64,000 nucleotides of DNA from Candidatus Latescibacterota bacterium (GCA_965223905.1 CBDCXV010000011.1:1600001-1664000), one strand, 5' to 3'. Counted from the stretch's first letter, positions 1 through 64,000 are shown. The notes: generated by a model not told the origin, from the letters alone. A program made the numbers and translations.

Positions 1-2
1 TC

Positions 3-932
3 TCCGAGGAGGACGTCGCCGACTGCCTCGAGGCGGCGTACGGCGCCGGTGTCCGCTACTTCGACACCGCCCCCCTCTACGGCTTCGGGCTCAGCGAGAG
101 CCGCTACGGCGCCCACCTGGCGCGCCGGCGGGACGAGATCGTCCTGTCGACCAAGGTGGGCTACTCCCTGGTCCCGAGGGAAAGCGGCGATCCCGAGGAC
201 GGCTTCTTCGTCGACCATCCACCGCTGAAATCGGTATTCGACTACTCCGCCGAGGCCGTGAAGCGCTCCCTCGGAGAAAGCCTCGAGCGCCTCCGCACCG
301 ACCGCATCGACATCGTCTTCATCCACGACCCGGACGAGGGCATCAGCCTGCAGCCCGGCTTCGATCCTTACGCCGTCAGCCATTTCAGGGAGGCGATGGA
401 GGAGACCTATCCGGTGCTCGACGAGCTGCGCTCGCAGGGGGTGATCCGGGCGGTCGGCGCCGGCATGAATCAGTGGCAGGTCCTGGCCGACTTCGCGCGC
501 GCCGGCGATTTCGACTGCTTCCTGCTCGCCGGGCGCTACACCCTGCTCGAGCAGACGTCGCTGGAGGGGCTGCTGTCGCTCTGCGTGGAAAAAGGGGTGC
601 GCATCGTCATCGGCGGCCCCTACAACTCGGGGGTCCTCGCTACCGGCGTGGTCGAAGGGGCGTACTACAACTACGCTCCCGCCCCGCTCCACATCCTCGG
701 CCTCGTCGCCCGCATCGAGGCGGTCTGCGAACGGCACGGGGTGCGGCTGCCCGCCGCGGCCCTGCAGTTCCCGCTGGCGCACCCGGCCGTCGCCTGCGTC
801 ATCCCCGGCGGCCGCACCCGCGCCGAAACCGAGGCCAACGCCGCCCTGCTCGAGGAGGAGATCCCGGCAGCGTTCTGGTCCGAGCTGCAGGAGCAGGGAC
901 TGGTGGACCCGGCCGCGCCGCTGCCCTCCTGA
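3..932 (+). CDS. Aldo/keto reductase (D-threo-aldose/L-fucose dehydrogenase-like), 5'-truncated by window edge
   Basis: Frame open from position 3 with AKR motifs YFDTAPLYGFG, LSTKVG, DRIDIVFIHDPD, LLAGRYTLLEQ, AALQFPLAHPAV. Confidence 0.9.
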   Translation, partial: SEEDVADCLEAAYGAGVRYFDTAPLYGFGLSESRYGAHLARRRDEIVLSTKVGYSLVPRESGDPEDGFFVDHPPLKSVFDYSAEAVKRSLGESLERLRTDRIDIVFIHDPDEGISLQPGFDPYAVSHFREAMEETYPVLDELRSQGVIRAVGAGMNQWQVLADFARAGDFDCFLLAGRYTLLEQTSLEGLLSLCVEKGVRIVIGGPYNSGVLATGVVEGAYYNYAPAPLHILGLVARIEAVCERHGVRLPAAALQFPLAHPAVACVIPGGRTRAETEANAALLEEEIPAAFWSELQEQGLVDPAAPLPS

Positions 933-1240
933 GCGGAGGCCGGGGCGCCCCGGAAAAAAACCCCTTCCCCTCGCCGCAGAAGTCGTCAGCCGGTCCGGTG
1001 AAGCCGCGGCGCCGATCAGGCGGAGGACCCGTCGAGAGAAACCGAATCGCGCGCCCCGCGGCCGGCCCGGTGGAAGTGAGTGCAGGCGATCCGGCCGGGG
1101 ACCCGGAGGAAAGCACGGGATCACGTTCCGTCGCGGCCGCCGCATAGGACCTTCTGCCGCTGCCGCTCCGAAACCTCGTTATCTTCCACCGACGCTGCCC
1201 GAACCTGACATAACCGCACCACCAACCCACGAAAGCCGCC

Positions 1241-2560
1241 ATGACCGTCGAAGCCCTGAAGAGCCTTGATCTCCGCCGAGAGGCCGCCCGCTACATGCCG
1301 GGCGGCGTCGGCGCCGCCGGCCGCATCAACTCCTGCCTCGGCTACGCCCTGCACATCCAGTCCGCGGAAGGCTGCCGCATCCGCGACGTCGACGGCAACG
1401 AGTACATCGACTTCAACCTCGCACACGGCGCCGCCTTCCTCGGATACAACCACCCGGCGACGAAACAGGCGATGGAGTCGGTTCTCGAAACCGGCATCCT
1501 GTGCGGGTACGAAACCGAGGCCCACGTCGAGCTGGCCCGCCGCATCACCGAGATCATCCCCTGCGCGGAAGGGGTGCGCTACGGCAACACCGGTTCGGAA
1601 GGGACGATGATCTGCGTGCGCCTGGCCCGCGCCCACACCGGCAAACGCAAGATCCTGAAGTTCTGGGGGCACTTTCACGGGCTCTACGACTACGTGATGT
1701 ACAACTCCCACTCGCCGCTCACCCCCGTAGAACCCGGCAGCCTGATACCGCCGCAGCGGGAATCGGCCGGCATGCCGGAGGTGCTCGACGACCTCGTCGT
1801 CGTCGTCCCGTGGAAGGACGAGGCCGCTCTCGAGCACGCCATGGAGAAGCACGGGGACGAGATCGGCGGCATCATCATGGAGCCCATCAACTACAACCAG
1901 GGCTGCATCGCCGCGGATGCCGGGTACATGCGCTTCGTCCGCGAGCAGGCCACGGCCAACGGCATCGCCCTCATCTACGACGAGACCCTGTCGGCCTTCC
2001 GCACCGGCCCGGGCTGCGCCCAGGGGTACTACGGCGTCACCCCCGACCTCTGCGTGCTCGGCAAGGCGGTCGCCAACGGCGGCGCCGTGGTCGTAATCGC
2101 GGGCAAGGCCGAGATAATGAACCAGGTGAACCCACAAGGGGAGGTTTGCCAGAGCGGGACCTTCACCGGGAACCCGCCGGCGATCAACTGCGCCCTCGCT
2201 TCCATCAACGAGATCACCAGCTTTGGTTTCTACGACCACATGGAGATGGCTTCGCAGCGGTTGTATGCAGGAATGGCGGAGATCTTCGACCGGGCAGGGG
2301 TTCCCGCACGCGTGCAGGGGCTGGGCGCCCGCTTCGGAATCTTCTTCGGATTCACCGATCCGGTGGAACGCTTCGACGACACCCTGAAGCGGGACCGCGA
2401 AATGGGCACGCGCTTCATCCGCGCCTGCGCCGACAGCGGCGTCTACTTCCACGACTACGGCGACCTGGTCGCCGGGCATCACGGCGTTTCGGCCTCCCAC
2501 TCCCTCGCCGATATCGACGAAGCCCTCAACCGCATCGAGGACGCCGTCGCCGCCATGTAG
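1241..2560 (+). CDS. Class III PLP aminotransferase (glutamate-1-semialdehyde aminomutase-like)
   Basis: DVDGNEYIDF, NTGSEGT, GHFHG, IIMEP, LIYDE, PLP lysine in PDLCVLGKAVANG, SGTFTGNP. Confidence 0.9.
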   Translation: MTVEALKSLDLRREAARYMPGGVGAAGRINSCLGYALHIQSAEGCRIRDVDGNEYIDFNLAHGAAFLGYNHPATKQAMESVLETGILCGYETEAHVELARRITEIIPCAEGVRYGNTGSEGTMICVRLARAHTGKRKILKFWGHFHGLYDYVMYNSHSPLTPVEPGSLIPPQRESAGMPEVLDDLVVVVPWKDEAALEHAMEKHGDEIGGIIMEPINYNQGCIAADAGYMRFVREQATANGIALIYDETLSAFRTGPGCAQGYYGVTPDLCVLGKAVANGGAVVVIAGKAEIMNQVNPQGEVCQSGTFTGNPPAINCALASINEITSFGFYDHMEMASQRLYAGMAEIFDRAGVPARVQGLGARFGIFFGFTDPVERFDDTLKRDREMGTRFIRACADSGVYFHDYGDLVAGHHGVSASHSLADIDEALNRIEDAVAAM

Positions 2561-2813
2561 TACAACCGCTCCGGATCGCCCTATCCGTGGGTAGCGGTAC
2601 TTTCCGGTCGCTCTCCTTCCACCTGCCGGGGCATTCCCGGAGTTCCACGGGTGGAAAACAAGGCCCCATTGTTTCCATGGGTGCCGAATTCGCCGTTCCT
2701 ACTTATATTTTCAAAATCAGCCGCTATTGTGTGCCGGATTCGCCAGGCGCTTATATGATTGTCACATTGGCCATTTAACCAACTTCAAACTCTTGATTTA
2801 AGGAAGGAGCTTC

Positions 2814-3242
2814 ATGCCTGACCTAGGTAAAGCATTCAGGGAAGAAATTTCGCGGGTGGCTGGCAAGGACCTGCGCGCTGCCGTAAACCAGCTGAACGAG
2901 CAAATCCGCAGCCTGCAGGGGGAGGTGTCGGAGCTTAAGTCGCAGATTGCCGGCAACCAGGGGACGACCGGCGAGCCATCCGGGCAGCCCGCAGGCGACG
3001 CCAAGCCGGCGTCCAAGGAGACAGTCAGCGTCAGAGTGACCCCGTCGTCGATCAAGAAGCACCGCAAACGGCTGCGCCTGTCGCAGGCCCAGATGGGCAA
3101 GCTGCTCGGAGTCAGTGCCATAACGATCTTGAACTGGGAGCAGGGCAAGTCGAAACCGCGCGCCGCCAACAGGGAAGCGATCGCCGAGCTGCGCACCATG
3201 AAACTGAAAGATGCCGAGCTGATGCTCGAGGGTATGAGCTAA
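2814..3242 (+). CDS. XRE-family helix-turn-helix protein with N-terminal coiled coil
   Basis: RBS AGGAAGGAG; C-terminal HTH RKRLRLSQAQMGKLLGVSAITILNWEQGKSKP. Confidence 0.85.
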   Translation: MPDLGKAFREEISRVAGKDLRAAVNQLNEQIRSLQGEVSELKSQIAGNQGTTGEPSGQPAGDAKPASKETVSVRVTPSSIKKHRKRLRLSQAQMGKLLGVSAITILNWEQGKSKPRAANREAIAELRTMKLKDAELMLEGMS

Positions 3243-3437
3243 AGAGGCAGCACGCCAACAACAGAACACCTCGCGGCTGACTATTCAGGTGTTTCTGTTT
3301 GTTCCTGGTTGGTGTTGGCACACGGCAGTTTCCAGTTGGGAGCCCCGCACGGCGGCTACGCTGGCTGCAGTCGGTATGTTTCGGATCCAGTTTCGCCCTT
3401 CACTCACCGAGTGGAGTCACAAACGGCAATGATCCTT

Positions 3438-3482
3438 CGGCAGTGAATTCGGGTGGCTTGGCCCCACCCGAATTCACTGCCG
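3438..3482. repeat. Perfect 19-bp inverted repeat (stem-loop) between convergent genes; bidirectional terminator or REP-like element
   Basis: CGGCAGTGAATTCGGGTGG - 7-nt loop - CCACCCGAATTCACTGCCG. Confidence 0.75.
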
Positions 3483-3569
3483 TTCTGCCGACCCCGGAAG
3501 ATCCTCGCTCATCCCCCCTCGCTTCAGACCTGTGCAACCGCGGAACCGCCCGGGGGCGCAAACAGTCCT

Positions 3570-5228
3570 TCACTCTTCCCCTTTTCGAATCCACAAGCTC
3601 GCCGCTACCCGCCTTATTCGTTCGTCGCGCCATTCGACGTCGCTCCGGTAGCGGTCGCGTAACCCCTCGACGTACCTCTCGAACGCCTCCCTGTTCCTGG
3701 CCTGCCTGACCTGGTGCCGCAGGATCCGGGTCAGCTCCTCGAACGCGCGCGGCCTCCGGGGCAGCCGCTTTTCGACGCGCACGACCGCGAACCCGCCTTC
3801 GATTTCAAGCGGACCCAGAAGCGCTCCTTCTTCCGCTTCCCGGACGAGATCGAAGAGCCGTTCCCGTTTTTCCCCTTCCCCATCTTTCAGGTGTAAATGC
3901 CCGCCGGTTCCGTCGGCCCCCGGACGGATGCTGTGGTCCCGGGCCAACTTCTCCATGTCCGCGCCCGCCTCGATCCGCAGCCGCAGCGCGGCCGCGGCGG
4001 CCCGTGACTCGACCAGGATCTCTATCACCTCAACCGACGCCGGCAGCATGAACTCTCCCTTGACTTCCTCGTACCGGTCGCGCAGCTCCTCCTCCCCGGG
4101 AGGGCCGACCTGGTCCAAAACCTCCCGCCGCAGCCGGTCGATGAGCAGCTTCTTCTGCTCCAGCTCCAACGCCGACGCGAACTCCTCGGTTTGGTGAAGG
4201 CCGCGGCGCTCCGCTTCCAGCACCGCCAGGGTGTCGGCGATCACCCAGTAGCGGAGAGCCCTGGCGACTGAGACGCTGTCCACCAGGGCGGGGGGTTTCA
4301 TCCCCTTTCCCACCAGGATTCGTCCGGCCTCCTGCGCGGAGATCACCCTGTCGCCCCCCCAGGTCAGGGCCGGGTCCTCCAAGGCGAGCCCGGCCCGGGG
4401 ATCCTGCCGGCCCGCCCGCACCATCGCGACGACCGCTTCGGGGTGGTAGGCGACCGCGAATCTCTGTTCGAGCTCCTCGAGCCAGGCCTCGCGCCGCGCC
4501 ATGGCTTTGCGGCGCTTCAGGGCCGCGGCGACCGCCGCCCCTGCCTGCTCGATGGGGACAGGGACCGCATCGAGAACCTTGAGCAACTCGAAACCGCTTC
4601 CCGCGGCCAGCGGTCCGGCGATTTCGCCCGGCGACAGTCCGCGCACCGCCGCCCAGAGCTCCCGGGGCAGCTCTCCGGGCCCGAGGTAGCGCCCAAGGTC
4701 CCCACCCCCTTCTGCGTCCGGGGCGGTCGAGCGCTGCTTCGCCACCTCGGCGAAGTCCGCCCCCTCGCCCAGGGCGCGTGCGGCCTCTTCCGCCTCGGCT
4801 TTCGTAGCGCAGGAGATATGGGCGATCCGCAGCTTCACGTCCCATCCGTCCCGCCGGTACGCCGCCTCGATCTCCTCCTCCCCGACGGAGACGGAATCCC
4901 CCAAGGCCTCGGCGAGGACCTGTTCCCTGAGCCGCTTCACGTAGATTTTGCGGAGCGGCCTGACGATCTCGGGTTTTTCAGGGTACCCGACGGCCCTCGC
5001 CTCGGCGAGCATCAGCTCGCGGTCGACGAGGCTCCGGAGCAGATCGCGGACCGTCTCCTCGCGCGATTCGGCCGCGGCCGAATCCTGCCTCAGGCCGTCC
5101 GGCAGCCTCGACGCGAACTCGGCAAGCTCCCTCTCTCCAATGGGGACGTCCAGCACCCGCACCAGGGGTTCGTCGGCGGGCCCGCCACAGCCGGTCAGGA
5201 GGAGGAGCGCCGGCGCCGCCCGGGTCAC
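3570..5228 (-). CDS. Peptidyl-prolyl cis-trans isomerase (PpiC/SurA/PrsA-like) lipoprotein with two parvulin domains
   Basis: GTG start overlapping the upstream stop; lipobox LLLLTGC; HISCATKAEA..GADFAEVAKQRS..GGDLG and EILVES..GADMEKLARDHS. Confidence 0.85.
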   Translation of the reverse strand: MTRAAPALLLLTGCGGPADEPLVRVLDVPIGERELAEFASRLPDGLRQDSAAAESREETVRDLLRSLVDRELMLAEARAVGYPEKPEIVRPLRKIYVKRLREQVLAEALGDSVSVGEEEIEAAYRRDGWDVKLRIAHISCATKAEAEEAARALGEGADFAEVAKQRSTAPDAEGGGDLGRYLGPGELPRELWAAVRGLSPGEIAGPLAAGSGFELLKVLDAVPVPIEQAGAAVAAALKRRKAMARREAWLEELEQRFAVAYHPEAVVAMVRAGRQDPRAGLALEDPALTWGGDRVISAQEAGRILVGKGMKPPALVDSVSVARALRYWVIADTLAVLEAERRGLHQTEEFASALELEQKKLLIDRLRREVLDQVGPPGEEELRDRYEEVKGEFMLPASVEVIEILVESRAAAAALRLRIEAGADMEKLARDHSIRPGADGTGGHLHLKDGEGEKRERLFDLVREAEEGALLGPLEIEGGFAVVRVEKRLPRRPRAFEELTRILRHQVRQARNREAFERYVEGLRDRYRSDVEWRDERIRRVAASLWIRKGEE

Positions 5229-7864
5229 AGCTGGACCCCGGCATATATGGTGATGAAGCTCCGCGTCGTCACTTCCGGCCTGAGTCCCTCGGGGTCCGTG
5301 CGCACCAGCTCGAAACCGAAGGTCGTCATCAGGTCGTAGCCCATGTACGCGGAGGCGTTGCGCAGCTGCACCGCGGTCGTCAGCCCGGTCGAGCTGTCCT
5401 CGCTGTCGGGCGGAGGCGGGTCCCGCAGCTGCCTGAAGATCTCGTACTCGAGGCCCAGCTCGACGAAGCTCTTCCGCATCACCGGAAAGCGCAGCATCGC
5501 CATGAACAGCTCGGTCAGCTCGCGGCGCTTGAACTCGTCGGCGAACACCGGCACCTGGCGCCGGAACTCGCTCTTCCAGCGCGGCACCAGGGTCCAGCGG
5601 CCGAGCTCGAGGGTGTACTCCGCCTTGTTGATCAGGCCCAGGAAGGAGCCGTCCCGCCGCGTCCTTCGCAGGCGCAGCTCGAGGTCGTCGTCGAGCTGGT
5701 GGTAACGCTGCCATTTCAGTTTGTGAGTCAGCCTGATCCCGGCGGGAATCCGGTGGTAGAACCCGAGCCAGGTGGTGTTGATCCAGGTGTTCCTCGCCGG
5801 CAGCCGGTCCACTACCAGCTGCAGGGCTCCGCGCGTCCCCGCCGGCTGCCGCCACTGCAGGAGATCGTCGGCGATCGTGTCCCTGACCCGGCGCAGATCC
5901 TGAAAAACCAGGAGGCGGCCCCAGCGGGGGTGGTCCCGCTCTCCTGCCAGCGTGAGGTACGACGCCTCGGTGACGCGGTCGTCGGTCAGCTGATCCATCT
6001 GCAGGCGCCCGATCATCAGGCGCGAGTCCGGACCGAGGTTGGCCCCGCCGAACAGGTTGAAACCCTCGCGGTCCCGCTTGTACGGGTAGTCCGGCTCCTC
6101 GTCGTTCTCGAAGCGGTCGACGACGGCGTTGTGGTTCATGTCGACGCCGTAGAGGAACTCCGGGCGGTCGGCGTGGAAACGCAGGAACGGCTCCTCGTAG
6201 TCGGGAATCAGGTTGGGGCGGTCCTCGTTGTCGTTCTGGTTGAAGTCGGAGATGAAGTCGTTGTTCTCGTCCCAGCCCGGGAACACCTCGTCGTCGCCGG
6301 CCCCCCAGCCCTTGCGCCGCCAGTCCGGCCGCCGGTCCTGGTCGTCGTTGTCCTCTACCATCTCGTAGAGCTCGAAATCGTTCCCGAAGGCGAGCACCCC
6401 GGTCTCGTCCGAGGTGACGAACGAGGTCGAGTAGCGCGGCGAGACGCTGAAAAGCTCGACGAAACCGAACCAGGGCAGGGCCGTCTTCGACAGGTTGGCC
6501 ATCCAGGCCAGCGCCTGGCTGCTCGCCGAGTGGTGGCTCTTCAGTCCGGGGTTGGGGTACTGGCGGAACTGGTGGTTGACGTCGATCTCGGCGTACCCCT
6601 TGAACCCGTGCAGTTCGGCGACCTCGAGGGTGAACCCGGCGATCTGGTTGGCCGTCGGCAGGCCGTAGTCGAGCGCCAGCACGCGCTGGTTGGAGCCGTC
6701 CTTGACGTTGCCCGACGCCTGCGCCGCCGGCAGAAAGACCCGCTGGTCCCGGTCGTTGTACTGGCGGTCGGACGACATCTCGATCAGGTAGTCGTTGGCG
6801 ACCACCAGTTCCACCTGGACCTGTTCGATGTCCGTGGTGCTCGGACCGATGTAGCTGACGTCGGTGAAGTCGTAGCGCAGCTGGATCTCCTCGGTGCCGT
6901 CGGCGGAGAGATAGCCGCGGCGCTCGAAGCCGCCGTCGACGAAGGGACGGAACCCGATCTCGCTACCGCGCACCTCGTTCCCCTCTACGTCCCGGATGAG
7001 GATGTCGCTGGAGAAGAAGGCGCCGCCCCCCTCGTTGTCCTCGGGGGAGTCGTCCTTTATCGCCACGGCGATCTCCGTCACCGGGGCGAAGTTCATCGCC
7101 TCGGTCAACTGCCCCTGGAAGATGTCGCCGTTGACCGCCTCGAGCTGGGACTGCGAGTGGTGGGAGTTGACGTAGGTGCCGCCGATGCGGGCGAAGTCGC
7201 CGACCTGGGCGACCACCCTGCCGCCGAAGAGGTTGGTGTTGTTGGTCCGCGCCTCCGCGGCGAATCCCGACAAGTTGGGGGCGCTGGCACGCGACATCAG
7301 CACCGTGGCCTCGTACTTGTCGGAGGAGAAATCCCACTGGACGCCGTTGAACAGCGGCTTGGAGAAGGTCATCGGAGTCAGGGTGGTGCGGATCCGGCTG
7401 CCCACGGTGATCGCGTAGTGGTACTGCCCCTTGTGGTCGGCGGCGACGACGAGGTTGTTGAACCAGAAGTTGAACTCCCTGCTCTTTTCGAGGGTGCTGC
7501 CGAACGGCTGCGGATTGCGCTGCCGCCAGTCGTAGATCAGCCACCCCCGCGTCAGGTAGTTGCCGTACACGTCGTAGAAGTACTCCCCCTCGAGGGCGGT
7601 GCCGACGTAGCGCTGGTACTGGCGCCGCGAGTAGTTGGAGTACTCCCGCTGGCGCCACTGGTACTCGACGTACAGCTCCTGGGGCACGTACCACTTGTGC
7701 ACCGCCGGATCGAGGGCGTCGGTGAGAATCCCCGGGCCGGTCGGCTCGAAGGTCACCCGTCCCCCTCGCGTCACCGTTCCCAGGCGGGCGCCGAACTCCT
7801 GGGCCTCGAGGCCGGCTGCGGCCAGCAGCAGACCGGCCGCGAAAATGAGAATCGGACGTGTCAT
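5225..7864 (-). CDS. Large secreted hypothetical protein, probable outer-membrane beta-rich protein with Asp-rich motifs; paralog of 9903-12578
   Basis: Signal peptide MTRPILIFAAGLLLAAAGLEA-Q; aromatic/amphipathic strand patterns; DENNDFISDFNQN, DMNHNAVVDRFEND; ends FITIYAGVQL. Confidence 0.8.
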   Translation of the reverse strand: MTRPILIFAAGLLLAAAGLEAQEFGARLGTVTRGGRVTFEPTGPGILTDALDPAVHKWYVPQELYVEYQWRQREYSNYSRRQYQRYVGTALEGEYFYDVYGNYLTRGWLIYDWRQRNPQPFGSTLEKSREFNFWFNNLVVAADHKGQYHYAITVGSRIRTTLTPMTFSKPLFNGVQWDFSSDKYEATVLMSRASAPNLSGFAAEARTNNTNLFGGRVVAQVGDFARIGGTYVNSHHSQSQLEAVNGDIFQGQLTEAMNFAPVTEIAVAIKDDSPEDNEGGGAFFSSDILIRDVEGNEVRGSEIGFRPFVDGGFERRGYLSADGTEEIQLRYDFTDVSYIGPSTTDIEQVQVELVVANDYLIEMSSDRQYNDRDQRVFLPAAQASGNVKDGSNQRVLALDYGLPTANQIAGFTLEVAELHGFKGYAEIDVNHQFRQYPNPGLKSHHSASSQALAWMANLSKTALPWFGFVELFSVSPRYSTSFVTSDETGVLAFGNDFELYEMVEDNDDQDRRPDWRRKGWGAGDDEVFPGWDENNDFISDFNQNDNEDRPNLIPDYEEPFLRFHADRPEFLYGVDMNHNAVVDRFENDEEPDYPYKRDREGFNLFGGANLGPDSRLMIGRLQMDQLTDDRVTEASYLTLAGERDHPRWGRLLVFQDLRRVRDTIADDLLQWRQPAGTRGALQLVVDRLPARNTWINTTWLGFYHRIPAGIRLTHKLKWQRYHQLDDDLELRLRRTRRDGSFLGLINKAEYTLELGRWTLVPRWKSEFRRQVPVFADEFKRRELTELFMAMLRFPVMRKSFVELGLEYEIFRQLRDPPPPDSEDSSTGLTTAVQLRNASAYMGYDLMTTFGFELVRTDPEGLRPEVTTRSFITIYAGVQL

Positions 7865-9903
7865 CACCAAGCCACCGCCAGGACGCCGGAGTGGGTCTCC
7901 TCGAATGCATCCGCGGCGACCCGGAGCACCCAGACGTAGGTCCCGGGAAGCGCCCGGCGTCCCCCGGCGGTGCGCCCGTCCCAGGTGAAGGAAGCAGGCC
8001 CCAGGTCCCGCTCCGCCTGCAGCGAGGCGATGGAGCGCCCCGAGAGATCGTACAGGTCGAGGGAGACCGGCACCGACCGGACCACCTGCAGCAGGTTGAA
8101 GCGGACCCTCAGCTCGTCGTTGGCGCCGTCCCCGTTCGGGGTGACGACGCGGCTGTCGAGGACGATCTCCCCGACCAGCCGGCCGATCTGCTCCTTGGGG
8201 ATCTCGACGGTGAGGTGGGACAGCTCGTCGATGTCGCCGGGCCCGAAGTCGACGGCGTTGCCCGGCTCGAGCCGCTGCGGCACCGTGGGGAAGCGGCTGT
8301 CGAACACCCTGCCGGTGAAGGTCGTGCCGAAGCGGAAGATCGGGATGTCGAAGGTCAGCTCGAGGACCGAGCCGTCGCGGTCGATCCTCGGCAGGCTGAT
8401 GCGGAAACCGTCCCGGGTCGAGGACTCGATCTCGAACTCGACCGGGACGCCGGCGACCTGGACGTTGCGGATCCCCTCGACCGGGGCGTTGCTGTCGATC
8501 TCCAGGCGGTCGTACCCGTGGATATCCCCCCGGCCGCGCAGGAGCACGGCGTAGCGGAAGGTCGCCGGCTCCTCCGCTCGGGCCAGCCGCGGGAACACCT
8601 CGGCGCGCAAGGTGTCGGCGATCGGGGGCTGCAGGTAGTCGAACTCGAGCCGCTCGAGGAGCCGCGTGTCGAAGAGGCCCCCGGCGAACTCCATGCGGAA
8701 GCGGACGAATCGCCGCGGCGCCGGCGCCGGGTTGAGGCCGCGGTTCTCCAGCGTCTTCCAGGGACTCCAGTTTTCCAGGTCTTCCTGGAGCGTCACCTGC
8801 TCGGACCGGGGCAATCCCCAGTACTCCTCCGCGGTCACCTCGACGATGCGAACGGACATGAACTCCTGGATCCGCTGCAGAAACAGGATCGGCGTATCGT
8901 CGAGGCCGGAGCGCATGCCGACGGTCAGGTTGGAGAAGAGCTCCTCCCCCGCGACCTGCTCGCGCCAGCGGATCGACCCGATGGTAGCCGGCGCACCCAG
9001 GTCGATCAGGTCCGACAGGTAGGTGCCCTGGGGCAGGTACCCGGTCCCGTAGACCTCGATCTCGTCGACTTCGAACGGCAGCTCGGTCAGCGAACGCAGC
9101 TTGATCAGGCGCACGTACTGCGGGGTCAGCGGCACGTCGACCACCGGCTCCTCGTTGTCGTGCTCCCGCACCGCCAGGCGGTCGGGGACCCCCTTGATCG
9201 TGCTGGTCAGCTGCTCGTTCAGCCAGACCTCGTAGCCGCGCAGGAAGTCGTTGTGGAAGGGATGGTCGGGACTGGCGACCACGGTGTTGCGAGGGTAGAA
9301 GCGGATGCGCTCGATCCCCACCCGCTGCCCGAAGTCGAGGATGATCCAGATGCCGAACGCCGGCACCACCGGGTTGAACGGCACCGGCTTGCGCTCGAAG
9401 GCGACCTCGTGATCGCCGTTGACCGTGCCCTCGAGCTGCGCTCTGCGCAGCACCGTCGCCGAGGTCGAGGAGTTGGGCGCCGTGATTGAGCCCTTCCCCT
9501 CGAGAACCAGCCCCGCGATGTTGCGGCTGCCGTCGAAGAAGGTCGGGCTGATCCAGCCGCGCCGCGCCGCGAACTCGATGCCGTTGCCGGGGGTGTTGGT
9601 CGTGTCGAGGGTGGGGCTGAAGCGGCTGCCTGCAAGGATCACCGGATCGGTGCCGTCGCCGCCCTCCTCCCAGGGGTGCTCGCTGCCCCCGAGGACGAAG
9701 GTCCGCACCTCGGCGGCGGCCGCGGACAGCGCCAGCAGGAGACCTGCGGCGGCCAGCAGCCCGCAGCGAACCTCCTGCCCCAGTTGCGGTCGTACCCCCG
9801 GGAAGGCTCCGCCAGGACCGCGCACCGGGGGCCGGCCGGACGCCGAGACGCCCCCGGGGGCCCGCAGGCCCGGTCGCCTGGCTGCCGCCAGGGTCGGCTC
9901 CAT
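7864..9903 (-). CDS. Secreted protein with C-terminal TPNGDG (CHU_C-like)/FlgD Ig-like domain
   Basis: Signal-like GLLAAAGLLLALSAAAA-E; IERIRFYPR; EIEVYG; C-terminal VTPNGDGAND...WDGRTAGG..PGTY; start set at the TGATG overlap. Confidence 0.82.
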   Translation of the reverse strand: MEPTLAAARRPGLRAPGGVSASGRPPVRGPGGAFPGVRPQLGQEVRCGLLAAAGLLLALSAAAAEVRTFVLGGSEHPWEEGGDGTDPVILAGSRFSPTLDTTNTPGNGIEFAARRGWISPTFFDGSRNIAGLVLEGKGSITAPNSSTSATVLRRAQLEGTVNGDHEVAFERKPVPFNPVVPAFGIWIILDFGQRVGIERIRFYPRNTVVASPDHPFHNDFLRGYEVWLNEQLTSTIKGVPDRLAVREHDNEEPVVDVPLTPQYVRLIKLRSLTELPFEVDEIEVYGTGYLPQGTYLSDLIDLGAPATIGSIRWREQVAGEELFSNLTVGMRSGLDDTPILFLQRIQEFMSVRIVEVTAEEYWGLPRSEQVTLQEDLENWSPWKTLENRGLNPAPAPRRFVRFRMEFAGGLFDTRLLERLEFDYLQPPIADTLRAEVFPRLARAEEPATFRYAVLLRGRGDIHGYDRLEIDSNAPVEGIRNVQVAGVPVEFEIESSTRDGFRISLPRIDRDGSVLELTFDIPIFRFGTTFTGRVFDSRFPTVPQRLEPGNAVDFGPGDIDELSHLTVEIPKEQIGRLVGEIVLDSRVVTPNGDGANDELRVRFNLLQVVRSVPVSLDLYDLSGRSIASLQAERDLGPASFTWDGRTAGGRRALPGTYVWVLRVAADAFEETHSGVLAVAW

Positions 9904-12578
9904 CACTCCAACCCCGCGTTCACGGTGAAGAACATCAGGTTCGCCCGCTCCCGCCGCCCGAGCTCGAACGCCCGCCGCGTCCACTGCATTCCGGTGCGCG
10001 TCACCACCCGGTATCCCTGGTAGGCGACCTGGTTGGTCAGCTGCACGACCACCGTCCAGGTGCGCAGGTCCTGGTCGATTTCCGCCCGCCTCCCCTTCAG
10101 CATCCACAGCTTCGACAGCTCGAGGCCGGCCTGCAGCCCGGTGTCGAAGATCTGCCGGCCGTAACGGGCGAAGTACGACGCCCGCGTCTGTTCGGCGAGC
10201 AGCGGCTGCGACCAGATCAGGAAGACCGTCTCCTCGACGCTGGCCGCCTTCTCCAGGCGGATCCGGTAGGGGCGGTCGAAGCGCAGCTCGCTCTTCCAGC
10301 GCGGCTGAAAGAACCCGAGGCCGACCGGCACCGACCACTCCGCCTTGTCGATGAGGCCGACGAAACCCGAGCGCCTGCGGGCCAGCCTGCGCGCCACGGC
10401 CTTGTCGCCGTCGCGCTGGAGGGCGATGTCCCACTTGAAGCGGTGCATCATGCGCAGGCCCTCGACGAGGCGGTGGCTGAGGTCGGCGTAGAAGGAGTTC
10501 TTCCAGGTGTTGCGCGCCGCCAGCGGATCCTCGACGTCCCGCATGCGCCCGATGGCGCCGACCGGCTGCACCCACTGCTGCAGGTCGTCGGGGACGTCGT
10601 CCCGGACCAGGGCGCCGAAGTCGAAGACCCGCACCTTCCCGAACCCGGACAGCTCCCGCTTCCAGGCCGCCATCCCGTAGAGCGCCCGGGTGTGCCCGTC
10701 GCCGGAGATCAGGCCGCTGTTCTGGCCGCCGACGAGGAGACTGCCGCCCCCTCCGGCCCGCACCTTCAGGTAGAGGTTGTAGCCGCGGTGATCCCTTCGG
10801 TACGGATAGTCGGGGAGGCGGTCGTTCTCGAACCGGTCGATGGTTCCGTTGTGGTTCATGTCGGTGCCGAAGAGGAACTCCGGGCGGTCCGACCGGTAGC
10901 GCAGGAACGGCTCGTCGTAGTCGGGGAACAGGTTGAGGTTCTGGTTGTGGTCGTGGATGAAGTCGCCGTTCTCGTCGTACCCCGGCCAGGCCACCTCCCG
11001 CGTCGAGCGCTGGAACGGCCGCTCCCACTCCGGGACGGCGTTGAAGTCGTCGTCGTCGTCGACGAACTCGTAGAGGTCCGCTATGCGCGCCTTGAAGCGG
11101 ATGGTGCCGTCGGACTGGGTTAGCCAGTAGGCGGTCGCGTAGGCGTCGTCGATGGAGAACAGCTCGGCGTACAGCTTCCACGGGAAGCGCTGATATGCGG
11201 CCTGGGCATAGCCGGCGCGCGCGTTGCGGGTCGCGTGGTGCTGGAGCCCCTCCTCGAGGTTGGGGTACTTGCCGTGACGCCGGTTCAGCACTGCCTCCCC
11301 CTGCAGCGACAGGCCGCCGAGGTCGACGACGTTGAAGTCGACGCCGATCAGCTCGTTCCCGGTCGGCAGCAGGTAGTCGAGCTTCAGCACCCTGCTGTTG
11401 CTGTTGTCGCGGACGTTGCCGCGGGCGCGGCTGACGGTGGTGAAGACCGGCTCGGCGTTGCGGACCTCGCCGTCGGTCTGCAGGTTGGAGGCCATCTCGA
11501 CCCGGTAGTCGTCGGCCACCGCCAGCTCGAAGCTGACGCGCTGCAGGTCGAGAGACTCCATCCCGTGCTCCTCGCCGAGGGAGGCGAGGTCGTACTCGAG
11601 CACCGCGGCCTCGCTACCGTCCGCGGCGATCGCCCCTTCGCGCAGCACCCCGCCCTTTATCCTCGGCACCAGGCCGATGTCCCGGCCCCGGTGCACGCGC
11701 CCCGACTGGTCGACGAGGATGATCTCGTGGCGGAACAGCGAGGCCCCCCCGCTCCCGTCTTCCGGGGAGTCGTCCCGCAGGCGCACCCACACCTTCTTCA
11801 GCGGCTGGTTCTGCTTCGTCGTCAGCGCCCCGTGCAGCGGGTTGCCGACGTTGAAGTCGACCTGCGTCTGGGCGTTGTGAGCGTTGACGTAGGTGACCCC
11901 CATGGCGACGGCGTCGAGGACGCGGAACGAGGTGTGGCCGCCGAACAGGTGGGTAGAGTTGCTGCGCCGCGCCTGGTCCGGGCTGCTGGGGCGCGACAGC
12001 AGCAGCGACGACTGGTGGCGGTCGGAGGCGACCTCGAGCCGCAGGCCGTTGAAGCGGGGCTTGTTGAAGGTGAGCGGCGTCAGGTGGGTGGAGATCTGGT
12101 CGCCGATCATCAGGCGGAACTGGTGGTCCCAGTGCCCCTCCGAGGCGATGACGAGGTTCTGGAAGATGCTGCCGTAGAAATCGGTGGCGCCCGGGTCGGA
12201 CGGCCTCTTGCGCAGGAAGCTGCCGTTGCGCAGCGACTGCTGCTGCTCCCAGGAGTAGACCAGCCAGCCGCGGCCGAGATGGTTGCCGAACGAGTCGTAC
12301 CACTCGTCCCCTTCGAGCCTGCGGTCGAGGTAGCGCTTGTAGAATTCGGTCGCGTAGCGGGTGTCGGTGGCGAACCACGGATAGCGGTGGTACTCCGGCA
12401 GGTGGATGGGGACGTAGTTCTTGTGGACCTCCGGGACGACGTTCTCCATGCCGAAGGAGGGGGCAAGGCCCCGGGGAAGGGCCGACGGCGTCGCCCCGGG
12501 AACGGCGCCCGGGTACTGGGCCCAGCAGAGCTGCACCGCGGCCCCGGCAACGGCGAAGGAGGCCAGCAGCCTGCCCAT
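9903..12578 (-). CDS. Large secreted hypothetical protein, probable outer-membrane beta-rich protein; paralog of 5225-7864
   Basis: Signal MGRLLASFAVAGAAVQLCWA-Q; shared blocks GWLVYSW, LTPLTFNKPRFNG, DDSPED, PDYDEPFLRY..DRPEFLFG.DMNHN; ends FFTVNAGLE. Confidence 0.8.
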   Translation of the reverse strand: MGRLLASFAVAGAAVQLCWAQYPGAVPGATPSALPRGLAPSFGMENVVPEVHKNYVPIHLPEYHRYPWFATDTRYATEFYKRYLDRRLEGDEWYDSFGNHLGRGWLVYSWEQQQSLRNGSFLRKRPSDPGATDFYGSIFQNLVIASEGHWDHQFRLMIGDQISTHLTPLTFNKPRFNGLRLEVASDRHQSSLLLSRPSSPDQARRSNSTHLFGGHTSFRVLDAVAMGVTYVNAHNAQTQVDFNVGNPLHGALTTKQNQPLKKVWVRLRDDSPEDGSGGASLFRHEIILVDQSGRVHRGRDIGLVPRIKGGVLREGAIAADGSEAAVLEYDLASLGEEHGMESLDLQRVSFELAVADDYRVEMASNLQTDGEVRNAEPVFTTVSRARGNVRDNSNSRVLKLDYLLPTGNELIGVDFNVVDLGGLSLQGEAVLNRRHGKYPNLEEGLQHHATRNARAGYAQAAYQRFPWKLYAELFSIDDAYATAYWLTQSDGTIRFKARIADLYEFVDDDDDFNAVPEWERPFQRSTREVAWPGYDENGDFIHDHNQNLNLFPDYDEPFLRYRSDRPEFLFGTDMNHNGTIDRFENDRLPDYPYRRDHRGYNLYLKVRAGGGGSLLVGGQNSGLISGDGHTRALYGMAAWKRELSGFGKVRVFDFGALVRDDVPDDLQQWVQPVGAIGRMRDVEDPLAARNTWKNSFYADLSHRLVEGLRMMHRFKWDIALQRDGDKAVARRLARRRSGFVGLIDKAEWSVPVGLGFFQPRWKSELRFDRPYRIRLEKAASVEETVFLIWSQPLLAEQTRASYFARYGRQIFDTGLQAGLELSKLWMLKGRRAEIDQDLRTWTVVVQLTNQVAYQGYRVVTRTGMQWTRRAFELGRRERANLMFFTVNAGLE

Positions 12579-12825
12579 CAGCGTCCGGTCCCGGAAGCGG
12601 ATCCCCTGAATCCTGTGGCCCCGGCCTCGGGCTCGCGAGCCATCCGGGCGAGGCGCACCGGGTGCGTACTGCCCTCCAAGGCAGGCCCGCGGGACGGGAT
12701 GGCGGGGAAGATCACCGATGGAACAGATGGAGTTGTTCTGGATTCTACCGCGATTCCGCCCATCACAATGAGCCGCACGAAGAAGGGGGAGATACTGTCG
12801 GGACAGGACACCCGTTCCCCCGCCA

Positions 12826-15468
12826 TCAGTACGCCACCCCGACCGCGGCCAGGGCCGATCCTGCGGCATCGGCATCGGTAGGGACGGCGACGCGCACGAG
12901 GTAGAGGCCGGGACCCACCCGCCTGCCCTCGTCGTCGCTGCCGTCCCATGCGACGGCGTGCTGCCCGCTGGGAATCTGCCGCACTCCCCCGAGGTCGCGG
13001 ACCTTGCGGCCGGACAGGTCGTACACCCCCACCTGCAGGTCGCGCTCCCCCTTGATCCGGAACACCGAGAACAGGATCCGGGTGCCCTCGTTGACGCCGT
13101 CGCCGTTCGGCGTGAACAGCGCCGGTTGCGCCCGTACCTGATCGAGGATGGGGGCGTCCTCGACGTCGGCGACCACCACCATCGACTCGCTGCGGACGTC
13201 GCCGACCGCGTCCCCTTCCGTGAAGGCCTGCACCACCCCGGGCCGCTGCGAGTTCAGCAGCTCCACGGTGAACGTGGTCCCGCTCAGGAACACCTTCGTC
13301 CGTATCTCCGCCCTGTAGAGCAGGGCGCCGCCGCTGACCCGGCGCGGCAGCTCGACGACCACCCCGCCCTCCTCCAGGGTCTCGATGCGGGCGCTGCCGG
13401 GCCACAGCGCCCTGCCGCGGCCGCCGCGCAGCTGCGCGGCGCTCCCGGACTGCAGCGACACCAGCTCGATCGGGGCCGCCGACGACGAGCGCAGCCGCAT
13501 GCGATCGAACCCGGAATCGCCGCTCTGGAACTCGGGGCGCAGGTAGATGGCGAACTCCTCCTCGGCCCCGGGGCGCACTCCCTGGTTCGGCCAGATCTCG
13601 GCGAAGGTCTGCTCGACGAGCGGCGCTTCCAGCCCCAGCTCGATACGCCGGATGCTCGCGGCGCGCAGCGGGTCGGCCGTAAACAGGCGCACCTGCAGCA
13701 TCAGCATGCGCCGCGGACTGGGGGACCTGAACGACTCCCCCTGGTCCCGGTAGGGCTCGCTCCAGGCACTCCAGCCTTCGCCGGTGAACTCCTCCGTGGT
13801 CGTGAATCCCCGGTTGCGCTCCGAGGTCTCCTCCCACTGCTCCTCGCTGATCTCGCGCCCGAACAGGTCGTAGTAGCGCTTGACCAGCAGCAGGTCGTCG
13901 CCGCTGCGGCTGCGCACCTCGAGACGCGTGCCCTCCGGCGCCTCCCCCTCCCAGTGGACCCCGGTGAAGATGCGCGACGTCCCCAGCTTGACGATGGGGG
14001 ATTCCAGAACGACTTCGGAGACGTGCCCCTCGCCGTACGCCTGCAGCTCGCTCAGGCTGCGGTTGATCTCGGTCCGCGCCCCGGAGAGCTCGAGCCGGCG
14101 CAGCTCGATCAGCCGCACCTCCCGCGGCGGGAATCGCTCCTCGAGCTGCAGGAACGCCTCCCTGTTGTGGCGCTCCTCGAAGTCCTCCCAGACGCGGTTG
14201 CCGTTCGGGTCGACGGAGCCGTCCGATACGCGCAGCTGGTAGGCGGTGAGGGCATCCTGGGCGCTGAGCAGGCGGATGCGGTCGATCCAGAACCTGGCGC
14301 CGAGGTCGACGAGCAACTGGTTGCGATTGCGCAGGGGGTCGTACAGGCGCAGCGGGTAGAAGGAGGAGTAGAGACCGTCGGTCGAAACGGTGAGGACGAT
14401 GTCCTCGAACAGGTCGGTGGCGCGGTTGCGCAGGCGCTGGGTCAACCCGACGGCGTTGTCCCCGAGAGCGATGACCTCGAGCTCGGCCACCCGCGGGCGC
14501 TCGTGCCGGTAGTGGCGGACCGGGCCCTGCTCCTCGGCCGGCAGCTCCTCCCAGGTTTCCTCCTCGACCAGGATCTCTCGGCCGGCGACGGTCTGGCGGA
14601 AATGCTCGACGGCCCCCTGGTCATGGGCCGACAGCAGGGCATACTCCTCAGCGGTGACCTCCTCGCCTCGCGGACCGTCGGTGTCGAGGGCCTCGAGCCA
14701 GACCATCTGCGCCACCTCGCCGGCGACGCCTGGAGGGAGCGGGCGCTGCCGCGGCACCTCGAACTCGAACTCCCGCTGCTCCTTGTTGCGGCGGGTCACC
14801 TGGGCGACGCGGTAGAACTCGGCGTCGTAGCGGGTCGCGGTGTTGGTGGTGGCGCGTCCGTTCGACAGCAGCACGCGGAACTTCAGGAAGGGGTCTCCGG
14901 CCCCTTCCCCGGCGAACTTCACCCGCACCCGGTCGGCGATCACCGCGCGCCCGAGGTCCACTTCCAGGAACCAGTTCCGCAGCGAGTCCGGATCCTCCGG
15001 CTCCCAGTAGGTAAGCGGGTCGCCGTCCATGACCAGCGCCGCGGTCTCCCGGCTGGTGCCGGCCTGGCGCACCCCCCCGACGACCGTATCCCCAATGGCG
15101 ATCACCTCGAAGTCGGTGGCGTTCAGCATGGCGTTGATGCGGCGCCGCAGGAATCTCGGCCTCACTTCCCCCTCCTCGATCAGGTGCCCCCCCACGGCCC
15201 CCTTCCAATCCCGCCAGTGGCCGTCCCCGCGCACGGTCAGGCGGTTCCCGGCGACGGTGTAGCCGCGCTGTGCATCGGTCGCGCCGGCGCCGAGAAAGAC
15301 CACGGAGAGCAGGATCCAATGGCGGAATCGGATGCCGAGGTTCACGGCTGAATTGTGCGGCCTTTTCGCGACCGCGGCGATCCTGTGCCGCCCTTTTGCC
15401 GGAATGCTCCGGTCCGGATGCTTCCCCGGGGAGGATAGCCGGCAGGTCCGTGGGCCGCGGCGGGTCAT
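12826..15468 (-). CDS. Secreted protein with C-terminal TPNGDG/FlgD Ig-like domain (alternative GTG start at 15345)
   Basis: Signal WILLSVVFLGAGATDA-Q; two discoidin-like repeats (VDLGR..ADRVRV, VDLGARFWIDRIRL); FTPNGDGVNE...WDGSDDEG..GPGLY. Confidence 0.82.
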   Translation of the reverse strand: MTRRGPRTCRLSSPGKHPDRSIPAKGRHRIAAVAKRPHNSAVNLGIRFRHWILLSVVFLGAGATDAQRGYTVAGNRLTVRGDGHWRDWKGAVGGHLIEEGEVRPRFLRRRINAMLNATDFEVIAIGDTVVGGVRQAGTSRETAALVMDGDPLTYWEPEDPDSLRNWFLEVDLGRAVIADRVRVKFAGEGAGDPFLKFRVLLSNGRATTNTATRYDAEFYRVAQVTRRNKEQREFEFEVPRQRPLPPGVAGEVAQMVWLEALDTDGPRGEEVTAEEYALLSAHDQGAVEHFRQTVAGREILVEEETWEELPAEEQGPVRHYRHERPRVAELEVIALGDNAVGLTQRLRNRATDLFEDIVLTVSTDGLYSSFYPLRLYDPLRNRNQLLVDLGARFWIDRIRLLSAQDALTAYQLRVSDGSVDPNGNRVWEDFEERHNREAFLQLEERFPPREVRLIELRRLELSGARTEINRSLSELQAYGEGHVSEVVLESPIVKLGTSRIFTGVHWEGEAPEGTRLEVRSRSGDDLLLVKRYYDLFGREISEEQWEETSERNRGFTTTEEFTGEGWSAWSEPYRDQGESFRSPSPRRMLMLQVRLFTADPLRAASIRRIELGLEAPLVEQTFAEIWPNQGVRPGAEEEFAIYLRPEFQSGDSGFDRMRLRSSSAAPIELVSLQSGSAAQLRGGRGRALWPGSARIETLEEGGVVVELPRRVSGGALLYRAEIRTKVFLSGTTFTVELLNSQRPGVVQAFTEGDAVGDVRSESMVVVADVEDAPILDQVRAQPALFTPNGDGVNEGTRILFSVFRIKGERDLQVGVYDLSGRKVRDLGGVRQIPSGQHAVAWDGSDDEGRRVGPGLYLVRVAVPTDADAAGSALAAVGVAY

Positions 15469-17393
15469 CAGTACACCACCGCCACGATCCCCTGCCGCAC
15501 CTCGGGATCGCCGTCCCCGCGCACCTGCAGCCGGTAGATGTAGGTCCCGGGCGCCACGAGCGCGCCGTCACTGCCGCGGCCGTCCCATACCTGCCTGTGG
15601 TTGCCGACCGGCTGCACCGCCTCGACAGCCGCCACCCGGCGCCCGCTGAGATCGAACAGCGACAGCTCCACCTGCGCCGGCCGGGTCACCGTCAGCAGGG
15701 AGTAGCCGATCCCGAGCCCGTCGTTGACGCCGTCCCCGTTGGGCGTCAGCACCGGATGATCGAGCCCGAAGTTGGCGAGCAGCGGGGCGCGTTCCCCCTC
15801 TTTCTCCAGGGTGACGACCAGCCCCTGCGCCGCGGTCTCGGCGTCGGCGTCGCCCGGAATCGCGAATTGGTACCCCGTCTCTTCCAACGTGATGGTTCCC
15901 TTCGTGACCCGCTTCTCGATGACGCGGTCGTCGAAAACGCGGATCCGGAACGCGGTCTTGTCGCGGTACACGGTGCCCCGGAAGAACACCTGGACGAACG
16001 ACCCGTCCTGCTCGACCGGGCGCAGCAGGTTGACGAGCATGCCCCCGGGGTGACGCCGGGAGGTGAAGGCGACGTTCCGGTCGTCGACCCGGACCTGCCG
16101 CACCCGCCGGATGTGGGCATCGGTCTCGATCAGGATGCGCTCGAAGCCGGTGTCGCTGCTGCGACCCCGGCTTCCGGAAGAGGAAATCTTCATGTGGGCC
16201 AGCATCGCCAGGGAGAACTCCGTCTCCACCCCCGCGGCCACCGTGTCGGGGCTCACCTCGGCGACGAGGCTGCGCACCAGCGGCGGACTGATCATCTCGA
16301 ACACCAGGCGGTCGAGACGCACCCCGGGGGTGAACAGGCGCACCCGGAACTGCATGAAACCCTTGAGGTTCGGGGAGCGCACTATTCCCTGCGACACCGG
16401 CTCCCAGCCGGTCCAGTTGGGGTTCGGGCGGATGGGTCCTCGCAGGTGAGGGTAAGCCCTCATGTACACCGCCCTGTCCTTTGCCCGGACGATCTCGTCC
16501 CCATCCTCCTCGAGAAGGAAATACCACTCCGGTTCCTTGTCGGGCCCCACCCGGGTATGGATCAGCACCGGGGAAGAATCGACCCCCCTGCCTTCGTAGC
16601 GGACAAGGCCGAACACCCTCGATCCCGACCGGATCGGCTTCGAGAGGAACTCCCCCGTCGGCAGCGAGCCGTCCCCGTAGACCTCGAGCTCGGCGATCTC
16701 CCAGGGCCGCTCGGAGGTCGCGGCGATGCGGACGAAGCGCACGTCCCGGGACTCGAACCGCTTCTCGACAACGGGCTGAAAGTTGGGCAGGGCAGGATAG
16801 AAGGAGAACAGCTCCTCGAACTCGCCGAGGACATACGAGGGGTGGGTGGCGACGGAGAACTCCTGCAGAAAGCGGCGCTGGTTGCGCGGGTCGAGGCGGG
16901 GAAAGAAGCGCAGCCGGTTGACGCGGAAAGTGCCGCCGAGGTCGAGGTAAATCGGTGTCGTCCGCCCGAAACCCTCCCTCCGGGACTGCCCGGAGATCAC
17001 GTCGGCGTCGTAATAGGTCAGCGGGTCGCCGTCGGCGAGCACCTCGGCGCCGGGGATCGATATCGCTGCCGGCCCCATGAACCCCCGGACGATCCGAATG
17101 ACCAACCCCCCTCGCCGACTCATGGTCAGGGAGAGGTTGGCGTCCGGCTCGACACCCCACATCCAGATGGAGTCCGCACCGACACCGATGAAGCGGGAGG
17201 CCTCAAGTTGCTTGTTCCAGCCGCCCTGCCGGGAGTTCAGGCCGACCACAAGGGAGTCGATGGCGCCGGCGGATTCGACCAGGACGAGGAGGAGAAGAAA
17301 AATGGATGCGGGAACCACCGGGGTGAACTTCAGGGCAAGGAGCGGGAATCGGACCGCAAGCGCATCGTACCTCTTTTCCTGCGCTGGGCTCAT
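15468..17393 (-). CDS. Secreted protein with C-terminal TPNGDG/FlgD Ig-like domain
   Basis: RBS GGAGG before ATG 17393; hydrophobic signal IFLLLLVLVESAGA; LDLGGTFRVNRLRFFPR; IAELEVYG; LTPNGDGVND...WDGRGSDG..PGTY. Confidence 0.82.
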   Translation of the reverse strand: MSPAQEKRYDALAVRFPLLALKFTPVVPASIFLLLLVLVESAGAIDSLVVGLNSRQGGWNKQLEASRFIGVGADSIWMWGVEPDANLSLTMSRRGGLVIRIVRGFMGPAAISIPGAEVLADGDPLTYYDADVISGQSRREGFGRTTPIYLDLGGTFRVNRLRFFPRLDPRNQRRFLQEFSVATHPSYVLGEFEELFSFYPALPNFQPVVEKRFESRDVRFVRIAATSERPWEIAELEVYGDGSLPTGEFLSKPIRSGSRVFGLVRYEGRGVDSSPVLIHTRVGPDKEPEWYFLLEEDGDEIVRAKDRAVYMRAYPHLRGPIRPNPNWTGWEPVSQGIVRSPNLKGFMQFRVRLFTPGVRLDRLVFEMISPPLVRSLVAEVSPDTVAAGVETEFSLAMLAHMKISSSGSRGRSSDTGFERILIETDAHIRRVRQVRVDDRNVAFTSRRHPGGMLVNLLRPVEQDGSFVQVFFRGTVYRDKTAFRIRVFDDRVIEKRVTKGTITLEETGYQFAIPGDADAETAAQGLVVTLEKEGERAPLLANFGLDHPVLTPNGDGVNDGLGIGYSLLTVTRPAQVELSLFDLSGRRVAAVEAVQPVGNHRQVWDGRGSDGALVAPGTYIYRLQVRGDGDPEVRQGIVAVVY

Positions 17394-17611
17394 TCCCGTT
17401 CCCTCCGCGGAGCGGGCCGAAAGGGGGCCGGCTCCAACCCAAAGGTTCACCTAAAAATCGCGGGTAATTTAGCGGAAACGAATACGCAAACCAACCTTGA
17501 AAAAAGATTTCCCAAGGACGGGATGTTCAGGACGTATTCTTTGTAAAAAAAACGGCTCATGGGTTCGACGTCCGGCTCCAATGCAATTCAGGATTGGATT
17601 TGCCCAAGACT

Positions 17612-18054
17612 CTAATCAATCATGGAAGCCTTGATTCGACCCCAGGAAACCGACTCCACCGCGCTGTCACCCGGGTGGGCAGGGTCGGCGGACAGCAGCA
17701 GCCCATCGAGAAATGTATCCGCCCGATGGAGAAACATGTTCCAGAGCGTGCGGTCGCTCTCGTCTGATCGCTGAACATCGAGCGCCCAATTACTCCACTC
17801 GATATCGCCAGGTGGGTCATGGTCAAAGACTACAATCGAAAAACCGATCACCTGTCCCGCGGCAAAATGGCTGACCACGCTCCCCTCGGGGTGGACCCAC
17901 GTTTCCCCCCAGCGGTCGAACGGGGTCACTTACATCTCGATCACCCAGAGGATCGGCGGTTCTCCGGCCACGCCGAGGTGAGCCTCCGCAGACAGCCCGA
18001 ATCCGAGGAGCAGAACGAGGGCGGCGGACAATTCCTTCTTGATACAACGGTTCA
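17612..18054 (-). pseudogene. Degraded secreted protein with C-terminal VESVSWGRIKAS motif
   Basis: Signal-like AALVLLLGFGLSAEA followed almost directly by C-terminal sequence (internal deletion); in-frame TAA at 17930-17932 (IEM*VTPFD). Confidence 0.65.
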
Positions 18055-18592
18055 CGAACTTTAAAAAACGGTTCACGAGTCCTTTACCTGTGGTCCGGAG
18101 ACCTGGAAATCCCACGCAGATTCCGGCCTGCTCACGTAAAGTATGAACCCTCTATGTCCTCTGCGGGGGCCGTTCGAGCGAGGGTTCGAACTGCCTGGTG
18201 GGGTGGAGGAGTGGTCGCGGAGGGGTTAGGGTGAACGCCTGGTAGAAACGGAGGGTGCTTGCCTGGGAGTAGAAGCGGGGGATAACGGCGACTACGGCGG
18301 TCAAGTCGAGGGTCATGCCTCAGAAGCAGTACTGCAGGCTTGTGGAAATTCATACCCCCAACTCCGCCTGACAGTGAAAAGGATCACCTCGGCTTCGCTT
18401 CGCCGACCTCCCAACCCCCGGCGCTTGCCGATGGTGACCAAGATGGGCAATCAGCATAATGGGGGGGAGAAATAGTCAAGGGTAAGGGTTTTTTTCATGG
18501 GCCGATGCCAACGAATGCAGAATGATCGATAACCCCGGGAGTGAAAGATCCCGCGGCTCGGACCAACTACACTACATGCGCGAGACCATCGA

Positions 18593-19365
18593 CTACTTGA
18601 GGTGGTTTCCGGTCGAAAGGCTGGCCTTGATACGGCCCCAGGAGACGCTTTCCACGGGGGTACCATCCGTACGGCCGTCTGCGCCCAGAAGAATCCCTTG
18701 CGCCCACAGGTTAGACTCGTAAGCCAACTTGTCCGGCTCGTCGAATGAGGCGTCCGGTCCGAGCAATACGTGGGCACGGTCGGCGAGGAGCGGCTTTGTC
18801 TCCGTGTCAGTGTCCATCATTGTCATAGCGAACCCTATCGTCTTTCCTTTGCTGTCGTTGCCATAATTTTTCGCAAAAGCGGAATATGTTTGTGCCTGTA
18901 CATTCGAACTTTCCTGAATCACCATACTAGCATCACCAAATTCCCGAACGGTCCCGCCACTCTTGTCGCCGTCGACGGCAAAGGACACGAATGCATCGAC
19001 GGCGGGCAACGGCAGAGGCCCATAGCGGTCGTACTCGGTTACGAGGACATCGTCCACGATTTCCGCGGCCACGAACAGGTGGTCGCCGGCATCGTGCAGG
19101 CCAGCCAGATGCGAAAGTCGAACGAGGAAGGATCGTACTCCCCACCTCCGTACGCCCATGGGGAAGTAACGAAATCCAAGGGGGTCAACGTCGGCTCCCC
19201 GAGGACCTCCGCCCAGTCTCCAACCGAACCGTCCTTGAGGTCGATTCGGGCCCGCATCTCGTCGGTCAGCTCGACAAACGGATACAGCCGATCCTGAAAT
19301 TGGGCTTCGAGGCGAAGTGCCGTCAGCAACAGGGGAAGGGCAATACCAAACGACAGGGGTTGCAT
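18593..19365 (-). pseudogene. Frameshifted secreted protein with C-terminal VESVSWGRIKAS motif
   Basis: Signal MQPLSFGIALPLLLTALRLEA-Q and IDLKDGSVGDW in one frame; continuation (HDAGDHLFVAAEIVDD..DGDKSGG..SWGRIKA) in another frame from about 19100. Confidence 0.7.
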
Positions 19366-19525
19366 ATGGGAATTCCTCCATTGATTATACCCGTGTGATC
19401 GGAACTGCGGTACTGAATCGAATCAAAAGAACATCGGCCATCCTCCCCCACGTAGCGACCGCGACCTGAATGCAGGTCGCCATTACGGCGCTGGTTCTTT
19501 AGAGAGCTTTTTTCGCTGAAAGTCG

Positions 19526-20401
19526 ATGCCTGGCCCGCCATCATGTCCTGCTGAATTCCGCTCCCCTTCGCGGCGGCGCAGGGCGGCCTTCTTCTGCGTC
19601 GCCCTCACCCTGGCGATCCCGCACGCCGCCTATGCCGGAGCCTGGGCACAGAAAACAGGGGAGTACTATTTCAAGCTCTCGGCCCTGACCGCCACCTACC
19701 GCGAGGAGTTCGACGAAGCCGGCACGCGCGTCCCGCGCTCCGGGGGCATGGGGGAGCTCTCCGACTTCAGCCTCGGCGCCTATCTCGAGTACGGCATCGA
19801 CGACGACTGGACCCTCGTCGCCTCCGCCCCGTACAAGCGGCTCACCGACGAACGCACTCTCGCCGCCGGCATCGCCCGCGAGTCGAACCGCCGCCTTGGG
19901 GACCTCGAGCTGCGCCTGCGGCGCCCGCTCCGGCTGCAGCCCCTGGTGATTTCGGTCGCCGCGGGAGGCAAGATCCCCCTCGGGTACCCCGCCCGTCTCG
20001 ATACGCGGGTGCCGGTCGGCACCGGCAAGATCGATACCGACCTCCGCCTGCTGGTTGGGCGCTCGTTCCATCCCGTCCCGGCGTACGCCACCGGGGAGCT
20101 GGGGTTTCGCCTGCGGGGCGGCGACTTCGGCAACGAGACCTTCTTCAGCATCGAAACCGGTGCGAGCTCAGGGCGTCTGCTGCTGAAAGCCCGCCTCGAC
20201 GGGGTGCGCACCCTGGGAGAGTGCGGCGCTTCCGGACAGGGGGGCCTGATCGGCGACCAGGACATCCTTAAATTGTCGCCGGGCGTCATCTACGGTTTGC
20301 CGGGTGACGCGGAATTGAGCTTCGAGCTGATACGGACCGCCGCCGGCTGCAACACCACGAGCGGCAACACCTGGATCTTGGGGATCGCGAGGAAACGATG
20401 A
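19526..20401 (+). CDS. Exported hypothetical protein, probable outer-membrane beta-barrel
   Basis: Signal ending AAYA-GAWAQ; amphipathic strands (LGAYLEYGI, LGDLELRLR, WILGIARKR); ATGA overlap with msrP. Confidence 0.65.
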   Translation: MPGPPSCPAEFRSPSRRRRAAFFCVALTLAIPHAAYAGAWAQKTGEYYFKLSALTATYREEFDEAGTRVPRSGGMGELSDFSLGAYLEYGIDDDWTLVASAPYKRLTDERTLAAGIARESNRRLGDLELRLRRPLRLQPLVISVAAGGKIPLGYPARLDTRVPVGTGKIDTDLRLLVGRSFHPVPAYATGELGFRLRGGDFGNETFFSIETGASSGRLLLKARLDGVRTLGECGASGQGGLIGDQDILKLSPGVIYGLPGDAELSFELIRTAAGCNTTSGNTWILGIARKR

Positions 20402-21411
20402 CAGGCATACGACGCAGACGGGGCTGGGAAATCCCGGACCGGGAAGCGACTCCGGAAGAGGTCTTCCTCAATCGCCGGCGGTTCCTGCGCTCGGCCGGCC
20501 TCGCCGGACTGGGACTGGCCGCGGGCTGCGGCAGCGAGAGGACCTTCGCCCCCTTCGAGCCGGAAGAGGAGGGGGAGGCCTCACCGGCGGTGCAGGCGCC
20601 GGCGGAGCCGGATCCCGTCGCGGCCGACCCGGACCAGCCCCTGTACCCGGCGAAGCTCAACCCCGGGTTCGCCACCCTGGACCGACCCCTGACCGAGGAA
20701 GAGGTCGCGAGCAGCTACAACAACTTCTACGAGTTCACGCAGTCGAAGCAGGTGTACCTGTTCGTCGACGACTTCGAGACGCGGCCCTGGACGGTGGAGA
20801 TATCCGGGCTCGTCGAAAAGCCGGCGACCTGGGACGTCGACGACCTGGTCCGCCGCATGCCGCTGGAGGAGCGGCTCTACCGCCTCCGCTGCGTCGAGGC
20901 ATGGTCGATGGCGGTGCCGTGGACGGGGTTTCCGATGCGGGCCCTGATCGACCTCGTCAAGCCGCTGTCCTCGGCGAGGTTCGTCCGATTCACCAGCTTC
21001 CTCGACACCGGGAACGCCCGCGGCCAGTGGGACACCCCGGAGCTGCCTTGGCCCTACGTCGAGGGGCTGTCGATGGCCGAGGCGGTCAACGAGCTGACCA
21101 TGCTGGTGACGGGGATCTACGGGCACGAGCTGCCGGTGCAGCACGGCGCCCCGATACGGCTGATCGTGCCCTGGAAGTACGGCATGAAGAGCATCAAGTC
21201 GATCGTGCGCATCGAGTTCGTCGCCGAGCAGCCGGCCAACTTCTGGAACATCGTCATCCCCCGGGAGTACGATTTCTGGCTCAACGTCAACCCCGAGGTG
21301 CCCCACCCGCGCTGGTCGCAGGCAAGGGAGCGGATGATCGGCATCTGGGAATGGCGGCCTACCCTGCTCTACAACGGCTACGGAGAGTACGTGGCCGATC
21401 TCTACGCCTGA
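20398..21411 (+). CDS. msrP: Protein-methionine-sulfoxide reductase catalytic subunit MsrP
   Basis: Tat motif NRRRFL; YNNFYEF, EERLYRLRCVEAWSMAVPWTGFP, HGAPIRLIVPWKYGMKSIKSIV, NVNPEVPHPRWSQARER, YNGYGEYVADLY. Confidence 0.95.
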   Translation: MTGIRRRRGWEIPDREATPEEVFLNRRRFLRSAGLAGLGLAAGCGSERTFAPFEPEEEGEASPAVQAPAEPDPVAADPDQPLYPAKLNPGFATLDRPLTEEEVASSYNNFYEFTQSKQVYLFVDDFETRPWTVEISGLVEKPATWDVDDLVRRMPLEERLYRLRCVEAWSMAVPWTGFPMRALIDLVKPLSSARFVRFTSFLDTGNARGQWDTPELPWPYVEGLSMAEAVNELTMLVTGIYGHELPVQHGAPIRLIVPWKYGMKSIKSIVRIEFVAEQPANFWNIVIPREYDFWLNVNPEVPHPRWSQARERMIGIWEWRPTLLYNGYGEYVADLYA

Positions 21412-21547
21412 GCTTTCCCGCCTCCGGTGAGCCCGACCGGGAGAGGAGCGGAGGTTCGCCCGCTTCCGGTGCGTAAACCACCGGCCGACCGCACTGGCCA
21501 TGCTCTACGCGCGGCAGGGCCCGGCTCCGCTTCCCGGCACCTTTCTT

Positions 21548-22591
21548 CTACAGCTCTACCCCGACCTTGAGCGCCGCCTGCGTAAACATCTCCCAGACGT
21601 CCTCGGCGAACGGGATGCCCGAGGCCCAGCGCCTCCGCGTCGCCTCCTCCTTCTGACCGGGGTAGAGCACCTCGTCGAAACCGGCCGCAGGCGCGCTGCC
21701 GCTGATGCCGTCGAGGGTGGCGTCGACGCGGGTAATGAACTCCTCCATCGGGCCGAGGGCGTCGGCGCGCAGGACCAGGAAGGTCACCCCCTGGTGGCGC
21801 ATCATCGGCGTCCCCTCCCCTTCGACGGCGTGGCCGTCCGCCCCGGCGAACACCCTTCCCATCAGCTCGACGACGGTCATGATCGCGTACCCCTTGTGGC
21901 CGCCGAACGGGGCCAGCGCCCCGCCGCCGTAGAAGTCTCCGGGGTCGGTGGTCGGCCTGCCCTCGCTGTCGACGATCATCCCGGGAGGCAGCTCTTCGCC
22001 GCGGCGCTGCGCGTTCATCACCTTCACCGCGGAGCCCTGGGTGGTGGCGAAGTCGACGATCACCGGGGGCCTGCCCCCACCCGCGGGTATGCCGACGCAG
22101 TACGGGTTGGTGTCGAGGACGCGGTCGCGGCCCCCGAACGGGGCGGCGCGGGCGTTGGTCACCGAGTACCCCGATCCCCAGATCATCGAGATCATCCCCT
22201 GCTCCGCGGCGATCTCGGCGTAGTGGCCGAGGCGGCCTATGTGGTTGGCCCTGACGAGCCCGACCAGCGCGAGGCCGTGCTCGCGGGCCTTAGTCGCCGC
22301 CAGCCGCACCGAGAAGTCGGCGGCGGCGTGGCCGAAGCCGACGTTGCCGGTGACCGTGGCGCGGTTCCCGGCGTCGCTGGGCACCTCGGGCCAGGCGTCG
22401 GGGATCAGCTCCTTCTTTTCGATCTGCTCGATGTACGACGGAATCTGGAAGATCCCGTGGGTCTGGACGCCGCACAGCTCCGCCCCTTTGAGGTGGTCGG
22501 CGACGATCTCGACGTTGCGGCCGTCGGCGCCGGCGGCGCGCAGCACGCGGGCGATGTCGTCCTGAAGGACGTCGGGGTGCCGGGTGATCAT
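21548..22591 (-). CDS. Ldh_2 family (malate/L-lactate/sulfolactate-type) oxidoreductase
   Basis: AELCGVQTHG, NHIGRLGHYA, DTNPYCVGIP, DFATT, PFGGHKGY. Confidence 0.9.
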   Translation of the reverse strand: MITRHPDVLQDDIARVLRAAGADGRNVEIVADHLKGAELCGVQTHGIFQIPSYIEQIEKKELIPDAWPEVPSDAGNRATVTGNVGFGHAAADFSVRLAATKAREHGLALVGLVRANHIGRLGHYAEIAAEQGMISMIWGSGYSVTNARAAPFGGRDRVLDTNPYCVGIPAGGGRPPVIVDFATTQGSAVKVMNAQRRGEELPPGMIVDSEGRPTTDPGDFYGGGALAPFGGHKGYAIMTVVELMGRVFAGADGHAVEGEGTPMMRHQGVTFLVLRADALGPMEEFITRVDATLDGISGSAPAAGFDEVLYPGQKEEATRRRWASGIPFAEDVWEMFTQAALKVGVEL

Positions 22592-22753
22592 GGTTTCCTG
22601 CTTTCTGGATTCAGCGCTGTGTTTTGCGGGAGGATGCGGCAGCCGGGCCTGCGGCCCCGCCAACGCCGAAATAATCGCGAAAAAGAAAACCGGGGCCGCG
22701 GCGAAAACCTCGACCACGACGGCCCCGGACCGCTTCAGCGGACGAGAGCCGAC

Positions 22754-23497
22754 TCAGCTCACCACGAGGTACGACAGCCAGCCGTCGTACCCCTCGTTGA
22801 CGATCTGGTGGCCGACGCCACGCGGCAGGTACACCGTATCCCCTTCGCCGACCCGGTGCACCCACCGGCCGGCGATCACCAGCCCCTCTCCCTCGAGGAT
22901 GTAGTAGACCTGCTCCTTGTCGTCGTGGACGTGGAAGTCGGAGGCCTTGCCGCGCATGACCGCCTGTCTGGCCAGGTAGTAGGCCTTCAGCAGGCAGGGC
23001 TGGTCGGTGTCGGGCTCGGGCTCGTCGACCGATTCCAGCAGCTTCCAGGTCACCGCGTCGCCGTGGACGCCGAAGGCCGGGGTCACGTCGCGCCAGTTGA
23101 GCACGCGCGGGGCGCTGCCTTTCCGCTCCGTCGGGAAGGTGATGATCAGGTGCTCGGCCCAGGCATCGGTGTTTTCGTTGAAGTACTGGTGCGGGGTGCC
23201 GGGCGGGAAGTAGGTGACCGAGCCTTCGCGCACCGGGTGGCGCTCGTCCCCGATCAGCACCTCTCCTTCTCCGGAGAGGATGTAGTAGTACTGCTCGGCG
23301 CTCGCGTGGGCGTGGCGGTCGGAGTTCTTGCGCCCCTGCAGCGAGTGCCGGGCGAAGGCGCCGATGTACTGCAGGCAGGAGGAAATGCCGTTGTCCCCTC
23401 CCTCCGCGGTCAGTATCGGCGACACGACGGCGTTGTCGTGCCCGAGGTAGGTGCGCGATTCCCTCCAGTTGACGACGATCGCTTCGGTAAGTGCCAT
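22754..23497 (-). CDS. Bicupin (two cupin domains) protein
   Basis: HAHASAEQYYYILSGEG...PH and HVHDDKEQVYYILEGEG...GH metal-binding motifs. Confidence 0.85.
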   Translation of the reverse strand: MALTEAIVVNWRESRTYLGHDNAVVSPILTAEGGDNGISSCLQYIGAFARHSLQGRKNSDRHAHASAEQYYYILSGEGEVLIGDERHPVREGSVTYFPPGTPHQYFNENTDAWAEHLIITFPTERKGSAPRVLNWRDVTPAFGVHGDAVTWKLLESVDEPEPDTDQPCLLKAYYLARQAVMRGKASDFHVHDDKEQVYYILEGEGLVIAGRWVHRVGEGDTVYLPRGVGHQIVNEGYDGWLSYLVVS

Positions 23498-23503
23498 GCG
23501 ATT

Positions 23504-24454
23504 TCAGTATCCTCTCTTTCTGTCGCAAACGAACCTCAGGGGCTCTCCTGCGAGATAGCGGCCGAGGTTCTCCTTGAAGATCTGCCTGCGCCGCTCCCAC
23601 AGCTGCGGCGAGTGGGCGGACGAGTGCGGCGAGATCAGCATGTTGGGAAGGTCCCACAGGGGGCTGTCCGGGGCGGGGGGTTCCGGCCACAGGGCGTCGC
23701 AGCCGGCTCCGGCGATCTCTCCCGAGGCCAGCGCCGCGGCGAGTGCCTCCTCGTCGACGATGCCGCCGCGCGAGACGACGATCAGGTGGGCGCTGCGCTT
23801 CATGATCCCGAACCGGCGGGCGTCGATCAGCCCCTCGGTCTGCGGGGTGCGCGGCGCCGTGACCACGAACCAGTCCGAGATCTTCAGCAGATCGTCGAGG
23901 CGTTCGGGGCCCCACACCTCGCGCACTCCCGGCGGCGGCTCCATCGGGGCGACGTCGACGGCGTACACCTCCACGTCGAACCCCTGCGCCCGGCGCGCCA
24001 CCGCTCGGCCGATGTCCCCCATGGCCAGCACCCCCATCGTCGAGCCGGCCAGCTCGGCGACCCTCCATTTCTGCGAGTCCCAGCGGCGGGCCCTCTGGTC
24101 CTCGATCAGCCCGGGGATGCAATGGGCGAACGACAGGATCATGGCGAAGACGTGATCGGCTATCGGGATCACGTGGGTCTCGCGGTTCATCGTCATGACC
24201 ACGGGGCTGTCGAGCAGCTCCGGGACGCGGCCCAGCTCGTTGTCGAACCCGATGCCGATGTACTGGTACCACTTCAGCCGGGTCGCGGCGAGAAACGCGG
24301 CGCGGCTGATCGTACCGAAGAAGATCTCGGCGTCCGGGGCCTGCGCGAGCTGCTCCTCCTCGCTGTAGGCGAGGGCGAACTCGACCTCGGGGAAGGCGGC
24401 GCGCAGGCCGGCGACGAACTCCTCCCCGAGGTCGTATGCTATGACTGCCTTCAT
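23504..24454 (-). CDS. D-2-hydroxyacid dehydrogenase
   Basis: GVLAMGDIG (variant Rossmann motif), PRTPQTEGLI, VSRGGIVDEEAL, GAGCDA..PEP, LISPHSS. Confidence 0.9.
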   Translation of the reverse strand: MKAVIAYDLGEEFVAGLRAAFPEVEFALAYSEEEQLAQAPDAEIFFGTISRAAFLAATRLKWYQYIGIGFDNELGRVPELLDSPVVMTMNRETHVIPIADHVFAMILSFAHCIPGLIEDQRARRWDSQKWRVAELAGSTMGVLAMGDIGRAVARRAQGFDVEVYAVDVAPMEPPPGVREVWGPERLDDLLKISDWFVVTAPRTPQTEGLIDARRFGIMKRSAHLIVVSRGGIVDEEALAAALASGEIAGAGCDALWPEPPAPDSPLWDLPNMLISPHSSAHSPQLWERRRQIFKENLGRYLAGEPLRFVCDRKRGY

Positions 24455-24525
24455 CGGACCTCCCTGTTTTCGATGCATGGGGGCGCATTCTGCATGCGGG
24501 CGCAAATACCACCCGGCCCGGGACC

Positions 24526-24557
24526 GGTTGTCAACCCTTCGGAGAGGAATCTATATT
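24526..24557 (+). promoter_or_regulatory. Possible sigma70 promoter overlapping palindrome GGTTGTCAACC between divergent operons
   Basis: TTGTCA-18 nt-TATATT; the palindrome also reads TTGACA on the minus strand. Confidence 0.35.
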
Positions 24558-24808
24558 CCGCCGCCGCTGCCCCAACCGGGAGCCTGTTCGCATCCCCGGG
24601 CGGCAATTCCGCGTGAATCCGGCCGCCGCTGCATCTTGAGGGAAAAATCGCGGTTCAATCCAAACCATTCATCTGTGCGATTTTTCCCTCATCCCGGCAT
24701 CGGCGCCCTCCTTTGCGCTTACCGACACGCGCAGGCACCAGCTCCTCCGCCCGCGGCCCGGATTCGCTTCCCGGGCAGCTTGCCTGCAACGGACTGCCGA
24801 CAACCCCA

Positions 24809-25570
24809 GTGACTGCCGCCGCCGAATACGACATCGACGCCAAGGTCCTCGAGTTCCGCATCAACGGGTTCGCCGTGTTCGAGGACCTGATCCCGCACGG
24901 GAAGATCGACCGCATCCTCGAAGCCTGGGAGCCGGTGCGCGACGCCGGCATCGAAAGGCAGGGGGAAAACCCGAGCCGGGGCTGGGGCCGCTACAACGTC
25001 AGGGTCCCCTTCCGCGAGCCCTTCGTCGACCCGGAGATCTTCGAGCACCCCGCGGTCGTCGCCTTTGTCCGGCAGGTGCTCGGCGACGACTACGTCTGGA
25101 CCCATTTCGATTCCAACGTCCCGCTGCCGGGCACCGACTACCAGCGCTGGCACCGGGACGGCCGCGCCAACCTCTTCCCGGGAATCATGACGCCGGCCCC
25201 GGACATCGGGGTCAAGTTCCCCTTGTGCGACACCTCCGAGGAGAACGGCAGCTTCGAGGTGCTGCCGCGGGAAGACCTCGACGAGGTGCTCGGCAGGGGC
25301 GCCGGCATCAACCCGGCCTTCAAGCCGGTCCGGCTCAACCTGCGCAAGGGCTCGCTGTGGATGCAGGACGGCCGCAGCTATCACCGCGGCACTCCCAACC
25401 GCTCCGGCCGCCCGCGCGACGAGTTCTGCATGGCGATGTCGCGCCCCTTCCTGTTCAACGGCTGGCTGCACGAGCATACCGCCGGGCAGTTCCCGCGAAC
25501 CCTGTGGGAATCGCTGCCCGACCACGGCAGGCAGGTGCTGCGGCTGATGCGCGTGGAGGAGGCCCGATGA
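24809..25570 (+). CDS. Phytanoyl-CoA dioxygenase (PhyH) family Fe/2OG enzyme, copy 1
   Basis: EFRINGFAVFEDLI, QRWHRD (HxD), ENGSFEVLP, YHRGTPNRS..PR. Confidence 0.88.
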   Translation: MTAAAEYDIDAKVLEFRINGFAVFEDLIPHGKIDRILEAWEPVRDAGIERQGENPSRGWGRYNVRVPFREPFVDPEIFEHPAVVAFVRQVLGDDYVWTHFDSNVPLPGTDYQRWHRDGRANLFPGIMTPAPDIGVKFPLCDTSEENGSFEVLPREDLDEVLGRGAGINPAFKPVRLNLRKGSLWMQDGRSYHRGTPNRSGRPRDEFCMAMSRPFLFNGWLHEHTAGQFPRTLWESLPDHGRQVLRLMRVEEAR

Positions 25571-26340
25571 GCCGGGACGTCGCCGCCAAGGTGCAGCAGT
25601 TCCGCATCAACGGGTTCGCCGTCTTCGAGGACTTGGTCCCGCACGAGAAGATCGACCGCATCCTCGAGGCCTGGGAGCCGGTCCGCGACGCCGGCATCGC
25701 CAGCCAGGGAGAGAACCCCCCGACCCGGGGCTGGGGCCGCTACAACGTGCCGGTGCCGTACGAGCCCCCCTTCCTCGACCCGGAGATCTTCGAGCACCCC
25801 GACCTCGTGGCCTTTCTCGAGGAGATCCTCGGAAAGGACTACGTCTGGTTCGTGTTCGACTCGAACATCCCGCTGCCGGGGACCGACTACCAGCGCTGGC
25901 ACCGCGACGGCATCAACAGCCTGTTCCCCGGCATCGCCACCCCCTGTTACCAGGTCGGCGTCAAGTTCCCCCTGTGCGACACCTCGGAGGAGAACGGCAG
26001 CTTCGAGGTGATGCCGTGCACCCAGTACGTCGGCGAGCTGCCCGCGGAAAACCTCGACGACCTCTTCGGACACGGCGCCGCCTTCAGCGACCGCTACACC
26101 TCGCGCCGGCTCAACCTGAGCAAGGGCTCCCTGTGGGTTCACGACAACCGCGTCATCCACCGGGGCACGCCCAACCGCTCCGGCAGGCCGCGCGACGAGC
26201 TCTGCATGGCGATGAGCAGCTCATGGGTCTTCAGCCGCTGGCAGCACGAGAACACCCAGTCCCACTTCTCCCGCGAGCTCTGGGACTCCCTCTCCAACCA
26301 CGCCAGGCAGGTGCTGCGCTGGCAGCGCCTCGAGGAGTAA
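25567..26340 (+). CDS. Phytanoyl-CoA dioxygenase (PhyH) family enzyme, copy 2 (tandem paralog)
   Basis: ATGA overlap; WHRD, ENGSFEVMPCTQ, IHRGTPNRS; long blocks identical to copy 1. Confidence 0.88.
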   Translation: MSRDVAAKVQQFRINGFAVFEDLVPHEKIDRILEAWEPVRDAGIASQGENPPTRGWGRYNVPVPYEPPFLDPEIFEHPDLVAFLEEILGKDYVWFVFDSNIPLPGTDYQRWHRDGINSLFPGIATPCYQVGVKFPLCDTSEENGSFEVMPCTQYVGELPAENLDDLFGHGAAFSDRYTSRRLNLSKGSLWVHDNRVIHRGTPNRSGRPRDELCMAMSSSWVFSRWQHENTQSHFSRELWDSLSNHARQVLRWQRLEE

Positions 26341-26347
26341 CCGCCCC

Positions 26348-27691
26348 ATGCTCTACCAGAGACTGCGCGAACGGCAGGAAAGCGGCGACCCGATCCAGGT
26401 CGGCCTGATCGCCGCCGGTACCTTCGGCACCCAGATCGCCTCGCAGATGGCCGCGGCCCCGGGGATGCGCCTGGCGGTCATCGCCGAGCTCGACCCCGGC
26501 AAGGCGGTGCGCGCCTTCCGCACCGGCGGCGCCGGGGATAAGGAGGTGATCGAGGCGGACACAGCGGACGCCGTCGAGGCCGCCATCGCTTCCGGGCGCC
26601 ATGCGGTCACCCGCGATGCCCGGGTCCTGATCGAGAGCGGCGTCGACGTCGTCATCGAGGCCACCGGCAACGTCGAGGCCGGAGCCGGCCACGGGCGCGA
26701 CGCCATCGCCGCGGGCAAGCACGTGGTGATGGTGACCGTCGAGGCCGACGTCGTCGTCGGCTGGCAGCTGAAACGGCTCGCCGACGAGGCCGGGGTCCTC
26801 TACAGCGCCGCGTACGGCGACGAGCCCGCGGTCGCCCTCGGGCTCTGGGACTGGGCCCGCGCCCTCGGCTTCCGGGTGGTGGCCGCGGGCAAGGGGACGC
26901 GCTTCAGAACCTCGTTCCGCAAGGCCAACCCCGACGACGTGCCGCGGCTGTACGGCTTCACCGGGGACGACTACAACGCGCAGATGTTCGGCAGCTTCCT
27001 CGACGGCACCAAGCACGCCATCGAGATGGCCTGCCTCGCCAACATGTCCGGCCTCGTGCCGGACGTGCGCGGCATGCACTTCCCCTGCTCCGACCTGCGC
27101 GACATTCCCGACGTCGTCTGCCACCGCGACAAGGGCGGAGTGCTCTCGCGGGAAGGGGTGGTCGAGGCGGTCAGCTCCATCGACGAGAACGAGGCCGCGG
27201 TCGAGCGCAGCCTGCGCGGCGGCCTCTACTGCGTCGTCGACGGGCCGACCGGCTTCACCGCGGAATCGCTGGGGTCGTACGGGGAGATCATCGGCATGAT
27301 CATCGGCAGGCGCAGCAACTACGCGATGATCTACCGGCCACAGCACTGGATCGGCCACGAGATGCCGATTTCGGTGGCGACCATCATGCTCGACAACCAG
27401 ACCTGCGGCGCCCCGGTCGGGTGGCACGCCGAGGTCGTGTCCGCGGCCAAGAAGCCGCTGAAGGCGGGGACCGTCCTCGACGGAGAGGGGGGCTTCTGTC
27501 TCTACGGGCTGCTCGAGAAGGCCGCGGTGGCGAGAGAGGAGAACCTGCTGCCGGTGGGGCTTTCGCGCGGCGCCGTGCTGACCCGGGACGTTCCGGAAGA
27601 CGGCACGATCACCCGGGACGACGTCGAACTGGCCGAATCCCCCGCCCTCGAGCTGCGCATCCAGCAGGAGGCGGGGCTCGCCGCGGGCTGA
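26348..27691 (+). CDS. NAD(P)-dependent oxidoreductase with C-terminal SAF domain (homoserine dehydrogenase-like)
   Basis: VGLIAAGTFG, VIEATG, KHVVMVTVEAD, YGDEP, SFLDGTK, LDGEGGF, LPVGL. Confidence 0.85.
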   Translation: MLYQRLRERQESGDPIQVGLIAAGTFGTQIASQMAAAPGMRLAVIAELDPGKAVRAFRTGGAGDKEVIEADTADAVEAAIASGRHAVTRDARVLIESGVDVVIEATGNVEAGAGHGRDAIAAGKHVVMVTVEADVVVGWQLKRLADEAGVLYSAAYGDEPAVALGLWDWARALGFRVVAAGKGTRFRTSFRKANPDDVPRLYGFTGDDYNAQMFGSFLDGTKHAIEMACLANMSGLVPDVRGMHFPCSDLRDIPDVVCHRDKGGVLSREGVVEAVSSIDENEAAVERSLRGGLYCVVDGPTGFTAESLGSYGEIIGMIIGRRSNYAMIYRPQHWIGHEMPISVATIMLDNQTCGAPVGWHAEVVSAAKKPLKAGTVLDGEGGFCLYGLLEKAAVAREENLLPVGLSRGAVLTRDVPEDGTITRDDVELAESPALELRIQQEAGLAAG

Positions 27692-27713
27692 GCGCCTTCA
27701 CGCTCACCGGCCG

Positions 27714-28046
27714 TCAGCCGGCTTCCCAGAAATAGACCTCCGGCAGGCCCTCGGGGTAGGGGTTCGCCGGGTCGTAGTCGGCCCCCTCGGCGTTCTCCAT
27801 GATCGGGGCCATGTACTCCTCCCAGCGCACCGACTCCGGGCTGTTCTCCAGGACCGCGCAGGCCGCGGCGTAGTCCTCGACCTCCATGTACAGGAACAGC
27901 TGCCTCCCGGACATGAAGATGCTCATCCTGTGCACGCCGGCCCGGCTCATGTCGGCCTCCACCTGCGGCCAGACCTCGCGGTGGCGGCGGGCGTACTCCT
28001 CCTCCCGGCCCGGTTTCACCTGCATGACGAACGCTACCCGCTGCAT
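27714..28046 (-). CDS. L-rhamnose mutarotase family protein
   Basis: EYARRHREVWP, SIF..LFLYME, RWEEYM, LPEVYF. Confidence 0.85.
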   Translation of the reverse strand: MQRVAFVMQVKPGREEEYARRHREVWPQVEADMSRAGVHRMSIFMSGRQLFLYMEVEDYAAACAVLENSPESVRWEEYMAPIMENAEGADYDPANPYPEGLPEVYFWEAG

Positions 28047-28058
28047 CGCATGCCTCCC

Positions 28059-28952
28059 CTACTCGAAGGCGGCACGGAATTCCGGCTTGCCCCTGACGTC
28101 CACCCGCAGCCGGTAGACGGGGCCGCCCATGTTCGGCGCCCCGAAGTCGTACCCCGGGGGGGCGACGTCGCTCGGCCAGGAGGCGCCGGCGCTGGTGATG
28201 TACAGCTCGTCGAGGCCGGGGCCGCCGAAGGCGACCGCGGAGACCTGCTTCACCGGCATCGGCAGGCGGCGCTCGACGCTGCCGCCGGGATCGTAGCGGA
28301 CCACCTGCCCGCCGTACCACTGGGCGCTCCAGACGAAGCCCTCGGCGTCGACGGTCATGCCGTCGGGGATCCCCTCGTCGCCGGGCACCTGCACGAACAC
28401 CCGCCGGTTCTCCAGCCTGCCGGTGGCCGCGTCGACGTCGAAAGCGTAGATCCTCCGGGCGGCCGAGTCGGAGTAGTAGAGGGTCCCCTCGTCCGGGCTG
28501 AACCCCAGGCCGTTGGACAGCTCGATCCCCTCGGCGACGACCTCGACGACGCCGCTCGGGCCGAACATATAAAGCTTGCCGTCCCTTTCCTTGCCGTTCT
28601 CCCCCCAGTACATGGTGCCGGCGTACACCCGCCCCTGCGGCCCGACGATCATGTCGTTGAAGGAGAGCGCCTCCCCTTCGTGCTCCGAGGCGATGTTGCG
28701 GTGCTCCCCTTCCCCGCTCCACAGGAACAGCCCGCCCGCCCCGGAAAAGACGAGGCGGCCGTCGCCATTGAGGCCGATGCCGTTCACGACCAGGTCGCGG
28801 TTGATGATGCTCTTGGTGCCGGCGGCGTCCATCTGGTAGACGAGGGAGCTGCTGATGTCCGTCCACAGCAGGCGGTTGCGTTCCCCGTCCCAGATCGGGC
28901 CTTCCCCAATCAGGTTGCCGTCGTCGGCGATCACTTCGAGTCCTGCGCTCAT
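28059..28952 (-). CDS. SMP-30/gluconolactonase/LRE family sugar lactonase
   Basis: IGEGPIWD, FND, YAGTM, SNGLGFSPD, PDGMTVDAEG, FGGPGLDELYITSA. Confidence 0.92.
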   Translation of the reverse strand: MSAGLEVIADDGNLIGEGPIWDGERNRLLWTDISSSLVYQMDAAGTKSIINRDLVVNGIGLNGDGRLVFSGAGGLFLWSGEGEHRNIASEHEGEALSFNDMIVGPQGRVYAGTMYWGENGKERDGKLYMFGPSGVVEVVAEGIELSNGLGFSPDEGTLYYSDSAARRIYAFDVDAATGRLENRRVFVQVPGDEGIPDGMTVDAEGFVWSAQWYGGQVVRYDPGGSVERRLPMPVKQVSAVAFGGPGLDELYITSAGASWPSDVAPPGYDFGAPNMGGPVYRLRVDVRGKPEFRAAFE

Positions 28953-29401
28953 CTCTTTCCTTTCTCCCTGGTCACCTCGCCTGGCGGCGGCGGCGGACAG
29001 GTTTGGGGCATGGCGGTTTGGCTGGGTTTTCGGGTTGGGAAACCGGGAGTAACAAGGTGGCTTCGTTGCGCAGGAACCGGGAGCCTTGGCCACCGGACCT
29101 TTGACGACACTTTGGAATGGGTGCGCTTCTCCTGGCGGGGCGTACCCGGCATGTGGACGAATCTTCACACTCCTGCGCGCTGACCACACCGTCCTACAGC
29201 AGGTTCCCAGGCTCCGACGGATACGAGAACGGGTGGCGTTCCCGCGGACGGCGGGAGCCGGCCGGGCATCTCGCTGACCGACGGAGACCTCAGGCTTCCG
29301 GGAAGATCGTCATTGACGAGGTAGAAGTCCGGGTGCAGCCGAATGGCCCCTGACCCACCGGGCGTGGCTTCTTCCGCCCTGCGGCCTCGCCGCGCCCACA
29401 G

Positions 29402-39884: not shown

Positions 39885-40892
39885 TCAGCGCTTCCAGCCG
39901 ATTGCGATCCCCTGCTCGTGATCGAGGGGGCGGCACTCCGTCTCTGAAAAGCCGGCCTCGGCCATCAGCGCTTCGATTTCCGGACCCGTGCGCTGGTCTC
40001 CAGTCGTTCCTTACATCAGCCCGAACCACTGAAACACCGCGATCAGACCTGCGGTCTTATCCTCGTTCAACAGGTATTCCTGCACGAGCACCGGCGAGCC
40101 CGCAGGCAGGGCCTGGTGACACCGGCGCAGCAACCGGATGCAGTGCTCGTCATCCCAATCGTGGATTATGTGGGACATGAAGAACACGTCGATCCCCTCC
40201 GGGAAGGGATCGCGGAAGAAGTCGGCGGCGTGAAACCGAACCCTCTCTTCCGTTTTGCTCTGCCGGATGGCCGCTTCGGCGGTTTTCCGACTGTAGGGCA
40301 GGTCGACGACAATCCCCTGCAAGTGCGGGCAGCGCTCAGTCAGGCCGACCAGCACCCCGCCGGTGGCCCCGCCCAGGTCCCCAACGGTGCGAACGGACTG
40401 AAGTCCACGGCCTCGGCCAGGGCGTGACCCCACAGAATGCGCCAGCCGTGGCGGCTCGGCGCAAAGGCGGTGCTGTCCTCTTTCCCCTGGGGATTGGCCA
40501 GCCACTCGGGCAGGGCCTCGGGCACGGGGGCGTTGGTGAGCAGCGCCTCCTTCATGATCCGGTACCACCAGTCTTCTTCCGGGTCGGGAGTCTTGGGCAC
40601 AGTGCAAGCCCGGCCCCCCTCCAGCACCATCTCCCGCATCACTGGGTAGATGTAGTAGCGGTCGTCATCCATCCCCAGAACGCCCACGCATGCATTTGCC
40701 GCCAAGAGCACGGCGGGTGGGCCGCTCCTGAAGGCCGATCCGCCCGCTGACTTCTGAAACGGCAGCCGGCCCGTCCCGGAGGGCTTCGTTGAGACCGAAT
40801 TCCTCGGAAAGAACCCAGGCGGTCCTGGCCCTTTCGACATGGTGAAACTTGTAGGCGAAGTAGGGATCGGGCCCTTGCCCAATGGTAAGCAT
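39885..40892 (-). pseudogene. O-methyltransferase (Methyltransf_2 with dimerisation domain), disrupted
   Basis: DLGGATG, DLP, ADFFRDPFP, SHIIHDWDD spread over several frames; in-frame TAA at 40011-40013. Confidence 0.8.
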
Positions 40893-41168
40893 GGAGGAAT
40901 TCCCCCTTTGTTGAAAACAACCTATAATTTTTTGGGAAGGTGAAAAATCTCTGGAAAAACCGAAACAATGTTGCAGGCTTCTCCGCTAAGGATGGAAACC
41001 TACACCTCCAACTGCCGTTTCGAAATCAACCTATCAGGCTCACGCCAAAATAACAAAATACCTGCACCATGTCGCTTTCAAGACATTCGGGGGTTTTTCT
41101 TCAGGTTTCGGTAGGTAGAACCACTTGGCATCGAATCAAGTATAAAAGCTTTGGAATACAGAGTTCTG

Positions 41169-42082
41169 CTACTTGATGTTGGCTCTTTCATTCCCAAGAT
41201 TGAAAAAGGAAAATAGGTCTTCAGGGCGGTACTTTCCTCTGTTTACCTTACTTATGAATTCCTCGTGTTCCTTGATGAGATCCTGATCCCTGACAACCGT
41301 TGCGGGTCTCACCAGAAGTTTTCTAAAATCTCTTAGCCATTTCTTTGATCGTTTGTTTAATCGAACAAATGACAGTGTCAAATCAATTCGGACGTCCTCC
41401 CGTGAAATTTGGATTAATTCGCTTCTTCCTTTGGCCGACAAATTCTCGGGATAAACGCCAAGGGTTGTCTTTTCCTTCCTTCGATAACCGGATGCTCTCC
41501 GATATTGCGACTCCACATTTTGTCCAGTATCTCGGAAATAGATATTTTCTAAGGCGGAAACCATCTGAAGCCTATTGACTTGGTACACATCCCTACGAAG
41601 CTCAATATCGACAACAGGCTTGTTTCTATTCCCCACTGAGTACACGTAAGAATCAAATAAAATGATCCCAAGCTCTGGACCGATAGGAAAAAACACCTGA
41701 AGGCCTTTGGATCCCCACCCGGTATTACTGCCTGTTTGGTCAAATGAGAATAACTGATTGTATAGGACTACCGGATTGTCGGATGTTACAAATTCGACAT
41801 CTGTACGATTTACTAGCAGTTTGTATTTTAAATCAGTCAGTATTGGCAAGGCACTAGTTGCCATCCCGAGATAAAATGGCACTTTATTTCCTTCTGATCG
41901 GGAATTGTCCCTAAACAAGGGATTTCGCCATAAAAATAGTCCTTGTAGCATTGATTTTTCAAGTTTGCCCCTTGGATCCTTTTTTCGTTCGTAAGGTTCC
42001 ATATATTTACGCTTCTTCCATCCGCTGAAAACTTCCTCAGGTAAAACCGAGGTACGAAATGCTGTTTCTTATTTTTTGCCAT
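41169..42082 (-). pseudogene. DUF4238-family protein, frameshifted or internally deleted; low GC
   Basis: N-terminal KKQHFVPRFYLRKF..QCYKDYFYG in one frame; FVTSDNPV, FFPIGP in another. Confidence 0.75.
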
Positions 42083-42120
42083 TCCATTTATCCCCCCTTT
42101 GCCATTCCATTTATCCCCCC
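42075..42120. repeat. Exact 23-bp tandem duplication
   Basis: TTTGCCATTCCATTTATCCCCCC twice (42075-42097, 42098-42120). Confidence 0.9.
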
Positions 42121-42989
42121 TTCAAGATCGTTGGATTCGCGTACACATCAGGACGAATCTCGCTGACCGTACATCGGGGGTTCTTTTTCGCATCCTCGAC
42201 GACCTGCTTCGAAACCTCGACGACGACCATCCCCCCGCCGCCGGTGGTGTGCTCCCCCACCAGGCGGCCGCTCGGATCCACCGCAAGGCAATAACCCGGA
42301 AACCACGCGCGGCCGCTCAGGCCGGCCTGGTTGGCGAAGAACACGTACAAGCCGTTGTCGACCGCCCGGGCTGGAAGCAGGTACATGACCTCCTCCACAT
42401 GCGCCTTTACCTGCTCGCTCTGGTCGCCGTCGTCGCCGACCAGTTCCCCGTAGCCGCTGCCTCCGACCGGGAGTAGGAACAGCTCGGCCCCCTTCAGCGC
42501 GGCTGCCCGGAAGATCTCCGGGAATCTCACGTCGTAGCAGATCCCGACGCTGAAGGTCCAGCCCTGGGAGGTCACGACCGGCAATGTATCGCCGGGCAGG
42601 AACCACTTCCTCTCCGTCCCCTTCGGAAGGTGCAGCTTGCGGAAAGTCGCAAGGTGGCCCTCGGGCCCGACGATCAGGGCGCTGTTGAGAAAGCGCTCGC
42701 CGGCGGGCTCAATCAGCCCCACCACCGCGGTCATCTCCATCTCCCGGCACAGCGACTCCAGCCGCGGCCCGGTCACCGCCGCGGCGTACTTCGCGATCTC
42801 CATCGCCTCCGGGAAGGTCAGGTCCGACTTGTTCATCGAGCCGGTGACGCACTCTTCGGTGAACAGGGCGAAGGTCGCGCCTTGCGCGTGCGCCTCGCGC
42901 ATCCAGTGCTCGACGCGCTTCAGGTTCTCTTCCGGATCCCCCATTTCGCTGTGCATTGCGATCGCGGCGACCCGCGCCGTGTCATTCAT
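42111..42989 (-). CDS. Carbon-nitrogen hydrolase (nitrilase superfamily)
   Basis: Catalytic E-K-C in LFTEE, RKLHL, GICYDVRFPE; ARAVDN, ANQAG. Confidence 0.92.
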   Translation of the reverse strand: MNDTARVAAIAMHSEMGDPEENLKRVEHWMREAHAQGATFALFTEECVTGSMNKSDLTFPEAMEIAKYAAAVTGPRLESLCREMEMTAVVGLIEPAGERFLNSALIVGPEGHLATFRKLHLPKGTERKWFLPGDTLPVVTSQGWTFSVGICYDVRFPEIFRAAALKGAELFLLPVGGSGYGELVGDDGDQSEQVKAHVEEVMYLLPARAVDNGLYVFFANQAGLSGRAWFPGYCLAVDPSGRLVGEHTTGGGGMVVVEVSKQVVEDAKKNPRCTVSEIRPDVYANPTILKGG

Positions 42990-43325
42990 TCGTTTTCACT
43001 CAGATGCATGTGAGGGCTCCTGGCCATAAACCCATGCGAGGGCGGCCCCTCGGGTTCGTATGCAGCCGTTCGCCGCGTACATACTCGAACCCGGGAGGGG
43101 ACCGCAAGCAGGTCCCGGGCCCCGGATCGCGATTCTCTGGGCATCGGCTGATGACCCGGTTCGACTGGCTGTCGGAATATCAAACCGTCGCGAGCGCCGG
43201 TCACCTCCTGTCGACGATCCACGCAGCCGGCGTAGCGAACCCCGCCCTTTCGCACCATTTTCCTGGGCCGGCACCATCCCGCCGGAAACGAAGCAAACCG
43301 CATTCGGAGCTCGCGGACAAATCAA

Positions 43326-44972
43326 ATGAACGGCACCGAGCTCATCGCCCGGATACTCAAGACCGAAGGAGTCGAGTGGCTGGCCTGCTTCCCTTCCAAT
43401 CCGCTGATCGAAGCCGCGGCCAGAGAAGGAATCCGGCCCGTCATGTTCCGCCATGAACGCGGCGCCGTCATGGCCGCGGACGGGTACAGCCGCACCAGCG
43501 ACCGGCAGCGCTTCGGCGTCGTCGCGGTTCAGTCCCAGCCGGGCGCGGAGAACGCGATGGGCGGGCTGGCCCAGTCGTTCGCCGACAACGTTCCGATACT
43601 GATGTTGCCGGAGGGGGTGCAGCTGGACCGGATCGGAGTGCGGCCGAATTTCTCCGCCGCCCGGCAATACCAGGGCCTGGTAAAGCGGGTCGAGACGATC
43701 TACGCGCCGGACCAGGTCTCCGCGGTCATGCGGCGCGCCTTTCACGCGTTGCGCAACGGTCCCTCCGGTCCCGTGGTGGTCGAGATGCCCGCGGACGTGT
43801 GCGCCCGGGAAGTGCCGGCGGACGCGCCGGAGTACCGCGCTCCCGGGATGTCGCTTCAGGCGCCGTCGAACGGCGACGTGAAGGATGCAGCAAAGCTGCT
43901 GCTGGAAGCGGGAAAACCCCTGATATGGGCCGGTGCCGGCGTCCTCTTTTCCGGGGCCGGCAGGGAACTGAAGGAGCTGGCGGAGCTGACCGGAATCCCG
44001 GTGTTCTGCACCCTGGCGGGCAAATCCGCTTTCGACGAACGGCACCCCCTGTCGCTGGGCGCCGGCAGCCGGGCGATGAACCTGGCGGCCCGCACCTCGA
44101 TCCTCGAATGCGACCTGCTGCTGGCGGTCGGCGCCAGCCTGAGCCGGTCCCCCTACTCTCACGAGATCCGGTCGGAAACCGTCATCATCCAGAACAGCAG
44201 CAACCCGGAAGACATCAACAAGGACGAAGCGGCCGCCGTCGGCCTGATCGGGGATGCCCGGCTGACCCTGGAAGCTCTCGTCGACGAGGTGCGAACCCGG
44301 GTCGGGAAGCCGGGCCGCGAGGAGCGGAAACGGCGGATTGCCGCGGAGATTGCCGCCCTGAAAGAGCAATGGCTGGCGGAGTGGACGCCGCTGCTGAACT
44401 CACCGGAACAACCTCTCAACCCCTACCGGGTTATCCAGGCGATCGATCGCACTCTCGACAGGGAGAACAGCATCGTCACCCACGACGCCGGCGCCCCGCG
44501 CGATTCGATGGTCCCCTTCTACACCGCCACCGCACCCCACAGCTACGTCGGCTGGGGGCGGACCACCCATTTGGGCTTCGGCATCCCCCTGATGATCGGA
44601 GCCAAGCTCGCCCACCCCGACAAGTTCTGCCTCAACCTGATGGGGGACGGCGCCTTCGGCATGTCCGGGCTCGACATCGAAACCGCGGTGCGCGCCCAGG
44701 TGCCGATCACGACCGTGGTGCTCGACAACGGGGGCATGGCGACCTACCCGGGCGGCTTTCCGACCGCCCGCGAGCGCTACGGGGTTTCGCAGATGACGGG
44801 GAACTACGCCGGGCTGGCCGAAGCGATGGGCGCCGCCGGCATCGTCGTCAAGGAGGCGGACGAGCTGGTTCCCGCCCTCGAGCGGGCGCAGCGGCTCAAT
44901 GCCGAGGGGCGGACGGTGCTGCTCGACGTCCACTGCCGCATTGAGTTCCGGCAGTCGCGCTGGGACCGCTAG
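43326..44972 (+). CDS. Thiamine pyrophosphate-requiring enzyme (acetolactate synthase-like)
   Basis: RHERGAVMAADGYSR, GPVVVEMPAD, HDAGAP, GDGAFG..N TPP motif. Confidence 0.92.
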   Translation: MNGTELIARILKTEGVEWLACFPSNPLIEAAAREGIRPVMFRHERGAVMAADGYSRTSDRQRFGVVAVQSQPGAENAMGGLAQSFADNVPILMLPEGVQLDRIGVRPNFSAARQYQGLVKRVETIYAPDQVSAVMRRAFHALRNGPSGPVVVEMPADVCAREVPADAPEYRAPGMSLQAPSNGDVKDAAKLLLEAGKPLIWAGAGVLFSGAGRELKELAELTGIPVFCTLAGKSAFDERHPLSLGAGSRAMNLAARTSILECDLLLAVGASLSRSPYSHEIRSETVIIQNSSNPEDINKDEAAAVGLIGDARLTLEALVDEVRTRVGKPGREERKRRIAAEIAALKEQWLAEWTPLLNSPEQPLNPYRVIQAIDRTLDRENSIVTHDAGAPRDSMVPFYTATAPHSYVGWGRTTHLGFGIPLMIGAKLAHPDKFCLNLMGDGAFGMSGLDIETAVRAQVPITTVVLDNGGMATYPGGFPTARERYGVSQMTGNYAGLAEAMGAAGIVVKEADELVPALERAQRLNAEGRTVLLDVHCRIEFRQSRWDR

Positions 44973-45029
44973 CGTGCTGAATGAGATTCCGACCCAACGA
45001 TCCCCAACCCACAATCAGGAGGAAACAAG

Positions 45030-46142
45030 ATGGCAGAATACCGCGGAGGCGTAATCGGCCTTGGCTACATGGGCATGCTCTACGACCTGACCTACAACAA
45101 CCGCCACCCCGACCGCTACCACGTCGACGACATCGACCGCCCCACCCCCGAGCTCGACGTCCACCGCACCTTCCACCACTACGAGTACCCCGGCGCCTGG
45201 GTTCCCACTTCCTACGCCGAGGCTCTCGTCGACCGGCCGGAAATCGACCTGGTCGCAGGGGCCGACCGAGATCCCAAACGGATCGAGGTCTTCAGCGAGC
45301 GCTACGGCGTCGACGCCGTCTACACCGACGCCTATGAGATGCTGCGCGAGGAACGCCTCGACATCGTCGCCATCGCCACCAACACCAAGGGGCGCGCCGA
45401 CCTGACCTGCGCCGCGGTCGAGGCCGGGGCCAGGGCGATCGTGACCGACAAGCCGATGTGCCACTCGCTGGAGGAGGCCGACCGCATGGTCAAGGCCTGC
45501 GCCGAAGCCGGAGTACCTCTCTCCTGCGGGGCCATCACCACCACCCACCCTTCCTTCGGCCACGCCAGGAAGCTGGTGCAGGAGGGAGCCATCGGCGAGG
45601 TAGTCTCGATGGAGACGACGGGACCGGGGGCCCAGCACCAGAACTGGTCCTACTTCCTCGACTCCGCCCCCGCCTGGGTCGTCGGCACCGGCCACCGGCA
45701 GGAGAACGAGAGCAACGAATTCCGCGGCCAGGGGTTTCTCGTCGCAGAAGACGGATTGATCGTCCATTTCCGTCGCGGCGCCCCCCAGCTTCGCATAACC
45801 GGCACCATCGGCGAGCTGGTCCACGACTGGTCGAATGGATGGCGCAAGTGGTCGGAAATGGAAGTGCCTCTGATGCCCGAGGGCAGGAAGATGGCCAAGG
45901 TTCGGGTCGAGCTGCCCTGGGACGGCCCGCAGACCGGCATTTACGGGGCGATCTTCTCACTCGCCGACGTCATGGACTGTCTTGCCGGCAAGCTCGACGA
46001 ACCGAAGAATTCCGGCCGCCGGGTGGCCGTTGCCCTGGAGGCCAGCCTCGCCCTGAAGGAATCCTCCGCCCGCAACGGCGCCCGCGTGGATTTTCCCCTG
46101 GCCGACCGCTCGCTCCGTGAGGAGTACGACTGGTTCAGGTAG
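45030..46142 (+). CDS. Gfo/Idh/MocA family oxidoreductase
   Basis: RBS AGGAGG; GVIGLGYMG, LDIVAIAT, IVTDKPM, GAIGEV. Confidence 0.85.
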   Translation: MAEYRGGVIGLGYMGMLYDLTYNNRHPDRYHVDDIDRPTPELDVHRTFHHYEYPGAWVPTSYAEALVDRPEIDLVAGADRDPKRIEVFSERYGVDAVYTDAYEMLREERLDIVAIATNTKGRADLTCAAVEAGARAIVTDKPMCHSLEEADRMVKACAEAGVPLSCGAITTTHPSFGHARKLVQEGAIGEVVSMETTGPGAQHQNWSYFLDSAPAWVVGTGHRQENESNEFRGQGFLVAEDGLIVHFRRGAPQLRITGTIGELVHDWSNGWRKWSEMEVPLMPEGRKMAKVRVELPWDGPQTGIYGAIFSLADVMDCLAGKLDEPKNSGRRVAVALEASLALKESSARNGARVDFPLADRSLREEYDWFR

Positions 46143-46258
46143 GACCGGGCACTCCGGGCAACTGCGACCGGCATTTCAGTCTGGCGCGGTCCCCGTATCT
46201 CGGTCCGGGAAGTCAGCGGCAGACGCTGGTGTTACGGCAGCTCCGAGCCACCGTTCCC

Positions 46259-47104
46259 CTAGTTGGCCACGAAGTGCCGGTAGAGCGGCTTCACCTCTTC
46301 GGGAAGCCCTTCGTACACGTCGCGGCGCAGCGGCTCCATTTCGTAGTTCTTCCCGCGGGTCTCCACCACCATCATCTCGTGCTCCGGTGTGCCTGTCTGC
46401 GCCGGATTCAGGTTCAGCCACCAGGGAGCGTAGCGCACGATCAGCGCCACCCGGGGGCTGCCGCTCCGGTTGGGGGCCACTGCGTGCCACTGCCGGCTGT
46501 CGGAGAGCAGCACCGCTCCCGCCCTGCCCTCGGCGTGGACCTCGGCCGGCTGGGGTGCCTCGTGGTCGAACCCGGGGAGGTCTCCCTTCGCCGGATTGTG
46601 GTCCTTCCGGTGCGTGCCCGGCAACAGCAGCGTCCCTCCGTTGGCGGCGGTGAAATCGGTCAGCATCCACAGCGACGACGCGTGCATCATCACGTCCGGG
46701 TAGGGGGCGGGGACATTGGAGGCGTTCGTCTGGTTGAAGGGCCAGTCCGCGTGCCAGTAGCCGCGCTCGTTCCCGGGGTGGTTCACCACGGCGTCGGTGC
46801 ATGAGATCCGCAGCCAGGGACCGAAGAAGATCTCGAGTGCCCCGACGATCCGCCGGTCGGCCAGGTACGGCGCGAACGACTGGTCGTGGTTTATCGCCTG
46901 CTTGAGCACGCCGACGCCGCGGGCTCCGATGCGGTGGCCCCTGGCGCGGGTCGCCTTTTCCCTGGCCTGGTTGGCGGCGTCGTTGGCCTCCTGGGCCCGG
47001 ACGACGCGCTCCCGAATCCTGCCGACCTCCCCGGCGGGGATGACGTCCTCGACGATACAGTAGCCGTTTTGCCTGATCTGCTCCGCTATTTCAGTTGGTT
47101 CCAT
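46259..47104 (-). CDS. Phytanoyl-CoA dioxygenase (PhyH) family enzyme
   Basis: QNGYCIVEDVI, WHADWP, DFTAANGGT..LPGTH, WHAVAPNRS..PR. Confidence 0.9.
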   Translation of the reverse strand: MEPTEIAEQIRQNGYCIVEDVIPAGEVGRIRERVVRAQEANDAANQAREKATRARGHRIGARGVGVLKQAINHDQSFAPYLADRRIVGALEIFFGPWLRISCTDAVVNHPGNERGYWHADWPFNQTNASNVPAPYPDVMMHASSLWMLTDFTAANGGTLLLPGTHRKDHNPAKGDLPGFDHEAPQPAEVHAEGRAGAVLLSDSRQWHAVAPNRSGSPRVALIVRYAPWWLNLNPAQTGTPEHEMMVVETRGKNYEMEPLRRDVYEGLPEEVKPLYRHFVAN

Positions 47105-47338
47105 GCGGCTGTCCTTTGCCCGAGTGTCGGGTCGGTTGTCCGGACCGAAGGAATGAGGAAACGCAATCCCCTGGCAAGTTGGATGGCCCTGTGTGTTGCA
47201 TGATTGGCGCCCGGGTGTTCGGGCCGGCCGCATGGGCAACCCACCATGCATCCACATCAATAAAACGGCGGCTTTGCCATCGCCCCCCACTGCCGCCGGT
47301 TTTTCCTGCTCAGGTATCCTGCCCTCGTTCTGATCAGC

Positions 47339-48706
47339 TCAGAACCGCAGCGAGAACACCGTCCGCACCCCCGGTTGCGAGCGCACCGAGATGGAGCCGC
47401 GGTGCAGCCTCATGATCTGGCGGCACAGGCTCAGTCCGATTCCCGAGCCGTTCTGCCTGGTCGTGAAGAAGGGGATGAAGAGCTTGCCGAGCGCCTCCTC
47501 GACGATCCCCGTCCCGTTGTCCGCGACCTCGACGACGACCTTCCCCCGCGCCAGGTGAGCGCTCAGGTCGACGCGCGCCCCGGCGCCGCCCTCGGTGGCT
47601 TCGCAGGCGTTGCTCAGCAGGTTGATGAGGACCTGCTCGACCTGCCCCGGATCCGCGGTCAGCTCGAGGCCGGGGGGATCGACCTCGGTGTGAAGCTCGA
47701 TCCCTGACTCGGCGAACTGGGGCCGCAGCAGCTGTTCGACTCGGGAGAAAACGCCGGCCACCGGGACGATCTCGAACGAAGGCGCCGGCACCCGGGTGAG
47801 GCCGCGGTAGGCTTCGACGAACTGCATCAGGCCCTCGCTGCGCCGCTGGATGGTGCCGACCGCGGTGCGGATGTCTTCGGCGGTCTCCCCGTCGAGGCCC
47901 CCTTCCTTCAGCATGCCGTCCGCGGTGGCCGCCAGCGAGGCGATCGGGGTGATGGAGTTCATGATCTCGTGGGTCAGCACGCGGATCAGGTTCTGCCAGG
48001 CCTCCGTCTCCTTTTCGTCGAGGTCGGGACCGATGTCCTGGAGCGCCACCAGGGTGTGCTCACGGTCCTCCGTGCGGAACACCGAGGCGTGCAGGGCGAG
48101 CTGGATCTCCTCCAAGCGCACCAGGTCGCGGCCCCGGGGCCCGAGTTTTTTCAGGGCCGCGGCCAGGCCGGGACTTACGCGGTCGAGGTCGGCGATGTCG
48201 CCCAACCGGGGCACCCCCAGAAGGCGCGTGGCGGCGTTGTTGATCAGCGACACCCTGCCGCCGCGGTCGAACACGAGCAGGCCGACGCCGATATGCTGCA
48301 CCACGGTCTGCAGGTAGCGCGCCTGTTCCTCCTTCTCCGCCCGCGCCAGACGGAAGGCGTCGAGGACCTCGTTGAACGCCGTCTTGAGCTCGTCGAAGGA
48401 GGAGCCGAGACCGCCGGTGACGAAGGTCTGCGAGAAGTCGGCGTAACGGATGGCGGCGAGGAAGCGGGCCAGGTCGCGGTTGGTGCGGTCGACGAAATGG
48501 ACGAGGCCGTAGATCTGGTAGAGCAGGAGGAGGGCGGCGGCGACGGTAACGGCGGGGTAGCTCCATCCTCCCGCCGTCGTGTGGAACAGCAGCCACAGGG
48601 TGGCGCCGAGAAGAAGGACGCGGAGCAGGATCCGCGCGCGGAAGGAGCGGCAGCCCTGAATCAGGCGGCGCGGCAGATTCGTCAGGTCCCGGACTTCAGA
48701 GGCCAT
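47339..48706 (-). CDS. Sensor histidine kinase (PAS, NtrY/NtrB-like)
   Basis: Two TM helices; H-box LTHEIMNSITPI; QVLINLLSNA, DNGTG, FIPFFTT, GSGIGLSL. Confidence 0.92.
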   Translation of the reverse strand: MASEVRDLTNLPRRLIQGCRSFRARILLRVLLLGATLWLLFHTTAGGWSYPAVTVAAALLLLYQIYGLVHFVDRTNRDLARFLAAIRYADFSQTFVTGGLGSSFDELKTAFNEVLDAFRLARAEKEEQARYLQTVVQHIGVGLLVFDRGGRVSLINNAATRLLGVPRLGDIADLDRVSPGLAAALKKLGPRGRDLVRLEEIQLALHASVFRTEDREHTLVALQDIGPDLDEKETEAWQNLIRVLTHEIMNSITPIASLAATADGMLKEGGLDGETAEDIRTAVGTIQRRSEGLMQFVEAYRGLTRVPAPSFEIVPVAGVFSRVEQLLRPQFAESGIELHTEVDPPGLELTADPGQVEQVLINLLSNACEATEGGAGARVDLSAHLARGKVVVEVADNGTGIVEEALGKLFIPFFTTRQNGSGIGLSLCRQIMRLHRGSISVRSQPGVRTVFSLRF

Positions 48707-48747
48707 GCTTCTCCATGCGGCAGCAGAGGGCGGTGCGGCTCAGTCCG
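48696..48747 (-). repeat. Displaced copy of the 3' end of the NtrC-family gene (direct repeat of 49920-49971)
   Basis: 45/52 nt identical by manual alignment; encodes GLSRTALCCRMEKHGL* versus GLTRTALYRRMERYGL*. Confidence 0.85.
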
Positions 48748-48795
48748 GGTCTTGTGAAGTGCGTTGTGCCGCTGGTCGCCAACGATTGGGCAGGA

Positions 48796-49184
48796 TTACG
48801 GTGGAAGGCTCAGCAGTACATCCGCCGGAATGCCCAGATGCTTTCTCAATGCGCCAACCTGCCGAAGGGAAAGAGGGCGGATTCCGCTGAAAAATTCCGA
48901 GGTCCGGCTTCTGCCTCCCAACCATTTCGCCAGGTCCGCCCGCGTAAGCCCCTTCTGCTCCAGGACGGAGTCGACCACTTCCTGGGGAGTGGCTGCTCGA
49001 AAGCAGGCACATGAGCGTCTTCATAAGCCTGCACCAGTACCGACAGGAACTCTAGCCGATCATACGCCTCGGACCCTGGCGGAGGATCGCTGTCGAGAAG
49101 GGCGTCGATTTCCGCGACGGCGGCATCGTACTCCTCCTCGTTCCTCAACAGGTGAGGTTGGGTGAAATCGAGCACTTCAGCCAC
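48796..49184 (-). pseudogene. HigA-like HTH antitoxin, frameshifted
   Basis: LRNEEEYDAA..DRLEFLSVLVQAYE then, in a shifted frame, GLTRADLA..GGRSRTSEFFSG.RPLS..LGIPADVL. Confidence 0.78.
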
Positions 49185-49609
49185 TCAGATGTCGCGCCAA
49201 CTCTTGGCTTCCACGAACAGCGAAAGATGGCCGATATTGTCTGTGACGATGGTGGCTCCGACTTCCCGGGCTTGAGCTGCAAGAATCACGTCGCAATCCA
49301 GTTCTTTGGATCGGCAGTCGGGCGACCTCGTTGTCTTGCTTCGGCCCATAACTGGGCGGCGCGCAACATAACGGCGGTGGTAACAGGCAAGTACGGCAGG
49401 GCCTGTTCGAGTTGGTCGAGGCGACAAACGCCCATCTCACGTCGGGCGCGGATTAACTCACGCCGTACTTCATAGTCGGAAATTTCGGGAATCATAACCG
49501 TTGTCTCAGTTGCCAACAGTTGGTCGAACCACTGAGCAAACGCGGGATTCTGCCGTGGATGGGACGCCTGTCCCAGAACTCCGGCATCGAACAGGAGTAC
49601 GTCAGGCAC
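49185..49609 (-). pseudogene. PIN-domain (VapC-like) toxin, frameshifted
   Basis: LLFDAGVLG, IPEISDYEVRREL, AAQLWAEARQRG.PTAD then shifted frame ELDCDVILAAQA..IVTDN.GHL. Confidence 0.78.
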
Positions 49610-49805
49610 TGCATAGCTTTCTATGACCAGAGCGGTTGACCTCCAGATTTTGCTTGAGGTTGGACCACGTTGCCTCTTCATAGCCGGATTCGTCGGCCAA
49701 CCAGGCAGACAAGAGTCGTCGTGCCTTGGTATTTCCCTGATGCTGGGTCATGCCGTCTGTGCGTGCCGCTGGTCTTGCTACCTTTTCAGTCTGTAGATCG
49801 GTCAT
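49602..49805 (-). CDS. Small putative antitoxin upstream of the PIN gene
   Basis: RBS AAGGAGG; 67 aa overlapping the PIN start. Confidence 0.55.
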   Translation of the reverse strand: MTDLQTEKVARPAARTDGMTQHQGNTKARRLLSAWLADESGYEEATWSNLKQNLEVNRSGHRKLCSA

Positions 49806-49919
49806 GCTTCCTCCTTCAGATTTCTTCCACTCGCCATAGTTGAACCTACTCTACACTGTGTCAGCCTGCCCAAAGGAAAAGGGCAGATCGGATACTGCAA
49901 AATCCGCAGGTAAGGCTTC

Positions 49920-51296
<1,377 letters not shown>

Positions 51297-51746
51297 GGAA
51301 GTTCATGTGGCGAGGCCAAGGAATTCGCGGCCGCGGCCATGGAAAGGCCCCGAGCGCAGGCAAAGCTTCGAGACGCGGATTCCCGCCTGCGAGCCTGGGA
51401 CATGGGAAATGCGGAGTTCGGGCGCCACCCCGCGCATTGGCGGCGGGGCCGCGGGTTCGGAGAATCGACGTTGCTGGGCCGCTGGGGAGTACCGCCTCCC
51501 GGGGGCGGGCCCGACGAGCCGGCACCGGGCCGGCATCGGGGCACGAGTTCTGGTATGGATTCGAGACGCCGCACTTCAGCATGCGGGCCGGGCGCTTCCG
51601 GCTGCGGCCGTGGAAAATGCCCCCGAACGCAGGCCAGGCTTGGAGACGCGGGATTCCAGCGCTCGAGCCGGGAGGCCTTGGCAATGGGAGTCCGGGGGCC
51701 ACGCGGCGGCCGCTTGCAAGGGCTGGAGGAATGCCCTGGCAGGGTT

Positions 51747-51789
51747 CCAAGTGTACGCCAGCGGACACCAAGTGTATCGCCAGCGGACA
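51747..51789 (+). promoter_or_regulatory. Tandem enhancer-like (UAS) sites for a sigma54 activator
   Basis: CCAAGTGTACGCCAGCGGACA followed by CCAAGTGTATCGCCAGCGGACA (TGT-N10/N11-ACA dyads). Confidence 0.6.
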
Positions 51790-51855
51790 GTCAAGGCCCC
51801 CCTTCCGTCGGGGCGATTCGTTTCATCCCGTTGTTTTCCAGAAGGTTAGGTGACA

Positions 51856-51871
51856 TAGCACGCATTTTGCT
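51856..51871 (+). promoter_or_regulatory. Sigma54 -24/-12 promoter-like element with variant -24 box
   Basis: TAGCACG-CATT-TTGCT versus consensus TGGCACG-N4-TTGCW, upstream of the adaptor gene. Confidence 0.55.
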
Positions 51872-51914
51872 TCGGCGGCATAAAGGACTGCGTCAAGATA
51901 CAGCTGAAAATATC

Positions 51915-53267
51915 ATGCCTGCGAACATCAAGGTTTTCCCAAAGAGCAAGGTCGAGCCTGCCGAATCCGACCCCGGCAGCACCCGCCCCGGCGGCGGCCT
52001 CGGCATGGACCGCAAAATCGAGAAGCGGCGCTTCACGCCGCGGCGCATCGCCCTGGGCGCTGCTGTTCTGCTGCTGGCCGGGCTGTGTGGATACGGCCTG
52101 CTCGCCGATTTCGGGGTGCGCAAGCTCAACGTCCAGCGCGACCGCCTGACCCTGTCGACGGTCGAGCTCGCCCCGTTCCTGGAGTACATCCCGGTGCGCG
52201 GCACCGTGCTGCCGTTGCGCACGGTGTACCTCGATGCCCTGGAGAGCGGCCAGGTGGTTCAGGTCTTCGCCGAAGAGGGGGCCCAGGTGGCCGCGGGCGA
52301 CCCGCTGCTGCGCCTCGCCAACCCCGACCTCGAGCTGACCATCCTGCAGCAGGAGGCCGGGCTGGAGCGCAGCAGGGAGGCGCTGCTCAACGGCCGGCTG
52401 ACCATGGAGCAGAACCTGCTGGCCTCGCGGAAGGGGCTGATGGAGATCGAGTACCGGCTCGCCGTGGACAAGCGCAACTTCGAGCGCTACCAGGACCTGC
52501 CCGCGGAGGACCTGGCCGCCATCATGTCGCGCCAGGAGTACGAGCGGCTGCGCGACGAGTACGAGTACAGCGCCCGCCGCATGGCCCTGACCCGCCAGAC
52601 CCTGACCCAGGACTCGCTGCTGGCGGCGAGCAAGGTGGTGCAGCTGGTCTCGGCGGTGGAGCGCACCGGGCGCGATCTCGAAATCGTCGGGCGGCGGCTG
52701 GACAACCTGACGGTGCGGGCCCCGGTGGCCGGGCAGCTGACCACGCTCGAGGCGGAGGTTGGAGAGAGCAAGGGGACCGGAGTGCGCTTTGGACAGATCG
52801 ACATGACCGGCGGCTTCAAGGTGCGCGCCGCCATCGACGAGCATTACATCGGCCGCGTCGGCCGGGGGCAACGGGGCAGCTTCGACAGCGGCGGTGAGAC
52901 GTACGGCCTGGTGATCCGCAAGGTCTACCCGGAGGTCAGGGAGGGCCGTTTCGAGGTGGATCTGGTCTTCGAGGGGGAAGCGCCCGAGGGCATCCGCCGG
53001 GGCCAGAGCCTGCACATCCGCCTGGAGCTGGGCAACCTCGAGGAGGCGGTGCAGGTGGCGCGCGGCGGGTTCTACCAGTCGACCGGGGGCCACTGGGCCT
53101 ACGTGCTCGACGCTTCCGGGGAGCAGGCGACGCGGCGCTCCATCTCCCTCGGGCGCCAGAACCCCCGGGTCTACGAGGTGCTGGAGGGACTCGAACCCGG
53201 GGAGCAGGTGATCACCTCGAGCTACGAGAGCTTCGGCGAAAACATGGACGTGCTGGTGTTGCGGTAA
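51915..53267 (+). CDS. Efflux periplasmic adaptor subunit (MacA/HlyD family); alternative start 52005
   Basis: MDRKIEK..TM; GQVVQVFAEEG.QV.AGDPLL.L lipoyl motif; VRAPVAGQL; YEVLEGLEPGEQVI. Confidence 0.9.
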   Translation: MPANIKVFPKSKVEPAESDPGSTRPGGGLGMDRKIEKRRFTPRRIALGAAVLLLAGLCGYGLLADFGVRKLNVQRDRLTLSTVELAPFLEYIPVRGTVLPLRTVYLDALESGQVVQVFAEEGAQVAAGDPLLRLANPDLELTILQQEAGLERSREALLNGRLTMEQNLLASRKGLMEIEYRLAVDKRNFERYQDLPAEDLAAIMSRQEYERLRDEYEYSARRMALTRQTLTQDSLLAASKVVQLVSAVERTGRDLEIVGRRLDNLTVRAPVAGQLTTLEAEVGESKGTGVRFGQIDMTGGFKVRAAIDEHYIGRVGRGQRGSFDSGGETYGLVIRKVYPEVREGRFEVDLVFEGEAPEGIRRGQSLHIRLELGNLEEAVQVARGGFYQSTGGHWAYVLDASGEQATRRSISLGRQNPRVYEVLEGLEPGEQVITSSYESFGENMDVLVLR

Positions 53268-53293
53268 GCGCACCCTGAACAAGGAGAGGAAAG

Positions 53294-54019
53294 ATGACCG
53301 AGACCGCGGCGAACACCGGAAACGGCAAGACGGCGCTGATCCGCACCGTGGGGCTGCGCAAGGTCTACACCACCGAGGAGGTGGAGACGACCGCCCTCGA
53401 CAACGTCAACCTCGAGATCGCCGACGGGGAGTTCGCCGCCATCATGGGGCCGTCCGGCTGCGGCAAGTCGACGCTGCTCAACCTGCTCGGCCTGCTCGAC
53501 AACCCGACCGGAGGGGAATACTGGCTGCTGGAGGAAGAGGTCTCCACCTACTCCGAGCGCCTGCGGGCGAACCTGCGCAAGGGGACGATCGGCTTCGTCT
53601 TCCAGTCGTACAACCTGATCAACGAGCTGACCGTCCATGAGAACGTCGAGCTGCCCCTGCTCTACATGGGCCTGCCGGGCCGGGAGCGCAGGGAGCGGGT
53701 GGGGTCGATCCTCGACCAGATGCAGATCACCCACCGCGGCAAGCACTTTCCGCAGCAGTTGTCCGGCGGCCAGCAGCAGCGCGTGGCGGTGGCGAGAGCC
53801 CTGGTCTCCGAGCCGAAGCTGGTGCTCGCCGACGAGCCGACGGGCAACCTCGACTCGCGCCACGGGGACGAGGTCATGGAGATGCTCACCGAGATGAACC
53901 GGAGCGGCACCACGGTGGTGATGGTGACACACTCGCCGGCCTACGCCGACTTCGCCCACCGGGTCATCCACCTGTTCGACGGAAGGGTCGTGACCGAGAA
54001 CATCGCCAGGGAGCGCTGA
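53294..54019 (+). CDS. ABC transporter ATP-binding protein (MacB/LolD type)
   Basis: [40 protein letters not shown]. Confidence 0.95.
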
Positions 54020-54054
54020 AGCCGGCGACCCGGGGAATTGCAAGGAACGGGACC

Positions 54055-56619
54055 ATGTGGAAGAGCAACCTGATCATTGCCCTGCGCGTGCTGGGACGCA
54101 ACAGGGCGATCTCGCTGATCAACATCGTCGGACTGTCCGCGGCCCTGGCGGTGGTGGTGCTGTGTCTGCTGTTCGTGCGCCATGAGACCTCCTTCGACAC
54201 TTGGCACGAAAAGGGCGACCGGATCTTCTACGTCCATTTAGAAGATCAGGACCCTGGGGCTGATTTTGGCAGCTTCAAGAGGAACACCGCCTGGATACGT
54301 CCCGGATTTCGCGAGGCGGTGCGCACGAACGTCCCAGGTATCGGCGAATCGATCCTGATGAACCGGTGGAACTGTATGGTTTCGACCGGCGAGACGACTT
54401 TCCAGGAGAAACTCCTCGCTGTAGATCCGGCCTTCCTCACCCTGTTCACCCTCCCGCTGGCCGCCGGGGACGCCGCGACCGCCCTCGACGATCCCCACAG
54501 TGTCGTCCTCGGCCACGAGACGGCACAGACGTACTTCGGCTCCGACGTTTCCCCCCGCGCCATGCTGGGGAAGCGCCTCCGGATGCACGTCGTCCTTCAT
54601 AAACTGGAAACGACTCCGGAGATGGAAACGCATCACACTCCTACTCATACCCATACTCATACTCTTCCTACGTGGAAAGACACGACTGTTGAGATGGAAC
54701 TCACTATCGCTGGAGTGCTGGCTCCTCTGCCCGGGCCTTCAATTCTGCATACCGATGTATTTGTACCCACCGCAACAACCGATGAGCTGCAAATTACGGG
54801 CACAGAGCTGGTTGCGGGCACAGGCGGGCTGTTTATAGAGATCGAAGAGGGCGTGAAACCGAAGGAAATGGAAACACGACTGGCACCTCTGGCGGGCGAG
54901 GACCAAATCTTCAATATCCGACTCGACCTGGTACCTCTTCAGGGGGCACACTTTGGACCCGAAATACAGGGAGCTTTCGCCAGCATCGGCAGCGGCAAGA
55001 TCGAGCACTGCTACCTGCTGGCCGGGCTGGCCGCCGTCGTGCTGCTGATCGCCGCCATCAACTTCGTCAACCTCGCCCTGGGCCGGGCCATGACGCGGAC
55101 GCTCGAAGTCGGCCTGCGCAAGGCGATCGGCGCCACCCGCCCCCAGCTCTCCATCCAATTCCTCGCCGAAGCCATCGTCGTCAGCCTGATCGCCGTCGCC
55201 GGAGGCATGGCCCTGGCCGAATTACTGCTGCCTGCCTTCAACCAAGCCGTGTCCCGGCAGCTCGAGCTCGAGTGGCTGTCCATCGAGACCGGGACAGGCG
55301 CTGTGACCCTGGCCTTGTTGGTCGGCGTTTTCTCGGGCTTCTACCCCGCCCAGGTCATCTCCCGGATTCACCCGGTTCGTGCCCTCTCCAGGAAGGTGCC
55401 CCAACTCGGCCGCGGCCGCATCGGCCGCGGTCTCATCGTCCTGCAGTTCGCCCTGTCGGCCTTCCTCGTCGTGGTGACGGTCACCATGGAACGGCAACTC
55501 GATTTCATGCGCACAAACCTGGGGTTCGACGGCGACCAGGTTGTATCGATCCGCAGCAAAGACTCTCTCAAAGCTTTGCAGATCGAGCGTCTCGCCGGCG
55601 AGATCGATTCCCGGCCGGGACTGGTCAGGGGGGTCGCCGGCACTCGGCCGACACTTGGCACTGGCTTCAATATCCCTATTTCAATCCAACTCGGTGAAAA
55701 CACCATTCGCGCCACAGGTTTCCACGTAAGTCCGGATTTCCTGCGCGTCATGGGAATCGATCTCCTCTCCGGGCAAGGCTTTGGCCGGAGCGACGAGCCC
55801 CGTCTGCGAAGCGGCATCCTCCTCAACGAGACCGCAGCCCGCCTCCTGGGACCCGAGGACCTGATCGGCCGCACCCTGACTATACGCCAATTCCGCCAAT
55901 TCGTTTCGGGTGGATTTATGATTGTAGACGGGAGTCTCTTCGGGGAAATGCCGGGAGGTGATGATGATGTAGTGATGACGGTCATCGGAATTGTCGAGGA
56001 TTTCCACTACGAGGACATGCGCCACACCGTAGGGCCGGCCTTCCTGACCGCGGTCGAGCCCGGATTGCAGGGAGACGTCAGGTTCACAACCCTTTTCCGG
56101 CTCGACCGCGTCGACCTGCCTGCAGCCGTCGAGGAAGTGAAGGCGCTGTGGGAACGGGTGCTGCCGGAGCATGAATTGGAGGAAGTGCGCTTCCTCGACG
56201 AAGCCTTCGCAGCGAGATACGAAACCGAACGGCGGGTCGGCACGGTCATGAAGTGGATAAGCGCGATCGCCCTGATCATCTCCTGCATGGGACTCGTCGG
56301 GCTCGCCGCCCTCGCCGCGGCGCGGCGCACCCGGGAAATCGGCATCCGCAAGGTCCTCGGGGCTACCACCGGCAGCGTCCTGCTGCTGATGTCGCGCGAG
56401 TTCGGATGGCTCGTGGTGGCCGCCAACGCCATCGCCTTGCCCGTCGCCTTCTTTGTCCTCGACCGCTGGCTCGCCTTCTACGCCTACCGCATCGACCAGA
56501 GCCCGGAATGGTTCGCGCTGGCAGGTGCCGGCGTCCTCGCCGTCGCCCTGGCGACCGTCAGCGGACAGACCTGGCTGGCGGCGCGGACCAACCCTGCGGA
56601 TGCGCTGAGGTACGAGTAG
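54055..56619 (+). CDS. ABC transporter permease (MacB/FtsX tandem type), copy 1
   Basis: INIVGLS, AAINFVNL..R.LEVGLRKAIGA, QFALS, GIVEDFH, REIGIRKVLGA, NPADALRYE. Confidence 0.92.
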   Translation: MWKSNLIIALRVLGRNRAISLINIVGLSAALAVVVLCLLFVRHETSFDTWHEKGDRIFYVHLEDQDPGADFGSFKRNTAWIRPGFREAVRTNVPGIGESILMNRWNCMVSTGETTFQEKLLAVDPAFLTLFTLPLAAGDAATALDDPHSVVLGHETAQTYFGSDVSPRAMLGKRLRMHVVLHKLETTPEMETHHTPTHTHTHTLPTWKDTTVEMELTIAGVLAPLPGPSILHTDVFVPTATTDELQITGTELVAGTGGLFIEIEEGVKPKEMETRLAPLAGEDQIFNIRLDLVPLQGAHFGPEIQGAFASIGSGKIEHCYLLAGLAAVVLLIAAINFVNLALGRAMTRTLEVGLRKAIGATRPQLSIQFLAEAIVVSLIAVAGGMALAELLLPAFNQAVSRQLELEWLSIETGTGAVTLALLVGVFSGFYPAQVISRIHPVRALSRKVPQLGRGRIGRGLIVLQFALSAFLVVVTVTMERQLDFMRTNLGFDGDQVVSIRSKDSLKALQIERLAGEIDSRPGLVRGVAGTRPTLGTGFNIPISIQLGENTIRATGFHVSPDFLRVMGIDLLSGQGFGRSDEPRLRSGILLNETAARLLGPEDLIGRTLTIRQFRQFVSGGFMIVDGSLFGEMPGGDDDVVMTVIGIVEDFHYEDMRHTVGPAFLTAVEPGLQGDVRFTTLFRLDRVDLPAAVEEVKALWERVLPEHELEEVRFLDEAFAARYETERRVGTVMKWISAIALIISCMGLVGLAALAAARRTREIGIRKVLGATTGSVLLLMSREFGWLVVAANAIALPVAFFVLDRWLAFYAYRIDQSPEWFALAGAGVLAVALATVSGQTWLAARTNPADALRYE

Positions 56620-56691
56620 AGAGAAGGATGACCGCGAACATAGCCAGGGAGCGCTGAAGCCGGCGACCCTGGGAACTCAAGGAACGGGACT

Positions 56692-59145
56692 ATGTGGAAG
56701 AGCAACCTGATCATTGCCCTGCGCGTGCTGGGACGCAACAGGACGATCTCGCTGATCAACATCGTCGGACTGTCCGCCGCCCTGGCGGTGGTCGTGCTGT
56801 GTCTGCTGTTCGTGCGCCACGAGACCTCCTACGACTCATGGCACGAAAAGGGGGACCGGATCTTTCTCATCTACTTTGAATTTGAACGCCTGGATCCTGA
56901 CGACCTCTTCAACGACAGCACGATGCTACGTCCCGAGCTGCGTGAGGCAGTGCGCACTACAGTCGCCGGCATTCGGGAATCGGTCCACACGCACCGTGCA
57001 TCCGGCAAGGTCTCGTACGGCGAGGCAACCTTCTGGGAATCTTTCCTCGCTGTCGATCCGGCCTTCCTCACCCTGTTCACCCTGCCGCTGGCCGCCGGCG
57101 ATCCGGCTACCGCCCTTGTCGACCCCCAGGGTGTCGTCCTCGCCCATAAAACGGCGCAGAAATACTTCGGACCCGATGTTCCAGTCCATTCCATGCTGGG
57201 GGAGCGCATCCGGCTGCACGTCGTCCATCAGGATCACACGACGTCACCACCGAAGGAGACGCCTATCCAGGTGGAACGCACCATCGCGGGGGTGCTGGCC
57301 CCTCTGCCGGGGCCTTCTATTCTGCATCTGGATATTCTCGTGCCTACGGCAACGGTCGAGGAGCTGCAATTAATACGCGACAAAAACGGGCTCATTACTG
57401 TACTCGGCATAAACGGGCTGTTCATCGAACTCGAAGACGGGGTAGAGCCGGCCGAAATGGAAGCACTGCTGGCGACGCTGGCCATCGATTACAAATACAT
57501 GGGCGGAAAGGTCCTACCCAAGCTGCTACCCCTCCAAGGCGCTCACTTCGGACCCGAAATAGAAGCGCCCGCCCGCATCGGCCACGGCAAGATCGAGCAC
57601 TGCTACCTGCTGGCCGGGCTGGCCGTGGTCGTGTTGCTGATCGCGGCCATCAACTTCGTCAACCTCGCCCTGGGACGCGCCATGACGCGGACTCTCGAAG
57701 TCGGCCTGCGCAAGGCGATCGGCGCCACCCGCCACCAGCTCTCCAACCAGTTCCTCGCCGAGGCCATCGTCGTCAGCCTGATCGCCGTCGCCGGGGGCAT
57801 GGCCCTGGCCGAAATGCTCCTGCCCGCCTTCAACCAGGTCGTGCATCGACAACTCGATCTCGAATGGCTGTCCGTCAAGACCGGGACATACGCCTTGACC
57901 CTGGCTCTCCTGGTCGGCGTTCTCTCGGGCCTGTACCCGGCCCAGGTCATCGGCCGGCTTCACCCGATCCGGGCCCTTTACGGAAAGGCGCCACAGCTTG
58001 GCCGAGGCCGCATCGGCCGCGGTCTGATCCTCCTGCAGTTCGCCCTGTCGACCTTTCTCGTCGTGGTGACGATCACCATGGAGCGGCAGCTCAATTTCAT
58101 GCGCACCAATCTGGGGTTCGATGGCGACCGGGTGGTGCTGGCTCACAGTAACGGCGGTCTTGACGCTTTGCAGATTGAACGCCTCGCCGGCGAGATCGAT
58201 TCCCGGCCCGGACTTGTCAAAGGGGTCGCCGGTACTTCGGCCGCACCCGGCACTGGTGGCGAGTTCCCCAAACCATTCCAGCTCGGTGGGAATACGTTCC
58301 ACCTCAAGCCCTTCCGCGTAAGTCCGGATTTCCTGCGCGTCATGGGGATCGATCTCCTTTCCGGGCAAGGCTTCGGCCAAAGCGACGAGCCCGGTCGGCC
58401 GCTCGGCATCCTCCTCAACAAGACCGCGGCGCGTCTCCTGGGACCCGAGGACCCGATCGGCCGCACCCTGACGGTTCCCTATGCTGTTGATGTGCCGATA
58501 TCGGTGATCGGCATTGTCGAGGATTTCCACTACGAAGACATGCGCCACACCGTGGGGCCGGCCCTCCTGACTACGCTCATGTCGGGAAGGCCGGGAAACG
58601 ACAGGTTCCGGCACATCCTGTTCCGGCTCGATCACCGCGATCTTCCCGCGGCGCTCGAGGAGGTAAGGGCGTTGTGGAAGCGGGTTTTGCCGGAGTACGA
58701 GTTACAGGGCGTGAGCTTCCTCGACGACGCCTTCGCAGCGAGATACGAAACCGAGCGTCGCGTCGGCACGGTCATGAAGTGGATAAGCGCGATCGCCCTG
58801 GTCATCTCCTGCATGGGACTCGTCGGGCTCGCCGCCCTCGCCGCGGCCCGGCGCACCCGGGAAATCGGCATCCGCAAGGTCCTCGGGGCCACCACCGGCA
58901 GCGTCCTGCTGCTGATGTCACGCGAGTTCGGCTGGCTCGTGGTGGCGGCCAACGCCATCGCCTGGCCCCTTGCCTTCTTCGTCCTCGACCGCTGGCTCGC
59001 CTTCTACGCCTACCGCATCGACCAAAGCCCGGAATGGTTCGCGCTGGCAGGTGCCGGCGTCCTCGCCGTCGCCCTGGCGACCGTCAGCGGACAGACCTGG
59101 CTGGCGGCGCGGACCAACCCGGCGGATGCGTTGAGGTACGAGTAG
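56692..59145 (+). CDS. ABC transporter permease (MacB/FtsX tandem type), copy 2
   Basis: Same motifs; termini nearly identical to copy 1. Confidence 0.92.
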   Translation: MWKSNLIIALRVLGRNRTISLINIVGLSAALAVVVLCLLFVRHETSYDSWHEKGDRIFLIYFEFERLDPDDLFNDSTMLRPELREAVRTTVAGIRESVHTHRASGKVSYGEATFWESFLAVDPAFLTLFTLPLAAGDPATALVDPQGVVLAHKTAQKYFGPDVPVHSMLGERIRLHVVHQDHTTSPPKETPIQVERTIAGVLAPLPGPSILHLDILVPTATVEELQLIRDKNGLITVLGINGLFIELEDGVEPAEMEALLATLAIDYKYMGGKVLPKLLPLQGAHFGPEIEAPARIGHGKIEHCYLLAGLAVVVLLIAAINFVNLALGRAMTRTLEVGLRKAIGATRHQLSNQFLAEAIVVSLIAVAGGMALAEMLLPAFNQVVHRQLDLEWLSVKTGTYALTLALLVGVLSGLYPAQVIGRLHPIRALYGKAPQLGRGRIGRGLILLQFALSTFLVVVTITMERQLNFMRTNLGFDGDRVVLAHSNGGLDALQIERLAGEIDSRPGLVKGVAGTSAAPGTGGEFPKPFQLGGNTFHLKPFRVSPDFLRVMGIDLLSGQGFGQSDEPGRPLGILLNKTAARLLGPEDPIGRTLTVPYAVDVPISVIGIVEDFHYEDMRHTVGPALLTTLMSGRPGNDRFRHILFRLDHRDLPAALEEVRALWKRVLPEYELQGVSFLDDAFAARYETERRVGTVMKWISAIALVISCMGLVGLAALAAARRTREIGIRKVLGATTGSVLLLMSREFGWLVVAANAIAWPLAFFVLDRWLAFYAYRIDQSPEWFALAGAGVLAVALATVSGQTWLAARTNPADALRYE

Positions 59146-59281
59146 AGGGAATGGTCGTGACTCGGCACATCTCGAAGGTGCTGGAACGCAAACCCGGACA
59201 GGGCTGCGTTCCGGAAGGGAACCGCCGTGCAATGTCCAGGCGCCGACGCAGGATGCACGGACCCCGACGAAAGGAGCCCTC

Positions 59282-61704
59282 ATGCTGGCCAACTATCTGA
59301 CCACCGCCCTTCGCCACCTTTGGAGAGAGCGCGGCTACGCGGCGATCAACCTCTTCGGGCTGGCCGTCGGCCTGGCCCTCTGCCTGCTGGTCATCCAGTT
59401 GGCCGCCTATCAGCTCTCCGTCGGCGATTTCCACAAGGAAAAGAACAGGGTTTTCCGCGTCATCGAGAAAAAGGACCCGCGCGATTGGCCGGCTGATTTG
59501 GGATTGCGCTCGGCAACTCTGCCGCTACCTCTTGGGCCGACCCTGAAGGAGCGAATGCCCGAAGTCGAGGAAACAGTCCGCATCGCCGGGGAGGCGCCGC
59601 GTCTTCTCAGAGTCGGAGACAAGAATGGGATTCGTGTGAGCGGGGTTCGTTGGGCAGAATCCAGTGTTTTCGAAATGTTCAGCTTGTCTCTCCTGCGTGG
59701 CGACCCCAAGACCGCTTTGTCGCGCCCCTACACCATGGTGCTGACCGAACCTCTGGCCCGGCGGCTCTTTGGAGAGGACGATCCCATGGGCCAGATCGTC
59801 CGCTACAACGAAGCCATCGATTGCACGGTTACCGGCGTCGTCGGCCAACTGCCCTCCAACTCATTGCTGCAGTTCTCGGCCCTGCTCTCCTTGGCCACTG
59901 TGCACCACACGCAAAGGGAAGAGGATTTGGGCTGGAAGACTTATGCCTACGAGACCTTCGTGCAGCTGAATCCCAATGCAGATGCCGCTACGGTAGCCGA
60001 GCGGATTTCAGATATCGTTCAGGAAGCCAGGGGGTTGCCCGAAGCTACCGATTCCTACTCGCTGCAGCCTTTGAAATCGATCTATTTCGACACGGAATTT
60101 TCCAACGGCATCGGCCCGAGTGGCAACCCCATGCACCTCGCTTTGTTCGCCACCCTGGCAATGGTGCTCCTGACGCTCGCCGGGTTCAACTACGTGAACC
60201 TGGCGACGGCGCGGGCCCAGGGACGGATACACGAAATAGGCGTGCGCAAGGCCCTCGGCGCCCATCGCGCCCAGCTCATTCGTCAACTTCTGGGCGAGTC
60301 GGTACTGCTGAGCGTCGGGGCCACGTTGCTTGGCGTTGCCATGGCAGAAACAGTGGCTCCGTTCCTGCCTGCGATTGGGGAATTCGATTTTGAACGGTCA
60401 CCCCGCTGGACTATCTCGACCTGCGCCGGGGCTGCGGTGCTGGCGATAGCGGTCGGACTGGCAGCGGGCGCCTACCCGGCATGGGTCGTGGCATGCTTTC
60501 AGCCGGCGGTCTTGGAGCGCGGGGGCCGCCTCGGCGGCGCGCGCCTGCGCCGGGGTCTAGTAGTGGCGCAGTTCACCGTTACTGCGACGTTGATGACGAT
60601 GACGCTGTTGATATGGCACCAAGTCAATTTCATCCAGAACCTGCTCCGCGAGAACTCCGTCCTGGGGCTGGAGCCGGAACAGGTTGTCATCGTCCACAAC
60701 CGCCATAGCGGCGGCCTGACCGCAGACCAGGCCCGAGCTTTCAAAGCTGAGTTGCTTCAAGACAGCCGTATCGCCGCGGTGAGTCTCTCTACGACAGTAC
60801 CTGGTCAGGGTGTTCGCAACGGAGGTACATCATCAGAGGGGAGGGGGAAATATCGATAAGCGAGTATGAAGCAGATAGCGACTTCATTGAGATCATGGGA
60901 TTGCGCATGGTCCAGGGACGCCCCCTGACCGATGCGCCGGCCGACGCCAATGCGGTCGTGATAAATGAGACCGCCGTGCGCTGGCTGGAATTTGAAGAAC
61001 CCCTGGGAAAGACGATCCCCGACGGCTTCCTTCGCCGCTTCATTCCCGGCCCCGATGGCCATGTCCACGGCCTGGAGAGGCCCGTCGTGGGGGTGATCGA
61101 GGATTTCCACTTCCGGGGTCCGCGCTACAAGGTTGAACCCCTGGTCATAGCACAACTCGACGAAAGGGTGGGAGTCATTATCGTGCGGGTGCAATCCGGC
61201 CACCTCGAAGAAGCCCTCAAAGTGATTGACGACAAGTGGTCCGCCGCCGCTCCCTACCTCCCCATCCAGCGCCATTCCCTGGAAGAGGTCGTCGCCAAAC
61301 TCCATTCCGACGAACAGAGGGTGGGACGCACACTCGCCCTCCTTCTCTTTTCGGCCCTCGCCGTAGCCTCGGTAGGGCTCTTCGGGCTGGCCGCCCACGC
61401 CGCTCAAGCACGAACCAGAGAAATCGGCATCCGCAAGGTGTTCGGCGGCTCACCAGGCCGCATCGCCGCCATGCTGATTCGCGACTTCGCCAAACCCGTT
61501 GCCATCGCCTTCCTCCTCAGCGTGCCAATCGCTTACGGGTTGGCCGACCACTGGCTGCAGGACTTCGCCTATCGCGTGGAAATCGGCGTGGCCCTGTTCA
61601 TGGTGTCGGGGGCTCTGTCATTCGTCATCGCCGGGCTGACGGTTGGCGGCCAGGCTATGCGGGCGGCCCTGGCCAACCCCGCAAGAACCCTGCACACGAA
61701 GTAA
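59282..61704 (+). pseudogene. ABC transporter permease (MacB/FtsX type) split by a frameshift near 60840-60860
   Basis: ORF 59282-60859 (N-half) and ORF ending 61704 (C-half: VINET, GVIEDFHF, REIGIRKVFG, NPARTL) together give one full permease. Confidence 0.8.
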
Positions 61705-61723
61705 CCGCCAAGAGGAGACCGCC

Positions 61724-62398
61724 ATGATCGAGATGCACGACATCGAGAAGTACCACCGGACCGGCTCCCTCAAGACCTACGTGCTGCGCCATGTGCACCT
61801 GACCGTCGCCGAGGGGGAATTCCTGTCGATCATGGGGCCGAGCGGGGCCGGCAAGTCGACGCTGCTGCACATCATGGGCATGCTCGACGATCCGACCGCC
61901 GGCGAGTACCGGTTCCTCGGCAAACAGGTGGCCGGGCTGAGCGAAAAGGAGCGCACCGAGGTGCACCGGCGGCACATCGGTTTCGTCTTCCAGGCCTATC
62001 ACCTGATCGACGAGCAGACGGTGTACGAAAACCTGGAGATGCCGCTGCTCTACCAGCAGGTGAAGAGGTCCGAGCGCAAGGCGCGGGTGAGCGAGCTGCT
62101 CGACCGCTTCCAGATGGTGGCCAAGAAGGACCTGTTCCCGCACCAGCTCTCCGGCGGCGAGCAGCAGCGCGTCGGCGTCGCGCGCGCCCTGATCGGCCGG
62201 CCGGGGCTGATCCTCGCAGACGAGCCCACGGGCAACCTCAACTCCAAACAGGGGGACGAGGTGATGGCCATGCTGCGGGAGCTGAACGACGAGGGCACGA
62301 CGATCGTCCAGGTGACCCACTCGGAGAAGAACGCCGGCTACGGCAGCCGGGTGGTGCATCTGTTGGACGGCAAGATAGAACGAGAGGGAAGGTGCTGA
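61724..62398 (+). CDS. ABC transporter ATP-binding protein (second MacB-type ATPase)
   Basis: RBS GAGGAG; [28 protein letters not shown]. Confidence 0.95.
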
Positions 62399-62400
62399 CC

Positions 62401-62559
62401 ATGCTGCGCAACTATCTCCTGATTACCCTGCGCAACCTCCGCCGGCAAAAGCTGTATTCGACGATCAATGCAACGGGCCCAGCAATCGGCATGGGGGCTG
62501 CGAGGCTCGATCGCAACAAAAGACCAGAGAATTCAGGATGCTGCGCAGTTACGTCGTAA
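62401..62559 (+). pseudogene. N-terminal remnant of another ABC permease
   Basis: MLRNYLLITLRNLRRQKLYSTIN is the typical permease N-terminus, then the similarity is lost. Confidence 0.7.
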
Positions 62560-64000
62560 TCGCACTGCGGAACCTGATGCGCGACAAGGTGGTGACCGGC
62601 ATCAACATCGTGGGCCTGTCGGTCGCCATCGCAGTCAGCGCAATACTTGGAATTGGCGTGCACGGCATGCTTGCCGCGGATTGGAACCTCCGCGAGGATG
62701 ACCGCCTCTTCCGTGTGGTCACCCGCGAGATCAGAGCTTCGGGTAATGTTCAACTCTCGGCCTGGCATCGCGAGGATCTCGCGCCAGCGCTGGCGGAAAC
62801 ATTTGCCGAGATCGCCAGCACCACGCGCGTCATCAAAACGTATATCCTGATGGAGGTCGGCGAGCGCCATCTCGAATACACAGTGGTCGAAGTTGATCCC
62901 CCGTTCCTGCAAATGTTCCACTACCCATTCGCGGCCGGTAATCCGGCCACGGCGCTGGATGGCCTCGACCAGGTCGTTATTTCCAAGCGGCTGGCCGAGC
63001 AGATGTTCGGGGATGAATTCAGGGACAACCCGGAACTCGTGGGCCGGCAGATCGTCCTGCACGGCAACGAGGGACCGGAGGCCTACACGGTCGCCGGTAT
63101 TTTAGCCGATCTGCCGAAACAGCGAAGCCTGGATTTTGACGCGGCGATCCGCTTTGAGAACCGGACCAGGTACGGCATGGCCAGTTACTGGGGCGCTACG
63201 GCTTCCACCTACATCGCGCTTCACCCTCTTGCCGAGCGGAAGGCGCTCGAAGCGAAGCTCCCGGATTTCTCCCGCGCGTTTATTGCCCCGGACTGGGAAC
63301 GCAACAAAGGCGTTCGCTGGAAGGACGATCCGGATGCCTTCCAACTCGAACTCCAGGACGCGCGGACGATCTACCTCGACTCCCAGGCCCAGACCTATTA
63401 CGGCTATGAAAAATTCCTGCCCATCGAGGGAATTCTCGCCTTCGTCGCCTTGATCGGCGTCATTCTGGCCGTTGCCTGCCTCAACTTCACGACCCTCGCC
63501 GTAGCGGGTTCCATCGGCCGGAGCGCGGAAGTGGGCGTCCGCAAGGCGCTCGGCGCCAACAAGGCGCAAATCGCCATGCAGTTTTTGGGGGAGGGCGTCC
63601 TGCTGGCCTTTTTCTCCCTGATCGCCGGACTGGTCTTGGTGCAGTTGGGGTTGCCCACCTTCAATGCGCAATTTGGGCTTGACGCCTGGTCCGGGCTGGC
63701 CCTCCACGACCTGGGCACCTCGATTATCGTCGGCGGAGGGGTCTTGTTGGTGGTTCTGATCGGCATCGCGGCGGGCAGCTATCCGGCCCTGATAGCGGCG
63801 CGCATGCAGCCCTGGTCTGTCGTCCGCGAGGCCGGGCCGTGGAGAAAAAGCAAAGTGACGGGTGCGCTCCTGACCTTGCAGTACGGCATGGCCCTCCTCC
63901 TGATCTTCTGCACCATCGCCATTCATCAGCAGTTGGCCTACATCCAGTCGCGGAATCTTGGACACGCGGCTGATCAGGTCGTCGTTGTCAAGCTTCGCGG
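62538..64000 (+). CDS. ABC transporter permease (MacB/FtsX type), runs off the window
   Basis: MLRSYVVIALRNLMRDKVVTGINIVGLS.., VACLNFTTL..R.AEVGVRKALGA, LQYG; not in the ORF track because no stop is reached. Confidence 0.88.
   Translation, partial: MLRSYVVIALRNLMRDKVVTGINIVGLSVAIAVSAILGIGVHGMLAADWNLREDDRLFRVVTREIRASGNVQLSAWHREDLAPALAETFAEIASTTRVIKTYILMEVGERHLEYTVVEVDPPFLQMFHYPFAAGNPATALDGLDQVVISKRLAEQMFGDEFRDNPELVGRQIVLHGNEGPEAYTVAGILADLPKQRSLDFDAAIRFENRTRYGMASYWGATASTYIALHPLAERKALEAKLPDFSRAFIAPDWERNKGVRWKDDPDAFQLELQDARTIYLDSQAQTYYGYEKFLPIEGILAFVALIGVILAVACLNFTTLAVAGSIGRSAEVGVRKALGANKAQIAMQFLGEGVLLAFFSLIAGLVLVQLGLPTFNAQFGLDAWSGLALHDLGTSIIVGGGVLLVVLIGIAAGSYPALIAARMQPWSVVREAGPWRKSKVTGALLTLQYGMALLLIFCTIAIHQQLAYIQSRNLGHAADQVVVVKLR

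Follow-up and report, generated by a model that had tools for sequence, protein, structure and literature searches.

A recurrent operon of Latescibacterota that resembles the cargo-plus-anchor pairs of type IX secretion

The operon described here lies in a 64,000-nucleotide stretch of Candidatus Latescibacterota bacterium (GCA_965223905.1, CBDCXV010000011.1:1600001-1664000; hereafter the window) and looks like one instance of a modular system of the cell surface, an apparent new form of the cargo-plus-anchor pairs of Bacteroidota. In P. gingivalis and F. johnsoniae, type B proteins are described as binding PorP-like barrels for surface anchorage (PMC9143113), and genes for type B cargos are reported to adjoin PorP/SprF genes (PMC12618676); the pairs named in these sources include SprB-SprF of Flavobacterium johnsoniae and PG1035-PorP-PorE of Porphyromonas gingivalis (PMC9143113, PMC12618676). 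We put at about one in two the probability that the cargos encoded here are displayed through type IX secretion (the T9SS) on a cognate giant barrel, a pairing of tail and barrel that is suggested by gene linkage and by analogy with the known pairs. Literature searches found no published description of this cassette.

Results

Layout of the Operon

Six long co-oriented ORFs fill the minus strand from 3570 to 17450. They run cargo, cargo, barrel, cargo, barrel, PPIase (Table 1), as stated in a first-pass annotation of this DNA. Signal peptides and hydrophobic signal segments were judged by eye from the translations. The genes had also been described as joined by stop/start overlaps, and this holds for four junctions, two of which depend on the choice of start. 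The TGA stop of partner2 and the GTG start of the PPIase gene overlap in the GTGA read from the DNA, and the ORF coordinates of cargo3 and partner2 overlap by 1-7 bases. The cargo1/cargo2 and partner1/cargo3 junctions share one base, provided that the ATG codons at 15468 and 9903, respectively, are used. The cargo2/partner1 junction would be an exception, with a gap of about 247 nt, if partner1 starts at the Met preceding its signal peptide. The true start of cargo2 is probably about 40 codons downstream of the ORF start, just before the hydrophobic signal segment, and that of cargo3 may be near 9771, because its relatives are about 637 aa long.

Table 1. Genes of the operon, with positions counted from the first nucleotide of the window.
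Gene	Position	Strand	Reading frame and product
cargo1	15468..17393	-	ORF of about 641 aa from ATG 17393; longest ORF from GTG 17450, 660 aa
cargo2	12826..15468	-	ORF of up to 880 aa
partner1	9903..12578	-	891 aa from the Met before the signal peptide; longest ORF from 12875, 990 aa
cargo3	7864..9903	-	ORF of 679 aa from the ATG overlapping the partner1 stop
partner2	5225..7870	-	ORF of 881 aa; predicted giant outer-membrane barrel with signal peptide
PPIase lipoprotein	3570..5228	-	552 aa; GTG start; two parvulin domains

Cargo Proteins and Their Tails

The three cargos are paralogs that can be aligned over their whole length, cargo2 and cargo3 being 26% and 33% identical to cargo1, and the tail motifs TPNGDG..N, DLSGR, WDG and PG.Y are invariant among them, which bears out the shared, TPNGDG-tailed architecture proposed earlier. 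The N-terminus of cargo1 resembles a signal peptide, its body is of the beta-sandwich type, and its C-terminal domain is of the CHU_C/FlgD_ig type. Cargo2 combines a discoidin (F5/8 type C) domain, detected by Pfam F5_F8_type_C (30.0 bits, cut-off 28.2) and F5_F8_type_C_2 (36.8 bits, cut-off 27.8), with a long body rich in beta structure and a tail of the FlgD_ig/CHU_C type. Besides a signal segment and a CHU_C-type tail, cargo3 contains Ig-like domains and, at residues 123-291, a CBM32/discoidin-like domain. The CBM32/discoidin domain has no Pfam match in cargo1 or cargo3; residues 123-291 of the AF2 model of cargo3 (pLDDT 86.1) superpose on the CBM32 module 4a42_B with a VIA Z of 14.9 and an rmsd of 2.1 over 123 aligned residues. 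A catalytic domain was detected in none of the three cargos. Judged from these models, the cargo bodies look like non-catalytic, lectin-like beta-sandwich chains that may bind sugars.

The Pfam CHU_C model (PF13585, cut-off 27) scores cargo1 (35.0 bits) and cargo3 (33.0 bits; 37.9 for the tail alone) above its cut-off and cargo2 (17.4 bits) below it. The FlgD_ig scores are 27.3, 28.1 and 23.9 bits for cargo1, cargo2 and cargo3, and in cargo1 the matches to the two models occupy residues 567-656. The tail matches end 3-5 residues short of the stop codon, at the extreme C-terminus of proteins that by eye carry an N-terminal Sec signal. Among 52 tails from cargo3 and related proteins (E ≤ 0.01), CHU_C matches 52, the type B model TIGR04131 matches 51 and the type A model TIGR04183 matches 22, in agreement with the earlier assignment of the tails as type B-like. 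On the tails of the window, TIGR04131 gives 17.2 and 20.8 bits, below its curated cut-off of 35. The C-terminal part of the cargo3 model superposes on that of PorU (6za2_B; VIA Z 13.1, rmsd 2.3, 100 residues), and some cargo3 relatives bear the NCBI name 'gliding motility-associated C-terminal domain-containing protein'. For the type B C-terminal domains of F. johnsoniae, five conserved motifs, A-E, are described (PMC12618676). FlgD_ig matches 51 of the 52 tails, nearly equalling CHU_C, so that the tail could also be an ordinary Ig-like domain that serves some other function.

Giant Barrel Partners

Partner1 and partner2 are paralogs, aligning over 865 columns with 37% identity (E 2e-175), and neither matches any Pfam or NCBIfam family, PF11751 and TIGR03519 included, at E ≤ 0.01; the first-pass annotation, which had taken them for paralogs outside any assignable family, was right on both counts. 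More than 1000 relatives of partner2 were found, none of them with a Pfam family. The AF2 model of partner2 (pLDDT 81.6, pTM 0.80) has about 24-28 long strands, as counted from the DSSP string, a beta-rich insert at about 266-400 and, at about 485-600, an Asp/Asn-rich loop region; a conserved N-terminal segment at about residues 45-100 is poorly modelled. The best 50 VIA neighbours (Z 8.5-14.0) and the top Foldseek matches are all outer-membrane barrels. On the strength of this model the partners, described before as barrel-like, are predicted to be outer-membrane beta-barrels of an uncatalogued family.

The Pfam/NCBIfam searches place the partners in no catalogued porin, TonB-receptor or PorP/SprF family. 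At E ≤ 0.1, 46 members of the barrel family match neither the PorP/SprF model, the partners here being 881 and about 891 aa long, nor the Pfam Plug domain and TonB-receptor models. None of the outcomes that the first-pass annotation had named as refuting its reading was seen: the partners came out neither as soluble enzymes nor as members of a known porin or TonB family, and their linkage to cargos proved to be conserved, as detailed below.

Recurrence and Linkage

Barrel ORFs number 35 in this genome and lie in 21 loci. For 32 of them, a body-type cargo lies on the same strand at a distance of no more than 10 kb. Viewed from the other side, 43 of 56 body-type cargos are near a barrel, compared with 3 of the 36 proteins that have just the tail in common, and the sequence no more than 10 kb from barrel loci, which makes up 6.8% of the genome, holds 37 of its 46 above-cut-off CHU_C matches. 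In other genomes, 77 of 80 loci have a cargo on the barrel's strand, and in 69 of the 80 the cargo gene ends right at the start of the barrel gene. The arrangement in the window is not a chance one, because the same gene set recurs in these 21 loci and 77 of 80 loci. Among 151 genomes of the phylum, 95 have both the barrel and CHU_C tails, none the barrel alone, 7 the tails alone (with 1-2 weak CHU_C-type matches each) and 49 neither. The co-occurrence of cargo and partner, for which the first-pass annotation had proposed a survey, is seen within this genome, in neighbourhoods elsewhere and in all 95 barrel-bearing genomes. Adjacent genes duplicating as a unit would give the same linkage whatever their function.

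The PPIase is less constant. Its two rotamase stretches (about 148-227 and 385-505) are each matched by Pfam Rotamase_2, Rotamase and Rotamase_3 (85.9, 70.7 and 45.7 bits), and, read from GTG 5228, the protein begins with a lipoprotein signal ending in Cys. Curated SurA, PrsA and PpiD models give 30-66 bits against cut-offs of 303-493. Of the 80 loci from other genomes, 41 have a PPIase on one strand or the other, and in 29 it shares the strand of the barrel. Most orthologous operons of other genera lack it, and it directly follows the second barrel only in a locus 95% identical to this one. Of the dedicated PPIase claimed earlier, the two-domain parvulin lipoprotein in the operon stands and the constancy does not: the PPIase is an optional, frequent member of the cassette.

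T9SS Genes and PorP/SprF

A genome search for SprA and PorV, proposed with the first-pass annotation, found SprA and a PorV-like gene. SprA_N matches a 2069-aa frame of this genome with 98 bits, PorU is present above its cut-off (617 bits), and directly after PorU lies a PorV-like gene whose 91 bits fall below the model cut-off of 250. No PF11751 or TIGR03519 match was found in this genome, which is 93.6% complete. This agrees with the idea of a partner unrelated to PorP/SprF, the neighbour of the cargos here being an 880-aa barrel. PF11751 does match 25 of 30 genomes of another family of the phylum (f2).

The presence of a T9SS does not discriminate, because SprA, found in 143 of the 151 genomes, also occurs in families that lack the barrel (29 of 30 genomes of f2; 19 of 19 of a further family, f3). 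An SprA_N match is absent from 6 of the 95 barrel-bearing genomes, five of which are at most 80% complete and one 96%. Both PorP/SprF and the barrel are missing from family f3, so that the pattern in which one would replace the other rests on very few independent lineages.

Discussion

The scheme that we infer starts from cargos that would be non-catalytic, lectin-like beta-sandwich chains with a CBM32/discoidin module. They would be exported by Sec and then, by way of their type-B-like C-terminal domain, pass through the T9SS (SprA translocon), to be handed to the giant barrel whose gene adjoins theirs and which would keep them at the surface. The giant barrel would fill the place that small PorP/SprF barrels have for type B cargos in Bacteroidota, and the parvulin lipoprotein, where present, may assist the folding of the large barrel or of the cargos in the periplasm.

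The parallels with type B/PorP-SprF pairs are cargos that have a Sec signal and, at the C-terminus, a domain of the CHU_C/TIGR04131 type, a barrel gene directly after the cargo gene in most loci, several paralogous cargo-barrel pairs per genome, and the presence of the core genes for SprA, PorU and a PorV-like protein. The barrel, however, is three times the size of PorP/SprF (about 880 as against about 300 aa), shows no detectable similarity to it, and carries the beta-rich insert and the Asp/Asn-rich loop region. The setting differs as well: here there are about 21 loci per genome, the cargos fall into paralog classes and are not unrelated adhesins or enzymes, a parvulin lipoprotein is often attached, and the phylum is Latescibacterota.

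The same parts could serve uptake. The lectin-like cargos would catch a surface polymer, and the giant barrel would be the entry channel for the polymer or its fragments, each of the roughly 20 cassettes serving another substrate. Such a function can coexist with anchoring; taken as a reading in its own right, we consider it possible but doubtful. It would suit the discoidin-type domains of cargo2 and cargo3 and cargos without a detectable catalytic domain, although sugar binding by the CBM32-like domain is itself a prediction from a model. Many old paralogous cassettes are also what one sees with polysaccharide utilisation loci. Of 14 loci, 3 are flanked by sulfatases and 2 by sugar-type ABC ATPases, but the 101 flanking ORFs of these loci yield one weak glycoside-hydrolase-like match (GHL10) and one CBM9, and because these are the sole such matches, the flanks are unlike those of a polysaccharide utilisation locus. 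As for the barrel, the channels LptD, ushers and MtrB are among the structural neighbours of partner2 of comparable size, and a distant barrel subfamily adjoins 3 of the 9 ExbB genes of the genome. However, no ExbB gene is near the cassette of the window, the barrel family lacks Plug/TonB-receptor matches as described above, and 27 other genes of the genome encode ordinary Plug-domain receptors. The comparison with the SusC/SusD loci of Bacteroidota is similarly divided. They share with the cassettes the many paralogous copies per genome, a large outer-membrane barrel (about 900-1000 aa), a lipoprotein of about 550 aa and beta-sandwich, CBM-like surface proteins; here, though, the barrel has no Plug/TonB-receptor domain, the lipoprotein is a parvulin and not a SusD-like TPR protein, the surface proteins have T9SS-type tails in place of lipid anchors, and the flanks are almost without glycoside hydrolases.

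We think it improbable that the cassette is an export pathway of its own, in which the neighbouring cargos would use the barrel as their translocon or assembly platform, much as in chaperone-usher or two-partner systems, with the parvulin lipoprotein as the dedicated periplasmic chaperone and the T9SS uninvolved. In favour of this reading, the genes of the operon are tightly coupled, the last of them is of chaperone type, and 12 of the 18 full-length PPIase paralogs of the genome are within 10 kb of a barrel; yet most orthologous operons do without the PPIase. The usher FimD is among the neighbours of partner2 (Z 11.9, rmsd 4.7, 272 residues), but this match is no better than those of ordinary porins, many of which lie at Z 11.6-12.8, and Pfam finds no POTRA domain, usher plug or N-terminal chaperone-binding domain in the 46 barrel-family members. 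The 96%-complete barrel-bearing genome that lacks an SprA_N match would fit export independent of the T9SS, against which stand cargo tails that match T9SS sorting-domain models and the C-terminal fold of PorU. The PPIase resembles SurA, PrsA and PpiD in its two PpiC-type rotamase domains, its envelope location, as indicated by the lipoprotein signal, and its position beside outer-membrane proteins. It differs from SurA in that Pfam reports no SurA N-terminal chaperone domain, and from all three in its 18 paralogs per genome.

Very improbable, finally, is a barrel distantly related to SlpA of Deinococcus-Thermus that would hold the cargos as a surface layer: SlpA of Deinococcus radiodurans (S-layer deinoxanthin-binding complex, SDBC; PDB 7zgx, 8ae1; SlpA_C, PF21620) is indeed the best structural neighbour of partner2 (VIA Z 14.0 over 422 aligned residues; Foldseek E 7e-10 for 7zgx_A), but the Foldseek TM-scores are just 0.2-0.27, searching the PDB with a profile of 64 barrel members recovers no SlpA chain at E ≤ 1, Pfam finds no SLH domain in the cassette proteins or the 46 family members, the coiled-coil stalk of SlpA is missing, the genomic context differs, and the 35 diverged copies per genome are unlike a single abundant structural protein. 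Sub-threshold SlpA_C matches (12-30 bits, cut-off 35) do occur in 11 of the 46 family members and in two distant paralogs of this genome (20-22 bits), all in the same 75-residue stretch (profile positions about 232-308 only), whereas the two barrels of the window have none at E ≤ 0.1.

Apart from the question of function, we note that the genome holds about 21 paralogous cassettes and not a single operon, a point overlooked in the first-pass annotation. The cassette paralogs are old, each having orthologs at 50-66% identity in other genera, and across the loci the cargos form two or three conserved paralog classes.

Layout of the operon

The minus strand of the window is filled from 3570 to 17450 by six long ORFs, co-oriented in the order cargo-cargo-partner-cargo-partner-chaperone that the first-pass annotation had read from the sequence. 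They encode three exported cargos with a TPNGDG-type tail, two paralogous giant barrels of ~880 aa (the partners) and a parvulin lipoprotein (PPIase), whose N-terminus is a lipoprotein signal ending in Cys. The same annotation had joined the genes by stop/start overlaps, which holds in part. Reading of the DNA places the stop of partner2 and the GTG start of the PPIase in an overlapping GTGA, and three further junctions are possible overlaps depending on the start chosen, but cargo2 and partner1 are separated by a gap of ~247 nt. Because the relatives of cargo3 are ~637 aa long, its true start may lie ~130 nt downstream.

Long antisense ORFs are common because the G+C content is ~68% across the operon region; the frames with family matches and relatives were retained. 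A scan of 2600-18800 gave no promoter-like sites (0.9 expected) and 10 terminator-like sites (8.6 expected), and both counts are uninformative. Nor do the neighbours of the operon, an aminotransferase, an HTH protein and a molybdopterin oxidoreductase, provide a functional hint.

Features in the window and, on contigs C2, C3, C10 and C11, elsewhere in the same genome (G000)
Feature	Location	Strand	Length	Remarks
cargo1	15468-17393	-	~641 aa	longest ORF reaches 17450
cargo2	12826-15468	-	<=880 aa	
partner1	9903-12578	-	891 aa	counted from the Met preceding the signal peptide
cargo3	7864-9903	-	679 aa	
partner2	5225-7870	-	881 aa	
partner2 residues ~45-100	~7570-7740	-		N-terminal segment
PPIase	3570-5228	-	552 aa	
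HTH_3 protein	2814-3242	+	small	just downstream of operon, opposite strand; weak MqsA-antitoxin-like similarity
ORF	18593-19381	-	262 aa	upstream of operon; no Pfam family
ORF	19526-20401	+	291 aa	upstream of operon; no Pfam family
ORF	21500-24616	+	1038 aa	upstream of operon; no Pfam family
Distant-subfamily loci	C2:278830-294838, C11:908096-918117, C3:1-6114			outside the window
ExbB-family matches	C2:285201, C11:904113, C3:11278			in or within ~5 kb of distant-subfamily loci
SprA gene	C10:1150349			
Cassette near SprA	C10:1123030-1141091			

A cassette repeated in the genome

The window operon is one copy of a repeated cassette, not a lone operon. A six-frame search of the genome (7.9 Mb, 93.6% complete) returned 35 barrel-family ORFs in 21 loci, 21 of them close to partner2 and 14 distant, together with 56 body-type cargos (resembling the window cargos along the body), 36 tail-only proteins (sharing the C-terminal tail alone) and 23 PPIase matches, 18 of which are full-length. 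A body-type cargo lies on the same strand within 10 kb of 32 of the 35 barrels, and a PPIase within 10 kb of 15. Proximity to a barrel was found for 43 of the 56 body-type cargos as against 3 of the 36 tail-only proteins, and 12 of the 18 full-length PPIases have a giant barrel on their strand no more than 10 kb away. The genome has 46 matches to the Pfam family CHU_C over the cut-off; 37 fall inside the 6.8% of the genome that lies within 10 kb of barrel loci. Eighteen full-length two-parvulin lipoprotein paralogs in one genome are an unusually large set for a periplasmic folding helper.

The partners belong to an uncatalogued barrel family

Partner1 and partner2 had been described as barrel-like paralogs of no assignable family, and this description stands: the two share 37% identity across 865 columns, are predicted to be outer-membrane barrels, and have no Pfam or NCBIfam match. 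For partner2, over 1000 relatives of similar length were retrieved (the best 120 at 57-93% identity), all unnamed or called "hypothetical" and none with a precomputed Pfam family; those that carry a label come from Latescibacteria, Gemmatimonadetes or Handelsmanbacteria. Among 1.84 billion cluster representatives there were 790 matches at E<=0.001.

The AlphaFold2 model of partner2 (64 sequences; pLDDT 81.6, pTM 0.80) contains roughly 24-28 long antiparallel strands, as counted from the DSSP string, and a beta-rich insert at ~266-400. A further region, at ~485-600, is rich in Asp/Asn, is mostly coil and houses many invariant Asp, Asn and Pro columns. Residues ~45-100 are among the most conserved parts of the protein, yet are modeled with a pLDDT of 31-67; it may serve for docking or as a plug. 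All 50 neighbours listed by VIA for partner2 are outer-membrane barrels, headed by the Deinococcus SlpA complex (7zgx_A, Z 14.0, 422 residues); porins, the FimD usher, SprA and LptD come next (Z 8.5-12.8). Foldseek agrees with VIA, with low TM-scores of 0.2-0.27. Since the fold searches return barrels and no family model matches, the partners belong to an uncatalogued family of large outer-membrane barrels.

At E<=0.1 the Pfam model SlpA_C has sub-threshold matches to one short stretch in 11 of 46 barrel-family members and no match in the two barrels of the window, and any kinship of the family to SlpA would be remote at most. A profile of 64 barrels found in the PDB just a chance-level match to a restriction-enzyme subunit (E 0.018), and an ESM Atlas search with the barrel returned the family's own unnamed clusters only. 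DUF6029, the nearest named cluster there (0.89), was dropped; no member matches DUF6029 in Pfam. Scoring of 7998 candidates brought up no fused barrel form longer than 1542 aa, a weak piece of evidence.

Lectin-like cargos with type B-like tails

Cargo2 and cargo3 are 26% and 33% identical to cargo1 in full-length alignment, and an invariant C-terminal pattern is common to all three. The Pfam scores of cargo1, cargo2 and cargo3 are 35.0, 17.4 and 33.0 bits for CHU_C (cut-off 27) and 27.3, 28.1 and 23.9 bits for FlgD_ig. When the three window tails were aligned with those of 49 relatives of cargo3, CHU_C matched 52 of the 52 tails and FlgD_ig 51, while the NCBIfam models for type B (TIGR04131) and type A (TIGR04183) sorting domains matched 51 and 22, respectively; the window tails themselves score 17-21 bits against TIGR04131, below its cut-off of 35. 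These matches are in keeping with the type B (CHU_C)-like character that the first-pass annotation suggested for the cargo tail.

Cargo2 contains F5/8 type C domains that score over the Pfam cut-offs. In the AlphaFold2 model of cargo3 (51 aligned sequences, mean pLDDT 86.1), residues 123-291 resemble family 32 carbohydrate-binding modules (best 4a42_B, Z 14.9, rmsd 2.1, 123 residues) and residues 524-679 resemble PorU in its C-terminal part (6za2_B, Z 13.1, rmsd 2.3, 100 residues), the remainder consisting of Ig-like sandwiches. Neither Pfam nor fold searches revealed a catalytic domain in the cargos.

Linkage in other genomes

The survey of other genomes, one for each species, confirmed 550 places; the 80 best were kept. 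All 80 are in metagenome-assembled genomes, labeled mostly Latescibacterota, in some cases Gemmatimonadetes/-ota or Handelsmanbacteria and in a few "uncultured bacterium". The suggested linkage of cargo, partner and PPIase survives for the first two genes: a body-type cargo is on the strand of the barrel in 77 of these best 80 loci, the other three being contigs of 3.4-5.6 kb, and in 69 the end of a cargo gene abuts the barrel start. The PPIase is less regular, with only 29 of the 80 loci having it on the same strand and 41 on either strand. The exact order cargo1-cargo2-barrel-cargo3-barrel is seen again in loci 59-66% identical, and a PPIase behind the second barrel only in one locus, L030, which is 95% identical.

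We sampled 101 ORFs from the flanks of 14 of the 80 loci. A polysaccharide-utilisation-locus signature was discarded, there being almost no glycoside hydrolases in this sample. Recurrent neighbours (in flanks of L043, L078, L082, L084, L089, L096, L099, L100 and L101) comprise FG-GAP/UnbV_ASPIC proteins (6/14 loci), TPR proteins with a PMT_2 glycosyltransferase-like domain (4/14), large Spermine_synth-domain fusions (4/14), DUF6785/DUF6784 proteins (3/14), sulfatases (3/14) and LRR proteins directly 3' of the barrel (3/14).

Type IX secretion genes across the phylum

The earlier annotation had left SprA and PorV to a genome check: SprA is present, and a PorV-like gene directly follows PorU, itself over the cut-off. 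The SprA gene lies ~9 kb from the end of a cassette on contig C10, a proximity that may be due to chance, given 21 loci. Neither of the PorP/SprF models matches in this genome (93.6% complete); the models never match in 14 control genomes, and their sole positive control is the weak matches in family f2.

Matches to four queries in a phylum sample of 151 genomes and in three families (f1-f3) within it
Query	All	f1	f2	f3
Barrel family	95/151	63/63	0/30	0/19
SprA_N	143/151	62/63	29/30	19/19
CHU_C, E<=1e-5	102/151	63/63	5/30	0/19
PorP_SprF, 20-28 bits	29/151	0/63	25/30	0/19

Every one of the 95 barrel-bearing genomes has CHU_C tails; seven genomes have tails without a barrel, with 1-2 weak matches each, and 49 have neither. 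Tails and barrels therefore travel together, and a secretion system of type IX (T9SS) is present almost throughout the phylum. The contrast of f1 with f2 is consistent with the giant barrel having replaced PorP/SprF, in a comparison that comprises few independent lineages and in which f3 has neither. One genome (G015, 96% complete) has six barrel matches, one CHU_C match and no SprA_N match; this points either to a divergent SprA or to an exception from the T9SS link.

Proposed display on a giant barrel and alternative roles

The observed gene content, fold and linkage are best explained, with a probability of about one half, by display of the cargos by the T9SS on the cognate giant barrel; the later steps are those that we infer. 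The lectin-like cargos would be exported by Sec and, through the type B-like tail, pass the T9SS; the adjoining giant barrel would receive them and hold them at the surface, and the parvulin lipoprotein might assist the folding of barrel or cargos. In P. gingivalis and F. johnsoniae, PorP-like barrels are described as playing such a role toward type B proteins (PMC9143113, PMC12618676), and the role proposed for the giant barrel mirrors theirs. Complex prediction for partner2 (23-881) with the cargo3 tail gave 0.00 in both runs, which speaks neither for nor against binding.

We take as new the proposed extension of the T9SS cargo-partner principle to an unrelated and far larger partner, to another phylum and to a very high copy number. 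No paper on type IX secretion in Latescibacteria was found in a search of openly accessible texts. In the portions available, an in silico study of the phylum mentions just non-specific porins and TonB receptors (PMC4454575), and a review that lists further FCB phyla as potentially having a T9SS does not name Latescibacterota (PMC11285876). If display on giant barrels is correct, the cargo-plus-anchor principle of the T9SS would be tied neither to small PorP/SprF barrels nor to Bacteroidota, and an unrelated family of ~880-residue barrels would do the anchor job across a whole uncultured phylum. Bacteria of the Latescibacterota type are widespread in soil and water, and to our knowledge no member of the barrel family has been studied and no host cultured. 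The 21 loci, with their 35 barrels, 56 cargos and 18 parvulin lipoproteins, are a major investment in the cell envelope and therefore probably telling as to how these bacteria meet polymers or surfaces. For annotation, the family would give a name to thousands of "hypothetical proteins".

The main rival, which is compatible with T9SS display, is that the cassettes are capture-and-import units. The CBM32-like domains and the many old, conserved cassettes are in its favor, but the barrels are without any Plug domain, 27 ordinary TonB-type receptors are encoded in the genome and glycoside hydrolases are nearly absent from the sampled flanks. These three results weaken it, and we regard it as rather unlikely. 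An extended version is similarly doubtful: the giant barrels could be a new class of outer-membrane machine that in Latescibacterota has assumed the PorP/SprF role, accepting type B-tailed proteins from the T9SS, and that would form with its lectin-like cargos substrate-specific capture-and-import units, a phylum-wide Sus-type counterpart built from unrelated parts, with a sister subfamily wired to ExbB/ExbD motors. We give still lower odds to an usher-like pathway that is complete in itself and to a structural role of the barrel akin to that of SlpA; FimD and SlpA are both among the barrel's fold neighbours. Replacement of TonB receptors by the barrel subfamily of the window is rejected because the genome contains 27 Plug-domain genes and none of its nine ExbB-family matches is near the window's cassette.

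The distant barrel subfamily of this genome (phmmer 120-235 bits to partner2) forms tandems of 2-3 behind a single cargo2-like gene, and three of the nine ExbB-family matches are situated at its loci.
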